Of a DNA stretch of 53,703 bases, positions 1 through 53,703 are shown piece after piece. Source of the stretch: Candidatus Magasanikbacteria bacterium RIFOXYC2_FULL_42_28 (lineage in GTDB: Bacteria; Patescibacteriota; Patescibacteriia; Magasanikbacterales; GWA2-37-8); NCBI GenBank assembly GCA_001784435.1, contig MFQZ01000004.1, positions 1 through 53,703 on the forward strand. Direction: 5' to 3'. Within the stretch, counting starts at the first letter, position 1. The number at the start of each line of letters is the position of its first letter. Under the pieces are notes generated by a model. The model saw only the letters and a list, made by a program, of their open reading frames with translations, did not search any database and had not been told where the DNA came from. The position numbers and the translations under genes are program-made.

Positions 1-56
1 TCGCTAAATTGGAAGAATTCAAAACAAAGCATCCCACTGCTGGGGTATTATATTAA
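1..56 (+). CDS. 3' end of a further (upstream) copy of the LRR gene, truncated by the window edge
   Basis: Identical to 1050..1105, encoding AKLEEFKTKHPTAGVLY-stop. Confidence 0.85.
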   Translation, partial: AKLEEFKTKHPTAGVLY

Positions 57-69
57 CCTTAAAAAAATT

Positions 70-93
70 AAATACTAATTTAAATTAGTATTT
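70..93. repeat. Perfect 24-bp palindrome aaatactaatttaaattagtattt (also 1119..1142 and 2168..2191)
   Basis: Self-complementary by inspection. One copy per tandem unit, just after each LRR stop codon. Confidence 0.95.
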
Positions 94-106
94 CACCCCC
101 AAACCA

Positions 107-1105
107 ATGTCCCAATCCTGCTCCCAATTAACCACCAAATTAAAACACCTGCAAACACTGCAAGGTGAATTTCAGCTTGTTTTGGCAAGTTATTTACAAA
201 CCGGCACAGACGCGGACAAAGCCAAATTGGAACAATTAAAACAAGCGATTGAGATTGCCAAAAATGAATATGAACGCGCGGGTTTGGTAAAAGTGGAGTG
301 GGTTAATGCATACCGAACCAAACACCAAATAATCGCCAAACAGGTTATTATTTTGGAATACATTAAAAAACAAATTGGCGGTTTTCAAATCAATTCTAAT
401 CAATATGGCGAAGTTGAACTGCTTAATATTAATAACAATGGCTCCGCGACCCCCACTATTAATGAAGCTCTTAAGTTTACTAATAAATTAAATGGTTTAA
501 AACGTTTTTTTTGCTCCAACACCCAACTATCCCAACTACCCAAATTGCCGGATAGTTTGCAAGAGCTTTTTTGCCACATTAACCCCCAACTATCCGAACT
601 ACCCAAATTGCCGGATAGTTTGCAAGCGCTTAATTGCTCCAGTAACCCCCAACTATCCGAACTACCCGAATTGCCAGATAGTTTGCAAGCGCTTAATTGC
701 TCCAGTAACCCCCAACTATCCAAACTACCCGAATTGCCAAATAGTTTGCTAGGGCTTTATTGCCATAATAACCCCTTACTATCCAAACTACCCAAATTGC
801 CAAATAGTTTGCAAGGGCTTAATTGCTCCAATAACCCCTTACTATCCAAACTACCCAAATTGCCAAATAGTTTGCGAGGGCTTAATTGCTCCGACAACCC
901 CCAACTAACCGAACTACCCGAATTGCCAGATGGTTTGCAAGGGCTTAATTGCTCCAATAACCCCCAACTATCCGAACTACCCAAATTGCCAGATAGTATC
1001 ACATACATAGACATCCGAAACACCCCGGCCGCCCAAGACCCCAAAGTAATCGCTAAATTGGAAGAATTCAAAACAAAGCATCCCACTGCTGGGGTATTAT
1101 ATTAA
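107..1105 (+). CDS. Leucine-rich repeat protein, 21-aa bacterial-type LRR (IpaH/SspH/YopM-like repeat), N-terminal helical/coiled-coil region
   Basis: About 8 repeats of LxxLPxLPxSLxxLxCxxNPx with 63-bp periodicity. No NEL ligase domain visible. Confidence 0.9.
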   Translation: MSQSCSQLTTKLKHLQTLQGEFQLVLASYLQTGTDADKAKLEQLKQAIEIAKNEYERAGLVKVEWVNAYRTKHQIIAKQVIILEYIKKQIGGFQINSNQYGEVELLNINNNGSATPTINEALKFTNKLNGLKRFFCSNTQLSQLPKLPDSLQELFCHINPQLSELPKLPDSLQALNCSSNPQLSELPELPDSLQALNCSSNPQLSKLPELPNSLLGLYCHNNPLLSKLPKLPNSLQGLNCSNNPLLSKLPKLPNSLRGLNCSDNPQLTELPELPDGLQGLNCSNNPQLSELPKLPDSITYIDIRNTPAAQDPKVIAKLEEFKTKHPTAGVLY

Positions 1106-1155
1106 CCTTAAAAAAATTAAATACTAATTTAAATTAGTATTTCACCCCCAAACCA

Positions 1156-2154
1156 ATGTCCCAATCCTGCTCCCAATTAACCACCAAATTAAAACACCTG
1201 CAAACACTGCAAGGTGAATTTCAGCTTGTTTTGGCAAGTTATTTACAAACCGGCACAGACGCGGACAAAGCCAAATTGGAACAATTAAAACAAGCGATTG
1301 AGATTGCCAAAAATGAATATGAACGCGCGGGTTTGGTAAAAGTGGAGTGGGTTAATGCATACCGAACCAAACACCAAATAATCGCCAAACAGGTTATTAT
1401 TTTGGAATACATTAAAAAACAAATTGGCGGTTTTCAAATCAATTCTAATCAATATGGCGAAGTTGAACTGCTTAATATTAATAACAATGGCTCCGCGACC
1501 CCCACTATTAATGAAGCTCTTAAGTTTACTAATAAATTAAATGGTTTAAAACGTTTTTTTTGCTCCAACACCCAACTATCCCAACTACCCAAATTGCCGG
1601 ATAGTTTGCAAGAGCTTTTTTGCCACATTAACCCCCAACTATCCGAACTACCCAAATTGCCGGATAGTTTGCAAGCGCTTAATTGCTCCAGTAACCCCCA
1701 ACTATCCGAACTACCCGAATTGCCAGATAGTTTGCAAGCGCTTAATTGCTCCAGTAACCCCCAACTATCCAAACTACCCGAATTGCCAAATAGTTTGCTA
1801 GGGCTTTATTGCCATAATAACCCCTTACTATCCAAACTACCCAAATTGCCAAATAGTTTGCAAGGGCTTAATTGCTCCAATAACCCCTTACTATCCAAAC
1901 TACCCAAATTGCCAAATAGTTTGCGAGGGCTTAATTGCTCCGACAACCCCCAACTAACCGAACTACCCGAATTGCCAGATGGTTTGCAAGGGCTTAATTG
2001 CTCCAATAACCCCCAACTATCCGAACTACCCAAATTGCCAGATAGTATCACATACATAGACATCCGAAACACCCCGGCCGCCCAAGACCCCAAAGTAATC
2101 GCTAAATTGGAAGAATTCAAAACAAAGCATCCCACTGCTGGGGTATTATATTAA
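1156..2154 (+). CDS. Leucine-rich repeat protein, identical copy
   Basis: Same translation as 107..1105. Confidence 0.9.
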   Translation: MSQSCSQLTTKLKHLQTLQGEFQLVLASYLQTGTDADKAKLEQLKQAIEIAKNEYERAGLVKVEWVNAYRTKHQIIAKQVIILEYIKKQIGGFQINSNQYGEVELLNINNNGSATPTINEALKFTNKLNGLKRFFCSNTQLSQLPKLPDSLQELFCHINPQLSELPKLPDSLQALNCSSNPQLSELPELPDSLQALNCSSNPQLSKLPELPNSLLGLYCHNNPLLSKLPKLPNSLQGLNCSNNPLLSKLPKLPNSLRGLNCSDNPQLTELPELPDGLQGLNCSNNPQLSELPKLPDSITYIDIRNTPAAQDPKVIAKLEEFKTKHPTAGVLY

Positions 2155-2218
2155 CCTTAAAAAAATTAAATACTAATTTAAATTAGTATTTTCAATAAAT
2201 TGTAAGATTCCAAAATGA

Positions 2219-4267
<2,049 letters not shown>

Positions 4268-4348
4268 AAAAATAATAGTCAAAGTATTTGTATAAATCAA
4301 CGCATTGGTTTATAATATACTAACATAATTATTAAGTATGTTATAAGT

Positions 4349-5221
4349 ATGTTAATTGAACAATTGCTCGCTATCGCACAAAAAGGCTCGGAAAAGCCAC
4401 TGGTATTGTGGCTTGATGAGTTTCGGGTTTTGGCCGATAATCTACTGCCTAATTTGGAGGTGTTAGCCAATGAAATTGACCAAGAAACCGATGTTGTCGC
4501 TAATTTACAAAAATTGATTGCAGTTCTAAAAGAAGATAGTCCCAAAGAAATTGAACTTTCGCGTTGTTTATCGCATATTGCGGATGTCTTAGACAAGAAA
4601 GCGGGAGGACGGAGTAATGAAACGGTAAGTAATTATTTACGTTCGGTAATGCAATTTACAAATTTGGCTCAAATGGGGGAATTTGCCGGCCAGACGAGAA
4701 ATAATTTAAAAAATAAATTATCTATTCAGGACCAAAAAGATTATGATTTGAAATTATTTAAACACGAAGGCATGCTGTATTGTTTGGAATATTATTTAGC
4801 TTTGTATAAAGCGACAGTTGACACTCCTGACGAAAAAAATAAAAGAAAATATATCGAAAATATTGAAATTAATTTGGGTTTTGGCAAAGTGCCTGGTTTG
4901 TGGATAGATTTTAGCCGTAATGAGGTGTTAAATAAGTTTATCTATTTAGTGTTAGAAGATGAATTAAGATTACAGTTATTGCGGATATATTTTGATTTAA
5001 AATTGAAATTAATGAAAATAGAAATGCATTGTGATAAGCAGATGGTTTGCCAAGCGAAGTATAATTCTATTACCATTGAAGAGGTTGTTGGTGCGTATAA
5101 ACATTTTTTGGCAGAACTATTGACAGTTTTTCATAATGTTGGTGTGGAAAATTTGACTAGTTTATTTTTTAAGCCATATGGCGATAAGCCAGCTGTAAAT
5201 GAAGTTATTAAAATGCTTTAA
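4349..5221 (+). CDS. Hypothetical protein, 290 aa
   Basis: Long ORF with genome-like codon usage. No motif recognised. Confidence 0.8.
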   Translation: MLIEQLLAIAQKGSEKPLVLWLDEFRVLADNLLPNLEVLANEIDQETDVVANLQKLIAVLKEDSPKEIELSRCLSHIADVLDKKAGGRSNETVSNYLRSVMQFTNLAQMGEFAGQTRNNLKNKLSIQDQKDYDLKLFKHEGMLYCLEYYLALYKATVDTPDEKNKRKYIENIEINLGFGKVPGLWIDFSRNEVLNKFIYLVLEDELRLQLLRIYFDLKLKLMKIEMHCDKQMVCQAKYNSITIEEVVGAYKHFLAELLTVFHNVGVENLTSLFFKPYGDKPAVNEVIKML

Positions 5222-5245
5222 AATATTATTTTTAAAATTAATTTT

Positions 5246-7849
5246 ATGCCAGTAGACACAAAAGACGACAAAAATAAAAAAGAACTAAGCCCCAAAGAAC
5301 AAGCAGAAGTAGAGGCAGGGTGGCAGAGCGCCGCTGCCAAGGTAGTTCGTGAGAGTGGTGCGGAAACAGAGCTTGTTAGTTTGTTGTTAGAACCTAACAG
5401 TCCGGATTCACCGGCCGAATCTACCGTTGAATCAACTGGATCAGAGCCAATAACGCCAGAAGTAACAAAGTCGGCGGAAGAGCGCGAGCAAATGTCAACT
5501 GAAGAAGTTGTAAAACTATTGGGTGATATTGCCGAATTTCGTCTTCGGAAATTTGTAAATATTGACAATATTAAAGAGTATGTGGATAATATTAAATATT
5601 CAGATGTCAAAGTGCCACACAAAGTTAAAGTAGAGGCGATGGCGCGCGTAAGTGATTACTTGTCTCACTTAGCGAAGAGTAGGGCTGATTCTTGTGCGCG
5701 AACTGAAGTGGCACATATGTTGATAATACTTCAAGCCGTTGATAGTTCAATGGTGGAAGGTGAAATGGAAAAATTGTATCGTACTTTTGCGTTGAATGGA
5801 GACAGGGCGACGGCTAGGGTATGCAAAGATATTACTGGGATTGAGGAGCCAGAATATACTGAAGAGGAAGAGGAGAAGTCCGGCAGTTGGTCTGTGGTAG
5901 AGCCAATAGTTGATGGCGGTGATTTGTGTATTTGCGAGTGGAATAAAGAATGCGACGCGTATGTGATGGTAATTCCCAAATCAAGATACCAAAATTTATC
6001 TCATATGTTTGTTTTGTCCGACCGACGTGAAGATGCTGAAAGGGTCTTTGCTTTTGCTAAAAGTAAATTTGAAGAGATTGATTTAGAACAGTTTAAGACG
6101 CTTGACGATGAAAATTTAGACCCCAAAATTCGTTATGAATTAAAACACAAGAAAGATGAATTGATAAAGCACCAATCAACCATAGTTTATAAGGAAACTC
6201 TTAAATATGCGAGAGAAACGGTATTAGGTTCTCCAGAAGCATCAGAATATCATATGAGTCGTTTGGATCCGGAGAAAGACAACGCTACTGCCGTTCGTTT
6301 GCTTAATGATATTGATAATATACAAGGTGATGATAATTTGACTGTTGCTGACGCTAAAATCGAGCATATTAAGAGCATACTTGACGCAAATAAACATATG
6401 CCTGATACCCAGCGTGATCAATTGATCGCACTGACAGATTTTTTGCGTGAATCGCGTGATATTGAAGAAAAGAGAGCGAAAGAATTGCAGGCAACAAGCC
6501 TGCCGGCTAGAAAAACTGGAATAAATAATTCATATGATAGGCAAACAAAATCAGCTTATAATTCATTTCTTAAAAAAGTGGGGGATAGTAAAAAGAATTT
6601 TCGAGAATGGCGAGACAAAATGATTCAGCAAGGGTTGTTGCGAGCTGAATTGGTAAGTACTTCTATATATAAATCACCACTGCGTGGTTTGGTTGATAGT
6701 AGTGATTGGGAATTTATGGTTAGGCCGGTTCCGGGCAAGAATGAACAGTTAAAAGACGCCGCCTATCAACTAGCAATTGAAAAGCAGAATAATAAATTAT
6801 ATTTGCTTAGTGAATCGGATCGAAAATTGCGTGGTGAAGATTGGGATAAAGCCGTTGTCAAAAAAAGAGCGGAAGTATTGGCGGATATTAAAAAAGAAAT
6901 AAAAAGAGCGATTAAATTTGGCGAAGGAAAAGTCCAATGGCCGTTTAATACTCTTTTTAGAGGTAGATTTATTGGTGAGAATGAATTGTCAGGTTCAAGG
7001 ATGGAACGTTCACAAAATAAGGAATTTCTGAAGGATCTGTTTTTAGACCCAGATTTTATTAGTAGTATCTGCGAAAGAGGTCAGAATACTGTGGTTTTGC
7101 GAGAATTAGTAAAAATGTTGAAAGAAGCTTACCCAGAGGAAGGGGATGCTTTGGCAGCGGCGACATTTGATAAGTTTTTAACCGCCAGAGAACAAGCGGA
7201 TATTGAGATTGGTCGATCCAAGGGAGAAGCACCGGAGGATGGTGAATATAAATTGGCGACAACGCGATTTCGTGTCTTTGGGAGAAGGATGCAAGAATTT
7301 GGGATTGATGTTAAATTTGATCAGTTGACATCGGTTGATGATGAGATAATAAGAAAAATTGAGCCAGTGATGATTTTGATGGACGATGATGATGAACTGC
7401 GACGACAATATTTAGAGCTTATTAAAAAACATCTGGGCGAACAAGGGGTAGCTGATATGGTTAAAAACGTATTCTTTTTAAGTTTAATAGAAGATCCACA
7501 AAAGAAGCATGCGTTACAGTCGACTGCTGAGTTTTATCATAATTTTGATACTACCTCTTCTATTCTTCGGTTTTTTAATCAAAGCGGTGTGTTGGACTTA
7601 GCCCAAGCTCGGGCGTTAGTCGCGGAAATTGAAAAAATGGTCACAGAGAGAGCTGAAAATGGAGCTAGAAGTGGTTATGACACAGAAAGAGAACTGAAAG
7701 ATGTTAGATTGGCTATTAATTCGGTTTTTGCGGGAGAGATTGATGCTTCATTAACATTCTTGGCTCAATTAGGACTTGATCCTGCGAAAGTTAGCGCCGA
7801 ACAGTTGGATGTGATAAAGGCGGCGGTAGCTGGGGCAATGAAAAAATAA
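5246..7849 (+). CDS. Hypothetical acidic, helical protein, 867 aa
   Basis: Long ORF. No motif recognised. Confidence 0.85.
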   Translation: MPVDTKDDKNKKELSPKEQAEVEAGWQSAAAKVVRESGAETELVSLLLEPNSPDSPAESTVESTGSEPITPEVTKSAEEREQMSTEEVVKLLGDIAEFRLRKFVNIDNIKEYVDNIKYSDVKVPHKVKVEAMARVSDYLSHLAKSRADSCARTEVAHMLIILQAVDSSMVEGEMEKLYRTFALNGDRATARVCKDITGIEEPEYTEEEEEKSGSWSVVEPIVDGGDLCICEWNKECDAYVMVIPKSRYQNLSHMFVLSDRREDAERVFAFAKSKFEEIDLEQFKTLDDENLDPKIRYELKHKKDELIKHQSTIVYKETLKYARETVLGSPEASEYHMSRLDPEKDNATAVRLLNDIDNIQGDDNLTVADAKIEHIKSILDANKHMPDTQRDQLIALTDFLRESRDIEEKRAKELQATSLPARKTGINNSYDRQTKSAYNSFLKKVGDSKKNFREWRDKMIQQGLLRAELVSTSIYKSPLRGLVDSSDWEFMVRPVPGKNEQLKDAAYQLAIEKQNNKLYLLSESDRKLRGEDWDKAVVKKRAEVLADIKKEIKRAIKFGEGKVQWPFNTLFRGRFIGENELSGSRMERSQNKEFLKDLFLDPDFISSICERGQNTVVLRELVKMLKEAYPEEGDALAAATFDKFLTAREQADIEIGRSKGEAPEDGEYKLATTRFRVFGRRMQEFGIDVKFDQLTSVDDEIIRKIEPVMILMDDDDELRRQYLELIKKHLGEQGVADMVKNVFFLSLIEDPQKKHALQSTAEFYHNFDTTSSILRFFNQSGVLDLAQARALVAEIEKMVTERAENGARSGYDTERELKDVRLAINSVFAGEIDASLTFLAQLGLDPAKVSAEQLDVIKAAVAGAMKK

Positions 7850-7942
7850 GTGTTTAGTAAGAAATAATTTTCATTTTTCCATTTTTCAATATTTATGCTA
7901 TAATAATAAATAGCTAAAAAAACTTAAATATAGTGATTTTTC

Positions 7943-10933
7943 ATGTCCAACATTCGCTGGTTTAAAGAACTCACAATCAAGGACGTTCCGCTCGTGGGTG
8001 GCAAAAACGCTTCCTTGGGCGAGATGTATCAAAAATTAAAGAAAAAGGGCGTGCCTGTTCCTAATGGTTTTGCGTTGACGGCTTCGGCCTATCGCGAATT
8101 TTTGACACATAATAAATTAGATAAAAGAATTAAACAGGCATTAAAAGGATTGGATGTAAAAAATGTGCGGGCGTTGTCGGCGGCGGGTAAACGGGTGCGG
8201 ACAATGATTTTGAGTGGTGAGTTTCCGTTAGAAATGAAAAAGGAGATTGGCGGTGCATATAAAAAATTGAGTGCCGACTCCCACCGCCCCCTCGCCCCCT
8301 CCTCGGGCAGGAGGGGGAATGCGACCGATGTGGCGGTGCGCTCGTCGGCGACCGCCGAGGACTTACCTGATGCTTCTTTCGCCGGCCAACAAGAAACATA
8401 TTTGAATGTGGTAGGTGAAAAAGCGCTTTTGGACGCGGTGCGAAAATGTTTAGCATCGTTATTTACCGATCGCGCGATTTCGTATCGTGAAGCCAAAGGT
8501 TTTGATCATTTTGCGGTGGCGCTTTCGGTTGGTGTGCAAAAAATGGTGCGTTCGGATTTGGGCTCGTCGGGCGTAATGTTTACCCTTGATACTGAAAGTG
8601 GTTTTAACGGCGTGGTTTTAATTAACGCGGCCTATGGTTTGGGCGAATATATTGTTAAGGGCCGGGTAACACCGGATCAATTTTTTGTTTTCAAAGATGG
8701 CGTGAAGCGTGGGTTTAAATCAATTGTCAGTCGCCGGCTGGGCACGAAAGACGCGCGTTTGGTTTATGGTAAAGGTGGCGGTACAAAATCAGAAAATGTA
8801 AAAATGTCTGATCAAAAGAAATTTTGTATTACCGAAGAGCAAGTGATTACGCTGGCCAAGTGGGGTGTAAAAATTGAAGAACATTATGGACACGCGATGG
8901 ATATTGAGTGGGCGTTGGACGGTCAAACGAACGAATTATTTATCGTGCAAGCGCGTTCGGAAACCGTGAAGGGTCGTTCAGACAAAACTGTCATTGAAAC
9001 CTATCGTTTAAAAAGTAAAAGTAAAATTTTAGCAACCGGAATTAGTGTTGGCCAAAAAATTGGGCAAGGGCGCGTGCGGATTATCAATTCCCCCAAACAA
9101 ATGAAACAGTTTAAGGCGGGCGAAGTGTTGGTAACGCGAATCACCGATCCTGATTGGGAACCAATTATGCGGGTGGCATCAGCGATTATTACCGAACAAG
9201 GTGGTAAAACTTCGCACGCGGCGATTGTCTCACGCGAATTAGGCGTGCCATGTATCGTGGGCGCAGTCAAAGTGCGACAACTTTTAAAACAAGGTCAAGA
9301 AGTGACGGCCTCGTGCGCGGATGGCGAAATCGGTTATATTTATCAAGGCCATTTGCCGTTTGAAGTGGAAAAAACCGAATTGAAAAATTTACCGGAAACA
9401 AAAACAAAAATAATGATGAATGTCGGCAATCCGGATTCGGCTTTTTCTTTGGCCAATATTCCGTGCGATGGCGTTGGTCTCGCGCGCGAAGAATTTATTT
9501 TCACCAATTTTATAAAAATTCATCCGCTGGCTTTAATAAATTTTGATAAATTAACTGATCACGCGGTAAAAACAAAAATTAACGAATTAACATTGGGTTA
9601 CACTGATAAAAAACAATTTTGTATTGATAAATTAGCCGAGGGTATCGCGTTTATCGCGACCGCCTTTTATCCGCATGATGTAATTGTGAGGTTGTCTGAT
9701 TTCAAAACTAATGAATACGCGACTTTAATCGGCGGAAAAGATTTTGAACCAAAAGAAGAAAATCCCATGATTGGTTGGCGGGGAGCGTCGCGCTATTATG
9801 ATCCCAAATACAAGCCCGGGTTTGCGTTGGAATGCGCGGCATTTAAAAAAGCGCGCGAACAGTGGGGCTTAAAAAATATTATTGTGATGGTGCCGTTTTG
9901 TCGCACGGTAGAAGAAGGTAAAAAAGTGTTGGCGGTGATGAAAGAATATGGTTTGGAGCGCGGCAAAGACGGCTTACAAGTATATGTAATGTGCGAAATC
10001 CCATCCAATGTAATTTTGGCCAAAGAATTTTCCGAAATTTTTGATGGGTTTTCGATTGGGTCCAATGATTTAACGCAATTGACTTTGGGAGTTGACCGTG
10101 ATTCGCAGTTAGTCGCGCATGTTTATGATGAAAATAATTTAGCGGTGAAGACATTGATTCGCCAAGTGATTGAAGTGGCGCATAAATATAAACGCAAAGT
10201 AGGTATTTGCGGACAAGCGCCCAGCGATTATCCGGAGTTCGCGCAATTTTTAGTGGCTGAAGGGATTGATAGTATTTCGTTAAATCCTGATACGGTAGTA
10301 AAAACAAAAATTAAAATTAGCGAAGAAGAAAAAAAGTTGGGTATTAACTTGTCATCCCGACTAAGTCGGGATCTCTCTAAAAATATCGCCACCAAAGCGT
10401 TGTCGGTATTAGGTGTAATTGGCTTGGCTTTGATGTTAACCGGTTATACTTGCGAGGCGGTGAATTATAATAAAAAGGCGGAAGAAATTAAAACGAGCGT
10501 GAACGCTCAACTCGCGGAATTTAAAAATGAATATCAGGCCGAATTGAAAAAAATTCAGGAGCGACCCCAGCATTATCAAGAAACCGGCCTTGCGCAATTT
10601 TATTTGAGTTACCCAAATGGGTGGATGATAAAACACAGTGAAAATAGAGTGGAGTTTTTTAGTCCTGATGGCCCCGGTGATTTTATAATTTTTTCAGGAG
10701 AAAATCGGTACGATCCAATGTTGGGAGAAAAAATTGCCACTGGCACCTGGTTTGGGTATGATTTTAAACGATTTAAACCGGTTATTCTCGCGGTTTCTTT
10801 ACAGACAAACAGTTATGAAGTAATGGAATTATACGAAACCGTTAACAAAAAATCAGTGAAAGTAATGGAATTTTTTGGTGATAGTGAAAATTTTGATAAT
10901 ATTTTAAACACGATTAAAGATTTTAAAATTTAA
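7943..10933 (+). CDS. ppsA: Phosphoenolpyruvate synthase with about 200-aa C-terminal extension (TM helix plus putative extracytoplasmic domain)
   Basis: VGGKNASLGEM, VAVRSSATAEDLPDASFAGQQET, GGKTSHAAIVSRELG (phospho-His), EENPMIGWRGASRY, GFSIGSNDLTQL, GICGQAPSD. Confidence 0.97.
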   Translation: MSNIRWFKELTIKDVPLVGGKNASLGEMYQKLKKKGVPVPNGFALTASAYREFLTHNKLDKRIKQALKGLDVKNVRALSAAGKRVRTMILSGEFPLEMKKEIGGAYKKLSADSHRPLAPSSGRRGNATDVAVRSSATAEDLPDASFAGQQETYLNVVGEKALLDAVRKCLASLFTDRAISYREAKGFDHFAVALSVGVQKMVRSDLGSSGVMFTLDTESGFNGVVLINAAYGLGEYIVKGRVTPDQFFVFKDGVKRGFKSIVSRRLGTKDARLVYGKGGGTKSENVKMSDQKKFCITEEQVITLAKWGVKIEEHYGHAMDIEWALDGQTNELFIVQARSETVKGRSDKTVIETYRLKSKSKILATGISVGQKIGQGRVRIINSPKQMKQFKAGEVLVTRITDPDWEPIMRVASAIITEQGGKTSHAAIVSRELGVPCIVGAVKVRQLLKQGQEVTASCADGEIGYIYQGHLPFEVEKTELKNLPETKTKIMMNVGNPDSAFSLANIPCDGVGLAREEFIFTNFIKIHPLALINFDKLTDHAVKTKINELTLGYTDKKQFCIDKLAEGIAFIATAFYPHDVIVRLSDFKTNEYATLIGGKDFEPKEENPMIGWRGASRYYDPKYKPGFALECAAFKKAREQWGLKNIIVMVPFCRTVEEGKKVLAVMKEYGLERGKDGLQVYVMCEIPSNVILAKEFSEIFDGFSIGSNDLTQLTLGVDRDSQLVAHVYDENNLAVKTLIRQVIEVAHKYKRKVGICGQAPSDYPEFAQFLVAEGIDSISLNPDTVVKTKIKISEEEKKLGINLSSRLSRDLSKNIATKALSVLGVIGLALMLTGYTCEAVNYNKKAEEIKTSVNAQLAEFKNEYQAELKKIQERPQHYQETGLAQFYLSYPNGWMIKHSENRVEFFSPDGPGDFIIFSGENRYDPMLGEKIATGTWFGYDFKRFKPVILAVSLQTNSYEVMELYETVNKKSVKVMEFFGDSENFDNILNTIKDFKI

Positions 10934-10934
10934 T

Positions 10935-11171
10935 ATGGCAGAAAGAAAAAATCCGGCCGATGAGGCGGTGTTTGGTAATTTAGCCGATGATGTCGAAACA
11001 TCCCAGTTAGTAGAAGGCCTGTCTTCTTTAAGTAATTCTTTAGCGTTAGTTGGTGATGGTAAAGTGCGCAAAATTAAAACACGTCAAGATTTAGCAAAAG
11101 CGCTTGGTGTTGAAGATGTGAAACCAAATTCCAATCCAATTATTGTTGAAAAGTTAAATAACAACTCATAA
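10935..11171 (+). CDS. Small hypothetical protein, 78 aa
   Basis: Starts 1 nt after the ppsA stop and is followed by a terminator. Confidence 0.65.
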   Translation: MAERKNPADEAVFGNLADDVETSQLVEGLSSLSNSLALVGDGKVRKIKTRQDLAKALGVEDVKPNSNPIIVEKLNNNS

Positions 11172-11176
11172 ATCCA

Positions 11177-11215
11177 AACAAAAAAACGTCCCAAAAATTG
11201 AGACGTTTTTTTGTT
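11177..11215. terminator. Bidirectional intrinsic terminator between convergent genes
   Basis: aacaaaaaaacgtc ... gacgtttttttgtt inverted repeat with A- and T-tracts. Confidence 0.85.
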
Positions 11216-11222
11216 GTTCGTT

Positions 11223-11741
11223 CTATTTTTTATTGGCAAAATAAGCCACGACAGATAATCCAAACGCCGTTACCGCCATCAGCGGAATTGTAATATAACC
11301 ATAAGTCAAAACAAATTTCTGCGCGCAAGAAACCGAATAACCAACCACGCCACAGGCCACGCCCGACACTACGCCTAATTGTAACAGGTAATGATAAATT
11401 GCGATTAGTCCACCAATGACCGATAGCGGTAAAGTATAAGCAAGCATCGCACCGGCACGTTTTTTAGCAAAAGCGGTAATTAGTAAAATTACTTGCGGAT
11501 ACATAAAAATTCTTTGCGCCCAGCATAGTTTGCACGGTTCATAGCCGGCAATTTCGGAATAAAATAAACTGCCGAGCGTGGCAATGGTGACGGCCACGAG
11601 CGCCAAGTGTGGAGCGTATTTGCGAATCAGCTCACGGTATTTATGGTTTGGCCAGAAAATTATTAAAGCTAAATGTTTTAAAATTATAATTTGTCCGATA
11701 ATAGTGAGGATTGATAAAATCGTGGTGATAGTTGCGGTCAT
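11223..11741 (-). CDS. dsbB: Disulfide bond formation protein B (DsbB/BdbC family)
   Basis: YEPCKLCWAQRIFMYP motif, several TM segments, second Cys pair. Confidence 0.9.
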   Translation of the reverse strand: MTATITTILSILTIIGQIIILKHLALIIFWPNHKYRELIRKYAPHLALVAVTIATLGSLFYSEIAGYEPCKLCWAQRIFMYPQVILLITAFAKKRAGAMLAYTLPLSVIGGLIAIYHYLLQLGVVSGVACGVVGYSVSCAQKFVLTYGYITIPLMAVTAFGLSVVAYFANKK

Positions 11742-11744
11742 ATA

Positions 11745-12113
11745 TTAATTTAGTGGACAGCCGGTTTTGTCAGCCAATTCTTGCGGTGTAAATACGCGCG
11801 AGGTTTTTTCTCCATTTGAAAATACCCAAGTTGGATAGCTACTAATTCCCACGTCATTACAAACTGGTAATTGACCTTTGCCGTCGGGAGTGGAACATTC
11901 GGTGTAGGGGAGTAGTTTAGCGGATTTACCAAATTCGGCTTTTTGATCTTGGCAATGTGAGCACCAAAACGCGCCGTAAAAAATAGCGCCTTTGTCTTTT
12001 AAACAGCGCGCCAAATTGTCATATTGGCCCGGGCGAGATTTGGCGTAAAAAATTAGGCCGATTACTACGACAATGGTACCAATAATTAAAATAGTTGGTA
12101 AATATTTTTTCAT
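11745..12113 (-). CDS. Membrane-anchored thioredoxin-like protein (probable start ATG 12113)
   Basis: N-terminal TM helix, FYGAFWCSHCQDQK CxxC motif, cis-Pro-type SYPTW. Adjacent to dsbB. Confidence 0.85.
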   Translation of the reverse strand: MKKYLPTILIIGTIVVVIGLIFYAKSRPGQYDNLARCLKDKGAIFYGAFWCSHCQDQKAEFGKSAKLLPYTECSTPDGKGQLPVCNDVGISSYPTWVFSNGEKTSRVFTPQELADKTGCPLN

Positions 12114-12238
12114 GGGTATATTGTAACACAAAAAATTTGTGATTTCAACATCTCACCAAGTGCTCCTGCGCGAGAAGCATTTGGTGAGATGGCGCAGGGG
12201 TGAAGGTGCGCGCCACACCTCACGCGGAACCGGACGGC

Positions 12239-12505
12239 TCAACACGTGCCTTCCTGGGGAGTGGGGCGACAGGCGCCCCACTCATGTCCGTCTTGACCGC
12301 ATACGCCGCAATAGGGCGCGCGAGCCAAAACAGGCGGTGAGACAAACTTTGGCTCACTCATTCGGCCGTCAACTGACGGTCGAGGGCGTGAACCATTGCG
12401 CTTCTCCTTGCGACCTTTGGGTCGCGGTTCGTGTTGTTTTTCGTCAAGCATGCGAATGCCGTGCTTGTTCTTCGGCCGTTCTGACGGCCGTCTCCAATCG
12501 TTCAA
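12239..12505 (-). CDS. Small basic protein with a CCHC zinc knuckle (TTG start after strong SD)
   Basis: AGGAGG 5 nt before TTG at 12505. C-x2-C-x4-H-x4-C (CGVCGQDGHEWGAC). Arg/Lys-rich. Locally GC-elevated. TTGACG-N16-GAAAAT at 12566..12539. Confidence 0.7.
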   Translation of the reverse strand: MNDWRRPSERPKNKHGIRMLDEKQHEPRPKGRKEKRNGSRPRPSVDGRMSEPKFVSPPVLARAPYCGVCGQDGHEWGACRPTPQEGTC

Positions 12506-12589
12506 CCCCACCTCCTCTCTTGGTTGAACTACCCAGGTATTTTCTCACATCCATCACCAGCGTCAATATTTTTGTCAATTGTCTGTGGC

Positions 12590-12598
12590 TGTGGATAA
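12590..12598 (-). promoter_or_regulatory. DnaA-box consensus TTATCCACA (second copy 15355..15363)
   Basis: Exact 9/9 consensus match on the minus strand at both sites. Confidence 0.55.
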
Positions 12599-14419
12599 CT
12601 AATTATTAATATTTTTTAATTTAATCTTCCCCATCACATGCAATTCGTTCATCGCGCGAGTTAAGGCGACATACAGCAAATCACGTTCAACCTTTTTAAT
12701 TTCCACGGCCAGTTCCGGTGGCAGATTGTCGGCGTTAGAATAGTTTTCGCTAATACCAACCAGGCAGACGATTTCAAATTCCACGCCTTGCGCTTCTTGT
12801 CGGCTTAAACAATGGACGCGTTTGTTATCGGCAAATTCTTTTTTAAATTCAGTAAGATATTCTTTGTCTTCGGCCAAAATGCCAATAGTGCCGGTACTCG
12901 CGTCGGTAATTATTTTTTTAATTTGCGTGATTTCTTCCATGGCTGATTCACAAATATATTCCTGCACCGGTTGGCCATCTTTAATCCCTATCGGAATCTG
13001 TACCGAATATCTCAGTGCGCGAATGTAAAGCAAAATTTGTTTGGTATTGCGGTAAACTTTTTGTAAAGCGACTAGACGGTTGGTTTCTACGGTTTCGCCA
13101 ATATCTCCCCAGTTTTTAATTGTGCCTAACTGTGTCTGCTGGGCCAGATCGCCAACATACACGACCGACTCCAGCCGGTGGTTTAGGCAAGTTTTAAGCA
13201 AAGACAATTGCTCGGGCAAGTAATTTTGAAATTCATCAATTATCATTAAATTGTATTGCGCCGGAAAGGCCTTGGTTTTTTTGCGATAAGTATTTCGTAT
13301 TGATTGTTCGTAATATTCTTTGTTGATAGTAAATTCTCCAAAAGTTTTAAGATGATAGTGTAATAAAATAGTTAAATCAAAGCGGTCTAAAGCACGTTCG
13401 TGTTTTTGTTTGGCAAATAATGCTAATTGGATTTTGTCAAAATAAAATTGATAAATTTCAGTCAGTAATACAAAAATATTTTTGTTATATTTCAAATCGG
13501 TTGGCAATTTTTTTAAAGTCGTAAGTTTGGCAAATTCATATAAGTTTTTTTCTTTTTCATTTTGTCCTGGGCGGATAATTATTTGATAATTTTCCAAACG
13601 CAATACCCTGAGCGCCCATTCGGCAAAAGTGATAATTTCAACGCCACGAATGCCAAGTTCAGGCAGTAGGTGAGAGAAGTAATCTCGCGTGCCAACATCT
13701 TGCACTAAAACTAAAATTGAATCAGCGGAAAATAGTTCGGTGGTTTCGGGAGATTGCATTAAGTAGGCGACACGGTGAAGCGCCATCGTGGTTTTGCCAG
13801 AGCCAGCTGGGCCGGAAATTACCAGTGGCCCAGGATAAGGCGCGCGCACGATTTGGTCTTGCGCTTTTTCCATTTGTTCAATTACTTCGGGCAATACGAA
13901 GCCGGGTTTTTGACGGGTAAAATGTTCTTGATAAATCAATTCGCGTGGGACAGCTGTGCTTTCGGTGGATAAAAATTTTAATTTGCCGTCCACAATCATG
14001 TATTGGTCTTTGCTAAGTAGTTGACCAGTTTGGATACTGCCGTCCGGGCGAGTGTAAGAAGCGGTCCCGGGATTTTCAAAACGTAAGGCAGCGGCTGGCG
14101 TTACCCACGAATATATTTTTTCATCATTAAAAGAAAATTTACCAAAATACATTGTTTTGGTTTCGTCATTAATTTTGAATTCACAGCGCGTGAAATATGG
14201 AGAAGGGTAGAGTTGTTTTAGATTTTCGATTTGGACATCGTTGTGCGCGGCGATGGTATATTGCGCGATCGCATCGCCCGGGTGCAGGGCTTGGGCGGTT
14301 TTTTTCATTACCGTTCCTTTGGTTTCACGCCGGGCAATATCACCAGTTATTTTTTCACGGACATGATTAACGTGTGTTCGGGCTTTATCTAGAAATTGTT
14401 TTTTAAGTTCTTCTTTCAT
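12599..14419 (-). CDS. HelD-like SF1 (UvrD-type) ATPase/helicase (probable start MKEELKK)
   Basis: GPAGSGKTT Walker A, MALHRVAYL, IIDEFQ, VGDLAQ, YVALTRA, N-terminal SPYF..YFG region typical of the HelD family. Confidence 0.85.
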   Translation of the reverse strand: MKEELKKQFLDKARTHVNHVREKITGDIARRETKGTVMKKTAQALHPGDAIAQYTIAAHNDVQIENLKQLYPSPYFTRCEFKINDETKTMYFGKFSFNDEKIYSWVTPAAALRFENPGTASYTRPDGSIQTGQLLSKDQYMIVDGKLKFLSTESTAVPRELIYQEHFTRQKPGFVLPEVIEQMEKAQDQIVRAPYPGPLVISGPAGSGKTTMALHRVAYLMQSPETTELFSADSILVLVQDVGTRDYFSHLLPELGIRGVEIITFAEWALRVLRLENYQIIIRPGQNEKEKNLYEFAKLTTLKKLPTDLKYNKNIFVLLTEIYQFYFDKIQLALFAKQKHERALDRFDLTILLHYHLKTFGEFTINKEYYEQSIRNTYRKKTKAFPAQYNLMIIDEFQNYLPEQLSLLKTCLNHRLESVVYVGDLAQQTQLGTIKNWGDIGETVETNRLVALQKVYRNTKQILLYIRALRYSVQIPIGIKDGQPVQEYICESAMEEITQIKKIITDASTGTIGILAEDKEYLTEFKKEFADNKRVHCLSRQEAQGVEFEIVCLVGISENYSNADNLPPELAVEIKKVERDLLYVALTRAMNELHVMGKIKLKNINN

Positions 14420-14449
14420 AATATATAGATTATACATTTAAAATAAAAA

Positions 14450-14468
14450 ATCCCGACTTAGTCGGGAT
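14450..14468 (-). terminator. Leader terminator-like hairpin ATCCCGAC-TAA-GTCGGGAT plus T-tract upstream of the HelD-like gene
   Basis: Perfect 8-bp stem followed by ttttt on the minus strand. Confidence 0.65.
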
Positions 14469-14520
14469 CTGGGCGATTATAATTTTTGAGTTTACTAAAT
14501 TGTTGTATGTAGTAAGTCAT
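14458..14520 (-). CDS. Putative 20-aa leader peptide MTYYIQQFSKLKNYNRPDPD
   Basis: ATG just after the predicted TSS. The stop codon TAA forms the loop of the leader hairpin. Confidence 0.4.
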   Translation of the reverse strand: MTYYIQQFSKLKNYNRPDPD

Positions 14521-14532
14521 ACTTGTGTGAAT

Positions 14533-14561
14533 AGTATAAACTGAAATTTGGCATTTGTCAA
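14533..14561 (-). promoter_or_regulatory. Sigma70 promoter TTGACA-N17-TATACT
   Basis: Consensus hexamers with 17-nt spacer, pointing to the HelD-like gene. Confidence 0.75.
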
Positions 14562-14584
14562 GTGTTATAAATTGGCTGGTCGGA

Positions 14585-14665
14585 TGCCGACTCAGTCGGC
14601 ACAACTTTCTCCCGATTCAATACGGGATGCAAGCACCGACTCAGTCGGAATGCTCTAAATAGTTG
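14585..14665 (-). pseudogene. Degenerate tRNA-Asp relic containing CCGAC-TCA-GTCGG hairpins
   Basis: caacttt and tgctctaa..agttg segments match the tRNA-Asp variable-loop and D-arm context, with palindromes in between. Confidence 0.5.
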
Positions 14666-14689
14666 TTTTATAAAAAATAAGCCACTAAG

Positions 14690-14763
14690 CGGGTCGGACG
14701 GGACTCGAACCCGCAACTTCTGCCGTGACAGGGCAGTGCTCTAACCAGTTGAACTACCGACCC
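14690..14763 (-). tRNA. tRNA-Asp (GUC)
   Basis: GGGTCGG/CCGACCC acceptor stem, D-arm, anticodon arm ctgcc-ctGTCac-ggcag, T-loop GTTCGAG. CCA not encoded. Confidence 0.97.
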
Positions 14764-14773
14764 GCTTAATGGC

Positions 14774-15034
14774 TTACGCACCATGCTGTTCAAAGTACCA
14801 CTTTATGTATTTTGTATTTTTTGTTCGTTTTAGTCTGCTTTCAAGTTTAGTCGCCTCAGAATTTGTTTGAGAAATTATGGTTCCAATCAAAGTCCACGGC
14901 GATCCTGTTTTAGTATACTTTTCTTCTCCGTTATTATGTTCTTTAAATCGTCTTGTTATGTTATTGGTTTTCCCGATGTAGTATTTATTTCTTGATTGGC
15001 TGTGCAGTAAGTAGGTATAAAATATTTCCTCCAT
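14774..15034 (-). CDS. Stand-alone GIY-YIG endonuclease, 86 aa
   Basis: YTYLL...YYIGKT...RRFKEHN...EATKLE GIY-YIG motif set. Confidence 0.92.
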   Translation of the reverse strand: MEEIFYTYLLHSQSRNKYYIGKTNNITRRFKEHNNGEEKYTKTGSPWTLIGTIISQTNSEATKLESRLKRTKNTKYIKWYFEQHGA

Positions 15035-15050
15035 ATATTTTAATTACCCA

Positions 15051-15104
15051 GCAACTTTCCCGACTTAGTCGGGATGCTCTAACCAGTTGAACTACCGACC
15101 CGCT
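15051..15104 (-). pseudogene. 5' two-thirds tRNA-Asp copy with the anticodon arm replaced by a 17-nt palindrome
   Basis: 30 nt (15075..15104) identical to 14737..14766. The 17-nt tcccgactaagtcggga replaces the 17-nt anticodon arm. aagttgc variable loop retained. No T-arm. Confidence 0.85.
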
Positions 15105-15154
15105 AATTATTCTAAATTGTTTTATATTAATTACTACAAATTTTTAACAAGTTA

Positions 15155-15183
15155 ATTATAGTATATTTTTTGATTTTCGTCAA
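15155..15183 (-). promoter_or_regulatory. Sigma70 promoter TTGACG-N17-TATAAT for the tRNA relic / GIY-YIG / tRNA-Asp unit
   Basis: Consensus hexamers, 17-nt spacer. Confidence 0.8.
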
Positions 15184-15196
15184 GACCAACCTAAAA

Positions 15197-15289
15197 TAAA
15201 AAAACCCGGTAAGCGTCCGAACGAGCGAGAGTCAAAGGAGGGGGATGACTCCACTACGTTCGAACACTTACCAGGTCTTTAATAACTAT
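15197..15289 (-). ncRNA. Candidate ~90-nt small RNA: long hairpin with an anti-SD loop (UCCCCCUCCUU) ending in a U-tract
   Basis: Directly downstream of a perfect promoter. cctggtaagtgttcgaacg...cgttcggacgcttaccggg stem followed by tttttt. No ORF. Confidence 0.6.
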
Positions 15290-15295
15290 TAAATA

Positions 15296-15324
15296 ATTAT
15301 ACCGCACCGCCACAACCCTGTCAA
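15296..15324 (-). promoter_or_regulatory. Perfect sigma70 promoter TTGACA-N17-TATAAT
   Basis: Exact consensus on the minus strand. Confidence 0.85.
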
Positions 15325-15370
15325 GTCCTTAATTTAAGGCAAATTTTCTCAAACTGTGGATAACTCTTGT

Positions 15371-15439
15371 CCTGAACCGATGTTATCACATCTGGTTTAG
15401 GACGTAGCCCTGAACCGATGCCGTAGCATCTGGTTTAGG
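15371..15439. repeat. Two tandem copies of a 31-bp hairpin cctgaaccgatg-N6-catctggtttagg, overlapping the rplT stop
   Basis: Copies at 15371..15401 and 15409..15439 differ only in the loop. Confidence 0.85.
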
Positions 15440-15782
15440 GTTTGACTACCGCTAAAATTTGTTTGAATAAGGCCGGGTAATTTTGCGCGATTTGCGACAA
15501 TACCTTGCGGTCCAGCGCGATGCCTTTTTTCTTGAGCGCGTCCATTAATTTGCTGTAAGAAATTCCTTCTTTGCGAGCGGCGGCATTAATTTTTATTTGC
15601 CATAATCCGCGCGCGGTGCGTTTTTTGACTTTACGGTCGTTGAAAGCGTATTGGCCGGCTTTGGAGCGGGCGGTTTTGGCTACTTTAATCTTGGACTTGC
15701 GGCCCCACATGTAGCCCTTGGTATGTTTTAAAATTCCGCGTCGGCGTTTGGCATGCAATACGCCACCTTTAATTCTGGTCAT
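15435..15782 (-). CDS. rplT: 50S ribosomal protein L20
   Basis: MTRIKGG..KGYMWG..RGLWQIKINAAAR..SYSKLM..LDRKVLSQIA. Confidence 0.98.
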   Translation of the reverse strand: MTRIKGGVLHAKRRRGILKHTKGYMWGRKSKIKVAKTARSKAGQYAFNDRKVKKRTARGLWQIKINAAARKEGISYSKLMDALKKKGIALDRKVLSQIAQNYPALFKQILAVVKP

Positions 15783-15811
15783 AAATTTTAGTATTAGTTA
15801 GTTTATTATGA

Positions 15812-15883
15812 TGTCATTCCCGCGAAAGCGGGAATCCAGTCGCCGTTTATAGTTTCTGGATCCCCGTTTTCACGGGGATGACA
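15812..15883. repeat. REP/RPE-like double-hairpin element tgtcattcccgcgaaagcgggaatccag...ctggatccccgttttcacggggatgaca
   Basis: Terminal inverted tgtcat/atgaca with two internal hairpins. Intergenic rpmI-rplT. Confidence 0.9.
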
Positions 15884-15894
15884 GTGATTTTCGA

Positions 15895-16089
15895 TTAGTT
15901 CGGCATGGCGATATCCATGAAACCTTTCAAGGTTTTACTCGCGATGTAAGCACGGCGTTTATGACGACGGACTTTGCCGGTTTCGCGGGCGTTAAAATGG
16001 TCTTGGCCGGTAACGCGTTTTTTGATTTTACCGGTTTTGGTAACCTTGAATCTTTTGGCTATCGCTTTTCGGGTTTTCATTTTTGGCAT
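15895..16089 (-). CDS. rpmI: 50S ribosomal protein L35
   Basis: MPKMKTRKAIAKRFKVTKTGKI. Position between infC and rplT. Confidence 0.97.
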   Translation of the reverse strand: MPKMKTRKAIAKRFKVTKTGKIKKRVTGQDHFNARETGKVRRHKRRAYIASKTLKGFMDIAMPN

Positions 16090-16114
16090 ATATTTTTATT
16101 TGTTTTTAAAAAGT

Positions 16115-16657
16115 TTATATTCTCATTAATGTCGCCATAATTTTGTTGGCTTGGCGTTCCACGTCTTCTTCGCGACGCACCGGAAAAACGGCGTTTAAGT
16201 CGGCGATAAATTTATTCATTACTTCCAGGGCCATTTGTCCGCGCTGCATTTCGCGACCGCGTAAAATTATTTCTATTTTTACTTTATCGCCTTGTTCAAA
16301 AAATTTAATCGCTTGATTTTTGCGGATTTCTAAATCGTGGGCGCCGATGCGCAGTGACAGTCGGACGCATTTGGTTTCTACCACGTGTTGGTGGGCGCGA
16401 CGCAAACGGGCTTCTTTTTCTTGGGCATAGCGGAATTGTCCAAAGTTCATTATTTTTGCCACCGGCGGATCGGCTTTGGGGTTAATTTCCACTAAATCCA
16501 ATTCACGTTCGCGCGCCAAGCGTATCGCGACCGCGGTTGGCATTACCCCTAAATTACCATTATCATCCAGTACCAAAACCTGAAGAGCCCGAATGCCTTC
16601 GTTGTAAAAAAATACCTTTTTTGGTTCCTCCGGTCTTTTTTTGCGGGAAATTCTCAT
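16115..16657 (-). CDS. infC: Translation initiation factor IF-3
   Basis: NEGIRA..LDLVEI..PPVAKIMNFGQFRY..GDKVKI..LRGRE. Confidence 0.97.
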   Translation of the reverse strand: MRISRKKRPEEPKKVFFYNEGIRALQVLVLDDNGNLGVMPTAVAIRLARERELDLVEINPKADPPVAKIMNFGQFRYAQEKEARLRRAHQHVVETKCVRLSLRIGAHDLEIRKNQAIKFFEQGDKVKIEIILRGREMQRGQMALEVMNKFIADLNAVFPVRREEDVERQANKIMATLMRI

Positions 16658-16667
16658 AGTTAATTTT

Positions 16668-17071
16668 GTGGAGGCGGCGAGAGTTGAACTCGCGTCCGAT
16701 GAAAACGATTATTACCTTCTACAAGTTTAGCGTTTTTATTTTTTTCGACGAACGGGTACGAAAAGCGCAAAAGTCACGTTCGCTTAGCCGAATTAATTTC
16801 GCTTATTTTGTCCGGCGCCAAAATAAACTACTTTCCGTGGTTTACACCGGATCTGTGCTACGGAATCTTACACAGACGATGCCGACCGGCCCTTAGGCCA
16901 AAGTCGGAGCTAAGTTACAGCTACCGCAGCCGCCAAAGGCGACAGCAATCGCGTTCTTAACTTTTGATAACAAGTTGGCACTTATTATGTTGTTTCGGCA
17001 GATTAAAGAGGCCCGAAACCGTCTCTACTTGCGAGTGACAACCGATTTTACCGTCGATGCCCAACGCCCCC
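16668..17071 (-). ncRNA. ssrA: tmRNA; tag reading frame 16979..16893 (ANLLSKVKNAIAVAFGGCGSCNLAPTLA)
   Basis: 5' GGGGGCG pairs with 3' CGCCTCCA. T-arm gcgag-TTCAACT-ctcgc. Resume context ATAAGT-GCC-AAC. Adjacent to smpB. Confidence 0.93.
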
Positions 17072-17107
17072 GTATCAATTTTCAATTATCAATTTACAAT
17101 TTTCAAT

Positions 17108-17548
17108 TCAATTTTTCAATGTTCTCTTAATCTCTCGGTCTAAATCGCGCTTCTTAATTGTTTCACGTTTATCGTATTTTTGCTTGCCTCGTCCCACCGC
17201 GATTTCAACTTTGACAAAGCGATGTTTAGTATACACTGAAAGTGGCACTATTGTCAAGCCCTTTTCTTGGGTTTTTCCTTGTAAATAGCGGATTTCTCTT
17301 TTGTGAAGCAAGAGTCGTCGACTGCGGTCCGGTTCATACTCCAATTGTTTACCGGCCGGTTTGTAAGCGCTCACATGGGCGTTAATCAGATACGCCATAT
17401 CATTATGAAAAGTAACATAGGCCCCCTTTAAAGAAATTTGTCCGTTTTTTACCGATTTCACTTCCGGTCCGGTCAATTCCAAACCCGCCTCCATTTTTTC
17501 GAGGATTTCGTAATCAAATAGTGCTTTTTTGTTCTGGGCCAAAGACAT
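17108..17548 (-). CDS. smpB: SsrA-binding protein
   Basis: NKKALFDYEIL..EAGLELTGPEVKS..RRLLLHKREI..GLTIVPL..GKQKYDKRETIK. Confidence 0.98.
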   Translation of the reverse strand: MSLAQNKKALFDYEILEKMEAGLELTGPEVKSVKNGQISLKGAYVTFHNDMAYLINAHVSAYKPAGKQLEYEPDRSRRLLLHKREIRYLQGKTQEKGLTIVPLSVYTKHRFVKVEIAVGRGKQKYDKRETIKKRDLDREIKRTLKN

Positions 17549-17588
17549 ATTTTCCGTAGTTTAGCATAAATTTTCATAAAAAACAAGG

Positions 17589-17617
17589 GTTGATTTTTTG
17601 GCGCGGATGTGGTATAA
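17589..17617 (+). promoter_or_regulatory. Sigma70 promoter TTGATT-N17-TATAAT
   Basis: Near-consensus, divergent from smpB. Confidence 0.65.
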
Positions 17618-17630
17618 TATAAATATTAAT

Positions 17631-17741
17631 AATGTCAAATATCCAATTTCCAATGTCAAATCAAATCCAAAATCTAAATTACAAATTTGACATTTTAACT
17701 TTGACATTGATTGGAAATTGGGAATTTGGATTTTGAAATTT
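17631..17741 (+). repeat. Heptamer-periodic imperfect inverted-repeat element (family copy)
   Basis: aatgtcaaat/ccaattt units on the left arm, tttgacatt/ggaaatt units on the right. Related copies at 18552, 40746, 43345, 49074, 49907. Confidence 0.85.
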
Positions 17742-17747
17742 CACTAT

Positions 17748-18545
17748 ATGTCCTTTCCTTGGCACAAAATTTCCATGCACCCGCGTTTGGCCGCGGTAAC
17801 CGAATTTGTGGTCGCGCTTTTGTTTTGGTTGGCGCTTACGCGTTTGACGGTTTTTTGGATGTTAGTGGTTTGGATTTTATTTAGGCTCGCGCTATCGGCT
17901 ATGGTTATTCGCCTTTGCTATTATCCGCCCGCTTGGAAACGCGTGCGTCATTTTTTGGTTTTAGCTTTATTTAATTTTGGTTTGTTATTTTATCTGCTTT
18001 TTGTGGAACAAATATTGAGCACGCGTTTGTCCGGGCTGATTTTTATATTTTTGCCGGCGTTAAGTTTTTGGTTGTTGCCGGCCACCCCCGATCGTTCTTT
18101 GCTCGCGTTTAAACCGGAACGGCGCGTTCGGCTCGCGTTGACGATTTTTGGCCTGTGCGGAATTTGGGTGGGAATTTATTCTTCTATTATTTTACAAATT
18201 TTTAACGTCCATTTCTGGTTGTGGTTATTTTTGGGTTCCTGCCTGTCCGCTTGGTCCGCGTATTTTTGGTGGCAAGAATATGAAATTGAAAATGTTACTA
18301 AAATGCGCGTTTGGGCGCTCGCGGTTTTGGCGATGATGCTGGAATTGGCTTGGGTGATTTATTTATTACCGCTCGGTTATTTTATTTCCGGTTTTTTAGT
18401 CACATGGTTTTGGTATGGGCTGTGGATTATGGCGCGATTTTATTTTACCCCGGCGGGAATAAATTGGAAAAAGCAAAGCGTTTTTTTAATTGTTAATGGC
18501 GTTTTGCTATTTTTGTTTTTGATGTTCGTGGCGAGATGGCGATAG
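17748..18545 (+). CDS. Multi-pass membrane hypothetical protein (probable start 17748)
   Basis: Highly hydrophobic throughout. The upstream TTG extension lies in the repeat element. Confidence 0.8.
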   Translation: MSFPWHKISMHPRLAAVTEFVVALLFWLALTRLTVFWMLVVWILFRLALSAMVIRLCYYPPAWKRVRHFLVLALFNFGLLFYLLFVEQILSTRLSGLIFIFLPALSFWLLPATPDRSLLAFKPERRVRLALTIFGLCGIWVGIYSSIILQIFNVHFWLWLFLGSCLSAWSAYFWWQEYEIENVTKMRVWALAVLAMMLELAWVIYLLPLGYFISGFLVTWFWYGLWIMARFYFTPAGINWKKQSVFLIVNGVLLFLFLMFVARWR

Positions 18546-18551
18546 TATTAA

Positions 18552-18668
18552 TAATGTCAAATGTCAAATTTCCAATGTCAAACCAAATCCAAAATTCAAA
18601 TGCCAAATCGCGTTTTGAGCTTGGGGATTTGACATTGATTTGACATTGGAAATTTGGATTTTGAAATT
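18552..18668 (+). repeat. Heptamer-periodic inverted-repeat element
   Basis: Same family. Ends ggaaatttggattttgaaatt 11 nt before the ATG at 18680. Confidence 0.85.
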
Positions 18669-18679
18669 TATTTTTATTT

Positions 18680-19756
18680 ATGGTTTTACCTCCCCACCTC
18701 CCTCCCCAAACTTGCGATATTAAACGTTATCATCAATTCCAACGCCTCAAAATTCTTTTGGTCGCGACCGTGTTTGGTTTGGTGGCCGGACTTTCGGGCG
18801 CATCCATGATGATCGGTTGGATTTGGCCAGGGTTTGGCGGTGGGGACAGTTGGGTAGTGTCGCAACGGTTGGGAGTGGCGAGTCGTAATCAGTTGGAAGA
18901 ACGGGTGGCGACCGAGGTTTTTGAACGCGTGGCCGAAGTATATTCGGCGGGTGAAATTAATCGTGGCGTCGTGACTTTGCCGCAAAAAAATTATTTGGGT
19001 CAAGCGACGGTAATTTCGTCCGATGGTTGGCTCGTGCTGTATTTGCCTCGTCCGGTGGGAAATTATCGCGTTTGGCAAGTGGTATTGCCGGGGGGCGCGG
19101 TTTATGACGTTGATAAATTTTTGGCTGATAAATTATCAGGCTTGGTTTTTTTACATTTGATTTCCAAAGAAACCGAAGCGGTCGGTGGCAATGTTCAATT
19201 TAAAGTCGCCGGTTTGGCCGATAGTTTAGATATTGATTCTGATTTGTATGTTTTAAGCGCGGACACTTGGCGCTTAACCACGAAAATCAATGACGCCAAT
19301 TTTTCCGAAAATTATCCCCACTTGGATTCGGTGCCTACCGGACGGGCGGTTTTGGACGCCGATTTTAATGTTGGTCAAATAGTGGTAAACAATCAGGGGC
19401 GTTTGGCCGGTTTCGTTACCGACAGTCGTTTGATTTTGCCTTTTCAATATATTAGTCGGCTTTTGCCCGGCGTGTTGAATGAACAGAAAATAATTTATCC
19501 GACCTTAGGTTTAGAGGGCTGGTATTCGGATGAGCAATCGATTGCGATTGCTGGTCAAACGGTCAACGGATTTTTTGTGAGCAAGGGCGCCGGTGAGTTG
19601 CGCGCGGGGGATATAATAGTGGAAGCAAATGGCCTGTTGGCAGAAAATGACAAAATGTGGTATAATGTAAAAGCTGACGAGATCATAAAATTGAAAGTTT
19701 TACGCGCTGGCAAAAATTTGGATTTGGAAGTTAAAATTTTAGAAAAGAAATTTTAA
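18680..19756 (+). CDS. HtrA/S1C-fold protein with TM anchor and PDZ domain, catalytic residues apparently degenerate
   Basis: GQATVISSDGW, LVFLHL, VVNNQGRLAGFV, PTLGL, LRAGDIIVEANG match the HtrA layout. No GNSGG motif. Confidence 0.7.
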   Translation: MVLPPHLPPQTCDIKRYHQFQRLKILLVATVFGLVAGLSGASMMIGWIWPGFGGGDSWVVSQRLGVASRNQLEERVATEVFERVAEVYSAGEINRGVVTLPQKNYLGQATVISSDGWLVLYLPRPVGNYRVWQVVLPGGAVYDVDKFLADKLSGLVFLHLISKETEAVGGNVQFKVAGLADSLDIDSDLYVLSADTWRLTTKINDANFSENYPHLDSVPTGRAVLDADFNVGQIVVNNQGRLAGFVTDSRLILPFQYISRLLPGVLNEQKIIYPTLGLEGWYSDEQSIAIAGQTVNGFFVSKGAGELRAGDIIVEANGLLAENDKMWYNVKADEIIKLKVLRAGKNLDLEVKILEKKF

Positions 19757-19765
19757 ATATTCATT

Positions 19766-20377
19766 ATGTTTATTGTCATTCAAAAACATCTCAAATTAAT
19801 TATCGTCTGGGGGTTGATTTTCGCGGTTTTGTCAGTGCTCGTCAGTTTATTGTTCCCCAAATATTTTTCGGCCGAGTCGCAGGTCTTGATTATCTCGCGC
19901 GATCGCACCGGTGTTGACCCCTATACTCAAGCCAAAGCGGCCGAACGCACGGGCGAAAATTTAGCCGCGGTGATGCAAACTTCGGATTTTTATGATAAGG
20001 TGATGGAAGAGGCGGAGGTGTCGTTTGACAAAACCGCTTGGACTGGTTTGACCGAACGCGCTCGGCGTAAGGCCTGGACCAAAAATGTGCGCGCCGAAAT
20101 GATGTATGGTACCAGTTTATTAAAAGCGACCGTTTACGCGTCTACGCGCGAGCAGGCCTTGGCGTTTTCGGACGTGGTTAGTAAAACTATCGCCGCGCGC
20201 GGTTGGGAATATGTCGGGGGCGATGTGGCGATTAAAGTTGTGAGCGTGCCATATGCCAAAAATTGGCCCAGTCGGCCTAATTTGGCCATGAATGGTTTGG
20301 CTGGATTTATTTTGGGGGCGGTGTTGTCGGCTTGGTGGGCGATAAAATATCGCAAACATCTGTTTGGTAAAATTTAA
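19766..20377 (+). CDS. Wzz/CapA-like polysaccharide chain-length determinant family protein
   Basis: N-terminal TM, PKYFSAESQVLI, C-terminal PSRPNLAMNGLAGFILG TM. Confidence 0.75.
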   Translation: MFIVIQKHLKLIIVWGLIFAVLSVLVSLLFPKYFSAESQVLIISRDRTGVDPYTQAKAAERTGENLAAVMQTSDFYDKVMEEAEVSFDKTAWTGLTERARRKAWTKNVRAEMMYGTSLLKATVYASTREQALAFSDVVSKTIAARGWEYVGGDVAIKVVSVPYAKNWPSRPNLAMNGLAGFILGAVLSAWWAIKYRKHLFGKI

Positions 20378-20410
20378 TTTAAATAATAATTAATTATTAA
20401 TTTATTTTGT

Positions 20411-20734
20411 ATGCCAGTACAAACAACCAATCCAATTGAGGAATATGTGTTAGAGGCCCTAAAAGCCAACGGTTTTGAAAAAATGAACGACGAAGCGCAG
20501 GCGACATATTTCCCGCAATTTGTGGCGCATGCTGAACAGCGCTTGGGCGCGGCGTTACTCCCGTTTATGAATGAAAAATCCGCCAACGAATTTGCGAAAT
20601 TAATGAAAAATTCCAAAATTGACCCAAAGGTTTGGTGGCAGTTTTGGGAAAAAAATGTGCCGAATTTTGTGGAAGTAGTCAAAAAGACCTTGGCGGATTT
20701 TGCAGTCGAGGTAAAACAGGCATTTGGTGAATAA
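20411..20734 (+). CDS. Small helical hypothetical protein (resembles CPR DUF5663-type proteins)
   Basis: 107-aa ORF in an apparent operon. Family resemblance from memory only. Confidence 0.7.
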   Translation: MPVQTTNPIEEYVLEALKANGFEKMNDEAQATYFPQFVAHAEQRLGAALLPFMNEKSANEFAKLMKNSKIDPKVWWQFWEKNVPNFVEVVKKTLADFAVEVKQAFGE

Positions 20735-20736
20735 TT

Positions 20737-20934
20737 ATGACAGACGCGGAGGAACAAATTTTAAAAAATGAAAAAATTGATCCGATTGTCGCGGTCGCCA
20801 ATTTCGCGTTGGCAAAATTTTTGGCAAAATTGAATGTGGCGGAAGGAGAAACGAAAATTTTAGAAGATGAGTTGCGTGCTTTGGAGCGGGATGTTAAAAT
20901 GAGAAAAATAAAAACTATTATTAATAAAGAATAA
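20737..20934 (+). CDS. Small hypothetical protein, 65 aa
   Basis: Tightly packed between neighbouring ORFs (2-4 nt gaps). Confidence 0.7.
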   Translation: MTDAEEQILKNEKIDPIVAVANFALAKFLAKLNVAEGETKILEDELRALERDVKMRKIKTIINKE

Positions 20935-20938
20935 TAAT

Positions 20939-23900
20939 ATGCCAGATAGACATGTCCAACAAAGCACGCCCGAAGCGTGGCACAATTTCGATGCTAGTAA
21001 TTTTGCGGTTGGCGATTATGTCACTTATTTTGATCCGGCCGACGAGCGGTGGCATTTTGCTCAATTAGATGCGAATCCACGCCATAATACTCGCAATAAA
21101 ACAGTGGAATTGTATTTGAACGATGAAAACGGCGCCCCCCTCCCTGATTTAGAGTCGCCCTTGCCACCAAAGAGGATTCATCTACAAGAAGGCGGAGTAA
21201 TAATTAGGGGGCAAAGGTATGAGGTAGATCGAAATTTGCCTTATAACGATATTGTAGTTGACGAAAATGGTAACGCCTATGCCACTTTATGGCCGGTTGA
21301 TGCCACCGGCAATACCATCCCTGATTTGGATGAATTACCTAACATGAATTTAAGCATGTTGGAAAAAGTTCAGCGCACCAGCCGTGATGAGGCCGAAGCG
21401 GATACTCGCGTCGCCACTATTCATGAATTGCAGAATCGTACGAACGATGTCGCCACTGTTAAACGCAAAGAATTTGTCAAACGGTTAAATGATCTGGAAA
21501 AAACCATTGAAGATTTAATTAACAAATTGGGATCTTGGAACGAGTGGAACGACCGCGATGATCGGGAGATTAATGCTGTTAAACAAGAGGCCGCCCAGAT
21601 CTATAAGAAAGTCGACGCGGATTTGGAGAAACTGCGCCGTGATTTGGATGCTGTTTTATCTAAACAAGCCGAGGCCGGTAATGAGGCAATTACCGAAGGA
21701 CGCCGAAAAGTCGCAGTTGATTTGGACGGGGCTGTTTCAAAGAGCGCGAGTAAGATTGCCAAGGCGTGGGAAAAATACGATAAAGAGGTGGCCGACTCCA
21801 AGAAAATTTGGGATCAATACGATAAAGACAAAAAAGCGTTTGATGATGCCGCCGCGGCTCCGGCTCCGGCCGCGGGGGGCAAACCACCCCGACCGGCCGC
21901 TCCTAAGAAAGAACCGACGATTCCTACTGTTCCCCGAGAGTCCGTTATCACACCGCCCACGGAACCACGCGATAAAAATTTTATTGCTGCCGGCAGTTAT
22001 AACAGTTTAGCAACTCATAGGCCTCCGCTTAGCGCCGAACACGCCGAGATAATTCGTTTGGTGACTGAGCGGTTTGCGGCTTGGGAGAACGGGGTAGACG
22101 GTACACCTTCTCCCGAAGATCGGACGGAAAAAACCGGTGAGATATTTTTGGCGGTATTAGAAGAGATGAAAAACGCGCCCAAAGTGGAAGCCGAGCCGTT
22201 TGATTTTGCCAAAGAAAAAGAAGAATTGGAAACAGAGGCCAAAGCCCTTTGGGACCGCGCTAGCGACGGCGGCTACGAGCCGGTAATGGATTTAATCAGA
22301 AATAGTCGAGAGGACATTCATAATCTGAAAAAGAAAGATAAAAATGCCCAAAGAAACATGGCGGAAATTTGGAAAAAATTGGGTAATATTGAAATTACTT
22401 TATTTAAAAAAGAGAGAAAAGATAAAACACCGAATGAAAAAGTCAAAGAACGGGATATCGACATCCCCGATACTTTGGTTGGAGAAATTATCCAATCGCG
22501 TCCGCAGGAATTGTTCAATTTAATGTTGGATATGTATCGGAATGAGTATTCGGAAACAGGCTATACTTCCAAAGGTTTGCCAATGGAGGATATTGTTGCT
22601 GATCGTTTGAAAAATTTATTCGCCGCTCCGCCTGCCGGTCCAGCCGGTCAAAGAATTTTGGCAGATTTAGCTCGACACGGTATTCGCGATTGGAATCATT
22701 TTACCTTGCTGTGGGAGCAGAAATACGCTTTGCGCGCTTCCAAAGTATTGCACGAAACTGTTCGTGCCGATATCAACAATGATACTGCTCGCCATATTAG
22801 CGGTTGGGACAAAGCGCGAGCGATGTTACCGCAACTTGCCAAAAGAATTGTCACCACAGCCGTATTAGTTGGCGGTTGTGCCTTGGGCGCTTCGGTGCTG
22901 GTCCCAGCTGGCGCGACTGCTTTAGTTGCCGGGGCAGCAGTTGTTGGTGGTGGTACTGTCGGTGGCGCTGTTCGCGGTGTTTTACAAAAATTTTGGTTTG
23001 GCAGAAAAGTCCAAGAAGATCGAGACAAAAAAACCATGGAGGACTTGACCAACCGCACGCGCGACCAGCGCATTCAAATGTATTTGGCGCAACGGTTCAA
23101 TTTTAATCCCGCTGATTTTGATATTAATAGGAGTTTTAACGGCGGAACAGTTAATGCTGTCACCGGTTTAAACAATGCTGCCGATACGGTTGCGGAACTT
23201 TCCGCTTTGATTGCCGAGGCCACGCGGGTGGCCGGAAAAGAGGCGATTGAGATTGATGATGCCGACCGTCCGCCGGCCGGAATTGTCCTTACCGGCGATG
23301 CTTTGCGAACCTATGTTCGCGCTTTGGCCGCTTGGCGCGCGCGTGAACACGGCCGAGAAATTTTACCGGAAGAAAAGAAAAAATTAGCCGAGACAATAAT
23401 TGGTATAGTAGAGGGTAAAAATGAATTGGCGGAAGGCGACAAAGCCGCAGCCACCGGTTTGACCGGTGAGGGATTGGAAATGTATATCAATGTTTTGAAA
23501 AAAATTCGTCGTGAAGGTGATAGTCCCAATGAAAAACAGAAAAAAGCGTGCGCTTTGGCAATCGCGCGTTTAACGCAAGGCGCCGAAGTAACACAGGTTT
23601 TGGCTGCTGCCGGATCTGACCCAATCGTTATTCGGTTGTTTGATGGCATTGCCCAAGGATTTAGCGGTCAATCAGCGAAAAAATATGGTTGGAAAGGGGT
23701 CGCCGGAACAGCTGCTTTGGGTGGTGGTATGGCCGGAGCGTTTTTACTAAACAGTGGTGCCGCCCGGGCGGTGATGGGCGCGATTGGTGGAGGCGCGAGC
23801 GGTTATCATATGGGTGAGGGTATTCGCAAAGGGCGTGAATATCGAGATGGGCGAACGCGGTTTGATGTTGTGTTTACACAAACACGAACTTTGCAGGATA

Positions 23901-26269
23901 GATTCAATGTGAATCCGGCTACTCTTACCGCGGACGAATTAAATGATTTGGCGGATGACGTTCGCCTGCTGAATCGTTGGCTAAAAAATAATGCCGATAC
24001 GATTGAAGATTCGCGCGCGGTGGATTATATCAATCAGAATCCGGTTACTCGCAAACAATTGGAAAATTTGGTTTACGAGGCCTACAATCGCGGTGTGTTT
24101 GCCCGTTTGGCCTTGGAAAAACTCAACAATTTTACCAATTCACAAGTTTTGGGTAGTTTGGAGAGTGATAATTTGGGTGTAAAAGCCGATGGCAATATTA
24201 GTCAACCGGACAAAGATCGCGAACGACGCCGAATTTTACTTTGGCGTATTGGTTCAACGGCAGTGGGCGCTTTAGCTGGCGCCGGTTTGGCTTGGGGGGC
24301 CGGTGAATTGTTTAGTCGCGCTAAAAATGCCGGCGCGGATGCTTTGCGTGAAAAATTTGGCATTGGCGCGGTGGCGGCCGGAGCGACTGTCCCCGGCAGT
24401 GGCGCTGGCGGGGCGGAACATGTGCCGGGTGGCCGTAGTGGCCACGGTGCTGAAGTAATTAGTCCCGACCCGGCCACAAGTGGTGGCACCGAACATTTAC
24501 CAACCGGCGAAAGACCGCCGGCGATCGCGCATTATGAATTACACGACACCCGGCTCCCGGGAGCTCCCAAATACGAAGGCATGTGGCGCGCGATTGAAAG
24601 TTTCAAGGGCGATTCTCATTTTAAGGGAATGTCCAATCATGATTATACCGATTGGCTTAAAACCGAAATGGAACGGATGGGTTATAAATTTTTAGACGGT
24701 ACCCACAAAATCGCGCACCCGTTTGATGAAAATCCCGGCGATAGGGTAGAATTATTTGTTGATGGTGAAGGTAATCCACACGTGCGCTTTTTGAATGCCG
24801 ATGGTTCGGATAAAGTGGCAATGGACCATTATAATATTGAGACGCGAGTGGGTGGAAAACCAGTGGTGGGAGCGGAAATAGAAACAAAGTTTGCCGGCTT
24901 TAATAAATTGGCGCATGAATTTGCGGACCAATGGAACAAGCCGGGTGCCGATCATGATAATTTAATAAAGAATTTTCCAATTGCTGATTTGGACTCTATT
25001 AAATCCATCAATGTTTACGGAGAGCGCGGAAGTGTAGTGGTTGAATTTACTGACAATACACAGGGGCTTTATCATCCGGTAAAAGCACTGACTGGAAATG
25101 GGTGGATTTTGCAGTCTGGCCGTGAAAATTTACAAGATGTTTTTGAGCAGGGAGTATATGATTACAATTCAAGCAAGTTGCACCCAATAGAAAATGGCGG
25201 TGTGAGATACTATGAATTGCCGGGGAAAGTTATGACTAACGGGAATAGGGCTGGTCAAGATTTTTCGATGTTATATGATATTGGTGGCAATCCAGTTGGT
25301 TATAAATTAGATGGTCTAGTAACAATTGGTCCATATCATTCAGCGATAATGGAAGGCAATAGATGGCCGGTCGGCACACCAGCGCATATTGATGTTCGCG
25401 GTGAAGGATTCAAATGGTTAACAGGCGACGCTATTAATTCAACCGACCAAGCCAGAATTTCCGCCGCGGCCGGCGGGTATGATGTCGTGCCACGATATAC
25501 CGGTGGTGGGGGAGGGACGGGGTTAAGGCCGGAGGCGGGGGCGAGCGGTGGCGGTGTGCCAATAGAAACACATCCACCGGCCAATGATGCCGTGTTGCCG
25601 CCAGAGGCGAGGGGTGCTGTCGCTGGCGCGGCCGTGAGCGAAGCCGATGTTTTTCAAGATTCTTTGCGCCCTGGTAAGGGGGCAACTGCCCAGTCGGCTT
25701 CGGCCGAACAGGTATTGTCGCCATCTGCTGTTGATGTCAGTGTTTCGCGCGGTTGGTATGGTGGTCGTGTTCTTGAGTTGTTTACTAAAGAGTTTAATTC
25801 TGTATCGTCCGAAGCGAACAATCATATCGGCAGTGCGGTAGATTCGTATAATAGACAACTATTGGCCGATGTGAAGGTGCATCCGGAAAATCACCAGCAA
25901 TTTATCTTGGCTAATAAGACCGACAATGAACAAGCGATGCTACAGGCCTATGTCAGTGATCCTTATTTTAGAGCAAATTTTCCAGATGAGTTAAAATTAG
26001 CGTTTGATTATGGCGGTACGGGTATTGAGGAAGCTAAAGTCGTAGGTGGTGATACCGCCAAGGTAATTGGTAATGGGTGTAGCGCATTTACCGCTTCTGT
26101 TGGCGACAGCGGTAAGAAATACTTTCATTATGACCCAGATTATACCTATGCTCGTGCTGTCAGCGGGGATTTAGTCGCCACTAAAGATGGTAACACTTTT
26201 TTGGTAGAATTCAATGGGCTTAATGACGACGGTACCCCCAAAGTTGATTACCAACCATTTAGCAGTTAA
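20939..26269 (+). CDS. Giant 1776-aa protein with coiled-coil, Pro/Ala linker and three Gly/Ala-rich hydrophobic segments
   Basis: Uninterrupted ORF. Hydrophobic GxxxG-rich stretches (IVTTAVLVGG..., GVAGTAALGGG..., IGSTAVGALAGAG...). Confidence 0.9.
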   Translation: MPDRHVQQSTPEAWHNFDASNFAVGDYVTYFDPADERWHFAQLDANPRHNTRNKTVELYLNDENGAPLPDLESPLPPKRIHLQEGGVIIRGQRYEVDRNLPYNDIVVDENGNAYATLWPVDATGNTIPDLDELPNMNLSMLEKVQRTSRDEAEADTRVATIHELQNRTNDVATVKRKEFVKRLNDLEKTIEDLINKLGSWNEWNDRDDREINAVKQEAAQIYKKVDADLEKLRRDLDAVLSKQAEAGNEAITEGRRKVAVDLDGAVSKSASKIAKAWEKYDKEVADSKKIWDQYDKDKKAFDDAAAAPAPAAGGKPPRPAAPKKEPTIPTVPRESVITPPTEPRDKNFIAAGSYNSLATHRPPLSAEHAEIIRLVTERFAAWENGVDGTPSPEDRTEKTGEIFLAVLEEMKNAPKVEAEPFDFAKEKEELETEAKALWDRASDGGYEPVMDLIRNSREDIHNLKKKDKNAQRNMAEIWKKLGNIEITLFKKERKDKTPNEKVKERDIDIPDTLVGEIIQSRPQELFNLMLDMYRNEYSETGYTSKGLPMEDIVADRLKNLFAAPPAGPAGQRILADLARHGIRDWNHFTLLWEQKYALRASKVLHETVRADINNDTARHISGWDKARAMLPQLAKRIVTTAVLVGGCALGASVLVPAGATALVAGAAVVGGGTVGGAVRGVLQKFWFGRKVQEDRDKKTMEDLTNRTRDQRIQMYLAQRFNFNPADFDINRSFNGGTVNAVTGLNNAADTVAELSALIAEATRVAGKEAIEIDDADRPPAGIVLTGDALRTYVRALAAWRAREHGREILPEEKKKLAETIIGIVEGKNELAEGDKAAATGLTGEGLEMYINVLKKIRREGDSPNEKQKKACALAIARLTQGAEVTQVLAAAGSDPIVIRLFDGIAQGFSGQSAKKYGWKGVAGTAALGGGMAGAFLLNSGAARAVMGAIGGGASGYHMGEGIRKGREYRDGRTRFDVVFTQTRTLQDRFNVNPATLTADELNDLADDVRLLNRWLKNNADTIEDSRAVDYINQNPVTRKQLENLVYEAYNRGVFARLALEKLNNFTNSQVLGSLESDNLGVKADGNISQPDKDRERRRILLWRIGSTAVGALAGAGLAWGAGELFSRAKNAGADALREKFGIGAVAAGATVPGSGAGGAEHVPGGRSGHGAEVISPDPATSGGTEHLPTGERPPAIAHYELHDTRLPGAPKYEGMWRAIESFKGDSHFKGMSNHDYTDWLKTEMERMGYKFLDGTHKIAHPFDENPGDRVELFVDGEGNPHVRFLNADGSDKVAMDHYNIETRVGGKPVVGAEIETKFAGFNKLAHEFADQWNKPGADHDNLIKNFPIADLDSIKSINVYGERGSVVVEFTDNTQGLYHPVKALTGNGWILQSGRENLQDVFEQGVYDYNSSKLHPIENGGVRYYELPGKVMTNGNRAGQDFSMLYDIGGNPVGYKLDGLVTIGPYHSAIMEGNRWPVGTPAHIDVRGEGFKWLTGDAINSTDQARISAAAGGYDVVPRYTGGGGGTGLRPEAGASGGGVPIETHPPANDAVLPPEARGAVAGAAVSEADVFQDSLRPGKGATAQSASAEQVLSPSAVDVSVSRGWYGGRVLELFTKEFNSVSSEANNHIGSAVDSYNRQLLADVKVHPENHQQFILANKTDNEQAMLQAYVSDPYFRANFPDELKLAFDYGGTGIEEAKVVGGDTAKVIGNGCSAFTASVGDSGKKYFHYDPDYTYARAVSGDLVATKDGNTFLVEFNGLNDDGTPKVDYQPFSS

Positions 26270-26296
26270 ATTTAGTAGTTAAAATTCTATTAAGAT

Positions 26297-26323
26297 AAAA
26301 TAGGCCTCAAAAAGGCCTATTTT
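26297..26323 (+). terminator. Intrinsic terminator
   Basis: aaaataggcct-caaaa-aggcctatttt. Confidence 0.85.
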
Positions 26324-26392
26324 ATTATGCCAAATTTTGGCTAAAATTAGCATAAATTCAATCAAATTGGGGATAAAATTAGGGTAGGGGGC

Positions 26393-26421
26393 TTGACAAG
26401 AAGCCAAAAGTGTGCTATAAT
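26393..26421 (+). promoter_or_regulatory. Perfect sigma70 promoter TTGACA-N17-TATAAT
   Basis: Exact consensus, with extended TG before the -10. Confidence 0.88.
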
Positions 26422-26426
26422 GACCA

Positions 26427-26622
26427 GTCGTGAAAATATAAAAAAGTTTACTTTTATATATTTGAGCGACGCAGGCATTTCAAGCTTTGCTTATAATGCT
26501 TGGTCAGGATATGAAAGGCGGATGCGTTTTGAGAGAGACGCGAATTCGCCCCAATACTGAAAACGACATACAATCTAAATAAATTGTAATAACCTCTCTC
26601 ATATTATATAGGGAGGTTTTTT
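26427..26622 (+). ncRNA. Candidate ~200-nt structured ncRNA of unknown family
   Basis: Lies between a perfect promoter and the terminator aacctctct..agggaggtttttt. Four hairpins by eye. No listed plus-strand ORF. Confidence 0.55.
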
Positions 26623-26972
26623 AATAAAGTATCGCTCTTTACAATATAAGTCACTCAAAAGCAATAGATTGCCGTCTGTTTTACTGGAATACTCAAGTAA
26701 AGCAAACGGCGATCTAATCCGAAGTTGATGATTTCTGATTCTTGGTTCGTCGGGCTCTTCGCAAGAAGAAACCGACATTAAAGGCCTTCTAGGTAGGCCA
26801 GTATAAAGAAACGCGGACAAACATCAGTTTGTTACGCACTTTATCAAACCTAAACCGTCTTACTCTGAATTTTAGAGCGACGGAAGGAACTGATGGAACC
26901 AAGATGAGGATTTCTGATACTGAAGAGGTGGTTGGAACCGTATGTTCGTAGGTGCGTTACATAGGAGGTCAC

Positions 26973-27488
26973 ATGACCCGCACCACTCAGGCCCTGCTCG
27001 GCGTGTTCGGTCTCGTCCTGGTCGGCGCCATCGCGTTCCTGTCCTTCACCCACACCTCCCGCACGGAGGTGGTGGAGGAGGTCCAGATCCTCCGCCAGGA
27101 GGTCCAGGACGCGAAGTACGCAAAGGCGGACGCCATGTCCGACGAGTTCAAGCTCGTCCGCCGGGAGTTCGCCGCGGCCGACGCCGCGCTCTCCGAGCGC
27201 CTGTCCGGTGTGGAGGGCGGCCTCAAGTCCGCGAACATCCGCATCCGGAAGGCCCGCGAGGAGGCCGGCAACGCGTTGGCCAGCGTCATCAACCTCGAGG
27301 GAGCCCTCGCCCGCAAGGCCGACGCCGAGGCGGTCGAGGACGCGCTCGCCGCCAAGGCCGACGTGGCCGCCCTCGCGACGAAGGCCGACAGCGAGGCCGT
27401 CGAGGCCAACTTCGCGCTCAAGGCCGACGTCGACGCGCTCGCCCGCCGCCTGGCCGGCATCGAGCCGCGCGTCAGCGCCCTCGAGTGA
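26973..27488 (+). CDS. Cassette 1: GC-rich membrane-anchored coiled-coil protein, 171 aa
   Basis: AGGAGG at 26963..26968. N-terminal TM, KAD repeats. Sample line 27121-27180 is 42/60 GC. Confidence 0.85.
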   Translation: MTRTTQALLGVFGLVLVGAIAFLSFTHTSRTEVVEEVQILRQEVQDAKYAKADAMSDEFKLVRREFAAADAALSERLSGVEGGLKSANIRIRKAREEAGNALASVINLEGALARKADAEAVEDALAAKADVAALATKADSEAVEANFALKADVDALARRLAGIEPRVSALE

Positions 27489-27492
27489 TCGA

Positions 27493-27728
27493 AGCCCCAC
27501 ACCATGTGTGGGCAAGCCCCCGCGTCGGGGCAGTGCGCGCAATGTGCACGAAACGACGCCGCGGCAATCCGCCACACGGATCCTTTACCTGGATCACAGC
27601 GGACCGCGCAGTAGGGGGAGGAGAGAATGAGACTATCGAGAGTTTCGGCAAAACTCCTCTCCCTTCCCCTACATCTGTTCATTAAATTGTTAGTGCGCAG
27701 ATGAAGTGGAAGTATTTGTTCTTTAAAA
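27493..27728 (+). ncRNA. Cassette 1 structured 3' element ending in boxA-like tgttctttaaaa
   Basis: Several short hairpins, long stem 27611..27672, last hairpin 27673..27702, purine linker, motif at 27717..27728. Confidence 0.55.
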
Positions 27729-27765
27729 TTTAAGGAGGCGTGTATTCGCCTCTATTTATTTTTAA

Positions 27766-27852
27766 CTGTCATCCCGAGCGTAGCCGAGGGATCCCTTAGA
27801 GTTGGTGTTGTTATCAACTTTAATAAATCCTTTGTTGCGCCCGGAATGACAG
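27766..27852. repeat. TGTCAT-family palindromic element between cassettes 1 and 2
   Basis: ctgtcatcccgagcgtagccgagggatc ... ccggaatgacag. Same family as 15812, 39272, 48722. Confidence 0.8.
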
Positions 27853-27939
27853 TGCAGTTTTTGCTGTTTTCCTTGTTCGTGCTCGCAACCCACCCGATAA
27901 TCGGGGCCCGACAGCGTCGGGTTTTTTGGAGGAAGTCTC

Positions 27940-28578
27940 ATGACTCGTGCACAGTTCTGGTCGTTTTTGGTGGCGGTGGTGGTCGTGGGCATCGTGGCAG
28001 TGCTGGGGTTCGGTCTCGGCTTCACCAAGGCCGACGAGGACGAGGTGGTCGCCGCCCTGGCGACCAAGGCGGAGGCCACCCGCATGGCGGCCGAGTTCGT
28101 CGCCGTGCGGGGAGAGTTCGCCGCGGGTGACGCCACTCTCGCTGCTCGCCTCACCGGCGTGGAGGGGCGGGTCTCCACCGTGGAGTCCCGCCTCACCGGC
28201 GTGGAGGGTGGCCTGAAGGCGGCCACTCGGCGGCTCTCCGAGCTGCCGCAGAAGGCCGATCTCGACGCCCTCGCCGCCCGTCTCGGTTCGGCCGAGGGTA
28301 CGCTCGCCTCGGCCCCCTGGTCGACTGGCCTGGCCACCTTGGCCGGTCGGGTCGCGACCCTCGAGACGCCCGCGCCCCCGATCGTCGCCCCCGTGTCGCC
28401 CACCTGCACTGGCTGGTCCCTCGGCGTCCGCGGCGCGCCCATCTCCCCGGTGGGTTGCTACGCGACCTGCGTTGCGGCGAAAGCTGTGGCGCAGGGTGGT
28501 AGCCGGTTCAGCGGCTCGGTCTACGGGCGGACATCCGCCCAGTGGATTGAGTCGAGCGAATCCTGCCCGGCCGAGTAG
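27940..28578 (+). CDS. Cassette 2: GC-rich paralog of cassette 1 with a Cys-containing C-terminal domain, 212 aa
   Basis: GGAGG SD. N-terminal TM. EFxxVRxEFAAxDAxLxxRLxGVEGGLK shared with cassette 1. Internal 42-bp duplication. Confidence 0.85.
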
Positions 28579-28587
28579 TTCTTTCAC

Positions 28588-28798
28588 ACCCCACCGCACG
28601 ATCTCCCGATCGTAGCGGTTGGCGGCACACAGCGCGTCTTTCCTGTAAGCGCTGGATCGGTCAGACGGTTTGTCTCCCCGTGAGACGAGTCGGCTTCCGT
28701 TGGAAAGGGTCCCGAGTTTGTTGGCAACAACACTCTCGGGCACTCTGGCATGTTGATTTGTTAATCAAGTCAACAGTTAGAGTAGGTGTTCTTTACAA
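28588..28798 (+). ncRNA. Cassette 2 structured 3' element (173 bp shared with cassette 3)
   Basis: 28588..28760 matches 29602..29774 with 2 mismatches, then gtcaacagttaga and tgttctttacaa. Confidence 0.7.
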
Positions 28799-28933
28799 AA
28801 AATTAAATTTTCCGGCGTGAACTTTTCATTGTTTAGAAAAATAATGAAGAGCTCACGCCGGATCCGATCGAGGCATATTGTGGACGATCCACAATGTTGC
28901 TTTAGTTGGGATTATCTGGTAGAGGAGGTTCCT

Positions 28934-29596
28934 ATGGGGCGCAAACCCCCGACCTCGGCGCGCGTCATCGCGACGTTCGCCATCCTCTGCGCCACGGCCT
29001 CCCCGGCCGCGGCGCAATCTGAAACCGGTGACGCGGCGCCCGCCGCTGTCACCCCTGATCCGGCCGAGTTGCCGGTGCCCCCAACCTCACCCGACCCGGG
29101 TGGCTGGAAGTTGGTGCTCGCCCCCGAGTTCAGCGTCGGGGTGGCGCACTCGGAGGCCGGCTTCGACGCCGACTCCGAGGATGCCTACCTCGGCACCGTC
29201 TCGGCCACCTTGCTCCTGCGCCACTCGGCCCTGTCCGGTGGTGAGCCCTCATCTTTCCTGTATGGGCTTCGCGGCTTGTACGGGTTGGGTGGTGGCTCGT
29301 CGGGTGCACGCCAGTTGTGGGGCGTCGCTGGCCTTCTGGGTTGGCGCGCGTCTCGCGACCGCGTCGTCGGGGGCATTGGTCTGTCCTACATCCAGTATGA
29401 CAAGGCAGGCGGGGATTGGGTCCGCCGCGGTGGCGGCGTTCCGCTCTGGATCGAGATCAAATTGGGGGATAGCACCTCCAATTGGTTCCTCGGTCTGGAA
29501 GGGACGCCCGCCATCCTCTGGCGGGACCTGGACGATGCCCCTGCGTTCGCCTTCGGGCTGAACGCGGGGGTGCTCTACCACATCCCCCTCTACTAG
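28934..29596 (+). CDS. Cassette 3: GC-rich secreted protein resembling a small outer-membrane beta-barrel, 220 aa
   Basis: AGGAGG at 28923..28928. Signal peptide (ASPAAA-Q), Pro-rich linker, Gly/aromatic-rich amphipathic strands, C-terminal GLNAGVLYHIPLY. Confidence 0.75.
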   Translation: MGRKPPTSARVIATFAILCATASPAAAQSETGDAAPAAVTPDPAELPVPPTSPDPGGWKLVLAPEFSVGVAHSEAGFDADSEDAYLGTVSATLLLRHSALSGGEPSSFLYGLRGLYGLGGGSSGARQLWGVAGLLGWRASRDRVVGGIGLSYIQYDKAGGDWVRRGGGVPLWIEIKLGDSTSNWFLGLEGTPAILWRDLDDAPAFAFGLNAGVLYHIPLY

Positions 29597-29601
29597 TCTT
29601 T

Positions 29602-29817
29602 ACCCCACCGCACGATCTCCCGATCGTAGCGGTTGGCGGCACACAGCGCGCCTTTCCTGTAAGCGCTGGATCGGTCAGACGGTTTGTCTCCCCGTGAGAC
29701 GAGTCGGCTTCCGATGGAAAGGGTCCCGAGTTTGTTGGCAACAACACTCTCGGGCACTCTGGCATGTTGATTTGACATACGAAGCATCGAGTCAACAGTT
29801 AGATTGGTTCTTTAAAA
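29602..29817 (+). ncRNA. Cassette 3 structured 3' element (near-identical to cassette 2 element)
   Basis: 173-bp direct repeat, different loop in the final hairpin, ggttctttaaaa at 29806..29817. Confidence 0.7.
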
Positions 29818-29979
29818 TTTAGAAAAATAAATTAAAATATAAATGATACTGCGCGCGACTGGCGCGGAAAGAGAAATTATTATTTGATTTTTCTTTCTGC
29901 GTCAGTTTGTAGTTCGGTGCTCCGAGGATGGTCCTCGTAGGTGCCGGCGCAGCAAATCGCATAGCAAGGAGAAAAAACT

Positions 29980-31530
29980 ATGCGTACCACCAACATCGCG
30001 GTGGTTCTCTGTCTCGGACTCTGGACCGCTTCGTGCGGCACCAAGGCCGAGGCCCCCGGGCTCGACGTGCCCGCGGACGACGATAACACGGCGGATGACG
30101 ACACCGCCGACAACGACGACCTCGTCGTTTGCCTCGAGTGCAACGACGATGACCCGTGCACCACGGACTGGTGCCGGGTGTCACCCCCCCCTGGGGTCGA
30201 CTCGTGTGTCCACATGAACGGGGACGCCGGCGTCACCTGCGACGACGGCAACGGTTGCACCGAGACCGACGTGTGCGACGGGGTGGGCACCTGCGTTGGC
30301 ACGCCCCTGGCGTGCGACGACGGCGATGCCTGCACCGACGACGCGTGCACCGACGGCGTGTGCAACAACACGTCCGTCACCTGCGACGACGGCGATGCGT
30401 GTACCGCGGAGTTCTGCGGGACCATCGCCGGCGGTACCGGTGGGTGCTTCTCGGTTCCCGTGGCTGGCGAAGGCTGCGAGGAGGAGTCCAACTGTACCGT
30501 CGCCAGCGATGGCGTCGGGAATTTCTCCCTGACCTGCCCGGACGGCTCCGTGGCAGAGTGGGGTGACGGCGCGGATGGCGCGCCGGGAATGGACGGAGCC
30601 GATGGGGTCGATGGGACCCCGGGTACCGACGGCGTCGATGGCAGCGACGGCACGGACGGAACCGATGGCGCGCCGGGAGCTGACGGGCTCGACGGTGCGG
30701 ACGGGGCGGATGGCGCCCCGGGTGATTCGTGCAGCGTGACTGTGCTTCCGATGGGGTGCATGGTCATTGTGTGCGGGGATGACGATCCTTCCCCGCCCCT
30801 GTGCCCGGACGTGTCCGAGGCCGGATGCACCACCACGCAGGACGGCGACTGTGCTGTCATCAACTGTGTGGGTGGATCTACGTCGCGGGTGTGCCCCACC
30901 ACGACGGCTCCTGCCTGTGTCACCGACGGCGACTGCGCCGACGGCAATGCCTGCAACGGCCACGAATCGTGTGTGGCCGGGGAGTGTGTGAATGGGGTCG
31001 TGGTGTCGTGTCTGGCCGCGGACGCGTGCCATCTCGTCGGTGAGTGTGATCCGGCGAATGGCCTGTGCTCCTCGCCTTCCGCCCCGACGGGGACGGTGTG
31101 CGACGACGGCAACGCCGGCACCACCGGCGACCAGTGCGACGGCGCTGGCCTGTGTGTGGGGGTGGCCACGCCCCCCAGCCCCGATGCCGATGGCGACGGG
31201 TACAGCATCGCGGCCGGCGATTGCGACGATGACCCCACCGTGGGTCCGTCGCCGGCCCGATGGTGCCGGGGGAGCGACACGAAGAAGTTCCTCGTGATCG
31301 ACTTCCTCGGAAGTGTGGCCCCGGCCTGCCCAGCCGGAAGTGTCGAAGTCGCGCTGACCGACGGGTCCGCGCTCAACAACCCCGGTATCCACGATACCAC
31401 CGGGGATGGCTTCGACAACAACTGCAACGGCATCATCGACGAGGGCGGCGGGGACCAGTGCACCTGGTCGCACATGTCGTCCGGTCCCGCGCTGGACTAT
31501 CTCGTTCGATGCCCGTGGATGAACCCGTAG
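29980..31530 (+). CDS. Cassette 4: GC-rich Cys-rich lipoprotein with CDDGxACT repeats, collagen-like Gly-X-Y tract and metal-binding-type motif, 516 aa
   Basis: AAGGAG SD, lipobox WTASC, repeated CDDGNxCT, GADGAPGMDG... tract, DADGDGY..GDCDD and DGFDNNCNGIIDEG. Confidence 0.88.
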   Translation: MRTTNIAVVLCLGLWTASCGTKAEAPGLDVPADDDNTADDDTADNDDLVVCLECNDDDPCTTDWCRVSPPPGVDSCVHMNGDAGVTCDDGNGCTETDVCDGVGTCVGTPLACDDGDACTDDACTDGVCNNTSVTCDDGDACTAEFCGTIAGGTGGCFSVPVAGEGCEEESNCTVASDGVGNFSLTCPDGSVAEWGDGADGAPGMDGADGVDGTPGTDGVDGSDGTDGTDGAPGADGLDGADGADGAPGDSCSVTVLPMGCMVIVCGDDDPSPPLCPDVSEAGCTTTQDGDCAVINCVGGSTSRVCPTTTAPACVTDGDCADGNACNGHESCVAGECVNGVVVSCLAADACHLVGECDPANGLCSSPSAPTGTVCDDGNAGTTGDQCDGAGLCVGVATPPSPDADGDGYSIAAGDCDDDPTVGPSPARWCRGSDTKKFLVIDFLGSVAPACPAGSVEVALTDGSALNNPGIHDTTGDGFDNNCNGIIDEGGGDQCTWSHMSSGPALDYLVRCPWMNP

Positions 31531-31790
31531 CGGGTATCCAACGCAGTGAGCTGGTGAACATAACACCGGCAATATAGCAAAAAAATGTCGGGAGATACCG
31601 TAATTCTCCTAGTCCGCCCAGTAAAGGAGGGGTGGAAATGAAACGGAACACAATGCGTCCGTGGCGCGCAAGCGTCTGGATGTTTGACAGCAGGCGTCGG
31701 TGGGGAGGTCTCATACTTCCCTGCCGACGCCCGCCCGATTGAGAACATAAAGATTTGTGTTTTCAAACAGGGTGAAGCGATTTAAAGTTT
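31531..31790 (+). ncRNA. Cassette 4 structured 3' element
   Basis: Short hairpins, long stem 31693..31731, last hairpin 31739..31766, purine linker, degenerate gcgatttaaa. Confidence 0.5.
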
Positions 31791-31962
31791 GAAGATATAG
31801 TTTTACATATTAACGTCTCGGTTCGAAAATGCAAAAACTTCGTTTTTTCATTTTGCTCACCTTCGAGACGCTAATAAAAATACCACCAAGTTCGTCTCTC
31901 TCATCCTATGTTTTTTTAGACAAAGGAAGAAGAACTCGGTGGTATTTTTGTTTTATTTATAC

Positions 31963-32316
31963 CTATGCGACCTGCAATTGTTTTACTTGTCTTTCTAAAA
32001 AGTCCACTCGTTTGCGTAACTCCAGAATATCTTTGGCCGCGGCATCTTCATCGCCAATAATGCGTTGTTCCAATTGATCCAACTGGCGATTAATTAATTT
32101 TAACTCAGAGTGAATATACGCAAGCGCGCTGGCCATTTCAGATTTAAATTCCGACAGTTCGCCTTTGACTGACTTTATTTCCGCGCTTAGTTCTCCTTTC
32201 AATTCATCAAACCGCCTGTCCACGCTTTTAGCGAATAATTCCATTGCCTCTAAAATTTCGTTATTACTCACCTCTTTTTTGGCTGTCATATTGTTTGACA
32301 TTAATTTTTTAAGCAA
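31963..32316 (-). CDS. Small coiled-coil hypothetical protein (start uncertain, 32316/32301/32289)
   Basis: Heptad-repeat character. AT-rich, genome-like codon usage. Confidence 0.75.
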   Translation of the reverse strand: MLKKLMSNNMTAKKEVSNNEILEAMELFAKSVDRRFDELKGELSAEIKSVKGELSEFKSEMASALAYIHSELKLINRQLDQLEQRIIGDEDAAAKDILELRKRVDFLERQVKQLQVA

Positions 32317-32392
32317 ATTTATTATATCATTGTTTTAAAATAATTGTCAAACGCAATGGATTTTTTAATAGTAATATGGTAAAATATATCTT

Positions 32393-33778
32393 ATGATTGC
32401 ACAAACAATTAGTACCAGATCAACCAGATTAAAATTTTTGGTCGTGATTTTAGCGACTGTTTTGGCTTTTGGCGCCACTATTTTTTACGGCACTTTTGGC
32501 GCGGTTTTGGCCGGAGTGGTTTTTTTGATTTGGTTTTTTTCCAGCCGTTTGACGATTGGTTGGTATATTTTGGTGGCGTTGTCACCCTTTATCGGCTGGC
32601 AAATTTATTTGGAACATTATTTTCGCGGGTCGCCGTTTTTTGCCGGTTGGAACGCGCCACCGGTGGAGTTTTGGGCGATTTTAATGTTGCTGGCTTTTGC
32701 TTTAGATTATGTTCGTCAATTGTTTGACGGCGCACAACCGCGCTTGATTTTTCCTCGGGCTAAATATTTTTTGTTGTTTGGCGCGAGCGCTTTTCTGTCG
32801 CTCATTAACATCCCGGCGTCCGAACGCTTGGCTGGTGTTAAATTTATTGCGCACTTTTTTTTATTTACTTATTTTGCCTATGTTTTTTTGGGAGCCAATA
32901 TTGTCAAATCAAAAATTGTTTGGGAAAACAGTTTAAAAATTTTAGTGGGCGTTGGTATTTTCGGCGCGGCGACGGGGGCGTGGTCGTTGTTTATCGGCGC
33001 TTGGAATGTGGGCGGATTAGAGCGCGCAGTGCCATTGCCCATTGGCGGAATTTGGCCATTGGGCGACCAGCATATTTTACTCGCGGAATTTTTGCTCATT
33101 GCTTTAATATCTGCTTGGTATTTTTACTTAACTCGCAAAACATTTTTGACCGGTTTGTTGACGTTATTTATTGGCGTTGTCGGCCTGCTGACCTGGTCGC
33201 GTTCTTTTTGGTTGGCGATTATTATTACCGGCGCGGTGGTGGGATTTCAATATCGCGCTAAAATTAATTGGGCGGGGATAGCGCAAAAATTTTTGCCGCT
33301 TTTGATTATTTTATTATTCGTGGTCGGTTACTGGTTTTATTTTATGTATTCGGCTGATATGGTAATTGGCAGTTCTAATAGCGCGCGCGCGTCTGGCGCC
33401 GAATTCGCCTGGGAGTTGGCGCGGACTTATCCGTTAATCGGGGCGGGAGTGGGTAGTTTTGTGCCACGCTTAAGCGAAATATATTATTATCGGATTGATT
33501 TTGGTGACGCCGTGGACGCGCTGGGCTGGCCACAGAAAATTTTGGCTGAACAGGGATTTTTAGGTTTTGGCATATTCGTCGGTCTTATCGCCAGCGTTTT
33601 ATATTCTTTGCGGAGCGCGTTTTTGGCAACTGGTAGTCGTGCCAATCGTATTATTTATTTTTCGGCCTTCTGTCTATTTTTGGCACCGTTAATTTTTGAA
33701 ATGTTTACCACTAATTATTACAGCGCGCGCTTGTGGGTACCATTGGCTTTGGCGCTCGCGGTTATCGATGATCTATGA
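32393..33778 (+). CDS. O-antigen ligase / Wzy-like membrane protein
   Basis: Multi-TM. LTWSRSFW, YPLIGAGVGSF, ILAEQGFLG resemble the Wzy_C layout. Confidence 0.8.
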   Translation: MIAQTISTRSTRLKFLVVILATVLAFGATIFYGTFGAVLAGVVFLIWFFSSRLTIGWYILVALSPFIGWQIYLEHYFRGSPFFAGWNAPPVEFWAILMLLAFALDYVRQLFDGAQPRLIFPRAKYFLLFGASAFLSLINIPASERLAGVKFIAHFFLFTYFAYVFLGANIVKSKIVWENSLKILVGVGIFGAATGAWSLFIGAWNVGGLERAVPLPIGGIWPLGDQHILLAEFLLIALISAWYFYLTRKTFLTGLLTLFIGVVGLLTWSRSFWLAIIITGAVVGFQYRAKINWAGIAQKFLPLLIILLFVVGYWFYFMYSADMVIGSSNSARASGAEFAWELARTYPLIGAGVGSFVPRLSEIYYYRIDFGDAVDALGWPQKILAEQGFLGFGIFVGLIASVLYSLRSAFLATGSRANRIIYFSAFCLFLAPLIFEMFTTNYYSARLWVPLALALAVIDDL

Positions 33779-34863
33779 AAATAAAAATTTTACAAATTAT
33801 TCCATGTTTTGCGCGAGGCGGAGCCGAAACCATGGCGTTAAATTATGCCAAATTTTTGGATAAAAATAAATTTGAAGTGATTACCGCGAGTTGTGTTGAA
33901 GGTGGGGAATTGGAAAAAGATTTCGCGACTGCCGGCGCGCCTGTTTGGGTTGGCTCCAGACGAAAAATGTTCGGTCGATTAGGTGTTTGGTATGCTTTGG
34001 CCAAATTTACCAAAGAGCAACGGCCTGATATTTTGCATACGCATTTATTTGGGGCGGATTTGGTCGCGTGGATTTTGAAAAAAGTTTTCAGAATTAAATT
34101 TTATTGGGTAGTTACTGTCCACAATCGTGAGCGCGGATTTGGTTGGTGGCGGATGCATGTTTGGAAAATGATTTTACGGTCGGCTGATAAAATAATTGCG
34201 GTTTCAGCCGCGACCGGCGAGTATGTTCACGAATATTTAGACGTTTCCGCTCATAAGATGACGGTGATAAATAATGGCATTGATTTGAGCCCTTGGTTAA
34301 ATGTACCGGCTGTTTCCGAGAGTAGCGTTACGTTGCGTTTGGCGGTGGTTGGGCGTTTGACTAAACAAAAAGGACAGGAATTTTTATGGCGCGCTTTGGC
34401 AAATTTGAAACATCCTTGGCAGTTGGGGGTGTTTGGCACTGGTGAAGATGAAAAAAAATTAAATCAACTGGCGCAAAAATTAAACATTGCTGATAAAATC
34501 ATCTGGCACGGTTTGATAGTCGATTGGTCTCGTGAATTAGCCGATGTTAATGTGGTGGTGGCACCAGCGCTCTGGGAAGGATTGAGTTTGGTGGTAATGG
34601 AATCAATGACCGCCGGCAAGGCGGTAGTCGCAAGTTTGGAAGCCGGCCAGGGCTTAATTGAAAATAATATTACCGGTTTGCTGGTACGGCCCGGATCGGT
34701 TGGGGATTTGTTCGGCGCGCTTGAATCATTGTCGGTTGATCACAAAAAAATTAAATTGCTTGGTAACAACGCTCGCGCTTATGCTAAAAAATATTTTGAT
34801 ATTAAACAAAATACGTTGGCAGTAGAAAAAGTTTATTGGCAAATTTTAAGTGGACAGAAATGA
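33775..34863 (+). CDS. GT4 family glycosyltransferase
   Basis: GGAE, PDILHTHLF, VINNGID, VGRLTKQKG, EGLSLVVMESMTAG. Confidence 0.92.
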   Translation: MKIKILQIIPCFARGGAETMALNYAKFLDKNKFEVITASCVEGGELEKDFATAGAPVWVGSRRKMFGRLGVWYALAKFTKEQRPDILHTHLFGADLVAWILKKVFRIKFYWVVTVHNRERGFGWWRMHVWKMILRSADKIIAVSAATGEYVHEYLDVSAHKMTVINNGIDLSPWLNVPAVSESSVTLRLAVVGRLTKQKGQEFLWRALANLKHPWQLGVFGTGEDEKKLNQLAQKLNIADKIIWHGLIVDWSRELADVNVVVAPALWEGLSLVVMESMTAGKAVVASLEAGQGLIENNITGLLVRPGSVGDLFGALESLSVDHKKIKLLGNNARAYAKKYFDIKQNTLAVEKVYWQILSGQK

Positions 34864-36854
34864 GACACTCAAATAATTTTAAATTTTATCGTTTAATCAC
34901 GGCCGTTTTTACCGGTTTATTTTTGTTGGTTTTTGGGTTTTGGCATTTGACCGCGCAATCAGCGCCACTTCTCGCCAATTATTATCTACCCTGGCAAATT
35001 CCGGCGAGCGAAGTGGCCAATTTGGCCAAGTATGATTTATTGGTGTTAGATATGGAAACGCAGGTGACCAGTCGGGCGCAAATTGAAAAAATAAAGAGTT
35101 TGAATCCGGATATAATTTTGTTGGCCTATGTAACTTCGGAAGAAATCAGCGCAAGCGCGGCTACGTCCGGAAGCAGTTTACGGCGAAAATTACGCGCCGG
35201 CATCGCGCCCGAATGGTTTTTAAAAAAGTCCGATGGCAGTAGTTTAAGTTTTTGGCCAGGCACAGTGATGTTAAATCCTTCCGATAGTTGTCCGATTGTT
35301 AATGGCTGGAAATGGAATAGTTATTTGGCGAATTTTATGACGCGAGAGGTTTTGGCGACCGGTTTATGGAGTGGGGTTTTTTATGATAATTCGTTTGACA
35401 GTATCACTTGGTTTTCCGGATCAGGGATTGATTTGAATTTGGATAAGATAAATGACATTGATCCGAATAATTCTTGGCGTGTCGGTATGCGTCAGTTATT
35501 TGCGTCCACCTACGCGACTGGTAAAAATTATTTAGTGGTTGGTAACGCGTTTGTTGACACCTATCGCCACGACAATAACGGGGTTATGATTGAAAATTTT
35601 CAGAATTTACCGTGGCAGGACGTTTTGCGAGTTTATCGCAGTCAATTAAGCGGTCAACCGCAACCGCGGGTGGTAATACTAAACGGCAATACCGGCAATA
35701 CGGGCGCGCGCGCGGACTATCGCAATGTGCGTTATGGTTTGACGACGGCGCTCATCGGCGGTGATGGCTATTTTGCTTTTGATTATGGCGATAAAGATCA
35801 CGGTCAGACCTGGTGGTATGACGAGTATGATGTTAATTTGGGCGCGCCTTTGGGCAAAGAAGTGCAAAATGGGGGAACGTATCGCCGTGATTTTGAGAGT
35901 GGCGTGGCTTTAATTAATCCGACCGAACAGACACAGACAATTGATTTGGGCGGAGAATATGAAAAAATTATTGGCACGCAAGACAAGGCGGTCAACAGTG
36001 GCGGAATTGTGAGTAAATTAAATTTGCCGAGTAAGGATGGCATTATTTTGCGCAAAACATTTCAAGATGTCAGCAATGTCTTTTTTTTAAACGGTGGCTT
36101 GGCGCGGTTTTTTACGCCTGAAGGCAAACGAGCGCGCAATGGTTTTTTTGCGTTCACGCTGGGATTTGCCGGTGGCGATATGATTTACAAGGGGGATTTA
36201 GACGGACAGACCGGTTATGAAAAAATTGCCGGCGAAAACCAAATTTTTTATGTGTTAGATAGCACCGGTAAAATTTGGCAAGACAGTTGGCCGTTTTTTA
36301 ACAGCGGTAATCCGGCGGCGACGCCCGCTAATTTAAATTTAAGCGTGGGCGAATTGGAAAAAGGTAAAGGCAAAAAAATTGTTTTGTCCGGCAGTAGCGG
36401 GGGCGCGGTTTTAATTACCACTTATTATGGCGCGCCAATTTATGAAAAAAAATATCCGCTGGGCGGAAAATATAACAAAGGTTTTAGCACGGCGGTGGGC
36501 GATACCGATGGTGGCGACGGCGAAATTATTTTGGGAACCGGCGCGGGCGTGGCAGGCGAAGTTTTGATAATGGATGCGAGCGCGTCCAAAATTAAAAAAA
36601 GATTTTATCCGTATGGTTCCGGTTTTAAAGGTGGCGTGTTTGTGGGGGCGGGTGATATTAATGGCGACGGTCGCGCGGAAGTTTTGACCGTGGCCAAAGT
36701 AAACGACAAAATATTAGTAAAAACATTTTCCGGCGTCGGCAAACAATTAAAAGAATTTTCCGCTGGCACCGCTTTGGGCTCCAATCGTTTTAGTGTGGGC
36801 GTGACTGATGTTGATGGCGACGGTAAGGTGGAGATCGTGGTGGGGAGTAATTAA
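34836..36854 (+). CDS. Secreted putative glycoside hydrolase (TIM-barrel, GHL15-like) with C-terminal FG-GAP-type repeats (start may be 34859)
   Basis: LAKYDLLVLD, WSGVFYDN, GVMIE, WWYDEY, YRRDFESGVALINP; GDINGDGRAEV and DVDGDGKVEIV repeats. Confidence 0.75.
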   Translation: MANFKWTEMRHSNNFKFYRLITAVFTGLFLLVFGFWHLTAQSAPLLANYYLPWQIPASEVANLAKYDLLVLDMETQVTSRAQIEKIKSLNPDIILLAYVTSEEISASAATSGSSLRRKLRAGIAPEWFLKKSDGSSLSFWPGTVMLNPSDSCPIVNGWKWNSYLANFMTREVLATGLWSGVFYDNSFDSITWFSGSGIDLNLDKINDIDPNNSWRVGMRQLFASTYATGKNYLVVGNAFVDTYRHDNNGVMIENFQNLPWQDVLRVYRSQLSGQPQPRVVILNGNTGNTGARADYRNVRYGLTTALIGGDGYFAFDYGDKDHGQTWWYDEYDVNLGAPLGKEVQNGGTYRRDFESGVALINPTEQTQTIDLGGEYEKIIGTQDKAVNSGGIVSKLNLPSKDGIILRKTFQDVSNVFFLNGGLARFFTPEGKRARNGFFAFTLGFAGGDMIYKGDLDGQTGYEKIAGENQIFYVLDSTGKIWQDSWPFFNSGNPAATPANLNLSVGELEKGKGKKIVLSGSSGGAVLITTYYGAPIYEKKYPLGGKYNKGFSTAVGDTDGGDGEIILGTGAGVAGEVLIMDASASKIKKRFYPYGSGFKGGVFVGAGDINGDGRAEVLTVAKVNDKILVKTFSGVGKQLKEFSAGTALGSNRFSVGVTDVDGDGKVEIVVGSN

Positions 36855-36855
36855 A

Positions 36856-37791
36856 TTATCTGCCGGTAATAAGTAGCGCCACTGTACCGTTTGGCTCCCA
36901 GCCGTTTGCGAGCGCCTGACGCAACCCGACGAGCGCCAAAGCGCTGTTGGGCGATAATTTTATTTTTTCAGTTTTAAACGCGAGCGCCATCGCGTTTTTT
37001 ATTTCTTTATTTGTTGCCATATAACCGACACCGCGAGATTTTTTTAAGGCCTCTAAAATTTCCGGTTTGCGCAGACCGACTTTGTCTACGATTGCCGAGG
37101 CGAGTGAGTGAACCACCCCTTTGGTCCCCTCCTTGAAAAGGAGGGGAGAAGCGATTGCCCTCTCCTTTTCAAGGAGGGGGGAGGGGGTGGTTTTTACGAA
37201 AGGGTGACAAGCATCAGTTTGCACAATATGCACCGGTATTTTGCCCTTGGAAGCCACGTAAAGGCCCACCGCCGTTGTTCCGCTTGAAGTCGGTATGAAG
37301 ACCGCTTTTAGGTCTTTGATTTTACTTAGTTCAGCGTAGAGGCCGGCATAGCCCACAAGCGCCAAATTATCCGTAGATTGGCGCAGTAATTGCGCGCCCA
37401 TTTTGGCTAACAAAAACGCCGATTGTTTAGGGTTCTCGGTTTTGGCGATGGTGATAAATTTATTTTTTATTGTTTTTAGTTTTAATAATTTTTCTTTATC
37501 AATATTTTTGCCAATAAAAATTGCTAAATGTAGTGGATCGGTTTTGTGTTGGCGATTATAATCGCGCACATATAACCCGGCCGCGAGCGCCGCGTTGCCG
37601 GATGAAGAAATTACAAAATCGCGTTCACCTTGGGAAGCGTATTTTTTTATCATTAGCGGGATTGACCGCCCCTTGTGCGAGCCGTAGGGGTGAAGGTCTT
37701 CGCGCTTAAGATAGAGGGCGGTTTTTAGTCCTAATGCTTCAGCAAGTTTTTTGGCTTGGGGTTGGGGCGTTACAGGCATTGACATTGTCAT
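36856..37791 (-). CDS. PLP-dependent fold-type II enzyme (threonine synthase/dehydratase-like)
   Basis: LYLKREDLHPYGSHKGR, SSSGNAA, PTSSGTT, SPNSALAL. Confidence 0.88.
   Translation of the reverse strand: MTMSMPVTPQPQAKKLAEALGLKTALYLKREDLHPYGSHKGRSIPLMIKKYASQGERDFVISSSGNAALAAGLYVRDYNRQHKTDPLHLAIFIGKNIDKEKLLKLKTIKNKFITIAKTENPKQSAFLLAKMGAQLLRQSTDNLALVGYAGLYAELSKIKDLKAVFIPTSSGTTAVGLYVASKGKIPVHIVQTDACHPFVKTTPSPLLEKERAIASPLLFKEGTKGVVHSLASAIVDKVGLRKPEILEALKKSRGVGYMATNKEIKNAMALAFKTEKIKLSPNSALALVGLRQALANGWEPNGTVALLITGR
37111..37192. repeat. In-frame CCCCT/AGGGG palindromic insertion inside the PLP enzyme gene
   Basis: Double hairpin cccctccttgaaaaggagggg / ccctctccttttcaaggaggggg translating to TTPSPLLEKERAIASPLLFKEGTKGVV. 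Confidence 0.8.
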
Positions 37792-37837
37792 AAAAAAGGT
37801 GTATAATGCGACTATATTTATAAATACTATATATTAT

Positions 37838-38002
37838 ATGCGTCTAGTTTGCCCAGAATGTAAAAATGATGTTGATTTATCTTCTTATGTTGATATGGAA
37901 AACGGCATCGTTGTGGAATGTGATTCTTGCGGTATGACTTTGGAAGTTACCAACTGCGAAAGTGACCCAATCGCCGCCCAAATCGTGGAAGAAGGCAAGT
38001 AA
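37838..38002 (+). CDS. LysW-like zinc-ribbon small protein, 54 aa
   Basis: CPEC...VECDSCGMTLEV. Ends VEEGK rather than EDWGE. Confidence 0.75.
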   Translation: MRLVCPECKNDVDLSSYVDMENGIVVECDSCGMTLEVTNCESDPIAAQIVEEGK

Positions 38003-38554
38003 TTATTTTTTAAACAATAAATTCCGCAATTCGTCCAAACGGTTGCGGATTTTTAATTGGGCGATGTGGAGGGCGAAATCCGTGCCGTAGAAGTTGTCTT
38101 GCAAAATCAGATCAATAAACTCATCAAAATTGACGCCAAAGGTTCTTATTTTTTCACCTGCATCCAGATTTTGTTCTTGCACCTTTTGGCAATCGCGGGC
38201 CACAAAATAATATAAAATCCAATCTAATTTGGCGTGCGGCTCAAATGTTTTATACAACTCCCAATCAGCGCTCGATAATCCGCTTTCTTCCAACAATTCG
38301 CGTTTGGCGCCAGATTCAGGCGACTCATTCGGATTTTGTCGGCCACCTAAAAACCCTAAGTCGCGTTTATGTCCGGGCTGTTCTTGTTCGCTGATTATTA
38401 TTTTATCTCCTATCGTTGGGATTACCATTAGCGTATTCGGGCGTTTGATTTTTTCAAAGGTTGAGAGTGTGCCGTCAAACATTTCTTGCTCCCACTGATA
38501 AACGTCAAAAATTACACCGCTAAAAACTTTTTTTGCTTGGTCGGGTATTTTCAT
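38003..38554 (-). CDS. Nudix hydrolase (ADP-ribose pyrophosphatase-like)
   Basis: GGRQNPNESPESGAKRELLEESG Nudix box, QNLDAGE. Confidence 0.9.
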   Translation of the reverse strand: MKIPDQAKKVFSGVIFDVYQWEQEMFDGTLSTFEKIKRPNTLMVIPTIGDKIIISEQEQPGHKRDLGFLGGRQNPNESPESGAKRELLEESGLSSADWELYKTFEPHAKLDWILYYFVARDCQKVQEQNLDAGEKIRTFGVNFDEFIDLILQDNFYGTDFALHIAQLKIRNRLDELRNLLFKK

Positions 38555-38555
38555 A

Positions 38556-40079
38556 TTATTTTAATAATTCTTCAATCATCCCGCGCCAACCGTGGCTTCC
38601 CAAAAATACCGCGCAATCATCCGGTCCGGTATTATCTTTTATATACTCTACCAATTTCTCGTCGTCGTCAATGTATTTTGTGTTCGGTTGGGAGTTTTTA
38701 ATAATTTTTGATAATTCTTCGCCGTTTAAATGTTTGGAATCAATTGTAGTTTTGATTTTAGTTAAGCGGGGGATAACCACTTCGGTGGCATTATTAAAAG
38801 CATTTGCATAAGCGGGCACAGATTGGAGCTCGCGATTGCCGGTGTTGGGTTCAAAGATAGCAATAATTTTTCCGGAATAAATTTGTTTTAAACTCTTTAG
38901 CACTGCTTGGGCTTTGGTGGGTGAGTGGGCGATGTCGTCAAACACGGTGGCGCCGGTAGTCGTGGTTCCGCGATTTTCCAGTCGGCGTTTGATGCCATGA
39001 AAATTTTTAACACTCGCAATAATTTGTTGGGGCGCGATGCCAATGCTTTCTGCCAGGGCGAACGCTCCGCAGATATTGTCTGCCATGTAATCGCCTAAAA
39101 TTTCAGATTTTAGATTATAGACCCCAGTAGTAGAACCTGAAGGTTCACTACGGGGCGCAGTTTCAGATTGGTGTTTAATTTTGAATGTTAAGCCAGATTT
39201 GGTGGACAAAACATCAGTATATTGATAATCGCAGTTTGTGTTGGCACCGTAAGTGACGATGCGCAATTTTTTGTCATTCCAAGCGTCAAGCGAGGGATCT
39301 CCATTATCGCACGAGTTTGCGGATGGAGATTTCTCGCCCCTGCGGGGATTCGGAATGACAGATAGTGCCTTTTCTGATACGACCAGTAATCCATTTTTTG
39401 GCAATTGGGCGATTAATTTTTTAAACGCTTCCAAATATAATTTTTCCGTTGGATACACATCAGCGTGGTCCCATGTGGCCGAAGTCAAAAGTAGGTGAGT
39501 GGAGTGGTAATGAAAAAATTTTGCGCTTGGGTCCGTACGGCTGGTTTTGTACTCATCGCCTTCTATTATACTATACTGTCCACCCCGGTCGTCGGCCGAT
39601 AGGTCTAAATCGGTGGCCACAGCGCCAAACATATAAGCCGGGTTAAATTTCGCGTCAATTAAAATTTTGGCAAGTAGCGCGGTAGTCGTAGTTTTAGCAT
39701 AAGTGCCGGCGCAAACAATGGAATTGGTTTTGATTAAATTTTGTTCAATTAATTCCGGATAGGACAGGTACGGAATATTATTTTTCAAAACAAATTTTAA
39801 TTCCGGGTTTTGTGAGCCCGCGACATTACCGACGACCACTAAATCCGGTCGGGCTGTCTCCCCCTGCCCGAGGGGGAGATTAAGAGGGGGTGGGAGCGCA
39901 CCAATTTTCTCGGGATGCCAACCGGCGTAATATTTAATATTGTGCTTTGTTAAATGCGTGGAAACAGGCGGATAAAAACCCACATCCGAACCGGTTACCA
40001 ACCAGCCCTTTTTCTGCCACAAAACCGCGAGCGCCCCCATGCCCACGCCACAGATGCCGATAAAGTGGATGTGCTTCAT
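38556..40079 (-). CDS. mpl: Mur ligase, Mpl/MurC-type
   Basis: HIHFIGICGVGMGALA, VTGSD..YPP, AGTYAKTTT, IIEGDEY, DHADVY, FDDIAHSPT, FEP. Confidence 0.8.
   Translation of the reverse strand: MKHIHFIGICGVGMGALAVLWQKKGWLVTGSDVGFYPPVSTHLTKHNIKYYAGWHPEKIGALPPPLNLPLGQGETARPDLVVVGNVAGSQNPELKFVLKNNIPYLSYPELIEQNLIKTNSIVCAGTYAKTTTTALLAKILIDAKFNPAYMFGAVATDLDLSADDRGGQYSIIEGDEYKTSRTDPSAKFFHYHSTHLLLTSATWDHADVYPTEKLYLEAFKKLIAQLPKNGLLVVSEKALSVIPNPRRGEKSPSANSCDNGDPSLDAWNDKKLRIVTYGANTNCDYQYTDVLSTKSGLTFKIKHQSETAPRSEPSGSTTGVYNLKSEILGDYMADNICGAFALAESIGIAPQQIIASVKNFHGIKRRLENRGTTTTGATVFDDIAHSPTKAQAVLKSLKQIYSGKIIAIFEPNTGNRELQSVPAYANAFNNATEVVIPRLTKIKTTIDSKHLNGEELSKIIKNSQPNTKYIDDDEKLVEYIKDNTGPDDCAVFLGSHGWRGMIEELLK
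39122..39155. repeat. In-frame palindromic insertion in mpl
   Basis: ccccagtagtagaacc-tgaa-ggttcactacgggg. Confidence 0.75.
39272..39360. repeat. In-frame TGTCAT-family palindromic insertion in mpl
   Basis: tgtcattcc ... ggaatgaca terminal inverted repeats. Confidence 0.85.
39857..39896. repeat. In-frame CCCCT-family insertion in mpl (relative at 8278..8318 in ppsA)
   Basis: ctcccaccccctc...ccccctcgggcagggg shared with the ppsA insertion. Confidence 0.8.
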
Positions 40080-40085
40080 GAAAAT

Positions 40086-40739
40086 TTAAAATTTTATTTT
40101 AAAATATTTTTTTATTTCTTCAATACCGCTATTCCATTTTTTGCCATCAAACCATTCAACGCCAGTGAACTGAAATTTATAGAGCGCTTTTTCATCTTTG
40201 GCCGAGCCCAAGTAAATATATTTTTTATTTTGTTCTTTCGCCCAGACAATTGCTTTTGTCATCATACCAATGCCAAGATTGATATTATCGGCGGACAGGT
40301 TATAAAATGGATAGGAATAGTGTAAAATGTTTTTAGTTTGGAAACAGATGGCGTAGCCGAGCGGTTTATCGGCGCTATAAATTAACAATAAATTAAAATT
40401 ACTTTTATCCGCATCAGTCAGCAATTCTTTTATTTTATTCGCGGAAAACGTCTTATCCCCGAATTTTTGAGAATAAAATTCATGGCCGAGTTTGTGAATA
40501 CTCCAATCATAATCGGGGTGGGGGAGAGCGACAGTTTCCAATTTGATGTTTTCGGTTTTGCGCAATACCCGACGGTTCTCGCTGGATAATTCAAATTTTG
40601 TTAAATCCACTCGTACACTGCGAGTTTGATCCATTTCGCCATAGCCCTTGCGCGTAAAAACAAAACCAGTATCGTATAAACTGTTGATATTTTCTTCGGT
40701 AAAATCTTTGATATTTTTAATAGCCCATTTCAGATACAT
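40086..40739 (-). CDS. Arginyl/leucyl-tRNA protein transferase-like (ATE C-terminal, GNAT fold) protein; probable start MYLKW
   Basis: SVRVDLTKFELSSENRRVLRK and YSYPFY..LGIGMMTKAIVWAKEQNKKYIYLG. Confidence 0.75.
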   Translation of the reverse strand: MYLKWAIKNIKDFTEENINSLYDTGFVFTRKGYGEMDQTRSVRVDLTKFELSSENRRVLRKTENIKLETVALPHPDYDWSIHKLGHEFYSQKFGDKTFSANKIKELLTDADKSNFNLLLIYSADKPLGYAICFQTKNILHYSYPFYNLSADNINLGIGMMTKAIVWAKEQNKKYIYLGSAKDEKALYKFQFTGVEWFDGKKWNSGIEEIKKYFKIKF

Positions 40740-40745
40740 AATTTT

Positions 40746-40851
40746 TAATTTCAAAATCCAAATTTCCAATGTCAAATCAATGTCAAAGCCAAAATGTCAA
40801 ATTTGATATTGGGATTTTGGCTTTGATTGGAAATTGGAAATTTGACATTTG
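40746..40851 (-). repeat. Heptamer-periodic inverted-repeat element
   Basis: Reverse complement of the 17631/18552 family. Ends 7 nt before ATG 40739. Confidence 0.85.
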
Positions 40852-41967
40852 TTATTTATAGAAGGCCACCCACAACCCCACAAACACCATAAATCCGTGT
40901 ATTATCCAAAACCGCATCACAATCTTTTCTTCGCTCCAGCCCGCGAGTTCAAAGTGGTGGTGAATGGGCGCCATTTTAAATACTCGTTTGCCGAGCAGAC
41001 GGCGAGAAAATACTTGAATGATTACAGTAATAGCTTCCAGATAAAAAATAAATCCCAAAAATGGCAAAAGCATAATGCGGTCAATGGCAATGGCGTTCAT
41101 AGCGAGTAGCGCCCCTAACCCCAAAGACCCAACATCACCCATTTGAAAACGCGCCGGTTTGATATTAAAATAGGTGTAAGCGATTAAAGCGCCCACGACC
41201 GTGGCGTTAAGTGGGGCAAAAGCCGTGCGCCCTTCGATCCAACAGATTAAAGTTAATGCCGAAAAAGTAATAATCAACGATCCTCCGGCCAGGCCGTCCA
41301 AGCCATCGGCGATATTGACGGCGTTGGCGGTGAACATCACAAAGAAAATTATTAAGGGGATAATCCATAATCCCAAAGACACTTGTCCGTCAAATGGCAT
41401 CCAGATAGAATGCCAACTTTCGCCTAATTTAAAATAGACCCACCACGCGGCCACCGCTCCGGCTAAAAATTGTAGTAAAAGTTTTTCGTGGACAAAAATT
41501 CCGCGCCCCGGTTTTGACCCCAAGACACGCACCGCTCGTCTAAAAGCGACCCAGGGTAAAGTTAAAATATACCAAATACGCGTGTACCAATGGCGATGGA
41601 CTTTTATCAAAGTTAATGTTTGGTGAAATGAGCGCAAATGCCGTTGAATACCAAAAATGTTCATGAGGTCATCAGCCGCGCCGAGCAAGGCCGCGATACT
41701 CATCACACCCATGGGTACATAAGTGAATTTGCGGTCCCAATTAAATAGCAGGGTAATTACCGCTACTGTTATCACTACCAGTAGCCCGCCCATAATCGGC
41801 GTACCCACCTTGCTCTGTTTTTCACCGCGTAAAGTATAATCAAAATCGCCACGGCGGGTAATTTTATATTTGTATAATAATTTTGTTAAAAGTGGCGCCC
41901 ACAAAAAAGCACCGATACAGGCGGCGAGGAGATAAGTGAGGGAGGTTTGGAGGAGTTCGATGTTCAT
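40852..41967 (-). CDS. mraY: Phospho-N-acetylmuramoyl-pentapeptide transferase
   Basis: KVGTPIMGGL, LGAADD, NAVNIADGLDGLAGG, PARFQMGDVGSL, FKMAPIHHHFE. Confidence 0.97.
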   Translation of the reverse strand: MNIELLQTSLTYLLAACIGAFLWAPLLTKLLYKYKITRRGDFDYTLRGEKQSKVGTPIMGGLLVVITVAVITLLFNWDRKFTYVPMGVMSIAALLGAADDLMNIFGIQRHLRSFHQTLTLIKVHRHWYTRIWYILTLPWVAFRRAVRVLGSKPGRGIFVHEKLLLQFLAGAVAAWWVYFKLGESWHSIWMPFDGQVSLGLWIIPLIIFFVMFTANAVNIADGLDGLAGGSLIITFSALTLICWIEGRTAFAPLNATVVGALIAYTYFNIKPARFQMGDVGSLGLGALLAMNAIAIDRIMLLPFLGFIFYLEAITVIIQVFSRRLLGKRVFKMAPIHHHFELAGWSEEKIVMRFWIIHGFMVFVGLWVAFYK

Positions 41968-42037
41968 TATTTAGAGTTTAGTATTTAGGGTTTAGTGTTT
42001 ATAATATACTACCTCAAAAGTCCTTAATTTTCAAGGG

Positions 42038-43330
42038 TTAAGTCATTAACCAGCCACCATCTTGTCTTACCAATAATTCGCTCGCCTCCATCGGTTCCGC
42101 CATAATTTCTTTAACAATTTTTTCCATGCGCGCGCCCTGCGAGCCCTTTATTAAAATCAAATCATTTTGCGCCATTTTTTCTTGTAAAAATTTACCGGCT
42201 TGGGCACTGTTATCAAAGGAAGCAATTTTATTGTCGTCTAATCCAGCTTCGCGCGCCGAGGTAGCCGTGTGTTTGCTGGCTTCGCCAACAGTGATCAGAA
42301 ATTCCACTCCGGTTTCGGCCACCATAAAGCCGATTTCGCGATGAGCATTTTCCGTTTCTGACCCTAATTCCAACATGTCTCCCAAAACCGCGAAACGACG
42401 CGCACCCGGCTTAATGTCAATTTTTGTAAGGGTGCGCAAAGCCGATTTGGTTGGTTCTGGTGAGGAGTTATAAGTGTCATCGATAATCATCGTATTTTTT
42501 ACCCCTGGGATTAACCGCATATGTCCGGCCATCGGTGCGGTTTTTTTAATAGCTTCGATACCCTCTATTAAATTAACACCAAATATTAACCCAACCGCCA
42601 GGCCGGCCAAAGCCGAAGGAATTAAATGTTCAGCTACGGCATCAGGTAAAAAAGCCGGCACGATGTTGCCTTTGTAATTTAGTTTGAAATTTAATCCGGT
42701 TGGCCAGTCGTTGTCATTGTAAATAATGTTTACATCGCTGGCGCGTAAATCCGCGCCGTCGTTAAACCCAAAAGTGATGATTTCGGCTTTGGTTAAATGG
42801 GCATTTTCCATTACAAGCGTGTTATCATAATTTAACACGGCAAAGTCGCCTTTGTCCAAGTGGGTAATTATCTGCCTTTTTTCTTGCGCGATTTTTTTCA
42901 AAGTTTTGAAATATTCGGTGTGAGCATGAGAAATATAAGTCAGGACGCCCACTTTGCAAGGCGCGATGTCTGTCAGGTATTTGATATCGCCCGGACGGTC
43001 CGCGCCCATTTCCAAAACCAAAATGTCCGGATAATTTTCCGCGCGTTTTATAATTAGCTTAAGCGCCACGCCTAATACGGATAGCCATCCTAGCGCCGAA
43101 TGTCCGGGAGTTTCTTTGACGCCGATGACCGCGAGCGGTAGGCCGATTTGGTTGTTGTAATTCTTGTAGCTTTTACGAACATTAAAACGTGTCGCGAGTA
43201 CCGCGGCCGTAATTTCTTTGGTAGAAGTTTTTCCCACCGAACCGGTAATGCCGACGATGTCGGGGCTATACTTTTTTATGATTTTTTTTGTTAGAAAACG
43301 GAGAATGTAGAAGAGAATAGATTTTAGCAT
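42038..43330 (-). CDS. murF: UDP-N-acetylmuramoyl-tripeptide--D-Ala-D-Ala ligase (probable start MLKSIL)
   Basis: GITGSVGKTSTKE, NYNNQIGLPL, VLEMGADRPGDI, IIDDTYNSSP, VLGDMLELG, IKGS. Confidence 0.95.
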   Translation of the reverse strand: MLKSILFYILRFLTKKIIKKYSPDIVGITGSVGKTSTKEITAAVLATRFNVRKSYKNYNNQIGLPLAVIGVKETPGHSALGWLSVLGVALKLIIKRAENYPDILVLEMGADRPGDIKYLTDIAPCKVGVLTYISHAHTEYFKTLKKIAQEKRQIITHLDKGDFAVLNYDNTLVMENAHLTKAEIITFGFNDGADLRASDVNIIYNDNDWPTGLNFKLNYKGNIVPAFLPDAVAEHLIPSALAGLAVGLIFGVNLIEGIEAIKKTAPMAGHMRLIPGVKNTMIIDDTYNSSPEPTKSALRTLTKIDIKPGARRFAVLGDMLELGSETENAHREIGFMVAETGVEFLITVGEASKHTATSAREAGLDDNKIASFDNSAQAGKFLQEKMAQNDLILIKGSQGARMEKIVKEIMAEPMEASELLVRQDGGWLMT

Positions 43331-43344
43331 AAAATTTTTATTAT

Positions 43345-43447
43345 TAATTTCAAAATCCAAATTTCCAATTTCAAATCAATGTCAAAGCCAAAATGTCAAT
43401 TTGTAATTTGGATTTGATTTGAAATTGGAAATTTGATATTTGACATT
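43345..43447 (-). repeat. Heptamer-periodic inverted-repeat element
   Basis: Same family, between the PBP gene and murF. Confidence 0.85.
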
Positions 43448-43453
43448 TCGTCA

Positions 43454-45181
43454 TCACCTTTCTTTTTCCAATCCATAGTATTTTATCGCAAAATCCATAA
43501 TGCGTTTAAATGCGACGGTCGCGGTTGACTCGGCCCAAGGTACGTTGGGTTTTTCGTATTTAACCACCACGACAATTTTTGGATTGCCAGCCGGGCCAAA
43601 GCCGGCAAAAGTGTGATTGGTTTCGTTTGAGTATCCACCCTTTTCCGCGATTTGGGCGGTGCCGGTTTTGCCGGCGATAAAATATCCGGGGATGCGCGCG
43701 CCACGACTATGGCCGTTTTCGGCAACTGACACTAACATGCCGGTTACTAGTTTAGCCGTGCGCGCCGAGATCACCGCCTCGACAATTTCGGGCTGGGTTT
43801 TCTCCACTCGACCGTCCGAGTATCTTATTTCCGAGACCAAGTATGGTTTCGGCAGACGGCCTTCATTGGCCAAAGCCGAATACGCGGCAGCGAATTGCAA
43901 GGGCGTAGCGGTGAATCCTTGCCCGAACGAGGCGTTGGCGCCATATATTTCCCCGGTTTTATCCAACGATGAAATATCGCCAGCCATTTCCGTGGCCGCG
44001 CTAATACCGGTTTTTTGTCCTAGTCCGAATTTTTTAGCATAACTTGAAAAACGTTCGCGTCCCAAAATTTCTTCTAAATGGATCATGGCCAAATTAACTG
44101 ACTGTTCCAATGCCTCGGTCATGGTAATGGTGTGGTAGCATTTGCCTTCGGCGTTTTTTATTTTATGGCCATTAATTATTCGTTCGCATGGGTCTGTGAA
44201 AGTCGTACCGGGACTGATTAAATTTTGATCAATGGCCATGGCGACAGTCAGTGGTTTCATTACTGAACCGGGCTCATAAGCGGTAAAAATAGCGGTGTTA
44301 TTAAAAGCGCGCGCCTCCTCAACTTTGGAATAATTGTTGGGGTCAAAAGAGGGGAAACTGCACATTGCCAAAATCGCGCCGGTTTTTGGATTTATCATTA
44401 CGAGCGCCGCGCTTTCGGTCTCAAATTTTTTGTAGCCCTCATAAAGTGCCGCGCAGGCCTCGGTTTCAAGCGCGCGGTCAATTGTTAAGACCACATCCGC
44501 TCCCGCTTCCGCCGGTTTTAAAGTTTTTCCGGCCAAAGAAATCAAAGAACCAAGGGCGCTTCTTTCGCCCATAATAAATCCTTCACTGCCGGCCAAAGTT
44601 TCGTTCAAAAATCCTTCCACACCATAATTGCCCACGCGTCTTTGCTCTACCGGTCGCACAAATCCTAAAATATTTCCACCCAAATCATTTTCCGGATAAT
44701 AGCGCCAATCTTCCGGGGTGGCGTAGATGCCGGGTAAGTTGGCGGTTTGAATTTCATCTTTTATGTCAGCGGTAATTTTTTTAGCAATCGGTTCATAGGG
44801 GTCACCGGCTTTGCTTAATTTATTCTGAATCTCGATAATTTTATCTTTGTCGGTAATATCTAAAAAATTGGTAATGGCTTTGGTAGTACTGACAATGTCG
44901 CCTTTATCAATTTCGTTCGGCACGGCGTAAATTTGCCAGTATTGGCGGTTTACGGCTGCCAGGTAGGTCTCACCGGTGCGACTGTCGCTCCAAAATATTT
45001 TTCCGCGTTCCGGATATAATTCGCGGTATATTTCGCGAGTGGACAGAGCGAAGGTTGAATAAAAATTGTGTTCAAGCACCTGTAAGACAAAAAGTTTGGT
45101 GATAATAATCAGGCCGACAATTAAAATCGCCGCGCCGAGCGTAGTAATCCGTTTATCTAAATTATCGGCAGTGGTAAGCAT
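43454..45181 (-). CDS. Class B penicillin-binding protein (FtsI/PBP2-type)
   Basis: PERGKI, RYYP, YEPGSVMK (SxxK), SVN, SFGQG, AGKTGTAQ. Confidence 0.95.
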   Translation of the reverse strand: MLTTADNLDKRITTLGAAILIVGLIIITKLFVLQVLEHNFYSTFALSTREIYRELYPERGKIFWSDSRTGETYLAAVNRQYWQIYAVPNEIDKGDIVSTTKAITNFLDITDKDKIIEIQNKLSKAGDPYEPIAKKITADIKDEIQTANLPGIYATPEDWRYYPENDLGGNILGFVRPVEQRRVGNYGVEGFLNETLAGSEGFIMGERSALGSLISLAGKTLKPAEAGADVVLTIDRALETEACAALYEGYKKFETESAALVMINPKTGAILAMCSFPSFDPNNYSKVEEARAFNNTAIFTAYEPGSVMKPLTVAMAIDQNLISPGTTFTDPCERIINGHKIKNAEGKCYHTITMTEALEQSVNLAMIHLEEILGRERFSSYAKKFGLGQKTGISAATEMAGDISSLDKTGEIYGANASFGQGFTATPLQFAAAYSALANEGRLPKPYLVSEIRYSDGRVEKTQPEIVEAVISARTAKLVTGMLVSVAENGHSRGARIPGYFIAGKTGTAQIAEKGGYSNETNHTFAGFGPAGNPKIVVVVKYEKPNVPWAESTATVAFKRIMDFAIKYYGLEKER

Positions 45182-45207
45182 TGAAAAATTTAATTTTAAA
45201 TAACCCC

Positions 45208-46254
45208 TTAATCATTAGCAACTTTGTTTGACAACTGTCCGCACGCCGCCGCGATTCTTTGCCCCTGTGAGCGACGAATAGTAACGGTAAAATCTTTTTT
45301 CATTAACTCTTCACGCCAATGTTCAATTACCTCCATGGCACTACCGAGCATATTGGGGTCGGTGGAGTTGTAGGGGATTAAATTAATGCGGGTTTTGCCC
45401 AACTTGGAAGCTAATTTTACCAGCGCCTTCAAATGTTTATCATCATCATTGGCGTCTTTGATAAAAGTATATTCAATACCGACAAATTTAGTGCGCGCGC
45501 TAAAACGTTCATGATAAAGTTTGGCCCATTCTGGCAACCATTCCAAAAATCCCGGAGCGTGTGATGGCACTAATTTTTGTCTGGTTTCGGTGATGGCGCT
45601 ATGAAGTGAAAGGGCGAAACGCACCGCTGGCCAATCCGGATCAGTGACGATTTTTTCCATGCCGGCCTTTACCCCGACCGTGGACACGGTAATTTGACGC
45701 GGGCCCAGTTCGGTGTTTTTTAGAATTGCGTTAATTGTCAGTTTGACATTTTCATAATTTAACATCGGTTCGCCTTGACCCATAAAAACAATGTTGTCTA
45801 TTTTTCCCTCTAGATGGTCAGCAATAAAATAATTCCAAAAACGGTATTGATCTAAAATTTCCCGCCAAGTTAAATTACGTTTTAGTCCGAGCCGGCCAGT
45901 GGCACAAAAAGTGCATTTCATTGGACAGCCAACTTGCGATGACACGCAAATAGTGTAGCGAACCTCTCCCGGTCGGCCGGTAATTTTTTTATTGACGCGC
46001 CCCATCAAAACCGTTTCCACGGTCGCGCCATCTTTTAAAGTTAATAAAGTTTTAAAAGTTAAATCGCCCTTATCTTCTTTAATGCCGGTGGGAAACACGG
46101 TCATGAAATCCACGGTTTTTAATTGCTCACGCAAATTTTGAGGCAAGGTACTGATGCTGTCAAAAGAACGGATGCTTGTCTCAAACCAAGCGGACACTAT
46201 TTGTTGAAAACGATAGCGAGGCAAATTGGCGGTGATTTTTCCAAGTTCGTCCAT
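45208..46254 (-). CDS. rlmN: Dual-specificity RNA methyltransferase RlmN (radical SAM)
   Basis: CVSSQVGCPMKCTFCATG, VFMGQGEP, STVG, SLHS, NLIPYN, IAAACGQL. Confidence 0.96.
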   Translation of the reverse strand: MDELGKITANLPRYRFQQIVSAWFETSIRSFDSISTLPQNLREQLKTVDFMTVFPTGIKEDKGDLTFKTLLTLKDGATVETVLMGRVNKKITGRPGEVRYTICVSSQVGCPMKCTFCATGRLGLKRNLTWREILDQYRFWNYFIADHLEGKIDNIVFMGQGEPMLNYENVKLTINAILKNTELGPRQITVSTVGVKAGMEKIVTDPDWPAVRFALSLHSAITETRQKLVPSHAPGFLEWLPEWAKLYHERFSARTKFVGIEYTFIKDANDDDKHLKALVKLASKLGKTRINLIPYNSTDPNMLGSAMEVIEHWREELMKKDFTVTIRRSQGQRIAAACGQLSNKVAND

Positions 46255-46270
46255 AGTATTATTTATGGTT

Positions 46271-46624
46271 TTATACAGAATATTCTTTGCTCTCTCTGAC
46301 GGCTTGTTTATCTTTTTTTGCTTTTGTTTCGGTTTTGGCTTTGTGTTTTTTTAATTCGCTTTCCAAATAATCGCGCACTTTATCAATCGCTTTATACAGA
46401 GTGTCCTCGGTTTTTTTAGCAAATAAATCTTTGCCCGGGATTTCCAATTTACATTCACAAATAAAAATGTCGCCTTTTTGGTGGTGGTGTGATTCTACGC
46501 CCACTTCCACGGTAGCGCGGATAATTCGACTATAAAATTTTTCCAACCCCGAAATTTTTTTCTCCGCGTAGTCCTTGATTGCGTCGGTTAATTCCATTCC
46601 TCGGCCGGTAATTTGTATTTGCAT
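46271..46624 (-). CDS. hpf: Ribosome hibernation promoting factor (probable start MQIQITG)
   Basis: IQITGRGMELTDAIKDYAEKK..LYKAID..ELKKHK. Confidence 0.92.
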   Translation of the reverse strand: MQIQITGRGMELTDAIKDYAEKKISGLEKFYSRIIRATVEVGVESHHHQKGDIFICECKLEIPGKDLFAKKTEDTLYKAIDKVRDYLESELKKHKAKTETKAKKDKQAVRESKEYSV

Positions 46625-46651
46625 AAGTTCTATAATAATTAATAAATTTTT

Positions 46652-46679
46652 CACCCTACGGGTGACCACCCGTAGGGTG
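46652..46679. terminator. GC-rich hairpin between murB and hpf
   Basis: caccctacgggtg / cacccgtagggtg inverted repeat. Confidence 0.5.
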
Positions 46680-46692
46680 GGATTTTTACATT

Positions 46693-47637
46693 TTAATTTT
46701 TTACTATCTCCACCTCTGGCTCTAAATTGATCCCGAATCTATTATACACCTCGGTCTGGGCTTTTTCCATGACCGCGAGTACATCGGCCTGGGTGGCGTT
46801 GTTAAAATTAATTAAAAAGTTGCCGTGTTCGTCCGAAATTTTTGCGCCCCCGACAGTGTAACTCGTTAATTTACATTGTTCAATTAGCCAGCCGGTGGGG
46901 ATTTTTTTGCGTTCAATAAAGAGGGGAGGCAAATCTTTTAAATCACCTTTCCATTTATCTAAATCATTATTTTTGAAAAAACTGCCGGCCGAAGGAAAGC
47001 TCGGGTAGCGACCGGTGCGTTGTTTTAAATAAGTTTGCATGGCGGTCGTAATTTTGACGCGTTCACCAGGCGTCAGTTGGTAAATAGCCGATAACACCAA
47101 AGCGCCATTGGTTTTGAAATCACTGGTGCGATAGGCGAATCCACATTCATCCGGTTTCCAATCGCGTACCTCGCTATTTTGCCAAGCGCGCACGCTTACT
47201 AGTACATGCCAAGTATCCTGTCCCATGGCGCCGGCATTGCCGCGCACCGCCCCGCCGACACTCCCGGGTACGCCGATGCCCCACTCCATGCCGGTAAAAG
47301 TATTTCGCAGAGCGAGTGCCACGACCGCGGCCAACTGCGCGCCCGCCTCGGCAAAAATTTGATTATCAGGCAGTAATTCCACTTTGGTAGTTTTTACCTG
47401 TATTACCACTTTGTCTAACCCTGCGTCTGGCAATAATAAATTAGATCCGCCGGCCAAAATAAAATAATCCTCACCCGCGCCGGTGAGATAAGTGAGTAAT
47501 TCGCCTAATTTTTCCGAGTCAGTAACTTCCACCAGGTATTTTGCCGGTCCGCCGATTTTAAAAGTCGTGAATTTACCGAGCGGAATATTGGTTTTAGCGT
47601 GGCCGAAGTTCTGGAGTTTTTTATAAAGTTCGTCCAT
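46693..47637 (-). CDS. murB: UDP-N-acetylenolpyruvoylglucosamine reductase
   Basis: TTFKIGGPA, LAGGSNLL, GVPGSVGGAVRGNAGA, PSAGSFFKN, ISDEHGNF, LEPEV. Confidence 0.97.
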   Translation of the reverse strand: MDELYKKLQNFGHAKTNIPLGKFTTFKIGGPAKYLVEVTDSEKLGELLTYLTGAGEDYFILAGGSNLLLPDAGLDKVVIQVKTTKVELLPDNQIFAEAGAQLAAVVALALRNTFTGMEWGIGVPGSVGGAVRGNAGAMGQDTWHVLVSVRAWQNSEVRDWKPDECGFAYRTSDFKTNGALVLSAIYQLTPGERVKITTAMQTYLKQRTGRYPSFPSAGSFFKNNDLDKWKGDLKDLPPLFIERKKIPTGWLIEQCKLTSYTVGGAKISDEHGNFLINFNNATQADVLAVMEKAQTEVYNRFGINLEPEVEIVKN

Positions 47638-47639
47638 AA

Positions 47640-47761
47640 GTTGATTGAATTTTCAATTATCAATTTACAATTTTCAGTAAATTTTCAATTAAACAAAATT
47701 TTCAAACGATAATTGAAAATTGGTAATTGAATGAAAATTGATCATTGAAAATTGTAAATTT
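47640..47761 (-). repeat. Heptamer-periodic (caatttt-type) inverted-repeat element; half copy at 17076..17112
   Basis: aattttcaattatcaatttacaattttca is identical at about 17077 and 47648. Confidence 0.8.
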
Positions 47762-47816
47762 AGCGTTAGGTCGTACTTCTTGCTATTTAGCCGATAATTT
47801 TGTATAATATTGCGGT

Positions 47817-49076
47817 ATGTTATCAGATATTGATAGAAAATCAATTGTTTATGTTGCGCGCGATTTAGAGCGGGCTTTAGGTTTGTCGCTCAATACCTCT
47901 AACTACTATATTATCTCAAATTTTTCGGCTTTTGGGAAGAGGCCGGTCGGGGGGCGAAAAAACGTGTTATTAATTAAATCTAAGGGCATTTTGGACACGC
48001 GCGAGTTGTTAAATCGTCCGGAGGCCAAGCGTTTTATAAACCATTTAAAAAATCCTCAAATTTTAGTTTTTAAACCCACTATTGCAATCGAAAAAATTTG
48101 CGCCGATAACGGCTGGAATTTATTAAATCCATCCGCCAAATTAGCCGCGCGCGTGGAAGAAAAAATAACGCAGGTAGAGTGGCTCGGACCGTTGGCCAAA
48201 AAATTATTACCCCCGTTTGAAATTAAAGAATGCGGGAAAATAAAATGGAATGAAAAAAAATTCATCTTACAATTTAATTTCGCCCATACCGGCCAAGGCA
48301 CAGTTTTGGTGGAATCAGAAAAACAGTTAGACGAAATTAAGAAAAAATTCCCCAATCGTCCAGCGCGCGTAACTAAATATATAGAAGGTCCGATGTTTAC
48401 GAACAATAATGTTGTTTGGGGTAAAAAAGTTTTATTCGGCAATATTAATTATCAAATTACCGGCCTAAAACCGTTTACTAATAATCCATTTGCGACTATT
48501 GGTAACGATTGGGCCTTGCCCCATAAAATTTTAACCAGTGCGCAAAAAAAACAATATGAAAAAATCGCGCAAGCAGTAGGGGAGAGATTGGCGAAAAGTG
48601 GCTGGAAAGGCCTATTTGGAATAGATGTTATAATGGAAGAGAAAACCGGCAAATTATATTTAATAGAAATAAATGCTCGTCAACCCGCCAGCACCACCTA
48701 CGAATCACAGCTCCAATTTAACTGTCATTCCGAGCGAGGTTCGCACCGACGAGGAATCTCTATCCCAAACAATCAATCACTCACCACCTTCGCCACTCAC
48801 CTTCTCGCTCTATCTGGCGCAAAATATCAAGGCCAAAAATTAATTAAAATAAAAACCGGCGCGCAAATCGTGCAAAAGGTTGGAGCGGGTATGAAAAATT
48901 TGTCTAAAAAAGAAATCAAAGAAATTGAAAAGCACGAATTTAAAATTTTAGAATATAACAATACTAAACCAGAATCAGACAAACTACGTTTTCAAATCGG
49001 CGGGAGTTTAATGAAAAAACATAATCAGTTTAATGAAGTGGGTAATTTTTTGGCTGGTTTTCTTGGTAAGTTTTGA
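47817..49076 (+). CDS. ATP-grasp domain protein
   Basis: FILQFNFAHTGQGT, KYIEG, GWKGLFGIDVI, LYLIEINAR. Confidence 0.85.
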   Translation: MLSDIDRKSIVYVARDLERALGLSLNTSNYYIISNFSAFGKRPVGGRKNVLLIKSKGILDTRELLNRPEAKRFINHLKNPQILVFKPTIAIEKICADNGWNLLNPSAKLAARVEEKITQVEWLGPLAKKLLPPFEIKECGKIKWNEKKFILQFNFAHTGQGTVLVESEKQLDEIKKKFPNRPARVTKYIEGPMFTNNNVVWGKKVLFGNINYQITGLKPFTNNPFATIGNDWALPHKILTSAQKKQYEKIAQAVGERLAKSGWKGLFGIDVIMEEKTGKLYLIEINARQPASTTYESQLQFNCHSERGSHRRGISIPNNQSLTTFATHLLALSGAKYQGQKLIKIKTGAQIVQKVGAGMKNLSKKEIKEIEKHEFKILEYNNTKPESDKLRFQIGGSLMKKHNQFNEVGNFLAGFLGKF

Positions 49077-49131
49077 TTTTTGAGATTAATTTGGAAATTG
49101 GGAATTTGGATTTTGAAATTTTTTTATAATT

Positions 49132-49905
49132 ATGCTCTCTAAAAACGCTCAAAAAATCCTAAACGAATATTTTAATTTGCCATTTGTGGGCGTCGCGAGT
49201 GTGCGTGCGCCATATTTTAATAATGCCAGGCATCGTAAGCGTGGCGAATTGCGCGTTTTAATTGGCAAAGGCACGGCTACGGAAATTGTGGAAGAAGCCA
49301 AAATAATTTCTTTGCAATATTACGCTGGTTTATTTGACCACGCCGGCAATTGCGCGGCCGGGGCAGAGGTAATTCGCAAATTCCTAATTGACAACGACCT
49401 CGGCATCGAATGTTCCGGTTTTGTCACGCAAATTTTACGCGCGCATTTCTTAGAAACAAAAAATATTGACATCGCCAAAAAATTTCATAAATCATCGTTG
49501 AAACAATTAGTCCGTTTCCTAATTTCCAAATTGCGTCCGGTGGAAAATATTTCCGTACGCGTGTGGGCGGATGATCACAATACGCAAAAATTAGCAGATT
49601 GGAAAGAGGCGCAAGCCGGCGATGTTATCGTAATTTTAGAAAAACAATTACCAGCCGTGCGTAACCACATCATTTTGATTACGGAAAATTCTGGCGATGT
49701 GATAAAATATGCTCACGCTCGCGCTTGGGAGGCCGAGGGTCGTTATAACCACGGCGTGGCAGTTGGGGAAATAAAAATAATCGCTCCGGGAAAAGGGATT
49801 TTAGAGCAGGAATGGACGGAATTAGGCCAAACTGGCGAGAAAAATGAAACTTGGACCGAAGCCAAGACGGCACGGGTGGTGGAAGTGAGGCGAGTGCGAT
49901 TGTAA
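49132..49905 (+). CDS. Hypothetical protein with NlpC/P60-like motif
   Basis: LGIECSGFV and downstream NHIILI resemble the Cys/His of the NlpC/P60 fold. Confidence 0.6.
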   Translation: MLSKNAQKILNEYFNLPFVGVASVRAPYFNNARHRKRGELRVLIGKGTATEIVEEAKIISLQYYAGLFDHAGNCAAGAEVIRKFLIDNDLGIECSGFVTQILRAHFLETKNIDIAKKFHKSSLKQLVRFLISKLRPVENISVRVWADDHNTQKLADWKEAQAGDVIVILEKQLPAVRNHIILITENSGDVIKYAHARAWEAEGRYNHGVAVGEIKIIAPGKGILEQEWTELGQTGEKNETWTEAKTARVVEVRRVRL

Positions 49906-49906
49906 A

Positions 49907-50016
49907 ATATCAAATTTCCAATTTCCAATGCCAAACCAATGTCAAAGCTCGAATGTCAAATTTGTTATTGGAAATTTGGATTTGATTTGACATTGGAAAT
50001 TTGGATTTTGTAATTA
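49907..50016 (+). repeat. Heptamer-periodic inverted-repeat element (half copy at 49074..49122)
   Basis: Same family. Ends 9 nt before ATG 50025. Confidence 0.85.
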
Positions 50017-50024
50017 TTAATAGT

Positions 50025-50528
50025 ATGTTTTTTCTCTATCTTATCCTAATAATCTTTTTCGCCATCCCCGCCTTTGTCTTCGTCCTATCCGTCTTCATCG
50101 GCATCCCGTGCATGCCCACGCATAAAAAACAAACTGAAACCATGATGGATATCGCCGGTATCGGCCCAGGCAAAAAAGTGGTGGATTTGGGCTCCGGCCA
50201 CGGGCGATTGGTAATCGCCGCCGCGAAACGAGGCGCGACAGTGGTTGGCTACGAACTAAATCCGTTCTTGGTTTTGTTAAGCAAATATTTAATTTGGCGC
50301 ACGGGTTTGAGTAGTCGCGCCAAAATTTATTGGCGTTCATTTTACAAAGCCGACGTGTCGCAAGCCGACATCGTCACCTGTTTTTTATTTATCAAACCGA
50401 TGTTAAAATTGCGCGATACTGTGTTTAAAAATTTAAAACCGGGCGTGACCATTGCCGCGTATGTGTTTCATATTCCAGGTTGGGAGCCGGTTTTGAAAAA
50501 AGAGGGGATTTGGGTGTATAAGGTTTAA
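50025..50528 (+). CDS. Membrane-anchored class I SAM-dependent methyltransferase
   Basis: N-terminal TM, VVDLGSGHGRLV, GYELNP, ADIVTCFL. Confidence 0.88.
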   Translation: MFFLYLILIIFFAIPAFVFVLSVFIGIPCMPTHKKQTETMMDIAGIGPGKKVVDLGSGHGRLVIAAAKRGATVVGYELNPFLVLLSKYLIWRTGLSSRAKIYWRSFYKADVSQADIVTCFLFIKPMLKLRDTVFKNLKPGVTIAAYVFHIPGWEPVLKKEGIWVYKV

Positions 50529-50549
50529 TTAAAAAATAACCAAACAAAT

Positions 50550-51653
50550 ATGAAAAAAATTATCGTTCGTAATCTAACCCAAAATTATCCGATTTATATT
50601 GGGCAAAATTTGGGTAGTCAATTGACGGCGGTTGTTAAAAGATTAACTGTCCGAGGCGGTCAAGTGGTGGTGATAATGGATAATCAGGTGCAAAGATTGT
50701 TTGGCCAAAAAATTAAAAATGTTCTAAGTTCAGTTAAACCATTATTTTTAACTTTTGCAGGTGGTGAAAAAAATAAAAATCAAACTACTGTTACTCGTTT
50801 GCAAAACGAATTATTGCGTCGCCAGTTAGGGCGTGACACGGTAATTGTGGCCGTGGGCGGGGGAGTGGTCGGCGATTTGGCCGGGTTTGTGGCCGCCACT
50901 TATTTGCGCGGCGTTCGCTATGTTCAAGTTCCTACCACGTTGCTTGCGATGGTGGATAGTTCTATTGGTGGTAAAGTCGGGATTGATACGCCTTATGGTA
51001 AAAATACTATTGGCTCATTTTACCCTCCGCAAGCGGTGATAATGGATTTGGATTTTTTGGTTGGTTTGCCTCGTCCGGAATTAGTCAATGGTTTAATGGA
51101 AGCCATCAAGACGTTTTTGACCAGTGATAAAAGAAGTTTAAGTTTATTGTCTAAATTAAATTTTGATAATGTCAAAAATAGCAGTGTCGCTTGGCAACAA
51201 ATTATTTCTCGTTCGGCGCAAATTAAATCCGCGATAGTCGCCAATGATGAGAAAGAAGGCGGTGAACGTAAAATAATAAATTTTGGTCATACTATCGGCC
51301 ATGTCTTGGAATTGCTTTCTAACTTTAAAATTCGTCACGGTTTAGCTGTTGGCTATGGTATATTAGCTGAAATGGAAATGGCTCATTTGCTTAAAATTTT
51401 AAGCAAAAAGGACTTGGAGTTGGCCATTAAATCATTAAAAATTGGTGGGTTAGATGTTGTTAATTCGCCATTTAATAAATTTAGTGCCAAGGCCATTGTC
51501 AATGCCACTAAGTATGACAAGAAAAAAGAAGGGGGCGTGCCATGTTATGTTTTATTAAAAACGATTGGCAAAGTTTTAGTAAAAAATGGGCGTTACGCTC
51601 ATCCGGTGCCGTCAAAAATTATTATGGAAGCATTAAAAATAGTCGGTTGCTAG
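50550..51653 (+). CDS. aroB: 3-dehydroquinate synthase
   Basis: GGEKNK, AVGGGVVGDLAGFVAATYLRG, VPTTLLAMVDSSIGGKVG, NFGHTIGH, RHGLAV. Confidence 0.95.
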   Translation: MKKIIVRNLTQNYPIYIGQNLGSQLTAVVKRLTVRGGQVVVIMDNQVQRLFGQKIKNVLSSVKPLFLTFAGGEKNKNQTTVTRLQNELLRRQLGRDTVIVAVGGGVVGDLAGFVAATYLRGVRYVQVPTTLLAMVDSSIGGKVGIDTPYGKNTIGSFYPPQAVIMDLDFLVGLPRPELVNGLMEAIKTFLTSDKRSLSLLSKLNFDNVKNSSVAWQQIISRSAQIKSAIVANDEKEGGERKIINFGHTIGHVLELLSNFKIRHGLAVGYGILAEMEMAHLLKILSKKDLELAIKSLKIGGLDVVNSPFNKFSAKAIVNATKYDKKKEGGVPCYVLLKTIGKVLVKNGRYAHPVPSKIIMEALKIVGC

Positions 51654-51724
51654 TGTATCGTGATTTAAATTTGATTGACTTTTTTACCCTTTTTTGGTAT
51701 TTTAAATGCGCTATATATATGTAT

Positions 51725-51799
51725 GGCCTCATCGTCTAACGGCTAGGACAGAGCCTTCTCAAGGCTTAAATCGGGGTTCGATTCCCCGTGGGGCTACCA
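51725..51799 (+). tRNA. tRNA-Glu (CUC)
   Basis: ggcctca/tggggct acceptor stem, anticodon arm gagcc-ttCTCaa-ggctt, T-arm cgggg-ttcgatt-ccccg, CCA encoded. Confidence 0.95.
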
Positions 51800-53321
51800 C
51801 GTTAAAACAATTCGGGTTTTTGACAAAATTTTCACGGGCAACGCACAGCGTCGCCCAAGGGTTTTTCGGCGAATTGTCGCCGTTTTTATATTCCCCCCAC
51901 ACCAGTTTACCGCCCGCGAGGCGGAGGTTCGAGCCAAAGATTTCTTTGGCAACAACCTTTTTGGCAAAAAGGTTGTTCTCCCGCGCGATTTGAGGCAGAT
52001 TTTCTGTCTCTTTTATCCATTGTCGCATCGGTTCGAGCCAACTATTTCGTTTCTGTTCGGCGGTCAATATTTTCTCCTCCAGCGACTTTTTCTCGCTCAT
52101 AAATTTCGCCTTCTTTTCCAGATATATTTCGCGCTCTATATCTTGCTCTAAATAACTATCTAACAGTCGCTGTAATTTGGTTTTAATATTTTCTATCGCA
52201 CTTTTGTTCTCTTGAACAAAAGCAACTGACGACTGCGCATCGCTATTTTTGTCTTTTTCTAAAATCGCTGTTAATTGTGTCGCCCAATCCGCGCTCAAAG
52301 AAAATTTTTGTAATAATAAGGATGTCTGCTCGTCTAAACTTTCTTGGCGAATACAGGGTTCGTCACATTTTATTGTTTTATTTTTCTTTGTGCAATGGTA
52401 ATAAATATAGTCATGAGTATTACCATTTTTCTGACGTTTAACCCTGTATTCGCCAGTTATTCCCATTCCGCACGTTCCACATTTCAACATTCCACAAAAC
52501 GCTTGCGCCTTGTTTTTAGTTTTGTGATGCGGTCGTCCTTTTTGTTTTAAAATATTTTGAACTATATCAAAAATCTTCTTTGAAATAATTGGCTCATGTT
52601 TTCCTTCGTATAATTCTTTGTTGTATTTAAAAAATCCGACATAAAACGGATTGGAAAGCGTAAACGAAACTTTATCTCGTTTCCAATTTTTTTCGTTCTT
52701 TGTTTTAATACCTTGCTCTGCCAAAAAGTTAGATACATCTTCCAGTCGTGAATTGCCCTGCGCATAAAATTCAAAAGTTTTGCGTAAAATCTCAGCTCTT
52801 CTTTTATCCACCGCCACATTTTTTGTGCGTGGGTCGTTGAAATATTCAAAGGGCGCAAGGCCGGGATATTCTCCACGTCTAACTTTCTGATGCATTCCGC
52901 GCTTGACGTTTTCGCTTAAACTATCAACATAATATTTGCTTTGTCCAAAAGCAATATTAAGCATAAATTTTCCTTGCGGGGTTGGCTCAAACCAAAATTG
53001 CGGAAATTTTAACGCTAAAATATTTCCGCAATCCAAAAGATAAATTATTTTTCCGCCGTCAACAGAATTGCGTGCCAAACGATCTGGGTGCCAACTGATT
53101 ATACCGTTTGCTTCTCCGCGTTCTATTCTTTCCAGCATTGAATTAAAAATCGGTCTGCCCGGGATTTTAGCTGACTGCTTTTCTATTAACTCCTCAATAA
53201 TATCAAATTTTTCGTTTCTCGCGAACGCGCGCAACTCGGTAATTTGCGCCTCAATACTTAAAACTTGTTTATCTTCCACATCCGTGGATTTACGGGCATA
53301 CAAAAAGAATTTTTGTGCCAT
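51759..53321 (-). CDS. Large serine recombinase (resolvase domain, recombinase domain, Zn ribbon, coiled coil); C-terminus reads antisense into tRNA-Glu
   Basis: FFLYARKST (catalytic Ser), WHPDRLARN, NPFYVG, HEPII, CGTCG..YYHC. Confidence 0.95.
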   Translation of the reverse strand: MAQKFFLYARKSTDVEDKQVLSIEAQITELRAFARNEKFDIIEELIEKQSAKIPGRPIFNSMLERIERGEANGIISWHPDRLARNSVDGGKIIYLLDCGNILALKFPQFWFEPTPQGKFMLNIAFGQSKYYVDSLSENVKRGMHQKVRRGEYPGLAPFEYFNDPRTKNVAVDKRRAEILRKTFEFYAQGNSRLEDVSNFLAEQGIKTKNEKNWKRDKVSFTLSNPFYVGFFKYNKELYEGKHEPIISKKIFDIVQNILKQKGRPHHKTKNKAQAFCGMLKCGTCGMGITGEYRVKRQKNGNTHDYIYYHCTKKNKTIKCDEPCIRQESLDEQTSLLLQKFSLSADWATQLTAILEKDKNSDAQSSVAFVQENKSAIENIKTKLQRLLDSYLEQDIEREIYLEKKAKFMSEKKSLEEKILTAEQKRNSWLEPMRQWIKETENLPQIARENNLFAKKVVAKEIFGSNLRLAGGKLVWGEYKNGDNSPKNPWATLCVARENFVKNPNCFNVVAPRGIEPRFKP

Positions 53322-53683
53322 ATATTTGAAATTCAAAATGCCGTCCTGGTGCACCCAACCCAAAGAACTTAAAAAGTCAAAGGATTGTCCAAGACGGCAA
53401 TTAAAAAAGTCCTTTGGTTAAGTTGGGTGCGAGGTTATTATATCACAAATCTCAAAAACAATACATCGGTTTGGATAAAACAAATTTTGTTTCAAAATTT
53501 GAAAATCGCGCGGGAGCCGAACCTCCACCTCGCGAGCGGTAAATTGGTGTGGCCTGCCTTCGCTAATGCTTCGGCGAGTCAACGGGGGGAATTAAAAAAC
53601 GGCGACGGTTGGCCAAAAAACCCATGGGCGATGCTGTGCGTCGCCCGTGAAAATTTTGTCCAAAACCCGAATTGTTTTAACGT
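51799..53683. mobile_element. Serine-recombinase element at the tRNA-Glu 3' end, bracketed by imperfect inverted repeats
   Basis: 51799..51931 is the diverged reverse complement of 53518..53683, which carries a 31-bp palindromic insert at 53553..53583. Confidence 0.6.
53340..53429 (-). promoter_or_regulatory. Structured 5' leader of the recombinase gene with crossing stems
   Basis: 53340..53349 pairs with 53389..53398, and 53351..53359 pairs with 53421..53429. TATAAT just upstream on the minus strand. Confidence 0.55.
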
Positions 53684-53703
53684 CGTATGTTTTTACAACG
53701 AAA

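Follow-up and report, generated by a model that had tools for sequence, protein, structure and literature searches.

A candidate lineage-restricted small gene with structured mRNA ends in a GC-rich island of a Magasanikbacteria genome

The GC-rich island and its signals

The window, that is, the whole stretch of DNA analysed here, comprises 53,703 nucleotides of contig MFQZ01000004.1 of Candidatus Magasanikbacteria bacterium RIFOXYC2_FULL_42_28, a genome of the CPR. It contains a GC-rich island of ~430 bp with a candidate gene on the minus strand. As originally predicted, the island stands out between its neighbouring genes, with a GC content of 55-72% over about 12160-12520 and a background of about 40% (overall, 0.59 for the island and 0.40 for the host). 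According to Pfam, it is flanked by a UvrD-like helicase gene (12599-14437, minus strand) on one side and, in the same orientation on the other, by a gene for a membrane-anchored thioredoxin-like protein (Trx) followed by DsbB, with PPDK also among the neighbours. The Trx gene is preceded by a promoter of its own on the minus strand (12111..12148; TTGAAA-N17-TACAAT, then 6 nt and ATG), which matched 10/12 positions plus TG in a consensus scan. Because only 6 nt separate the -10 box from the ATG, the Trx mRNA should be leaderless or near-leaderless. This promoter is the downstream limit of the island unit.

Related loci were used for comparison with the island. L088 and L089 are Logan contigs found by way of the neighbouring Trx, of which they carry the closest homologues (82-83% identity). 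Both are short. In L088 the genes are ordered as in the window; a stretch of 587 nt without a called gene precedes Trx, and the homologous island lies inside this gap. L089 begins inside the island and holds its 3' part only, and the comparative case rests on 2.4 sequences, namely the window, L088 and partial L089. By PPDK and Trx identity these three form a clade with L045 as the outgroup and L015 and L007 further out. The Trx promoter was kept in L045, L088 (797-836) and L089 (172-210) as TTGAAA-N17-TAYAAT with 6 nt to the ATG.

Public gene calls place a 156-aa open reading frame antisense to the island (12139-12609, plus strand in the window; L001:7829-8299; L002:2109-2579). It had no relatives in sequence database searches and was not conserved in L088. 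As an orphan of this kind it was rejected as a gene, and it is probably a spurious call from GC-rich, stop-poor DNA.

On the minus strand, a consensus scan located the promoter-like element at 12539..12566. TTGACG (12561-12566) is followed after a 16-nt spacer by an extended -10 box, TG-A-GAAAAT (12539-12547), with 9/12 consensus positions matched and TG before the -10. The TTGACG-N16-GAAAAT element of the original prediction was therefore present, and it has counterparts in L088 (TTGAAT-N17-TGAGAAAAT) and L045 (TTGATT-N16-TGAGAAGAT); from this sequence evidence we infer that it functions as a promoter. Downstream lies a Shine-Dalgarno (SD) sequence, AGGAGG (12511-12516), then 5 nt and a TTG start codon (12503-12505). 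L088 has GGGAGG-N5-TTG, with the same spacing and the same start codon. In the minimum free energy fold, the region 12500..12529 (minus strand) forms a 5' hairpin, GUUCAACC / GGUUGAAC, whose loop contains the SD and whose 3' arm contains the TTG start. Its stem, GUUCAAC/GUUGAAC, is invariant in L088 and is lengthened there through G-U to G-C changes; the hairpin has a stability of -10.5 kcal/mol in the window and -19.7 kcal/mol in L088.

Both 3' hairpins that had been predicted were found, and both are conserved with covariation. The hairpin region at 12203..12248 (minus strand) overlaps the stop codon and has a conserved loop, UGGCGCG. RNAalifold on the window, L089 and L088 gave 16 pairs for it, 3 of them compensatory, the alignment of L088 being less certain. 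The terminal hairpin, CAUCUCACCAA...UUGGUGAGAUG (12149..12191, minus strand; catctcaccaa...ttggtgagatg in the original prediction), has 20 pairs in three sequences, with 6 both-sided compensatory and 2 with a non-pairing cell. It is predicted at -26 kcal/mol and abuts the -35 box of the Trx promoter. Although terminator-like, it has no U-tract and was not called in a terminator scan. It is absent from L045, which is without the ORF.

The island as a whole is strongly structured by folding (z -6.6 for the minus strand and -5.5 for the plus), and its ORF segment alone gave z -5.1, whereas the GC-rich ORFs of L007 and L008 gave z about 0. The ORF segment of L088 was far less structured (z -2.6). 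The strongest hairpins of the window copy lie in the middle third, and neither their sequence nor their structure is conserved in L088. On this comparison of sequences, the heavy hairpin content of the middle of the window ORF is lineage-specific. Rfam 15 gave no match at gathering score, and the best permissive match was at chance level (sX11, 17 bits with a gathering score of 70); ARAGORN found nothing in the island. A known RNA gene (RNase P, SRP, 6S, ribozymes, OLE/ROOL-type) was rejected on these two results.

Other repeats and small ORFs were seen elsewhere in the window. An 86-aa ORF with a GIY-YIG-like motif, YYIGKTNNITRRFKEHN (14774-15034, minus strand), adjoins a tRNA-Asp gene (14689-14763). 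Part of that tRNA gene recurs as an exact 30-nt copy (14737-14766 and 15075-15104), and this duplication flanks the ORF together with repeated TCCCGACTTAGTCGGGAT hairpins (14451-15110). The ORF looks like an insertion beside the tRNA-Asp gene. Two 332-aa ORFs in tandem (107-1105 and 1156-2154) have identical upstream sequences and nested ORF patterns, which marks the pair (107-2154) as a recent tandem duplication with a unit of ~1049 nt. AT-rich repeat blocks of ~60 nt, TTTGACATTG / AAATTTGGATTTTGAAATTT, occur on both sides of a gene (17624-17741 and 18546-18669) and form long imperfect inverted repeats (17620-18670).

The 88-codon open reading frame and its counterparts

The ORF list and the comparison with L088 and L089 define an ORF of 88 codons on the minus strand (12239..12505), with a TTG start and a TGA stop (12239-12241). 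The predicted order of AGGAGG, TTG and a basic 88-aa protein was thus borne out. The product would contain 19 K+R, with a pI of 9.9, and is predicted to be disordered; one predicted tryptic peptide is APYCGVCGQDGHEWGACR. AlphaFold on the single sequence gave disorder and no confident fold, with pLDDT <50 over most of the motif. This motif, a Cys/His cluster CGVCGQDGHEWGAC (12269..12310, minus strand), has the predicted pattern C-x2-C-x4-H-x4-C, in detail C-x2-C-G-x2-G-H-x4-C. It does not literally end the protein as had been claimed; nine residues (RPTPQEGTC) follow it. The pattern arose in 0.12% of dinucleotide shuffles and was found nowhere else when related loci, ~0.5 Mb of sequence, were scanned in six frames.

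The length of the ORF is no evidence for coding, because 92% of dinucleotide shuffles had, in one frame or another, 88 or more consecutive codons without a stop; with the frame set by the start codon the figure was 15%. GC content of the window ORF was flat over codon positions (0.64/0.56/0.56; GC3 0.56) and 3-base periodicity was not detected (chi2 7.2, p=0.32). Periodicity as low as this was found in 7% of equal-length pieces of host genes and in 0/75 pieces of GC-rich ORFs. When the window and 12 related loci were compared, this was the only GC island both aperiodic and structured.

The counterpart in L088 has 89 codons. Counted from the codon alignment, its first ~43 residues are ~50% identical to those of the window, and the middle third is unalignable. 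The whole small protein has 38% amino-acid identity, with about 80% for the neighbouring Trx. In nucleotide-only alignments of the alignable part, the indels between the window and L088 were 3, 6 and 3 nt. Those between the window and L089, which have the TGA stop in common, were 27 and 3 nt. All five alignable indels were thus in frame, for which the chance is (1/3)^5 = 0.004. Under neutral divergence the frame would stay open in 13% of simulations. The C-terminal cluster of L088, CGRCNIMHPADHIC, reads C-x2-C-x3-H-x3-H-x-C. The conserved core is therefore C-x2-C-x9-C; in a stretch that is otherwise unalignable, the three Cys persist across synonymous TGC/TGT substitutions, and the His is shifted. 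In a fixed frame, C-x2-C-x9-C arose in 0.015% of shuffles.

The L088 ORF itself has a modest coding signature (GC1/2/3 0.63/0.52/0.71, periodicity p=0.026). In the alignable N-terminal part, 8 of the 27 differing codons were synonymous, counted from the codon table, which indicates weak purifying selection. Frame, start and length are conserved, and the indels are multiples of three, as generally expected of coding sequence. The homolog check proposed with the original prediction thus came out in favour of a gene, frame, start and Cys cluster being conserved at L088 and L089. The in-frame indels, together with the Cys, start, SD and length kept in these homologues, overturned an earlier reading of the island as a purely non-coding structured RNA. 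We conclude from the sequence comparison that the 88-codon ORF is very probably translated.

Two related genomes have the island and no other is known, which makes the gene a lineage-restricted orphan. By present sequences it is confined to one small clade (window, L088 and L089). On the same data, its gain in the ancestor of the clade and its loss in L045 are equally parsimonious.

Relatives, likenesses and the GC-rich cassettes

No homologue of the ORF was found outside the clade among 5.8 billion clusters and 1.84 billion representatives searched. Protein searches returned nothing from L088 either, because no gene is called over the island there. Pfam hmmscan with the whole ORF and with the 36-aa C-terminus gave no family at a cut-off of E<=10, at which the HMMER filters still drop most matches above about E=0.1. 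No PHROG, NCBIfam, PADLOC or PDB-profile matches were obtained for the protein; the best PDB knuckle match was the XRN exoribonuclease knuckle (7pvm), CKLCGQKGHDERSC, with E=0.29. A search of the literature on GC islands and SD use in Patescibacteria and on bacterial CCHC knuckles found nothing relevant.

The original prediction had called the cluster a retroviral-type CCHC knuckle. In the window copy, C-x2-C-G-x2-G-H-x4-C is the exact spacing of zf-CCHC (PF00098), and a small basic protein with disordered flanks resembles a single-knuckle nucleocapsid. Single-knuckle nucleocapsids with basic flanks are of the gammaretroviral type. However, the cluster had no zf-CCHC profile match, and the L088 homologue keeps neither the spacing, the glycines nor the His position. 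The knuckle of the window is also without a basic residue and is net acidic (one Arg is present in L088), and the usual aromatic residue after the first Cys is missing. The assignment was accordingly not upheld, and from these sequences common ancestry with retroviral nucleocapsid knuckles is not demonstrable. By analogy, the architecture is like that of a basic single-knuckle nucleic-acid-binding protein, and zinc or nucleic-acid binding is plausible.

Mu Com, bL36 and bL34 are small zinc-binding translational regulators or ribosomal proteins, and the ORF product resembles them in its size, its high pI and its short Cys/His cluster. Inspection by eye shows a faint likeness to bL34 at its N-terminus (RPS..NKHGIRM..KGRK). 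The PDB contains many ribosome structures, and phmmer and profile searches of it gave no such match at E<=10, so this candidate was rejected. The narrow distribution of the gene also argues against a core ribosomal role. A secreted disulfide peptide processed by the adjacent Trx/DsbB was rejected as well, since the ORF is without a signal or leader and L045 has Trx without the ORF.

Phage morons are autonomous units of promoter, ORF and terminator whose base composition differs from that of the DNA around them. The island is similar in having its own promoter, SD, a single small ORF and a terminal hairpin, in lying between two unrelated genes with a GC content about 20 points above theirs, and in that other genomes have unrelated units in the same slot. 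It differs in being outside any prophage, in the missing U-tract and in having no PHROG or phage DNA match. Searches of phage, plasmid and IMG/VR collections gave no DNA or protein-pattern match to the island, and an origin from phage or plasmid was rejected for this reason. A multicopy MITE or a polymorphic insertion was also rejected, as the island was single-copy in run X1, the one covered at full depth: one X1 contig ran over it with no loose ends inside, and no other MITE- or REP-like copy was present in the window or the related loci. Runs X2-X8 gave window-identical fragments at very low depth, none over the island, and runs X10, X11, X13 and X14 gave conserved gene segments only, again none over the island. 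GTTGAA repeats on either side of the island had raised the idea of an integron cassette. One belongs to the stem around the start codon and the other to the -35 box of Trx, each conserved for reasons of its own, and this candidate was dropped. Pfam scans of the flanking genes revealed no integrase, and visual inspection showed no single attC-like hairpin.

The window also holds four consecutive GC-rich ORFs (60-75%) with AT-rich spacers between them (26850-31800). Their products include a collagen-repeat / Cys-rich-repeat protein (29980-31530) and Ala/Lys/Asp coiled-coil repeats, and a 173-nt element, 99% identical, follows two of them (28588-28760 and 29602-29774). Their neighbours are surface-glycan genes (Wzz, GT4 and a gene for a 1776-aa protein). 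Near these cassettes no integrase, RT or transposase was detected with Pfam, and the cassette ORFs were without a phage match.

The original prediction had proposed a design shared by the island and the cassettes, and part of this stood. Strong SD sequences (GGAGG-type) occurred in the window only at the island ORF and the four cassette ORFs, with a spacing of 4-8 nt (12239-12505, 26973-27488, 27940-28578, 28934-29596 and 29980-31530), and at 0/28 host genes; likewise, 0/28 host genes had GGAG, GAGG or AGGA within 25 nt upstream of the start. Because the SD is confined to these five GC-rich ORFs, the resemblance in SD and GC content is real and non-host-like. Two classes of translation signal are found side by side in one genome. 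The likeness did not extend to sequence, 3' motif or codon signature. There was no repeat shared by the island and the cassettes, blastn gave nothing, and a covariance model of the island 3' tail matched the island family only and none of the cassettes. The cassette ORFs have a GC3 of 0.77-0.88 and chi2 of at least 15.8, in contrast to 0.56 and 7.2 for the island. The 173-nt element was absent from all 100 loci searched, including the short contigs L088 and L089.

Related Magasanikbacteria loci differ in what lies between the helicase and PPDK, and L015 is empty there. Just downstream of the helicase lies a conserved ATTGACAAA promoter slot (window 12569-12579; L007:6850-7385; L008:6850-7320; L088:1-330). 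Unrelated, strongly periodic, GC-rich small ORFs follow ATTGACAAA in L007:6950-7258, L008:6981-7307 and L088:34-246 (membrane-like); they are SD-led in L008 and L088, and the SD is weaker in L007. In L045:2150-2350, the island promoter, GGAGG and a start codon precede a 7-codon ORF (MSGPSPS*) ahead of the Trx promoter, and there is no GC island. This stub is either the deletion scar of the small gene or the ancestral landing pad. Judged by these sequences, the slot behaves like a variable cargo site.

A probable translated orphan gene and its alternatives

The island is best explained, in our judgement probably, as an orphan small gene that is translated and whose mRNA has a conserved structure at either end; its product possibly binds zinc or nucleic acid. 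A conserved sigma-70-like promoter would give an mRNA of about 385 nt, expected to run from near 12531 to near 12149. The 5' hairpin would offer the SD in its loop and keep the TTG start in its stem, and translation may be gated in this way. The ORF would then yield a very basic, largely disordered protein whose C-terminus bears a Cys3/His cluster (C-x2-C-x9-C enclosing a His). The cluster may bind zinc, and the protein may bind nucleic acid like basic single-knuckle proteins. The transcript would end in two conserved hairpin regions just ahead of the independent promoter of Trx-like/DsbB, the terminal one of which may end or stabilise it. The small gene would belong to the non-host-like class of GC-rich, SD-led ORFs. 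Several observations sit uneasily with coding: the window copy is aperiodic and highly structured (z -5.1), the start codon lies within a stem that is itself conserved, purifying selection is weak, searches gave neither relatives outside the clade nor family matches, AlphaFold offered no confident fold, and the comparison draws on 2.4 sequences.

A structured non-coding RNA gene of about 385 nt, with an ORF incidental to GC-rich DNA, would explain the missing periodicity of the window copy. The fold scores of the whole island and of the ORF alone (z -6.6 and -5.1), its high GC content in an AT-rich genome, its place as the sole aperiodic GC island in the window and 12 related loci, the covarying hairpins and the long ORFs expected by chance all agree with it. 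Yet no Rfam family was found even in a permissive search, and the hairpins of the middle third are not conserved in L088, where the ORF part has z -2.6. The in-frame indels, the synonymously kept Cys and the conserved SD, start and length need translation, and we consider an RNA gene unlikely. If the ORF is translated, it could still be a cis-regulatory leader or uORF for Trx-like/DsbB, with translation affecting read-through and a peptide without function in trans. In all three lineages the island immediately precedes Trx-DsbB and has their orientation, the peptide evolves fast, read-through of a terminal hairpin without a U-tract is plausible, and L045 has promoter, SD and the 7-codon stub upstream of Trx. 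But Trx has its own conserved promoter with near-leaderless geometry, 88 codons are long for a leader peptide, and the stop codon lies ~50 nt ahead of the terminal hairpin, so that a terminating ribosome falls short of it. The conserved Cys positions suggest that the peptide sequence matters, and farther Trx-DsbB pairs are without such a leader. The probability of a leader is low.

Foreign GC-rich DNA that was captured behind a promoter and SD stub already in place, and that now drifts as a non-functional remnant, would account for dN/dS near 1, for an island that is single-copy in run X1 with no relatives elsewhere, and for the unrelated GC-rich inserts in the same slot of L007 and L008; the promoter, SD and start with 7 codons in L045 fit a landing pad. 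We hold it to be very unlikely, since the island has been kept in three lineages about 30% diverged in neighbouring proteins, and since in-frame indels, conserved Cys and covarying hairpins are not preserved by drift. The original prediction had further cast the protein as an RNA chaperone or packaging protein for the 27-31 kb cassettes and their 173-nt 3' element. Island and cassettes have non-host traits in common (strong SD, high GC, structured 3' ends), and a basic tail with Cys/His resembles nucleic-acid chaperones. There is, however, no common sequence or structural motif, the island is 15 kb off at a different locus, and the cassettes lie in a surface-glycan region without mobile-element genes. 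The element is absent from the 100 loci (L088 and L089 being short), and the poorly conserved knuckle has no basic residue in the window and one Arg in L088. No functional link to the 173-nt element was found, and we regard this role as extremely unlikely.

A wider reading, to which we give little credence, is that SD-less Magasanikbacteria keep a swappable pool of GC-rich, SD-led, structure-flanked genes at promoter 'landing pads', the Cys/His protein included. The ATTGACAAA promoter would be one such pad, with unrelated GC-rich ORFs behind it in the window, L007, L008 and L088. As a component of such a pool, the basic Cys/His protein would possibly act on the pool's structured RNAs.

If the small gene is translated, its product would represent a small-protein family that is new and specific to one clade of an uncultivated lineage of the CPR. 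The gene escapes gene finders, which call the antisense ORF in the assemblies of the window and nothing in L088, and it is therefore invisible to protein-database searches; it would be a concrete case of small genes that stay hidden in metagenomes. With its short Cys/His cluster on a basic disordered tail, the protein would give a simple model of zinc-dependent nucleic-acid binding in bacteria. The broader setting, SD-led GC-rich ORFs in an SD-less, AT-rich genome, may outweigh the gene itself. Such ORFs, together with a variable slot behind a conserved promoter, bear on how foreign genes may be expressed in reduced symbiont genomes.

Follow-up and report, generated by a model that had tools for sequence, protein, structure and literature searches.

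The locus lies in a 53,703-nt window, the whole stretch of DNA that was analysed, on contig MFQZ01000004.1 of Candidatus Magasanikbacteria bacterium RIFOXYC2_FULL_42_28 (GCA_001784435.1), and comprises, in order along the minus strand, a promoter, a 5′ tRNA-Asp relic, a GIY-YIG ORF, an intact tRNA-Asp gene and a 3′ relic. The sigma-70-like promoter TTGACG-17-TATAAT (15183..15155, minus strand; 11/12 matches) precedes the 5′ relic, the nuclease ORF and the tRNA-Asp, and an equivalent promoter is located upstream of the relic in loci L150 and L008 and upstream of the intact tRNA in the nuclease-free relatives L155 and L157. Identified by its sequence identity to the intact gene, the 5′ relic (15046..15103, minus strand) contains the acceptor 5′ strand, the D arm, a hairpin at the place of the anticodon arm, the variable loop and the start of the T stem. 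Its AGC plus tRNA positions 1-27 form a 30-nt segment that is 100% identical to the intact tRNA-Asp, followed by replacement of the 17-nt anticodon arm CTGCCCTGTCACGGCAG with the 17-nt TCCCGACTAAGTCGGGA at 15074..15058, retention of AAGTTGC, and a break point in the T-loop at ..TGGGT|AATT. The replacing hairpin, TCCCGAC-TAA-GTCGGGA (15058..15074, minus strand), had a predicted single-strand DNA folding energy of -7.1 kcal/mol (z = -4.8). The 86-aa stand-alone GIY-YIG nuclease (15034..14774, minus strand; Pfam PF01541, E = 2.4e-15) is the only ORF encoded by this unit of ~600 bp, and the intact tRNA-Asp (GTC) at 14763..14689 on the minus strand (ARAGORN; Rfam 66.8 bits) begins 10 nt past the nuclease stop codon.

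The 3′ relic (14658..14574, minus strand; RNA fold -35.5 kcal/mol, z = -4.1) reads TTAGAGCA, TTCCGAC-TGA-GTCGGTG, TCCCG-loop-CGGGA, AAAGTTGT, GCCGAC-TGA-GTCGGC at the T-arm place and ATCCGACCAGCC, in this order, corresponding to the D-arm 3′ half, a hairpin, an extra hairpin, a variable-loop remnant, a T-arm hairpin and a degenerate acceptor 3′ strand. The hairpins at the anticodon-arm position (14634..14650) and the T-arm position (14586..14600), both on the minus strand, were recognised by sequence and single-strand fold, while the extra hairpin between the anticodon-arm position and the variable loop, (A)TCCCG-TATTGAAT-CGGGA(G) at 14609..14628 on the same strand, is conserved in L001 and L009, where the layout of the whole relic recurs. 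A solo hairpin, AGATCCCGAC-TAA-GTCGGGATTT, followed by a T-run and with a terminator-like score, closes the locus (14470..14448, minus strand), and another, ATCCCGAC-TAA-GTCGGGAT (10354..10372, plus strand), is located in frame within a poorly conserved linker of a PEP-utilising-enzyme ORF (7943..10933), a gene that directly adjoins the cassette in relatives (the L150 and L144 neighbourhoods). In the window, CCGACTNAGTCGG occurred 5 times compared with 0.00 in 100 shuffles. Rfam matched no known family over the relics or the hairpin and no intron in the window, that is, no group I ribozyme core interrupting the tRNA; it did find a group I intron in the Runella locus L151, separate from the GIY-YIG cassettes there. 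The preliminary description of this DNA, which had listed the promoter, the 30-nt identical 5′ copy, the 17-nt arm swap, the ORF, the intact tRNA and the second relic, was correct in every detail, and the lone hairpins it placed near 14450 and inside the gene at 10354 are both present. By contrast, its proposal that the element seeds REP-like palindromes is not supported, as the hairpin forms no dispersed family here: in ~52 kb of the window, a single copy lies away from the locus.

The protein belongs to the GIY-YIG nuclease superfamily by its Pfam match, conserved residues and AlphaFold2 core. Across 52 sequences, the motif residues Y8, Y19, G21 and E65 were invariant and R29 and H33 were at least 90% conserved, and the AlphaFold2 model (mean pLDDT 93.5) contained strands E5-12, E17-23 and E47-55 and helices H26-34 and H58-71. 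Profile searches against the PDB returned 1ywl (1.5e-7), 1zg2 (1e-6), SLX1 (1.9e-4) and UvrC (3.7e-3), and Foldseek comparison gave TM-scores normalised to the query of 0.65-0.73 for Slx1 (probability 1.0), 0.53 for UvrC and at most 0.45 for I-TevI, placing the nuclease with the Slx1/UPF0213 type, nearer to it than to I-TevI or UvrC. Stand-alone UPF0213/Slx1-like proteins (1ywl, 1zg2; PMC1564403) provide the best sequence and structure matches and are likewise minimal domains of 80-100 aa with no auxiliary domain, although the identity of the nuclease to solved members is only ~25%. In a profile search (E <= 1e-10), this stand-alone Slx1-like family comprised 6,031 clusters at 50% identity. 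No relative of the nuclease was detected at E <= 1e-5 when 50,697 phage records were searched by tblastn, and a protein-based scan of viral contigs returned distant GIY-YIG genes only, mostly in giant-virus bins. The 86-aa protein consists of the catalytic domain alone, with no NUMOD, helix-turn-helix or other DNA-binding module, so that the reading of a specific sequence is unexplained, which we count against the cassette model proposed below.

To place the locus among its relatives, 23 further loci were picked by protein similarity alone. In 21 of the 23, the ORF has a tRNA or tmRNA gene at a distance of 1 to ~170 nt, in every case on the strand that carries the ORF. These neighbours are Asp, Val, Phe, Pro, Gln, Met, Ala and Asn tRNAs, an intron-containing CAT tRNA, and tmRNA; several of the ORFs end at a stop codon that is the TAG of the tRNA D-arm. 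The carriers belong to Patescibacteria, Bacteroidota and Ignavibacteria. The hairpin motif TCCCGA-loop-TCGGGA was found within 500 nt of the ORF in 12 of the 23 loci, which belong to Patescibacteria, Chitinophagaceae, Bacteroidales, Cytophagales (Runella zeae) and Ignavibacteria. Over 26 distinct loci (the 23, the window, and L042 and L103, which were found through the hairpin pattern itself and left out of both preceding counts), TCCCGA-N1-9-TCGGGA matched 24 times in the 35 kb within 500 nt of the ORFs versus twice in the remaining 81 kb, whereas shuffled sequence gave 0.01 matches in all. As a negative control, 43 viral loci carrying distant GIY-YIG genes (131 kb) contained no hairpin and no tRNA. 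The recurrence of gene, hairpin and tRNA as a trio in three phyla points to an undescribed small cassette at tRNA genes.

Broken tRNA copies bearing the hairpin derive from Asp, Lys, Pro, Asn, Ala, Val and Met types. The anticodon arm was replaced with exact boundaries in tRNA-Asp (eight Magasanikbacteria-type loci), Lys (L042), Pro (L165) and a high-GC tRNA of unassigned type (L103, with the hairpin variant GGCCGAC-CGG-GTCGGGCC). Elsewhere the hairpin was located in the D-loop (L147), the D-stem (L151), the anticodon stem (L168) or the T-loop (L160 and L013), and in the 3′ relic of the window it takes the place of the T arm as well as that of the anticodon arm. The earlier suggestion that the element targets or mimics anticodon arms needs to be modified: this arm is one of several places occupied by the hairpin, alongside the D-loop, D-stem, T-loop and T-arm, and the break points of the relics are located in the T-loop and D-loop, none in the anticodon arm. 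No complete tRNA with the hairpin in the anticodon-arm place was seen among the loci analysed. The idea that the hairpin is an inside-out acceptor stem or T arm was dropped, as L014 alone agrees with it; there, the hairpin and tRNA-Pro overlap, the former by its 3′ arm and the latter by its 5′ end. A metagenome DNA scan with the pattern WAGAGCANNCCGACNNNGTCGGNNNNNG proved too loose, with nearly all of its 120 matches being high-GC coding sequence and the relevant ones being L042, L103 and three copies of the L009 type. Matches lacking both nuclease and tRNA, namely L143, the single match in the viral contigs, and L027 and L134 from metagenomes, were taken as chance.

The top of the hairpin stem covaries (C-G, G-C or A-T), and the spacing between its conserved halves ranges from 4 to 7 nt, so that a folded hairpin fits better than a double-stranded site of fixed spacing. 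The hairpin is kept between genomes whose ribosomal proteins are only ~50% identical. It is probably the element that is recognised by the nuclease in folded form. The Saccharibacteria/Parcubacteria clade (L017-L021) lacks the hairpin; its conserved structured spacer is a different one, which contains G-U pairs and over which Rfam found no known family. These G-U pairs hint at an RNA function and are likewise counted against the cassette model.

In L155 and L157, relatives whose tRNA-Asp has no adjacent nuclease gene, rplT is accompanied by the small-RNA hairpin, a promoter and tRNA-Asp, while the relic and the conserved hairpin are both lacking, revealing a presence/absence polymorphism at tRNA-Asp in which all three features are missing together. 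Copy number is also polymorphic between near-identical contigs: L159 and L169 have one tandem copy each or two where L160 and L168, respectively, differ from them in this alone. Further signs of change at the DNA level are relics in tandem in L003, perfect 40-46-nt direct repeats around the ORF and tRNA in L150 and L011, and a truncated second ORF copy in L012 and L016. Broken copies and nuclease genes only were amplified, the intact tRNA in no locus. The relic flanks are identical to the tRNA of their own locus, also where genomes have different acceptor stems, and the junctions lie either in the T-loop (positions 53-58) or at GTT|CAA within the D-loop. None of the loci examined offers a clean junction by which the states before and after insertion could be compared. 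We considered L154, the closest relative by RplT, as a pre-insertion state, but its synteny ends past the small-RNA hairpin and it offers no clean junction. Metagenome contigs covering the locus (a variant 3′ relic, and one contig that skips 146 nt of the ORF) were dropped, as short assembler contigs through a tRNA common to many organisms are uninterpretable.

Within Magasanikbacteria, nuclease identities of 54-62% compare with 48-74% for the neighbours InfC, RpmI and RplT, with one pair as a possible exception (nuclease 89% versus neighbours 60-85%). Apart from a frameshift in L011, each of the Magasanikbacteria-type loci that were examined has an intact ORF, and in L150 the position beside tRNA-Asp is kept though the wider context differs. 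A fixed locus and divergence in step with the neighbours suggest long vertical retention under purifying selection rather than recurrent invasion, and do not resemble a freely hopping selfish element. Other parts of the preliminary description fared better: the nuclease and hairpin, which it regarded as partners, co-occur in three phyla and are both absent where tRNA-Asp stands without the nuclease; the homologous loci it called for display a general tRNA association and relics with replaced anticodon arms in several tRNA types; and the comparison it proposed with alleles lacking the nuclease yielded L155 and L157, free of relic and hairpin.

Taking these observations together, the account that we favour, with moderate confidence, is that a nuclease and its cognate hairpin form a cassette resident at a tRNA gene, with the relics being products of break repair. 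The cassette would consist of a minimal Slx1/UPF0213-type GIY-YIG gene and the short hairpin TCCCGA(C)-loop-(G)TCGGGA, is located inside the tRNA-Asp transcription unit, where the tRNA promoter probably drives its co-transcription. The relics are partial tRNA-Asp duplicates, which may have been generated when nuclease-dependent breaks in the tRNA gene were repaired by recombination or copying; in both the T-loop and the D-loop, GTT^CRA is where the junctions cluster, which may be compared with the T-loop cutting and tandem segmental amplification of SegB. The hairpin travels with the nuclease gene rather than with any one tRNA, landing in non-essential tRNA copies and most often exactly at the anticodon stem-loop. 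Binding or cutting by the nuclease, of the hairpin or of tRNA loops, is our inference, and so is the origin of the relics in the ensuing repair.

Further observations sit uneasily with the cassette model, among them the failure to find, in the loci analysed, a complete hairpin-bearing tRNA or a clean insertion junction. The intact tRNA beside the nuclease survives with the same T-loop and D-loop, simple break repair does not account for the exact exchange of arm for hairpin, and the nuclease of Magasanikbacteria is fixed at one locus, tracking InfC, RpmI and RplT.

The closest known analogue is SegB of phages T4 and T6, a free-standing GIY-YIG homing endonuclease in a tRNA gene cluster (PMC2330249; PMC13096335), which cuts within tRNA genes at RAWTSGAAC (GTTCSAWTY on the other strand, the T-loop box) and drives recombination-dependent tandem amplification that includes truncated segB copies (PMC13096335). 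Both systems place a GIY-YIG gene among tRNA genes across many genomes and tRNA types, both display tandem duplication with truncated nuclease copies, and the T-loop cuts of SegB parallel the T-loop junctions of the cassette. However, SegB is a phage protein of ~220 aa with DNA-binding modules from the I-TevI/UvrC branch, whereas the cassette is on the bacterial chromosome, is retained vertically within its lineage and, compared with Seg-type homing endonucleases, has a nuclease without sequence-reading modules; no cognate hairpin or hairpin-for-arm replacement is reported for SegB. Integrase-borne tRNA islands share the tRNA residence site, partial tRNA duplicates as direct repeats and T-loop or anticodon-loop junctions. 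The cassette differs in having no integrase, its 86-aa nuclease being its only protein, in carrying a hairpin inside the duplicated copy, in duplicating both 5′ and 3′ tRNA parts (the upstream repeat of the window is a 5′ part, not the 3′ fragment of integrase-type attachment repeats) and in measuring 300-450 bp rather than kilobases. The analogy to RAYT/REP (REPtron) elements drawn at the outset is apt in that a single nuclease gene is flanked by short GC-rich hairpins, presumably recognised, with occasional solo copies: the hairpins flank the gene at 15074..15058 and 14650..14586 in the window, at 1973 and 2375 in L150, and at 1959 and 2265 in L151. It fails on high-copy dispersal, as REPs occur in hundreds per genome and in doublets while the cassette hairpin occurs about once per 50 kb outside the locus; moreover, RAYTs are HUH/Y1 enzymes and have no tie to tRNA genes.

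A bolder reading is that the structure-specific mini-nuclease and its hairpin constitute a new class of minimal mobile element that moves by recognising tRNA-gene stem-loops, swapping arm for hairpin at exact boundaries. As a variant, the hairpin-bearing tRNA-like module could be a nucleic-acid partner guiding the nuclease to tRNA genes. We regard this reading as possible but doubtful. If true, the hairpin-for-arm swap would be an insertion or gene conversion unlike those of transposases, integrases or classical homing.

Alternatively, the tRNA-like pieces and the hairpin may act at the RNA level as untranslated parts of the nuclease mRNA, where they would provide sites for processing by RNase P, RNase Z or RNase III, hairpins that stabilise the ends, a terminator or an autoregulatory binding site, with the hairpin as the 'anticodon arm' of a tRNA-like module of the cassette whose other arms are matched to the neighbouring tRNA by gene conversion. 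The ORF and tRNA share a strand in every case, 1 to ~170 nt apart and mostly with no promoter of the ORF's own, the 5′ relic lies between promoter and start codon, and one hairpin copy resembles a terminator; stem covariation, the G-U and compensatory pairs of the Saccharibacteria-type spacer and relic flanks identical to the local tRNA agree with an RNA role, which would also account for the exact arm boundaries. However, one acceptor strand is missing in every relic, so that none can fold as a tRNA, and the 5′ relic folds no better than shuffles (z = -1.1). The hairpin is also found downstream of the tRNA, in the D- and T-loops of relic copies and inside an ORF. The direct repeats, the truncated ORF copies and the changes in tandem copy number are DNA events, and a stem sequence kept across phyla argues for recognition by a protein and not for structure alone. 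A search of RNA runs found none that contains the window sequence, and those matching L012 overlapped it only within the tRNA. On this evidence we consider an RNA-level role unlikely.

The host may instead have taken over the nuclease and hairpin for recombination at the tRNA locus, for instance for copy-number change or for repair of a single-copy essential tRNA gene. Such a role is compatible with the intact ORFs, apart from the L011 frameshift, with divergence that tracks the neighbouring essential genes and with the place beside tRNA-Asp retained in the changed context of L150. It also has precedents in SegB, whose amplification of tRNAs helps phages escape tRNA-cleaving defences, and in eukaryotic Slx1, which maintains rDNA copy number (PMC1564403). 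Nevertheless, the close relatives L155 and L157 thrive without the cassette, no locus shows amplification of the intact tRNA itself, and the spread over many tRNAs in different phyla resembles insertion of an element, making host take-over distinctly improbable. Least credible, and already contradicted by the motif counts and the viral control, is the absence of any functional link, with decaying tandem tRNA-Asp duplicates beside an unrelated small ORF and a lineage-specific terminator palindrome: one palindrome copy is terminator-like and solo copies occur in the window and in L001, but the same hairpin and protein family recur in three phyla and seven tRNA types (chance 0.01), the hairpin is conserved between genomes with ~50% identical ribosomal proteins, and it is absent from 131 kb of control DNA and from the nuclease-free relatives.

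In full-text literature searches and in the 2006 GIY-YIG survey, we found no account of small GIY-YIG genes associated with tRNA relics or the hairpin; that survey describes no tRNA-gene neighbourhood or palindrome for the family, and one fusion to a TrmH-like tRNA methyltransferase (PMC1564403). That a foreign hairpin has exactly replaced an arm in several tRNAs, independent of one another, corresponds to no known mechanism and poses a new puzzle. In annotation, the relics systematically give rise to pseudo-tRNA fragments and to small ORFs with tRNA sequence fused to them. Under the cassette model that we favour, the recent SegB result in phages would apply to bacterial chromosomes too, among them the tiny Patescibacteria genomes, in which each tRNA gene is usually single-copy. 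For the very large stand-alone Slx1-like family, whose function is unassigned, a clade located at tRNA genes together with a conserved hairpin offers a concrete candidate substrate.

All relevant features of the locus lie on the minus strand of the window. In transcription order, rplT (15782..15435) is followed by a small hairpin RNA that forms a separate unit, promoter and terminator included (15324..15190), a sigma-70-like promoter TTGACG-17-TATAAT (15183..15155), a 5′ copy of tRNA-Asp (the 5′ relic, 15103..15046), the GIY-YIG ORF of 86 codons (15034..14774), the intact tRNA-Asp(GTC) (14763..14689), a second tRNA-derived relic (the 3′ relic, 14658..14574), a further promoter-like site TTGACA-17-TATACT (14561..14533), and a solo hairpin with a terminating T-run (14470..14448), which bears out the order from promoter to second relic proposed in the preliminary description. 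The 5′ relic and the intact gene have 30 contiguous nucleotides in common, comprising 3 upstream nucleotides and tRNA positions 1–27; TCCCGACTAAGTCGGGA then stands in place of the 17-nt anticodon arm CTGCCCTGTCACGGCAG, and AAGTTGC is retained before a break in the T-loop, so that both the identity and the arm-for-hairpin swap claimed earlier held on comparison with the intact gene. The 3′ relic retains TTAGAGCA, AAAGTTGT and, in degenerate form, the acceptor 3′ strand, with hairpins at the anticodon-arm position, an extra position and the T-arm position. The solo hairpins noted near 14450 and in ppsA were both recovered, the latter as the fifth copy of CCGACTNAGTCGG, in frame within the variable linker of this PEP-utilising-enzyme gene; the motif occurs 5 times in the window versus 0 times in 100 shuffles.

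The stretch 14448–14561 (−), in which a promoter-like site is followed after ~65 nt by a hairpin terminator directly before a 612-aa ORF, could encode a short transcript or attenuator. In metagenome runs X1 and X2 from source-like samples, assembler contigs carry a 3′ relic that differs from the window's and has GTCGGGA as a hairpin arm (region 14634–14680), and one contig skips 146 nt within the ORF's 3′ half (region 14767–14912), a hint of differences between strains at this site. The unit at 15190–15324 (−) consists of a perfect sigma-70 promoter TTGACA-17-TATAAT, an ~85-nt hairpin (−51.6 kcal/mol, z = −10.7) with the anti-Shine-Dalgarno-like apical loop CCCCCUCCUUUG, and a T-run. It matches no Rfam family at gathering score, is kept just upstream of tRNA-Asp in seven compared loci from other genomes or contigs (L001, L003, L147, L150, L154, L155 and L157), nuclease present or not, and looks like an independent small-RNA unit. 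Elsewhere, positions 1–2098 form a perfect 1049-bp tandem duplication with a 332-aa ORF per copy containing internal 63-nt (21-aa) repeats, and a segment at ~28000–32000 with 62% GC, versus 51% just before it and 38–49% elsewhere, carries long ORFs overlapping on both strands and could be of foreign origin or the product of an assembly join.

The ORF encodes a GIY-YIG domain alone (Pfam E = 2.4e-15). A profile of the ORF and its relatives best matched the UPF0213 structures 1ywl and 1zg2, followed by SLX1 and then UvrC, and an AlphaFold2 model (mean pLDDT 93.5) superposed best on Slx1 nuclease domains (TM-score normalised to query 0.65–0.73), with a poorer fit to UvrC and I-TevI. Judged by this ranking and superposition, the 86-aa protein belongs to a stand-alone Slx1-like branch of GIY-YIG nucleases, to which a 2006 survey of the superfamily assigned no function (PMC1564403). 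The family comprises 6,031 clusters at 50% identity with E ≤ 1e-10, the majority of members being 80–130 aa. The window belongs to a Candidatus Magasanikbacteria bacterium (Patescibacteria), and the nuclease of the closest named genome, RIFOXYD2_FULL_41_14, is 89% identical. In L011 (~2690–2745) the ORF is frameshifted within a run of ten A residues, which may reflect assembly error, decay or slippage.

Among 23 additional distinct loci gathered purely on protein similarity, 21 had the ORF 1 to about 170 nt away from a tRNA or tmRNA gene of the same orientation. This is far above chance, since tRNA genes, near flanks included, account for an estimated ~1–2% of such genomes. The neighbour was tRNA-Asp in seven Magasanikbacteria-type loci, Val (three times) and Phe in Chitinophagaceae, Pro in two Ignavibacteria, Gln and Met in Saccharibacteria and Parcubacteria, Ala and Asn in Bacteroidota-like contigs, a CAT tRNA with a group I intron in Runella zeae, and tmRNA in one Patescibacteria contig. 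In the Runella locus (L151, 2343–3041), the intron (Rfam RF00028, 79 bits) splits the tRNA(CAT) anticodon loop and encloses a 139-aa ORF; just upstream, in tandem, lie two hairpin-bearing 5′-exon relics and the GIY-YIG ORF, which uses the TAG of tRNA positions 8–10 as its stop. Another small GIY-YIG gene, more distantly related, occurs immediately upstream of infC in L155 (1259–2075) and L147 (45–317); in L155 it directly follows the tmRNA gene, and tmRNA, with its tRNA-like end, therefore seems to serve as a residence site as well.

The hairpin accompanies the nuclease, not tRNA-Asp. Across 26 distinct loci (the window, the 23 protein-selected loci, and two that the hairpin pattern had brought up, L042 and L103), the motif TCCCGA-N1-9-TCGGGA matched 24 times in the 35 kb within 500 nt of the ORFs and twice in the remaining 81 kb (a solo copy and a relic that a gene insertion has moved away), against 0.01 matches in all in shuffled sequence. 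It was present in 12 of the 23 protein-selected loci, including Chitinophagaceae (L013), Bacteroidales (L168), Runella (L151) and Ignavibacteria (L014, L165), and the 131 kb of 43 viral loci whose GIY-YIG genes are distant relatives contained neither hairpin nor tRNA. Replaced anticodon arms, which the preliminary description had proposed to seek at homologous loci, were present, as three of these show: L042, outside the 12 of 23, has tRNA-Lys, the ORF and a tRNA-Lys 3′ relic with the arm replaced by the identical TCCCGACTAAGTCGGGA; in L165 the 5′ relic of tRNA-Pro has undergone the same exact swap; and in L103 the variant GGCCGAC-CGG-GTCGGGCC takes the place of the arm of a high-GC tRNA. Other hairpins sit in the D-loop (L147), at the D-stem 3′ side (L151), in the 5′ half of the anticodon stem (L168) or in the T-loop (L160 and L013), those in the D-loop being placed between GTT and CAA. 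The lower six base pairs are invariant in most lineages. Because the upper pairs covary (C-G, G-C, A-T) and the halves stand 4 to 7 nt apart, a folded hairpin fits better than a fixed-spacing duplex site. The Saccharibacteria/Parcubacteria clade has another conserved structured spacer instead, so that a change of nuclease clade seems to go with a change of hairpin type. This spacer, between tRNA and ORF in L017–L021, reads CGAACCACTCG ... GAGTGGTGAG ... GGGATGYACC-loop-GGTRCGTCCC with G-U and compensatory pairs, had no match in an Rfam search and could represent a 5′ leader RNA not yet described.

Other palindromes were seen in tRNA-like contexts. Upstream of its usual relic, L001 (2760–2870) has an extra pseudo-tRNA-Asp holding CCCGCC-TA-GGCGGG, CCATATC-ATGC-GATATGG and CGCCCTGTT-GAAT-AACAGGGCG in the anticodon stem and T-loop. 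In the window, at ~51895–51935 (+), ~100 nt past tRNA-Glu and inside ORF 51759..53363 (−), the palindrome CCGCC-CGCGA-GGCGG precedes a T-arm-like AGGTTCGAGCC; part of the L009 3′ relic is similar, and no nuclease gene is near.

Comparison with empty alleles, also suggested in the preliminary description, was possible in L155 and L157 (RplT 73–74% identical), which contain rplT, the small-RNA hairpin, promoter, an unchanged tRNA-Asp and terminator, and lack a nuclease beside tRNA-Asp, as well as any relic or hairpin within 6 kb. Hairpin-bearing relics were present in 8/8 loci with the nuclease adjoining tRNA-Asp, and relic and hairpin are therefore gained or lost with the nuclease gene. Rearrangement at the DNA level is evident too. 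Copy number varies in the same context, with one copy in L159 and two in tandem in L160, and likewise in L169 and L168, respectively. L003 carries three tandem relic units of 99 nt each, L012 and L016 have truncated second ORF copies at the end, and in L150 and L011 perfect 40–46-nt direct repeats, spanning D-loop to T-loop including the hairpin, flank the ORF and intact tRNA. Relic ends concentrate in the T-loop, after GGGT, GGTT, GGGTTCG or GAGTTCGA.

These break points, tandem arrays and truncated copies look the same as those of the closest precedent, SegB, a GIY-YIG homing endonuclease of the T4/T6 phage tRNA cluster (PMC13096335; PMC2330249) that cleaves inside tRNA genes at RAWTSGAAC, the other strand of which, GTTCSAWTY, is the T-loop box, and drives, via recombination, tandem amplification of tRNA and segB with truncated segB copies (PMC13096335). 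The segB gene lies close to tRNAs of many types across phages (PMC13096335; PMC2330249). The cassette differs from SegB in protein branch, protein size, chromosomal carrier and hairpin. Free-standing GIY-YIG nuclease genes at tRNA genes are known, and the cognate hairpin and arm replacement are new here; the literature searched and the 2006 survey contain no description of small GIY-YIG genes associated with tRNA relics or hairpin, and an earlier account may exist elsewhere.

Starting from the observed associations of nuclease, hairpin and tRNA, we lean slightly towards a tRNA-gene-resident cassette of mini-nuclease gene and cognate hairpin, from whose enzymology, as we infer it, the relics would arise: the cassette is probably expressed together with the tRNA, the nuclease would provoke a break in the tRNA gene, repair would leave relics, and the hairpin would settle in dispensable tRNA copies. 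A caution is that the intact adjacent tRNA bears the same loops yet survives, and break repair leaves the exact arm-for-hairpin replacement unexplained. Relic flanks match the local tRNA exactly though acceptor stems differ by genome (GGGTCGG, GGACCGG, GGATCGG), and ongoing gene conversion or repeated regeneration therefore takes place. In the best alternative, the cassette carries a tRNA-like module with the hairpin as its anticodon arm, and gene conversion with the local tRNA homogenises the other parts; this would be compatible with an RNA-processing role, but one acceptor strand is missing from every relic. A further caution is that the nuclease has remained at the same locus in Magasanikbacteria and has diverged in step with InfC, RpmI and RplT, and it may therefore be kept for host benefit, or may simply be hard to lose.

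Follow-up and report, generated by a model that had tools for sequence, protein, structure and literature searches.

A probable family of structured small RNAs with an invariant anti-Shine-Dalgarno-like loop, encoded near rplT in Shine-Dalgarno-poor Candidatus Magasanikbacteria and related CPR lineages

Organization of the locus

Within the window, the term used here for the whole 53,703-nt stretch of DNA that was analysed, the genes smpB, tmRNA, infC, rpmI, rplT, a small RNA (sRNA) gene and tRNA-Asp follow one another in that order, all on the minus strand. The sRNA gene runs from 15324 to 15197 on this strand and consists of a promoter, a hairpin and a U tract. The features of the region are listed below.

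15435..15782, minus strand: rplT, encoding L20 (PF00453), the last gene of smpB-tmRNA-infC-rpmI-rplT and the upstream neighbour of the sRNA
15319..15324, minus strand: −35 hexamer TTGACA of the sRNA promoter, matching the sigma-70 consensus
15296..15301, minus strand: −10 hexamer TATAAT, separated from the −35 hexamer by a 17-nt spacer
15200..15280, minus strand: long imperfect hairpin, forming the sRNA body and the intrinsic terminator stem
15235..15245, minus strand: 11-nt apical loop UCCCCCUCCUU, from the fold prediction (complement AAGGAGGGGGA)
15242..15235, minus strand: loop octamer CCCUCCUU, the invariant part of the sRNA loop
15198..15204, minus strand: U7 tract abutting the sRNA stem, followed by A and then by U4 (15196..15193)
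15183..15155, minus strand: second promoter, 3′ of the sRNA and ahead of the tRNA-Asp region
14689..14763, minus strand: intact tRNA-Asp(GUC), a frequent downstream neighbour lying outside the sRNA itself

The promoter of the sRNA gene (TTGACA-17-TATAAT, 15324..15296), on the minus strand, agrees with the sigma-70 consensus at 12 of 12 positions and is thus perfect, as a preliminary description of this DNA had claimed; three such perfect sites occur in the window against 0.00 expected from 100 dinucleotide-preserving shuffles. The hairpin sets in about 16 nt 3′ of the −10 box, transcription is predicted to start near 15290, and a start at that position would give a transcript of ~90 nt. The same description had envisaged one long hairpin displaying an anti-Shine-Dalgarno (anti-SD) apical loop and ending in a U tract, and the sequence bears this out, with a hairpin of ~81 nt and about 34 pairs (15280..15200), interrupted by a single 1-nt bulge in each arm, and a U7 tract at 15204..15198 that is the predicted intrinsic termination signal. 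The minimum free energy of the hairpin is −51.6 kcal/mol compared with −21.4 ± 3.3 for shuffled sequences (z = −9.2), and none of 200 shuffles equalled it. The loop octamer CCCUCCUU includes the anti-SD core CCUCC and is complementary to AAGGAGGG; an example of a loop-mutant counterpart is CCCAGCUU.

Several other elements surround the sRNA gene. The stretch from rplT to the sRNA promoter contains two tandem hairpin repeats of ~31 nt, CCTGAACCGATG-loop-CATCTGGTTTAGG (15371..15401 and 15408..15440). The second overlaps the rplT stop codon, and in both the wobble pairs are more consistent with the plus strand than with the strand of rplT. Downstream of the sRNA come the second promoter, a tRNA-Asp fragment, a GIY-YIG gene and the intact tRNA-Asp. 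In the interval 15103..14774 (minus strand), the first 29 nt of tRNA-Asp are copied (15103..15075) and fused to the hairpin TCCCGACTAAGTCGGGA (15074..15058) and 7 more tRNA-like bases, and an ORF for an 86-aa GIY-YIG nuclease (15034..14774, minus strand, PF01541) stands between this fragment and the intact tRNA-Asp, and the region looks as if tRNA-Asp had been duplicated or an element had inserted at this gene. In locus L018 a chimeric tRNA fragment of almost the same sequence, AACTGGTTAGAGCATCCCGACTGAGTCGGGAAAGTTG, is found 3′ of tRNA-Asp. The interval between the sRNA and tRNA-Asp ranges from about 100 nt to over 1.5 kb among species, which suggests a hot spot for insertions. The short hairpin CCCGACTAAGTCGGG occurs twice on the minus strand, at 14470..14448, where it is terminator-like, followed by a T-run and located downstream of tRNA-Asp, and at 15074..15058 within the tRNA-like fragment, and is possibly a small repeat element. 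In L006, the closest species genome, a LOOT RNA (RF03000, 65.5 bits, 4993..5111) lies just past the tRNA downstream of the sRNA.

Elsewhere in the window, the tmRNA (16668..17071, minus strand) is predicted by ARAGORN to encode an unusually long tag peptide, ANLLSKVKNAIAVAFGGCGSCNLAPTLA, and the tags in L210 and L236 are similar, with 25 aa starting ANLFSKAKVAMANLFGQ and ANLLSKVKVAMANLFGQ, respectively. Two tandem 332-aa ORFs at 107..1105 and 1156..2154 are preceded by the same 25 nt and have nested antisense ORFs in common; they are a ~1.05-kb tandem duplication.

Conservation and covariation of the family

To follow the locus across genomes, 80 species-representative loci were collected via L20 alone, blind to the sRNA. 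The closest species genomes by L20 are Candidatus Magasanikbacteria (ultra-small bacteria of the CPR/Patescibacteria), and the identical L20 protein is encoded on contigs from aquifer and groundwater metagenomes. Each of the 19 Magasanikbacteria-like loci (L006-L023 and L056) has a TTGACA/TAnnAT promoter, a single hairpin of ~85 nt and a T-run after rplT. When the window is included, TTGACA is invariant ahead of the sRNA in 20 of 20 Magasanikbacteria-type loci, rplT and the sRNA are separated by 58-263 nt, and tRNA-Asp lies at most 450 nt downstream of the sRNA in eight of the 20; the −10 boxes of the relatives are of the TAnnAT type and are found 9-21 nt 5′ of the hairpin. Two more distant loci, L029 and L044, likewise have a comparable hairpin 3′ of rplT that ends in the same loop, without a clear promoter, and in L044 the hairpin begins 13 nt past the rplT stop. 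A pattern scan of metagenome contigs that required the octamer gave 12 further members amid many chance matches, eight of them 3′ of rplT with L20 identity down to 50%. The sRNA adjoins tRNA-Asp in L206, L207 and L218, and in L206 and L218 there is no rplT nearby.

The 18 distinct synteny-derived sequences were aligned with MAFFT, and their RNAalifold consensus contains 28 pairs, of which 21 show compensatory double changes. Paired cells amount to 95.6% in this alignment, against 79.5% for shuffled partners and 38-48% for partners displaced (slid) by 1-3 columns; the corresponding covariation scores are 0.585, 0.273 and about 0.1. In a second alignment, with 30 distinct sequences fitted to a covariance model built from the 18-sequence MAFFT alignment, compensatory changes are present in 24 of 28 pairs and the covariation score rises to 0.639 (0.274 shuffled, about 0.12 slid); the fit to the model biases this second alignment in favour of the structure, whereas the MAFFT result is independent of the model. 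The preliminary description had proposed a search for covariation around an invariant CCUCC loop, and both are present, with compensatory change in three quarters of the consensus pairs (21/28, MAFFT) and the octamer kept in every locus found by synteny (20/20).

The octamer CCCUCCUU is the sole run of invariant alignment columns. All 18 distinct sequences obtained by synteny share it, as do all 30 of the full set, in which the metagenome members add nothing to its invariance because the pattern by which they were found required it. The loop is 10-11 nt long across the family and ends in CCCUCCUU, the preceding 2-3 loop bases being variable, and no predicted fold pairs it; in each aligned member the stem is followed by a T-run. 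G.U pairs are conserved at stem columns 5-85 and 32-59. As the stem evolves freely by compensatory change, selection acts on the fold together with the loop sequence. The sRNA very probably represents a real structured sRNA gene family, and the comparative sequence evidence shows this putative family to be kept across a class-level lineage comprising Candidatus Magasanikbacteria and neighbouring CPR lineages.

The covariance model finds exactly one sense copy in each Magasanikbacteria-like locus, at 71-97 bits, with 37 bits for L029 and no similar match in any of the remaining 59 CPR loci. In the window it matches 15280..15197 at 71.4 bits and finds no other true copy. A long inverted repeat beside a tRNA gene with signs of insertion could in principle be a palindrome acting at the DNA level, as a recombination, attachment or replication site or as a MITE-like repeat, and the loop complement on the plus strand offers an SD and an ATG opening a 15-codon small ORF, AAGGAGGGGGATG... 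The numbers leave either of these readings barely credible. G.U pairs outnumber A.C pairs in the stem by 113 to 15 among the 30 sequences, and the sense-strand model scores of 57-97 bits compare with 26-44 bits for the antisense strand among the matches listed; this excess and the weak antisense scores show that selection acts on an RNA read from the rplT strand and not on a DNA palindrome, and the single copy per locus also speaks against a repeat. The plus-strand ORF was rejected since its ATG and reading frame are not kept, for example in L006, L010 and L021.

Two other palindromes with CCTCC and GGAGG are present in the window. A candidate second copy of the sRNA at 37111..37195 was rejected, as it is a different palindrome with CCCCTCCTT and AAGGAGGGG in its stem arms and reaches only 26.6 bits with the model. 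The ~90-nt near-perfect palindrome there (37105..37195; −64.5 kcal/mol, z = −8.1) lies inside an ORF (36856..37791, minus strand) with an end-to-end match to PF00291 (PLP-dependent enzyme, PALP), and could have arisen by in-frame insertion of a palindrome. At 8297..8320, inside a ppsA-like ORF (7943..10933), the short GC-rich palindrome CCCCCTCCTCGGGCAGGAGGGGG forms another CCTCC/GGAGG hairpin.

Transcription

No RNA runs containing the window sequence or L236 were found. Contigs from wastewater RNA libraries (Logan) carry copies of the sRNA from relatives, at a depth similar to that of rplT and ending where species diverge. These contigs extend past the sRNA promoter or terminator, and this overrun at rplT-like depth makes DNA carry-over or read-through possible.

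Contigs that run through the sRNA are also what a purely cis-acting element would give, either a terminator or insulator of the rplT operon or a processing or attenuation signal before tRNA-Asp. The position at the end of the rplT operon, often ahead of tRNA-Asp, suits such an element, a hairpin with a U tract is a textbook intrinsic terminator, and in L044 the hairpin stands 13 nt past the rplT stop without a good promoter, which L029 lacks as well. A near-consensus promoter kept in 20 of 20 Magasanikbacteria-type loci would, however, serve no purpose in a terminator for the operon ahead of it, and neither an invariant 8-nt loop nor a stem of ~85 nt is needed in terminators. In addition, a separate promoter serves tRNA-Asp in the window (15183..15155) and, by our own reading of the sequences, in L021-L023, and the tRNA of L206 lies on the other strand. 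A role confined to cis is thus quite improbable. By sequence, the gene instead resembles those of the trans-acting sRNA class, with its own predicted promoter and terminator in an intergenic region and a conserved, predictedly single-stranded seed within a structure backed by covariation.

Comparison with known RNA families

Rfam 15, searched at gathering score over the window and 19 family loci, gave no match to the sRNA and so left it outside the known Rfam families; the only Rfam matches in these searches were to tRNA, tmRNA, LOOT and the L10 leader. A permissive search of 14400..15500 (E ≤ 10) gave as the best match on the hairpin the S. aureus RNA tsr25 (RF02578; 23.2 bits, E = 0.016 in a 1.1-kb search), which also has a hairpin with a C-rich loop. 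Membership of that family was rejected, as the score compares with a gathering score of 63 and the 3′ half of the match was aligned to unrelated A/T-rich sequence. The bacterial small SRP (4.5S) RNA and 6S RNA had no match at E ≤ 10 in the same interval, and the 10-11-nt, pyrimidine-rich loop is not the GNRA tetraloop of the former. The sRNA is not an L20 leader either, being located 3′ of rplT behind its own promoter and giving no match to the L20_leader model. A full-text literature search found no description of a regulatory RNA in CPR or of an RNA like the sRNA.

The closest counterparts are sRNAs that expose anti-SD-like or C-rich loops. The cuckoo RNAs of Alphaproteobacteria (RSs0680/CcsR, SmelC397 and others) consist of 2-4 adjacent short hairpins with CCUCCUCCC loops and covarying stems (PMC4615179). 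They share with the sRNA an anti-SD-like motif in a hairpin loop (CCUCCUCCC in the former and CCCUCCUU in the latter) that is nearly the sole conserved sequence while the stems diverge via compensatory mutations, as well as a conserved genomic neighbourhood, and their proposed action is occlusion of the ribosome-binding site. In contrast to the cuckoo RNAs, the sRNA is one hairpin of ~35 bp that doubles as a terminator, its motif, phylum and neighbourhood differ, and its hosts are SD-poor; no covariance model or sequence relationship between the two was found, and membership of the cuckoo family was rejected on the basis of the single hairpin and the different loop. RsaE/RoxS of Firmicutes use C-rich loops to pair with G-rich SD regions (PMC6158497, PMC5419742). 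They resemble the sRNA in having unpaired C-rich sequence, their own promoter and an intrinsic terminator, and they differ in having several C-rich regions, multiple hairpins and the motif UCCC/CCCC; membership was rejected as no match was obtained at E ≤ 10 (14400..15500) or at gathering score (window and 19 loci). Because architecture, motif and covariance models differ, the sRNA is not a member of either group, though alike in kind, and from sequence comparison it is probably best regarded as a new family, absent from Rfam, of the known kind of anti-SD or C-rich-loop sRNAs.

The loop also resembles the 3′ tail of 16S rRNA, with which it shares the core CCUCCUU. The rRNA tail is free and follows helix 45, whereas the motif of the sRNA is presented in a closed hairpin loop within a predicted ~90-nt transcript that is encoded at the rplT locus rather than within an rRNA operon. 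Typical 16S tails have an A immediately 5′ of CCUCC, where the sRNA has a C. Neither the window nor the loci scanned with Rfam contained an rRNA.

Shine-Dalgarno usage and candidate targets

As the loop carries an anti-SD core, the use of SD sites in the host genomes was determined by counting GGAG, GAGG or AGGA at −22..−4 as an SD-like motif, with ORFs of at least 90 aa counted in the window. The preliminary description had held that core genes lack SD sites, and this was confirmed in that only one of 42 window ORFs has an SD-like motif, that one being in a GC-rich island, and the upstream regions are A/T-rich. Roughly four of the 42 would be expected by chance from our own base-composition estimate, placing the observed number at or below chance. 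Among related CPR loci, 53 of 458 ORFs have the motif, divided between loci with the sRNA (16/126) and loci without it (37/332); these similar fractions indicate that SD-poverty is a property of the lineage and is not specific to carriers. Strong SDs are rare yet present in genomes bearing the sRNA, an example being ppsA of L206 (taaGGAGGtaaaatATG). With almost no core gene preceded by an SD, an anti-SD loop would address a small regulon and would not function as a global inhibitor.

SD-led genes also occur directly downstream of the sRNA on the same strand in L219 (~830..812, acaaagGGAGGGatcgATG) and L236 (~2786..2806, agaaagGGAGGcctcATG), and the former, with AAAGGGAGGG-N4-ATG, has full complementarity to the sRNA loop with one wobble. 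A loop-complementary SD on the gene directly 3′ of the sRNA is found in these two of about 32 loci, and might point to cis-acting or local regulation in certain lineages.

The block at ~26900..31700 has 60-69% GC within a genome of ~40% GC and carries plus-strand ORFs with canonical SDs. Six ORFs of this island were tested, and there was no Pfam match except to a collagen-like repeat; the island looks foreign, being either horizontally acquired or an assembly chimera.

Targets were sought with RNAduplex, using the loop against the whole 53.7-kb window, and with a GGAGG-spacer-start scan of about 245 kb of sRNA-bearing DNA. RNAduplex revealed no convincing target in the window, where the best loop-complementary sites lie inside coding regions, inside the 37.1-kb hairpin or in the GC-rich island (31624). 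No recurrent target gene emerged from the about 245 kb from sRNA-bearing genomes, in which there are only a few strong-SD genes, and no site complementary to the loop was found in tmRNA, tRNA-Asp or the infC, rpmI and rplT leaders. In viral contigs, a search with the loop-plus-terminator pattern found no family architecture among the at least 120 matches listed.

The island bears on the role that the preliminary description had assigned to the sRNA, a selective silencer of SD-led cargo mRNAs or an inhibitor of host mRNAs. Put as a self/non-self filter, this role would have an abundant anti-SD RNA silence SD-led foreign messages from acquired islands, phages or the host cell. The reading of SD sites in the GC-rich cassettes by the preliminary description was correct, with GGAGG-spacer-ATG at 26964, 27928 and 28924, and the sequence AAGGAGGGG that the description located at 31624 is present there; the near absence of SD-like motifs from core genes suits a filter as well, and AAAGGAGGGG followed by ATG at 31624 would form 10 contiguous pairs with the loop. 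This is the only island site with a good loop match, however, and we read only 5-7 bp of pairing with the loop at three of the four SDs in the island. Furthermore, the sRNA is conserved lineage-wide at a core locus, so that its existence does not depend on the island, and apparently native core genes of relatives, such as ppsA in L206, have strong SDs themselves. We therefore regard this role as improbable. In its broadest form, with a constitutive anti-SD hairpin sparing native translation while masking incoming SD-led mRNAs from phage, the island (26.9-31.7 kb) or a host, it is highly improbable, and a variant in which the hairpin supplies the anti-SD in trans where 16S rRNA has lost it is even less likely; if the filter were true, it would be an RNA analogue of xenogeneic silencing. 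Of the preliminary description as a whole, the stand-alone sRNA with an anti-SD-like loop in an SD-poor genome stood, while selective silencing of SD-led cargo or host mRNAs found no direct support.

Possible function

The explanation that we put forward, tentatively and at slightly short of an even chance, is that the family acts in trans, with the loop pairing to AAGGAGGG-like sites on a few SD-bearing mRNAs. The sRNA would be made as a discrete transcript of ~90 nt, and its exposed loop would pair with purine tracts resembling AAGGAGGG or AGGGAGGG. Such tracts would be rare in SD-poor genomes and would be found mainly at the ribosome-binding sites of the few SD-led mRNAs, where pairing could block 30S binding or alter mRNA stability. 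By analogy, the pairing logic may be that of the cuckoo and RsaE/RoxS RNAs.

The eight invariant loop bases exceed the strict need of SD occlusion; these bases and the conserved G.U pairs of the stem would also be compatible with protein recognition. This leads to a further reading, in which the loop is a mimic or decoy of the anti-SD, imitating the 3′ tail of 16S rRNA (..CCUCCUU..) and thereby titrating or delivering a protein or ribosomal component, with a processing nuclease, an S1- or S21-like protein or another RNA-binding protein as candidate partners. Invariance that reaches past CCUCC to the whole of CCCUCCUU, G.U wobble pairs kept at fixed stem positions, the very small number of SD sites available as RNA targets and the location of the gene among the translation genes smpB, tmRNA, infC, rpmI and rplT are all in keeping with such a decoy. 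It is also favoured by the report of Tsurumaki et al. (PMC9297842) that only 48% of Parcubacteria 16S genes have a detectable CCTCCT motif and that bS21 is frequently missing. Era, the best-known reader of GAUCACCUCC, has been lost from most CPR (PMC10582724), which weakens the idea of an Era mimic in particular; Era also requires GAUCA and helix 45, both of which are missing from the sRNA, and the C in place of A 5′ of CCUCC is a further departure from the 16S tail. We consider a decoy rather unlikely.

CPR/Patescibacteria constitute a large share of bacterial diversity and are almost entirely uncultured. The sRNA adds to their biology a new structured RNA family that has unusually clean comparative support and is tied to a neighbourhood of translation genes, and its covariance model can be used for annotating the gene in MAGs and as a phylogenetic marker for the clade. 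The sole invariant sequence of the sRNA is the anti-SD core region, in genomes where SD-led initiation is the exception, and the sRNA thus makes testable whether a remnant of SD/anti-SD recognition persists in the reduced translation systems of CPR.

Follow-up and report, generated by a model that had tools for sequence, protein, structure and literature searches.

A conserved array of GC-rich genes for putative surface proteins, each led by a boxA-like site, in Patescibacteria

The boxA element is an antitermination signal usually located 5' of ribosomal RNA genes. The published functional consensus is GYTCTTTAANA (PMC5725501), and in E. coli the rrnG boxA with its spacer reads ugcucuuuaacaauuua (PMC2724277). 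In the stretch of DNA analyzed here (53,703 nucleotides, the window), the related sequence GYTCTTTAMAA occurs four times in 53.7 kb where 0.29 matches would be expected, always on the + strand and once before each of four GC-rich ORFs. Neither the window nor any of the fetched loci contains an rRNA operon. On balance, these four genes appear to form a native, clade-wide surface-protein array expressed via rrn-type (Nus/boxA) processive antitermination.

The four + strand ORFs (26973-31530) are real coding frames with a GC content of 68-72% and a GC3 of 0.82-0.97, against 0.40-0.48 in seven host genes. The GC3 of ORF1 is 0.94-0.97, depending on its start codon, which is most likely the SD-preceded ATG at 26973 rather than 26952. 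In 100-nt windows, GC swings four times between 63-79% in the ORFs and 28-44% in the gaps, and the increases coincide with start codons and not with arbitrary breakpoints. Codon usage is likewise opposed to that of the host genes (TTC 96% versus 15%, AAG 86% versus 14%). A gene for tRNA-Glu(CUC) is present in the window, so that at least GAG is readable in cis. A GGAGG-type Shine-Dalgarno (SD) sequence lies 5-8 nt 5' of the ATG in all four array ORFs and in none of the 33 host genes of the window; across loci, a permissive test detects one before 68% of GC-rich genes versus 15% of host genes. An earlier, sequence-only reading of this DNA had described abrupt GC switches at each unit, which are confirmed here, and had proposed the comparisons of per-gene GC3 and SD frequency. 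Every element that it named lies where it had placed it, and its unit layout, consisting of SD-led GC-rich envelope genes, structured tails and a boxA-like motif, holds up and is seen again in many genomes of relatives.

All four products carry a signal peptide or TM segment at the N-terminus (Table 1). ORF1 and ORF2 are paralogues (34-37% identity), and ORF1 matches no Pfam or NCBIfam family. For ORF3, the self-match was the sole hit in 5.8e9 clusters and, by phmmer, in 1.84e9 representative proteins, collections that include metagenomes of the source samples themselves; its AF2 single-sequence model, with a pLDDT of 39.5, is uninformative. ORF4, for which the Pfam match is Collagen, combines Cys-rich CxDGNxC repeats, a collagen-like GxDGxDG run and a conserved C-terminal DGDG/CDDD/DNxCxGxIDE domain. 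Its C-terminal 123 aa are 55% identical to the syntenic gene of a related locus, L005, and its family of positional orthologues comprises 19 proteins from about 17 loci, with GC3 values of 0.60-0.93.

Table 1. Features of the array and its surroundings, in window positions
Feature	Position	Strand	Remarks
Sigma70-type promoter	26393..26421	+	TTGACA-17-TATAAT, TG-extended; 12/12 consensus match
Attenuator-like leader	26509..26622	+	Hairpin, then intrinsic terminator; predicted function
boxA-like site 1	26634..26648	+	GCTCTTTACAATATA
Leader hairpin 1	26667..26713	+	GC-clamped stem, AT-rich apex; 110 nt after box fold with z = -4.1
SD of ORF1	26963..26968	+	AGGAGG
ORF1	26973..27488	+	171 aa; N-terminal TM, KAD-repeat coiled coil; GC 0.72, GC3 0.97
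Tail 1	27489..27717	+	Chain of 5-6 hairpins; MFE -100.6 kcal/mol, z = -6.1
boxA-like site 2	27718..27732	+	GTTCTTTAAAATTTA; exact match to GYTCTTTAANA
Terminator-like hairpin	27734..27763	+	GGAGGCG..CGCCTC, then T-rich run; adjoins boxA 2
MITE-like insertion	27766..27852		Ends TGTCATCCCGAGCG...GGAATGACAG
Second terminator-like hairpin	27906..27927	+	GCCCGACAGCGTCGGGT + T6; directly 5' of ORF2 SD
SD of ORF2	27928..27932	+	GGAGG
ORF2	27940..28578	+	212 aa; TM, coiled coil, Cys-containing C-terminus; GC3 0.86
Tail 2	28579..28787	+	Repeat copy 28588-28760; z = -6.3; closed before boxA 3 by G.U-containing hairpin
boxA-like site 3	28788..28802	+	GTTCTTTACAAAAAA
Leader hairpin 3	28811..28862	+	Inverted repeat I2; 24-bp arms, 88% complementary, 4-nt loop; leader z = -9.8
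SD of ORF3	28922..28928	+	GAGGAGG
ORF3	28934..29596	+	220 aa; signal peptide, beta-rich, C-terminal ...HIPLY; GC3 0.82; orphan
Tail 3	29597..29806	+	Second repeat copy, 29602-29774
boxA-like site 4	29807..29821	+	GTTCTTTAAAATTTA; exact match to GYTCTTTAANA
Leader hairpin 4	29859..29905	+	20 pairs, AT-rich core; z = -7.2
SD of ORF4	29966..29971	+	AAGGAG
ORF4	29980..31530	+	516 aa; lipoprotein-type signal; GC3 0.82
Tail 4	31531..31770	+	5-6 hairpins; MFE -108.1 kcal/mol, z = -6.5
Inverted repeat I1	31873..31952		Long, AT-rich; 25-nt arms, 88% complementary; between array and convergent 117-aa gene

The boxA-like motif is present once per unit, as the sequence-only reading had it, but forms part of the next unit's leader and is not a cassette end. 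The boxes share their strand with consensus promoters that lie 5' of them. A total of 2.17 Mb of related loci contains 57 sites with at most one mismatch, 49 of them on the gene-sense strand; 26 of the 57 fall within the 450 nt upstream of GC-rich genes, a set of positions that makes up 1.2% of the sequence. With up to two mismatches allowed, a box precedes 36 of 46 GC-rich genes. The flanking TTTA is enriched despite lying outside the selection (70% of 43 sites have A at position 15). The 110 nt 3' of the box fold strongly (mean z = -5.3). A terminator-like hairpin lies between box and ATG in just 3 of 36 cases, and antitermination of defined terminators is therefore not obviously needed.

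A fifth control module, composed of the promoter at 26393 and the attenuator-like hairpin and terminator, precedes the start previously given for the array. Counterpart promoters occur 5' of arrays or units in L005, L007, L059, L072, L076 and other loci. The conserved apex of the leader hairpin is UUUUGAGAGAG (GAGAGAG, 26531-26537), and the intrinsic terminator consists of CCUCUCUC (26593-26600) and AGGGAGG (26610-26616) followed by U6; GAGAGAG could pair with CUCUCUC as an antiterminator. The same motif follows the promoter in L005, L059, L063, L064, L078 and L108 on base stems that differ in a covarying manner, and the leader has no match in Rfam.

Downstream of the ORFs, the four tails fold much better than shuffled sequences (z = -6.1 to -6.5). 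They had been regarded as a single RNA element, which does not hold: tails 2 and 3 are a duplication, with an identity of 99% over 173 nt and 89% over 235 nt, and tails 1 and 4 have no detectable sequence similarity to the others. The 160 nt 3' of stop codons have a z of -4.95, compared to -2.97 on the antisense strand and -1.47 downstream of host genes, and the better folding of the sense strand favors RNA-level structure. One orthologous tail family shows compensatory changes in 9 of 45 pairs. The TGTCAT palindrome noted earlier does occur in an array gap, but it is part of a MITE-like insertion; a full element with the same terminal inverted repeats that carries GIY-YIG is found in L005 (9610-9975), and a related 20-mer is located at 48717-48736 of the window. 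At the other end of the array, inverted repeat I1 is probably a bidirectional terminator and unit end.

About 30 metagenomic loci from Patescibacteria related to this one have the same build of boxA, hairpin, SD, GC-rich secreted-protein gene and structured tail, at the matching syntenic site. The array is located between a giant surface-protein gene and an O-antigen-ligase/glycosyltransferase cluster, and the order giant protein, array, Wzy, GT4, GHL15 is kept in L005, L007 and L009 and in part of 80 GHL15-anchored loci. Flanking proteins are 29-47% identical between relatives (GHL15 47% and Wzy 43% between L005 and the window). Slots 1-3 are filled by unrelated proteins in different genomes, which could reflect turnover by some insertion mechanism. 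The L005 orthologues have GC3 values of just 0.60-0.67 behind the same leaders.

It may be that the array is inherited vertically in a Magasanikbacteria-related clade of the CPR (Patescibacteria), tiny bacteria that live as symbionts, and that its products are fast-evolving secreted, lipid- or membrane-anchored surface proteins. Transcription would start at the strong sigma70 promoter and pass the attenuator-like leader, after which the rrn-type boxA and spacer heading every unit would load NusB-S10, NusA and NusG onto RNA polymerase. A polymerase so equipped would resist Rho and the many terminator-like hairpins and complete a GC-rich transcript that is long, highly structured and translated slowly. 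The post-boxA hairpins and multi-hairpin tails could act in processing or stabilization, as RNase III-type sites or 3' exonuclease blocks, and give rise to stable mRNAs of one gene each, and the strong SD would recruit ribosomes to mRNAs unfit for AU-rich, SD-independent initiation. The upkeep of a GC3 of 0.8-0.97 falls outside what this explanation covers.

A native array could also be controlled differently. In place of a Nus site, the 15-nt box might be a DNA operator bound by a dedicated transcription factor or by an alternative sigma factor, or else an RNA site for another protein, and the long inverted repeats next to it might work as DNA cruciforms or operators for each unit. The box shows conservation at the DNA level, has a long perfect inverted repeat 1-35 nt 3' of it in every case, and departs from the published boxA consensus at position 9. 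Such control is nevertheless unlikely given the strong strand bias, the consensus promoters upstream of the box, the RNA-level structure of the tails, the near-identity to an experimentally defined RNA site, spacer included, and the lack of the palindrome that most operators have. Another proposal, raised by the sequence-only reading, is that the genes act in trans as mRNA (or DNA) effectors: the CPR cell would transcribe them, and a host with high GC and SD use would translate them on its own ribosomes. The boxA would shield the untranslated transcript from Rho, and the hairpin tails would keep it intact on the way. The premises hold: SD sequences are restricted to the GC-rich genes, their codon usage is extreme and opposite to that of the host genes, boxA elsewhere is a hallmark of untranslated RNAs, and the 3' ends are structured. 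The deep conservation of high GC without any donor would also fit, and a published survey (PMC9297842) detected an anti-SD motif in just 48% of the 16S genes of Parcubacteria. However, such a mechanism has no known precedent and is very improbable. Nothing points positively to export, neither export machinery nor a packaging signal was found, and no motif is common to the tails. GAG, at least, can be read in cis, orthologues behind the same leaders reach a GC3 of just 0.60, monoderm CPR cells can also use Sec or lipoprotein signals, and a structured GC-rich mRNA simply needs a strong SD; a simpler explanation in cis is available.

Foreign origins have also been considered. A horizontal island of genes from high-GC donors, Myxococcota-like hosts or neighbors, that have not yet ameliorated would explain the extreme compositional contrast, the variable slots 1-3, the resemblance of the ORF4 repeats and C-terminal motif to Myxococcota/Deltaproteobacteria proteins, the diderm-style lipobox and the C-terminus of ORF3, which may be OMP-like. 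We consider it very unlikely, and the implied Myxococcota-type donor is not supported: the Myxococcota matches are generic Cys-rich repeats only, with 31-44% in the C-terminal motif, whereas ORF4 has its best relative in the syntenic CPR gene. ORF3 has no homologue in collections that include the source samples' metagenomes, phage and plasmid records show no similarity, and no donor genome was found. Furthermore, the GC-rich genes keep their slot beside flanks so diverged that neutral amelioration should have erased the high GC3 long ago, GC rises at start codons, and clade-specific AT-rich leaders interleave every unit. Gene capture, the other model of the sequence-only reading, would make this an integron-like or other site-specific cassette system (a CALIN-type array) with the tail or box as recombination site. 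Tandem single-gene units in one orientation, differing slot content, GTTAGAG/GTTAGAT beside the boxes (resembling the attC R' core) and a 235-nt duplication of tails 2/3 with boxes, beginning right after two unrelated stop codons, point in that direction. Yet RYYYAAC...GTTRRRY pairs (R''/R') with complementary arms are absent from either strand, and, in line with the reported absence of integrase, RT and transposase, no tyrosine or other recombinase lies within 20 kb. The G.U-dependent tail stems are strand-specific RNA hairpins and not DNA hairpins, tails 1 and 4 have nothing in common with tails 2 and 3, the array keeps its syntenic slot in relatives, the last slot holds a conserved positional orthologue, and all assembled samples have the identical array; a cassette system is accordingly highly doubtful. 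Without attC, integrase or donor genome, neither gene capture nor recent HGT is supported. As for an assembly chimera of a CPR and a high-GC genome, there are four sharp GC switches, and short-read contigs end inside the 173-nt repeat (L001 from 29745; L003 and L004 are short), but it is refuted for practical purposes. An independent 51.7-kb MEGAHIT contig covers the whole array at 100% identity, the JGI assembly and two Logan assemblies, which come from different runs, also recover the junctions, the ENA, JGI and Logan versions are 100% identical, and the same architecture appears in tens of unrelated metagenomes.

The native, boxA-led array remains the favored explanation, by which one fixed chromosomal site would carry a conserved native expression module and not a gene-capture system. 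The hairpins 3' of the array boxes are 15-25 bp long, unlike lambda boxB, and most boxes have C at position 9, versus A in the gamma-proteobacterial consensus. With its downstream TTTA, the array box is near-identical to the E. coli rrnG boxA and spacer.

The window is chromosomal sequence of the Patescibacteria (CPR), roughly 42% GC, and carries ligA, PPDK, infC, smpB, tmRNA and mur genes; the nearest relatives of its O-antigen ligase, at 43% identity, are annotated as Candidatus Magasanikbacteria. Between 26.9 and 31.6 kb, the composition swings four times between 63-79% and 28-44% GC (100-nt windows). This region, in which four GC-rich genes (ORF1-4) are each preceded by a boxA-like motif and followed by a stretch of hairpins (tails 1-4), holds an expression architecture that is genuine, conserved and apparently undescribed, and that puts a known element, boxA, to a new use. 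Elsewhere in the window there are two tandem, apparently identical genes for a 332-aa leucine-rich-repeat protein (107-1105 and 1156-2154, with equal Pfam scores), and the tmRNA (16668-17071, minus strand) encodes an unusually long, Cys-containing tag peptide, ANLLSKVKNAIAVAFGGCGSCNLAPTLA.

Coordinates of the array genes, the candidate leader regulator and the members of a second GC-rich family in related loci (L-numbers)
Feature	Locus	Position	Strand	Description
Candidate attenuator/riboregulator	window	26393-26622		perfect promoter, hairpin with conserved apex UUUUGAGAGAG, then intrinsic terminator
ORF1	window	26973-27488	+	TM + KAD-repeat coiled coil, paralogous with ORF2
ORF2	window	27940-28578	+	TM + KAD-repeat coiled coil, paralogous with ORF1
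ORF3	window	28934-29596	+	signal peptide, beta-rich, orphan
ORF4	window	29980-31530	+	lipoprotein-type, Cys-rich, collagen-like run
Second GC-rich family	L055	12130-13028
Second GC-rich family	L056	3251-4290
Second GC-rich family	L057	12115-13105
Second GC-rich family	L058	8763-9880
Second GC-rich family	L060	4530-5349
Second GC-rich family	L062	2340-3365

Because high-GC DNA contains long ORFs in all six frames, codon-position composition was checked, and coding frame and strand were recognized by high GC3 together with GC1 > GC2. The ORF1-4 frames have GC1 > GC2 and a GC3 of 0.82-0.97, compared to 0.40-0.48 in seven ordinary (host) genes of the genome, and are genuine coding frames. Overall, the array genes have a GC content of 0.68-0.72 versus 0.42, an atypical composition of the kind that marks genomic islands. 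Codon choice is similarly divided, with TTC (96% in the cassettes versus 15% in host genes), AAG (86% versus 14%), GAG (89% versus 24%) and ATC (89% versus 21%) preferred, and A occupies the third position in 3% of cassette codons and 27% of host codons. All four cassettes have a GGAGG-type Shine-Dalgarno (SD) sequence 5-8 nt upstream of the ATG, compared to none of 33 host genes in the window, and outside the cassettes no SD and start pair in the window coincides with any gene start. Per-gene GC3 and SD frequency, two of the comparisons proposed by the sequence-only reading, both set the cassettes apart within the window. In a survey of the group rather than of this genome, an anti-SD motif is detectable in just 48% of Parcubacteria 16S genes (PMC9297842).

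Several of the GC-rich genes have the wrong strand or frame in public gene calls (L002, L007 and L008), with, for example, minus-strand products of 307 aa and 430 aa. In the window, minus-strand genes have been called at 26850-27575, 27820-28743 and 29880-31475, and the GC3 test, along with the SD sequences and signal peptides, marks these as plus-strand genes. The class is likely to be widely mis-annotated, and since many of these genes are called on the opposite strand, annotations as they stand largely miss the family. A search of 5.8 billion clusters and a phmmer search of 1.84 billion representatives found no homologue of ORF3, and an AF2 model built from the single sequence without an alignment has a pLDDT of 39.5, too low to be informative.

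The abrupt GC junctions are not assembly artefacts. An independent 51.7-kb ENA/MEGAHIT contig matches the whole array at 100% identity, a JGI contig and Logan assemblies from two different runs show the same junctions, and the array is identical across all assemblies of this population. Short-read contig ends fall inside a 173-nt repeat, as would be expected of a true repeat.

Each unit opens with the 15-nt motif GTTCTTTACAATTTA or a close variant (the box). The sequence GYTCTTTAMAA occurs exactly four times in the 53.7 kb, against 0.29 expected, always on the plus strand and 146-339 nt upstream of an ATG, and all four sites lie within 3.2 kb. The boxes at 27718 and 29807 match exactly GYTCTTTAANA, the experimentally derived consensus for functional boxA (PMC5725501), and those at 26634 and 28788 depart from it at position 9 alone (C for A). 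With its spacer, the array motif GTTCTTTACAATTTA is nearly equal to E. coli rrnG uGCUCUUUAACAAUUUA, and with its 3' flank, it is almost identical to the rrnG boxA-spacer ugcucuuuaacaauuua (the rrn form being ugcucuuua with the spacer acaauuua; PMC2724277). In rrnG RNA, NusB-S10 binds at boxA and NusA at the spacer (PMC2724277; PMC3177189). In sequence, these sites match rrn-type BoxA, and the earlier description of the motif as boxA-like was well founded; its placement at the end of each cassette was not, since the box heads the leader of the next unit.

Across 43 box sites in the clade, G1, T6 and A10 never vary, and 95% of the sites retain C4. A search for the 11-mer with up to one mismatch over 2.17 Mb of related loci found 57 sites, 49 of them on the sense strand and 26 in the 450-nt stretches ahead of GC-rich genes, which account for 1.2% of the sequence. 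Conversely, 36 of 46 GC-rich genes have a box with at most two mismatches upstream. In the window, box 1 follows 241 nt after a predicted consensus promoter (26393), and in L005, L007, L059, L072, L076 and L078, boxes lie 53-241 nt past predicted TTGACA-N17-TATAMT promoters. If these predictions hold, the boxes are on the transcribed strand and downstream of a promoter, as is characteristic of BoxA. The alternative that the box is itself a sigma70 promoter, with TTTACA as the -35 element, was rejected on inspection, as a -10 element at 16-18 nt is not consistent. The window contains neither rRNA genes nor nusB, nusE, nusG or rho, and the 135 fetched loci likewise lack rRNA genes.

The 110 nt past each box contain a GC-clamped hairpin of 15-25 bp with an AT-rich apex. 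Folding of this interval gives a mean z of -5.3 over 23 leaders, and the hairpin sequences are unrelated. A general rule in which boxA gates a terminator was rejected, with terminator-like hairpins in just 3 of 36 leaders, and no leader/tail complementarity was found that could form a helix enclosing each ORF in the style of 16S rRNA. Upstream of box 1 is a candidate attenuator, in which the 5' arm of the terminator (CCUCUCUC) is complementary to GAGAGAG of the upstream hairpin. Its motif is conserved in seven loci, including L005, L059, L063, L064, L078 and L108, with differing base stems, and in relatives the arrangement is always upstream of GC-rich arrays. It has no Rfam match, and MAFFT/RNAalifold left the variable spacer unaligned and gave 0 pairs, so that support for the structure comes solely from per-sequence folds. 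The ORF2 leader contains a gene-less, MITE-like derivative of a small mobile element, inserted at 27766-27852. The motif TGTCAT...GAGCG... forms the terminal inverted repeats of this element, which flank a GIY-YIG endonuclease gene in L005 (9610-9975), and there is a related site in the window at 48717-48736.

The tails are chains of three to six independent hairpins, with z of -6.1 to -6.5 in the window. Across related loci, the mean is -4.95, and 87% fall below -2, compared to -2.97 for the antisense strand and -1.47 for regions downstream of host genes. The claim that a structured 3' RNA follows each unit is borne out. However, the tails are not one RNA family. Tails 2 and 3 form a duplicated segment, boxes included (identical at 99% over 173 nt and at 89% over 235 nt), that starts directly past two unrelated stop codons, and neither alignment nor BLAST relates tails 1 and 4 to them; with only two related members, the covariance model of all four tails that had been suggested is not justified. 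In one family of orthologous tails, 9 of 45 pairs carry compensatory changes. In Rfam 15, only tmRNA and two tRNAs in the window reach gathering scores, and the best sub-threshold hits in 26200-32400, searched to E <= 5, have E >= 0.017, far below gathering; the tails and leaders were thus rejected as members of a described RNA family. An exact tail 23-mer has no matches in GTDB representative genomes or JGI metagenome contigs, a result that says little, as the source genome is evidently in neither set. Past the array lies a convergent 117-aa coiled-coil gene of host composition (31963-32316, minus strand), which has a perfect predicted sigma70 promoter (32350-32321). A long AT-rich inverted repeat (31873-31952), resembling a bidirectional terminator, is common to the ends of this gene and of the array.

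The gene order giant protein, variable region, Wzy (the O-antigen ligase), GT4 and GHL15 is kept in relatives in which Wzy is 43%, 33% and 29% identical. The giant protein of the window (20939-26269; 1776 aa) has several TM or glycine-rich segments, slightly raised GC (0.48) and no Pfam family, and equivalent genes (1327-1681 aa) lie upstream of the arrays in L005 and L007. The variable region of L007 holds two genes of 70-78% GC (GC3 0.89 and 0.93) with a 28% GC gap between them, the gene adjoining Wzy in L009 is 65-75% GC, and the genes at the array site in L005 are 57-59% GC, so the same architecture persists there at a GC3 of about 0.6. In all three loci, the GC-rich genes each stand behind the same box, long hairpin and SD. 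When the GHL15 protein was used as an anchor for 80 further metagenomic loci, about 30 had plus-strand genes with GC3 of 0.7-0.95 that carry an SD and encode either a signal peptide, a lipobox or a TM segment, located upstream of Wzy or just downstream of GHL15. Averaged over genes, GC climbs at the start codon and declines over about 150 nt past the stop.

In about 17 loci, the final slot ahead of Wzy is taken by a 19-protein family that includes ORF4. Between ORF4 and its L005 orthologue, the C-terminal domain shows 55% identity, in keeping with the flanking genes. Slots 1-3 in distant relatives hold unrelated proteins. A second boxA-led GC-rich family, with a TM segment and KAD-repeat coiled coil as in ORF1 and ORF2, lies directly downstream of GHL15, and its conserved tail has four hairpins and a terminator with compensatory base changes. 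The ORF4 C-terminal search matched one other Patescibacteria locus, L025. In this MAG (384-kb contig), blocks of 55-66% GC in a 45-50% background (6000-10500 and 11700-13500) encode a protein with the ORF4-type C-terminal motif, and there is no clear box. Secreted-protein genes of elevated GC may also occur outside this clade.

One explanation offered for such an array was gene capture, with the 3' element as the mobilisation signal. Co-oriented single-gene units with structured 3' ends would fit, but this model is not supported. A manual scan of both strands of 26200-32400 for attC cores (R'' RYYYAAC and R' GTTRRRY, on either side of a 57-141 nt imperfect palindrome) gave 0 candidate pairs and three GTTRRRY sites, all partnerless; GTTAGAG/GTTAGAT was rejected as a core because its partner arm is GGC, not AAC, and pairs by G.U only. 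There is no shared 3' element, the stems are of RNA type with G.U pairs, and the unit in the last slot is orthologous by position. A Pfam scan of all large ORFs confirmed that no IntI or other site-specific recombinase adjoins the array. The sole recombinase is a large serine recombinase (Resolvase, Recombinase and Zn-ribbon; 51725-53363) abutting tRNA-Glu(CUC); it is 20 kb from the array with no obvious link to it, and the two may be the edge of an integrated element. Plain horizontal transfer from a collinear donor would account for the atypical composition, but is likewise not supported. The best relative of ORF4 is a syntenic CPR gene (A3) and not one from a donor lineage, and large-database donor searches, which took in ORF3 and ORF4 of the four genes, found no donor. 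Against 185,579 species genomes, the ORF4 C-terminus gave motif-level matches only (31-44%), mostly in Myxococcota or proteobacterial MAGs, and Myxococcota proteins share with ORF4 only a generic Cys-rich repeat or the metal-binding-like motif at that identity. The site is not empty in relatives, with GC-rich units in L005, L007, L009 and many of L055-L134, and GC3 of 0.8-0.9 outlasts divergence that would erase it under neutrality. No phage or plasmid similarity was found.

The sequence-only reading also proposed mRNA effectors tuned to a high-GC, SD-using host; the premises of this model stand, and it has no direct support. Taken further, the units would bypass the SD-independent translation of the CPR cell and act as inter-bacterial mRNA effectors, shielded from Rho by boxA and from nucleases by the tails, and translated on host ribosomes. 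In a milder variant, the array would belong to a second, conditional CPR translation regime, in which an exposed anti-SD or altered tRNA supply switches on a surface-protein regulon. Even taken together, these two readings are very improbable. Translation in a high-GC host is one of several candidate reasons for the GC-richness, along with selection for nuclease-resistant, Rho-resistant and long-lived mRNA, codon-gated or anti-SD-gated conditional expression and, by analogy, recombination-associated biased conversion in fast-evolving surface genes. For Borrelia vls, biased conversion of this kind has been proposed.

The anatomy of the array, with its statistics and conservation, leads us to infer the following mode of expression. 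The strong predicted promoter at 26393 would drive the array, and the transcript would pass the attenuator-like leader, where GAGAGAG of the apex-UUUUGAGAGAG hairpin may pair with the CUCUCUC arm of the terminator. Nus factors would then be reloaded at each boxA-spacer, making RNA polymerase insensitive to Rho and to the many hairpins. The long hairpins of the leaders, like the tails, may serve in processing and stability, and the SD would enable initiation on structured, GC-rich mRNAs. The products would be exported to the envelope, beside the giant protein and the glycan machinery, and plausibly form a host-contact surface.

If this is true, rrn-type Nus/boxA antitermination systematically serves a class of protein-coding genes across a whole clade of ultra-small symbionts. 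The array also exposes a split within one genome, between sampled ordinary genes that are AT-rich, SD-less and biased towards A/U-ending codons and a secreted/surface set with GC3 of 0.8-0.97 and strong SDs, maintained over divergence that would saturate synonymous sites. It makes testable by what means SD-less Parcubacteria begin translation, whether initiation in them follows one regime or two, how extreme local GC is kept up without a donor (mRNA selection, biased conversion or expression elsewhere) and which proteins CPR cells display towards their hosts.

Nothing comparable to the array architecture was found in the literature, but its parts resemble several known systems. Like integron arrays and CALINs, it has co-oriented single-gene units, structured 3' elements and varied cargo; unlike them, it lacks attC cores and IntI, every unit comes with a leader and SD of its own, synteny of the cargo is conserved and the 3' structures are of RNA type with G.U pairs. 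In Borrelia vls, surface-protein sequences are far above the AT-rich genome in GC and are kept so between species despite divergence, and silent cassettes recombine into one expression site. The surface-protein GC of the array is similarly raised and conserved while sequences diverge, but its units are complete genes with their own leaders, and cassette-to-cassette homology is limited to ORF1/ORF2.

As in SD-poor lineages, ordinary genes lack an SD and a small defined set has a strong one. In Bacteroidetes, the exception is rpsU autoregulation, whereas here it is the GC-rich secreted-protein gene set; by analogy, an SD on one gene set only suggests a separate initiation regime. The Bacteroidetes ribosome is described as sequestering its anti-SD (PMC7797042).

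The order boxA, hairpin(s), SD and gene is that of lambda nutL. In phage lambda, pL is followed by nutL (boxA, boxB) and then an RNase III hairpin before N. The lambda boxB has 5 bp and a GNRA-like loop, unlike the 15-25 bp hairpins of variable sequence in the array, and there is no N-like gene in the array region, which is chromosomal and without phage similarity, so that these are not lambda-type nut sites.

In box and spacer, the array closely resembles rrn leader and spacer antitermination (boxB-boxA-boxC; NusB-NusE(S10), NusA, NusG and SuhB). In both, a strong promoter (predicted in the array) precedes a transcribed leader that contains the box with stable hairpins on its flanks, the box recurs inside the transcription unit (in rrn, in the 16S-23S spacer) and the RNA downstream is richer in GC and more structured than is usual for the genome. 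Unlike rrn, the products are protein-coding genes with SDs and signal peptides, and a leader-trailer helix was not found. Outside rrn, boxA in CRISPR array leaders was reportedly described by Stringer et al. in 2020. In suhB and other non-rRNA cases, a consensus boxA is present in the 5' leader, as in the array, and is proposed to modulate Rho-dependent termination where transcription-translation coupling is poor (Baniulyte et al. 2017, PMC5725501). These known cases have a single box before a gene or array, whereas here a box stands before every gene of a tandem array, tied to a compositional gene class and conserved across a CPR clade.

Follow-up and report, generated by a model that had tools for sequence, protein, structure and literature searches.

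Four GC-rich genes that form a co-oriented array in Candidatus Magasanikbacteria bacterium RIFOXYC2_FULL_42_28 are each preceded by a 12-nt boxA-like motif, GYTCTTTAMAAW, which lies 4–38 nt upstream of a long hairpin or hairpin group (Table 1). boxA is the loading site for NusB and ribosomal protein S10 in rRNA operons and in phage lambda nut sites. The window, i.e., the whole 53.7-kb stretch of DNA that was analysed (GCA_001784435.1 MFQZ01000004.1:1-53703), contains four copies of the motif, one per gene and all on the + strand, compared with 0.13 expected, and none of 100 shuffled sequences reaches four. Motif, long hairpin and GC-rich gene are found together at two further places in the genome and in at least eight related Magasanikbacteria-like genomes. 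The motif was missed in an earlier note, which described the hairpins as recombination or RNase processing sites, and its match to boxA changes how the hairpins are read: they are probably sense-RNA leader elements tied to the motif rather than recombination sites. The whole package would be a nut-like RNA module of boxA and stem-loop ahead of each cistron, a reading for and against which the sequence evidence is evenly balanced.

Table 1. Features in and around the array, with positions counted from the first nucleotide of the window
Feature	Position	Strand	Remarks
Sigma-70 promoter, canonical (TTGACA, 17 nt, TATAAT; 12/12)	26393..26421	+	Conserved in G013 and G019
Structured leader RNA ending in an intrinsic terminator (about 26592–26622)	26428..26625	+	Fold z −5.5; three-genome alignment
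boxA-like motif 1, GCTCTTTACAAT	26634..26645	+	Same position in G013
Hairpin 0, long stem-loop before gene 1	26665..26716	+	RNA z −6.9
Small 11-bp stem-loop within the long 5′ UTR of gene 1	26855..26883	+	DNA z −1.5; RNA z −4.2
Gene 1, 171 aa, N-terminal membrane anchor and coiled-coil repeats	26973..27488	+	GC3 0.97
boxA-like motif 2, GTTCTTTAAAAT	27718..27729	+	Perfect match to GYTCTTTAANA
Small terminator-like hairpin with T-rich tail, directly after motif 2	27734..27753	+
Hairpin 2, long imperfect palindrome; left arm a copy of a 37-nt REP-like repeat	27765..27853	+	DNA z −4.3; RNA z −8.8
Gene 2, 212 aa, with membrane anchor and coiled coil; Cys in the C-terminus	27940..28578	+	GC3 0.86
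Structured element in the 3′ UTR, first copy of a direct repeat of 173 nt (99% identity)	28588..28760	+	Fold z −6.1
boxA-like motif 3, GTTCTTTACAAA	28788..28799	+
Hairpin 3, 23 pairs, unique sequence	28811..28862	+	DNA z −5.4; RNA z −6.9
Gene 3, 220 aa, signal peptide, predicted all-beta, orphan	28934..29596	+	GC3 0.82
3′ UTR element, copy 2 of the 173-nt repeat	29602..29774	+
boxA-like motif 4, GTTCTTTAAAAT	29807..29818	+
Hairpin 4, about 21–23 pairs	29857..29907	+	DNA z −4.4; RNA z −7.6
Gene 4, 516-aa lipoprotein, Cys-rich repeats and collagen-like stretch	29980..31530	+	GC3 0.82
Hairpin 5, after the array	31814..31870	+	DNA z −3.8; RNA z −5.1
Long hairpin with A/T flanks, between the array and a convergent gene (31963–32316)	31873..31952	.	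DNA z −5.8

The canonical promoter at the head of the array probably drives all four genes. In the three-genome alignment of the leader RNA, the sequence GAGAGAG at about 26531 is invariant and the terminator arm reads CTCTCTC; pairing between the two is possible and would make the leader an attenuator. An intrinsic terminator is located just upstream of boxA at the array heads of G000, G013 and G019 (G013 and G019 belong to two other genera) and also at locus L057, and boxA therefore cannot act on that terminator. Genes 1 and 2 are paralogs (34% identity). Searches with gene 3 among 5.8 billion proteins and among 1.84 billion representative proteins returned only the query itself, and the structure model built from a three-sequence alignment is of low confidence (mean pLDDT 44.8), which is too low for a fold search. 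The A/T-flanked hairpin downstream of hairpin 5 looks like a bidirectional terminator.

The array genes have GC3 values of 0.8–0.97 in the 42% GC genome of a small CPR bacterium. The alternation of AT-rich and GC-rich DNA described in the earlier note is genuine. In the probable source run, single contigs (22621–27791 and 29745–36000) span the AT–GC junctions, and 100%-identical pieces are present at low depth in three other runs, one of them across 26709–27019. An assembly or binning artefact might be suspected from the breaks of the source-run contigs at the repeats 27769–27791 and 28588–28760, and from the lower contig depth for genes 2 and 3 (12–18 vs 24–27), but the intact junctions, the identical pieces and the same architecture in several other genomes leave it a negligible probability.

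Two of the four motif copies match exactly the consensus GYTCTTTAANA, given in the available text of PMC5725501 as the NusB/S10 loading site, and the other two deviate at one position. The available text of PMC13753749 gives boxA as UGCUCUUUAACA in E. coli and as AUGAUCUUUGAAA in B. subtilis. In the rRNA leaders of the host, GTTCGTTGACAAT comes after a hairpin (16S) and ACTTTGACAAT is present in the 23S leader; an element of this kind also stands behind a conserved hairpin in the 16S leaders of 10 relatives, two of which have the spacing of the cassette motif. The rRNA boxA candidates of the lineage mostly contain one extra G (TTTGACAAT), so that the cassette motif is similar to them, not identical. 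NusB is encoded (C8:13957-14346; 118.9 bits vs a cut-off of 23.1), directly upstream of RNase III (C8:14464-14856).

Loci L049, L054 and L058 have a full TTGACA...TATAnT promoter 8–30 nt upstream of the motif, a −10 element is seen upstream of it at L036 and L044, and in the window the consensus promoter lies about 240 nt upstream. These promoters indicate that the motif is transcribed; judged by promoter consensus, it is part of RNA downstream of a promoter. The 97% complete genome yielded no match to Rho_RNA_bind, and matches to the rho model were ATP-synthase-like only. As Rho was not found, the classical anti-Rho role cannot apply, and an anti-Rho function of the motif was dropped. Overall, the evidence leans slightly toward a working Nus-loading boxA.

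The motif alone is not enriched in relatives: 41 genomes contain 36 exact matches, compared with 34 for a reversed control, and specificity arises only when motif, hairpin and GC-rich gene are taken together. Thirty of the 36 matches were folded. Where downstream GC is at least 0.54 (16 of the 30), 12 fold to −36 kcal/mol or below within 110 nt, whereas only one of the 14 with lower downstream GC does so; GC-rich sequence within the 110-nt window inflates these energies. Behind the 20 modules examined, 19 ORFs were found, all with GC3 of 0.60–0.97. G013 and G019 both have three genes in matching order, each with the motif in front; the motif is followed by a long hairpin in every G013 module, and one of the three G019 modules is without such a hairpin. 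In G032, from another family, a promoter and long hairpin precede GC-rich genes without a clear boxA. In a comparison aimed at an empty site, neither of the genes flanking the array was found in the same-genus genome G001, where one contig ends 55 nt past a motif copy, and a search for further islands via the 461-aa neighbour gene gave no locus in the genome contigs searched.

Of the five hairpins listed in the earlier note, hairpins 2, 3 and 4 are strong (none of 200 shuffles folds as well) and hairpin 5 is moderate, real but imperfect, whereas the structure at 26855–26883 is minor, with 16 of 200 shuffles folding equally well as DNA. The true counterpart of the others before gene 1 is hairpin 0, which was absent from that list. 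The hairpins do differ in sequence, as had been stated, except that the left arm of hairpin 2 (27762–27798) belongs to a repeat with 13 further copies elsewhere in the genome and many in relatives, and that hairpin 4 has one 85% paralog (C2:110108-110159), which follows the same motif and precedes another GC-rich lipoprotein gene. Of these hairpins, only hairpin 2 is multi-copy. The description of GC-rich ends and an AT-rich core holds as a tendency only: mean GC over 17 modules is 0.51 in the outer eight pairs and 0.40 in the inner pairs, and the outer value is higher in 13 of the 17. An Rfam search with the hairpins, the leader and the 3′ UTR repeat (gathering threshold, and E up to 5) found no family, the best matches to the hairpins being microRNA-type chance matches. 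Hairpin 5 was rejected as a member of the series; it has no boxA in front and no gene after it, which makes it a different kind of element, and in G023 a 78% relative is flanked by a tRNA gene and a tsaD-like gene.

The hairpins might be taken as ordinary intergenic palindromes (REP- or MITE-like, or terminators), with the motif serving as a weak −10 element (TAMAAT) of separate promoters. The 14-copy repeat in hairpin 2, a similar element in one G019 hairpin and the genome-wide frequency of long hairpins, about one per 10 kb (115 with at least 18/20 pairs in 1.15 Mb, six of them within 26.6–31.9 kb), are consistent with this reading, as are the lack of enrichment of the motif alone and a promoter score of 9/12 at 29811–29838. 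An intrinsic-terminator scan (8 sites in total vs 7.3 expected) passes hairpin 4 and the small hairpin after motif 2, but hairpins 0, 2, 3 and 5 fail, and most hairpins are without a T-tail. The motif is without a usable −35 element or TG extension and was given low weight as a promoter. Moreover, at least nine genomes have motif, hairpin and GC-rich gene together, invariably in this order and on a single strand, and the motif count in the window stands far above expectation. Ordinary palindromes are thus an improbable explanation.

The stems fold better as sense RNA because of G–U pairs, which would be mismatches in DNA: the sense folds contain 78 such pairs and the antisense folds 16. When each strand is optimised separately, 14 of 17 modules are more stable as sense RNA, with a mean advantage of 9.1 kcal/mol. 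Base composition explains about 45% of this gap, and z is better on sense in only 12 of the 17; with the composition effect removed, the sense advantage is about 5.9 kcal/mol (p = 0.011, which overstates significance because the modules include paralogs and orthologs).

This strand bias bears on the proposal that the hairpins are structure-specific ssDNA recombination sites comparable to integron attC sites, REP elements or IS200/IS605 ends, in which case the GC-rich genes would be mobile cassettes. The resemblance is that shape and position are kept over sequence, between cassette-like genes of foreign composition; in addition, the 173-nt repeat stands behind two unrelated genes, and one recombinase reaches 245 bits on the integron-integrase model. 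That score falls short of the model's cut-off (265); with the XerA model the protein is above the cut-off (243.7 vs 220), and its gene is on another contig. The search of the whole genome found two tyrosine recombinases, both Xer-like, on C10 and C5 and none on this 53.8-kb contig, and the only recombinase in the window is a large serine recombinase at 51759–53363. PF01797 (Y1/HUH transposase) had no match in the 97% complete genome. Within 26.2–32.4 kb no RYYYAAC...GTTRRRY (R″/R′) core pair surrounds any hairpin; GTTRRRY occurs at 26265, 29284 and 29798, and RYYYAAC at 30486, 31371, 31536 and 32077. Cassette order is not shuffled between relatives: G000, G013 and G019 agree in the order of gene types, with weak similarities (E 9e-4, 0.033 and 1e-6). 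The hairpins stand upstream of genes and behind a transcribed motif, and their stems depend on sense-strand G–U pairs. The recombination reading is already largely refuted, and its remaining probability is very small.

In the mechanism proposed here, a co-oriented surface-protein operon of 65–70% GC would begin with a single strong promoter and a leader resembling an attenuator, and each cistron would have a two-part leader, a single-stranded 12-nt boxA-like motif followed by a sense-RNA stem-loop. NusB and ribosomal protein S10 would load at the motif onto RNA polymerase, re-arming it ahead of every GC-rich and highly structured gene and thereby keeping it from pausing or stopping at hairpins. 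The long stem-loop would define and protect the 5′ end of each cistron, either through cleavage by RNase Y or RNase III or by blocking the 5′ exonuclease RNase J. A role of the stem-loops in processing or 5′ protection is a possibility somewhat short of even. RNase Y and RNase J are encoded in addition to RNase III, RNase E/G was not found in the genome, and the stems span 20–38 pairs, in the range of RNase III substrates (at least about 20 bp of dsRNA). Release of monocistronic RNAs by processing at the hairpins, the other option of the earlier note, thus appears viable. An rRNA-like leader–trailer helix is unsupported by RNAduplex for six cassettes (z −1.8 to +2.3), a method that performs poorly on long inputs.

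Intercistronic RNase III sites are known from the early region of phage T7, and 5′ stem-loop stabilisers from Firmicute mRNAs. The long stem-loops here likewise stand between cistrons of one transcript, in a host with a Firmicute-type set of RNases III, Y and J; unlike T7 sites, they are nearly perfect and are without the typical internal loops, and their cleavage is only predicted. Hairpin-guided cleavage by RNase Y and 5′ stem-loop protection are also known in Firmicutes. The motif itself could then be a single-stranded target of an endoribonuclease such as RNase Y, the hairpin guiding the cut, and the module would only split a polycistronic RNA into stable monocistronic units, the purest version of the processing option in the earlier note. 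The enzymes encoded, the G032 hairpins without clear boxA and the position of the motif as the sole AU-rich unpaired stretch between structured GC-rich UTRs that flank each gene would suit this explanation. Nevertheless, it is unlikely: the motif is conserved nearly letter for letter across genera and equals the boxA consensus, whereas the sequence preference of these nucleases is loose, and at single-gene loci it lies 8–30 nt from the promoter, with no upstream cistron to separate.

A boxA-based module can be compared with several known systems. It resembles rRNA antitermination signals (boxB hairpin, boxA and boxC, with boxA repeated in the 16S–23S spacer) in the class of the motif, two copies of which match GYTCTTTAANA exactly, in being transcribed and repeated in one operon, in its tie to hairpins and GC-rich structured RNA, and in the presence of NusB; it differs in that it stands before protein-coding genes, once per cistron, with the long hairpin after boxA instead of before it, no boxC recognised and no detectable Rho. 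In lambda, N protein binds boxB, a short hairpin whose sequence is fixed. The order of boxA, short spacer and stem-loop, ahead of terminator-like hairpins, is that of lambda nut sites, but stems of 20–38 pairs with unrelated sequences do not correspond to a lambda-type boxB and make a sequence-specific N-like partner unlikely. Nus factors act outside rRNA at boxA elements in the 5′ regions of suhB and rpsJ (PMC5725501, PMC13753749), and boxA is also present upstream of gamma-proteobacterial CRISPR arrays (as cited in PMC13753749); such cases differ from the present one in having one boxA per unit, Rho-containing hosts and no obligatory long hairpin. The literature searched yielded no non-rRNA boxA case in Patescibacteria.

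A broader and more tentative proposal is that Magasanikbacteria-like CPR bacteria, apparently Rho-less, might use an expression adaptor modelled on the rRNA operon, i.e., first an attenuator leader and, for each cistron, a boxA with a long stem-loop, specifically for a long-lived island of surface-protein genes that are 65–70% GC, mostly orphans and located at one syntenic site in different genera, with the extreme GC3 being maintained and not a relic of recent transfer. The site might be a recurrent acquisition hotspot at which foreign GC-rich genes are then given the adaptor; alternatively, Nus-modified, rRNA-like transcription and RNA stability might select for GC-rich coding sequence.

Motif, hairpin and high-GC ORF together provide a simple search key for such islands in other CPR genomes, and in vitro tests of the parts (the 12-nt RNA, NusB–S10 and RNase III) would require no culture of the organism. 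The module also offers a testable approach to a puzzle, namely the expression and persistence of genes with such extreme GC3 against a background of 42% GC, at a position that is conserved between several genera. Should the motif prove to be a functional boxA, Nus antitermination would be used for protein-coding genes outside proteobacteria, in a CPR bacterium with a reduced genome and no detectable Rho, and the Nus machinery would be reloaded ahead of every cistron. This would bear on the role of Nus factors without Rho, which might lie in anti-pausing, in read-through of hairpins or in RNA folding.

The genome (1.15 Mb, 42% GC, 10 contigs, the window being contig C4) carries, between the gene for a giant protein and a cell-envelope glycosylation cluster, an array of four co-oriented ORFs (65–70% GC; GC3 0.82–0.97) separated by AT-rich spacers (see table); no other part of the genome is as GC-rich. 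The window also encodes SmpB, IF3, LigA and Mur ligases, as well as a tmRNA whose predicted tag peptide is unusually long (28 residues, including Cys-Gly-Ser-Cys); LigA is 57–73% identical to MAG proteins, mostly labelled Candidatus Magasanikbacteria or Patescibacteria. Genes 1 and 2 encode paralogous membrane-anchored coiled-coil proteins (34% identity), gene 3 a secreted orphan that has a signal peptide and is predicted to be all-beta (unreliable model, pLDDT 44.8), and gene 4 a lipoprotein rich in Cys that includes a collagen-like stretch. The gene 4 repeats share 30–55% identity with Cys-rich repeat proteins of Myxococcota-type organisms, a likeness that would be consistent with an old transfer; however, searches of 5.8 billion clustered proteins and 1.84 billion representatives gave no match to gene 3 (GC3 0.82) other than itself. 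DsbB-like and thioredoxin-like genes of the window could serve to make disulfides in the island's secreted, Cys-rich proteins. The 3' UTRs of two unrelated genes share a highly structured repeat (z −6.1; 99% identity), absent from the relatives searched, which suggests a recent duplication or gene conversion. Elsewhere, two adjacent LRR proteins have identical Pfam scores, pointing to a very recent tandem duplication.

Features of the window and their coordinates
Feature	Position	Strand	Remark
LRR protein genes	107–1105, 1156–2154		332 aa each
DsbB-like and thioredoxin-like genes	11223–12131	−	
tmRNA	16668–17071	−	
Giant protein gene	20939–26269		1776 aa; upstream neighbour of array
Promoter-leader element	26392–26498		promoter and first 80 nt of leader
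Promoter	26393–26421		
Operon leader	26393–26625		
boxA-like motif copies	26634, 27718, 28788, 29807	+	found by spacer alignment
Hairpin 0	26665–26716		before gene 1
Small hairpin	26855–26883		11 bp
Gene 1	26973–27488	+	
Terminator-like hairpin	27734–27753		directly behind boxA 2
REP-like repeat	27762–27798		37 nt
Hairpin 2	27765–27853		strong
Gene 2	27940–28578	+	
3' UTR repeat	28588–28760, 29602–29774		173 nt
Hairpin 3	28811–28862		strong
Gene 3	28934–29596	+	
Hairpin 4	29857–29907		strong
Gene 4	29980–31530	+	
Hairpin 5	31814–31870		3' of array
Serine recombinase region	51725–53363		adjoins tRNA-Glu at contig end

An assembly artefact as the source of the GC mosaic is ruled out, as contigs of the probable source run span the junctions. 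Three other runs also contain identical pieces at low depth, one of which spans 26709–27019. In run X1, contig depth within 27769–29631 is 12.3 and 17.8 (genes 2 and 3) versus 24–27 in the flanks, which could result from GC bias or from a subpopulation without both genes.

Three of the five hairpins listed in the earlier note, hairpins 2, 3 and 4, proved strong (DNA z −4.3 to −5.4; RNA z −6.9 to −8.8), with an equal fold in 0 of 200 shuffles. The other two held up less well: the first is small (DNA z −1.5), and hairpin 5 is weaker and isolated. The counterpart at gene 1 is instead hairpin 0 (RNA z −6.9), which that list lacked. Another genus has a sequence that resembles hairpin 5 at 78% over 75 nt (locus L012, genome G023); it immediately follows a tRNA gene and precedes a tsaD-like gene, suggesting that hairpin 5 is part of another conserved or mobile element. 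Hairpin 2 includes the REP-like repeat, of which the genome has 13 further copies; the repeat also occurs in many relatives, often as inverted pairs forming palindromes of ~100 nt (e.g., at locus L002), and a Y1 transposase able to mobilise it was not found.

Recombination sites of the attC or HUH type, as which the hairpins had been proposed, are a highly improbable explanation. None of the hairpins is bracketed by an attC core pair, and the search for an HUH nuclease in the genome found no Y1 HUH transposase. The two tyrosine recombinases of the genome are both encoded off this contig; of these, the better scorer is accepted by the XerA model and falls below the integron cut-off. The sole recombinase in the window lies 20 kb away; it is of the large serine type, with resolvase, recombinase and zinc-ribbon domains, and its region is possibly an integrated element. 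Gene order is conserved in relatives: the arrays of the related genomes G013 and G019 have the gene-type order of the window, at weak similarity (E 9e-4, 0.033 and 1e-6).

Each hairpin or hairpin group is preceded, at a distance of 4–38 nt, by a 12-nt motif, GYTCTTTAMAAW, which was absent from the earlier account. The window has four matches in total, each in the orientation of the genes, versus 0.13 expected. Compared with the published boxA consensus GYTCTTTAANA (PMC5725501), two copies are exact and two have one mismatch; boxA is given as UGCUCUUUAACA for E. coli and AUGAUCUUUGAAA for B. subtilis (PMC13753749), and boxA RNA is described as bound by NusB:NusE (PMC2800207). In the organism's own 16S leader, a hairpin is followed by GTTCGTTGACAAT, and the 23S leader contains ACTTTGACAAT; 10 relatives carry similar elements, mostly with an extra G, behind a conserved hairpin in their 16S leaders. 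Single-gene loci of related genomes (L049, L054 and L058) have a full consensus promoter 8–30 nt upstream of the motif, indicating that the motif belongs to the RNA rather than acting as a promoter. Several relative loci have a small hairpin between promoter and motif, as do rRNA leaders. The single paralog of hairpin 4, on contig C2, lies behind the same motif and before another GC-elevated Cys-rich lipoprotein gene, and contig C10 has a further motif and hairpin ahead of a gene with GC3 0.69.

The same layout is present 3' of the giant-protein homolog in G013, a member of another genus: a promoter, a leader with terminator, the motif, a hairpin and a GC-rich gene are followed by two further motif–hairpin–gene units. 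In G019, the motif precedes all three genes and a long hairpin follows it at two of them; both arrays are strongly diverged, with GC as high as in the present array, and GC3 of 0.8–0.97 is thereby retained across genera at a syntenic site. When 41 genomes were searched for the exact pattern, it matched 36 times versus 34 for the reversed control, indicating that the motif by itself is not enriched. Ordinary palindromes combined with weak promoters would be a clearly improbable account of the modules. Among the 30 of 36 matches covered by downstream analysis, downstream GC is at least 0.54 at 16, and a fold of −36 kcal/mol or lower occurs in the next 110 nt at 12 of these 16 versus 1 of the 14 others. 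Modules come from G000 (the genome of the window), G005, G008, G013, G017, G019, G022 and G039, with G014 as a weaker case. In another family, G031 has a promoter, a small hairpin, TTGTTTGACAAT, a long hairpin and a GC-rich gene; G032 has a promoter and long hairpin without a clear motif. In three families of the order (G027, G032 and G002), GC-rich islands (GC3 0.7–0.9) adjoin the homolog of a 461-aa neighbour gene.

The direction of the hairpins' strand bias is the one expected of a coding-strand RNA element. In 17 modules, whose hairpins were chosen on the sense strand, sense folds contain 78 G-U pairs versus 16 in antisense folds. With the strands optimised separately, sense gives the more stable fold in 14 of the 17, by a mean of 9.1 kcal/mol (Wilcoxon p = 0.0013), and composition explains 4.8 of the 10.7 kcal/mol sense–antisense difference in a shuffle control, the rest being significant (p = 0.011); as the modules are partly interrelated, these p-values are generous. 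By z-score, sense has the better fold in 12 of the 17 modules.

The operon leader is common to three genera (also L027 7815–7965 and L010 6880–7010) and comprises a promoter that is perfect, a GAGAGAG that is invariant and a terminator with CTCTCTC as its 5' arm. It has no matching Rfam family and is likely a terminator/antiterminator switch. The promoter-leader element, whose leader part has a 5' stem-loop and ATTTCAAG..GCTTATAA, is multi-copy in relatives at 71–83% identity (G001, 5 places; G009, 6 places; G003; G007), where it heads other genes, e.g., one at L006 that is glycosyltransferase-like; at L003, a tandem duplicate is followed by GTTCTTTAACAAT, a perfect boxA.

The genome encodes RNase III, RNase Y and the 5' exonuclease RNase J, and RNase E/G was not found in it. 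The main rival, in which the hairpins are processed and the Nus factors have no role, is rather unlikely. Rho was also not found in the genome, so that the textbook anti-Rho role is inapplicable. A literature search combining boxA or Nus factors with Patescibacteria or the candidate phyla radiation found no paper on the subject, the two co-mentions being water-microbiome papers as judged by title. The gene for RNase III directly follows nusB (C8:13957–14856); the module is proposed to use both of these activities, each of which has its place in rRNA maturation.

In the favoured reading, which combines boxA and hairpin, gating, Nus loading, read-through and 5' protection are all steps that we infer. 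A single transcript would most likely start at the array promoter and be gated by the conserved leader, in which the terminator's CTCTCTC arm would face competition from the invariant GAGAGAG. The boxA ahead of each cistron would load NusB–S10, enabling polymerase to pass the numerous stable hairpins in this GC-rich RNA, the terminator-like one among them, and the long stem-loop behind each boxA would set and shield the 5' end of each cistron.
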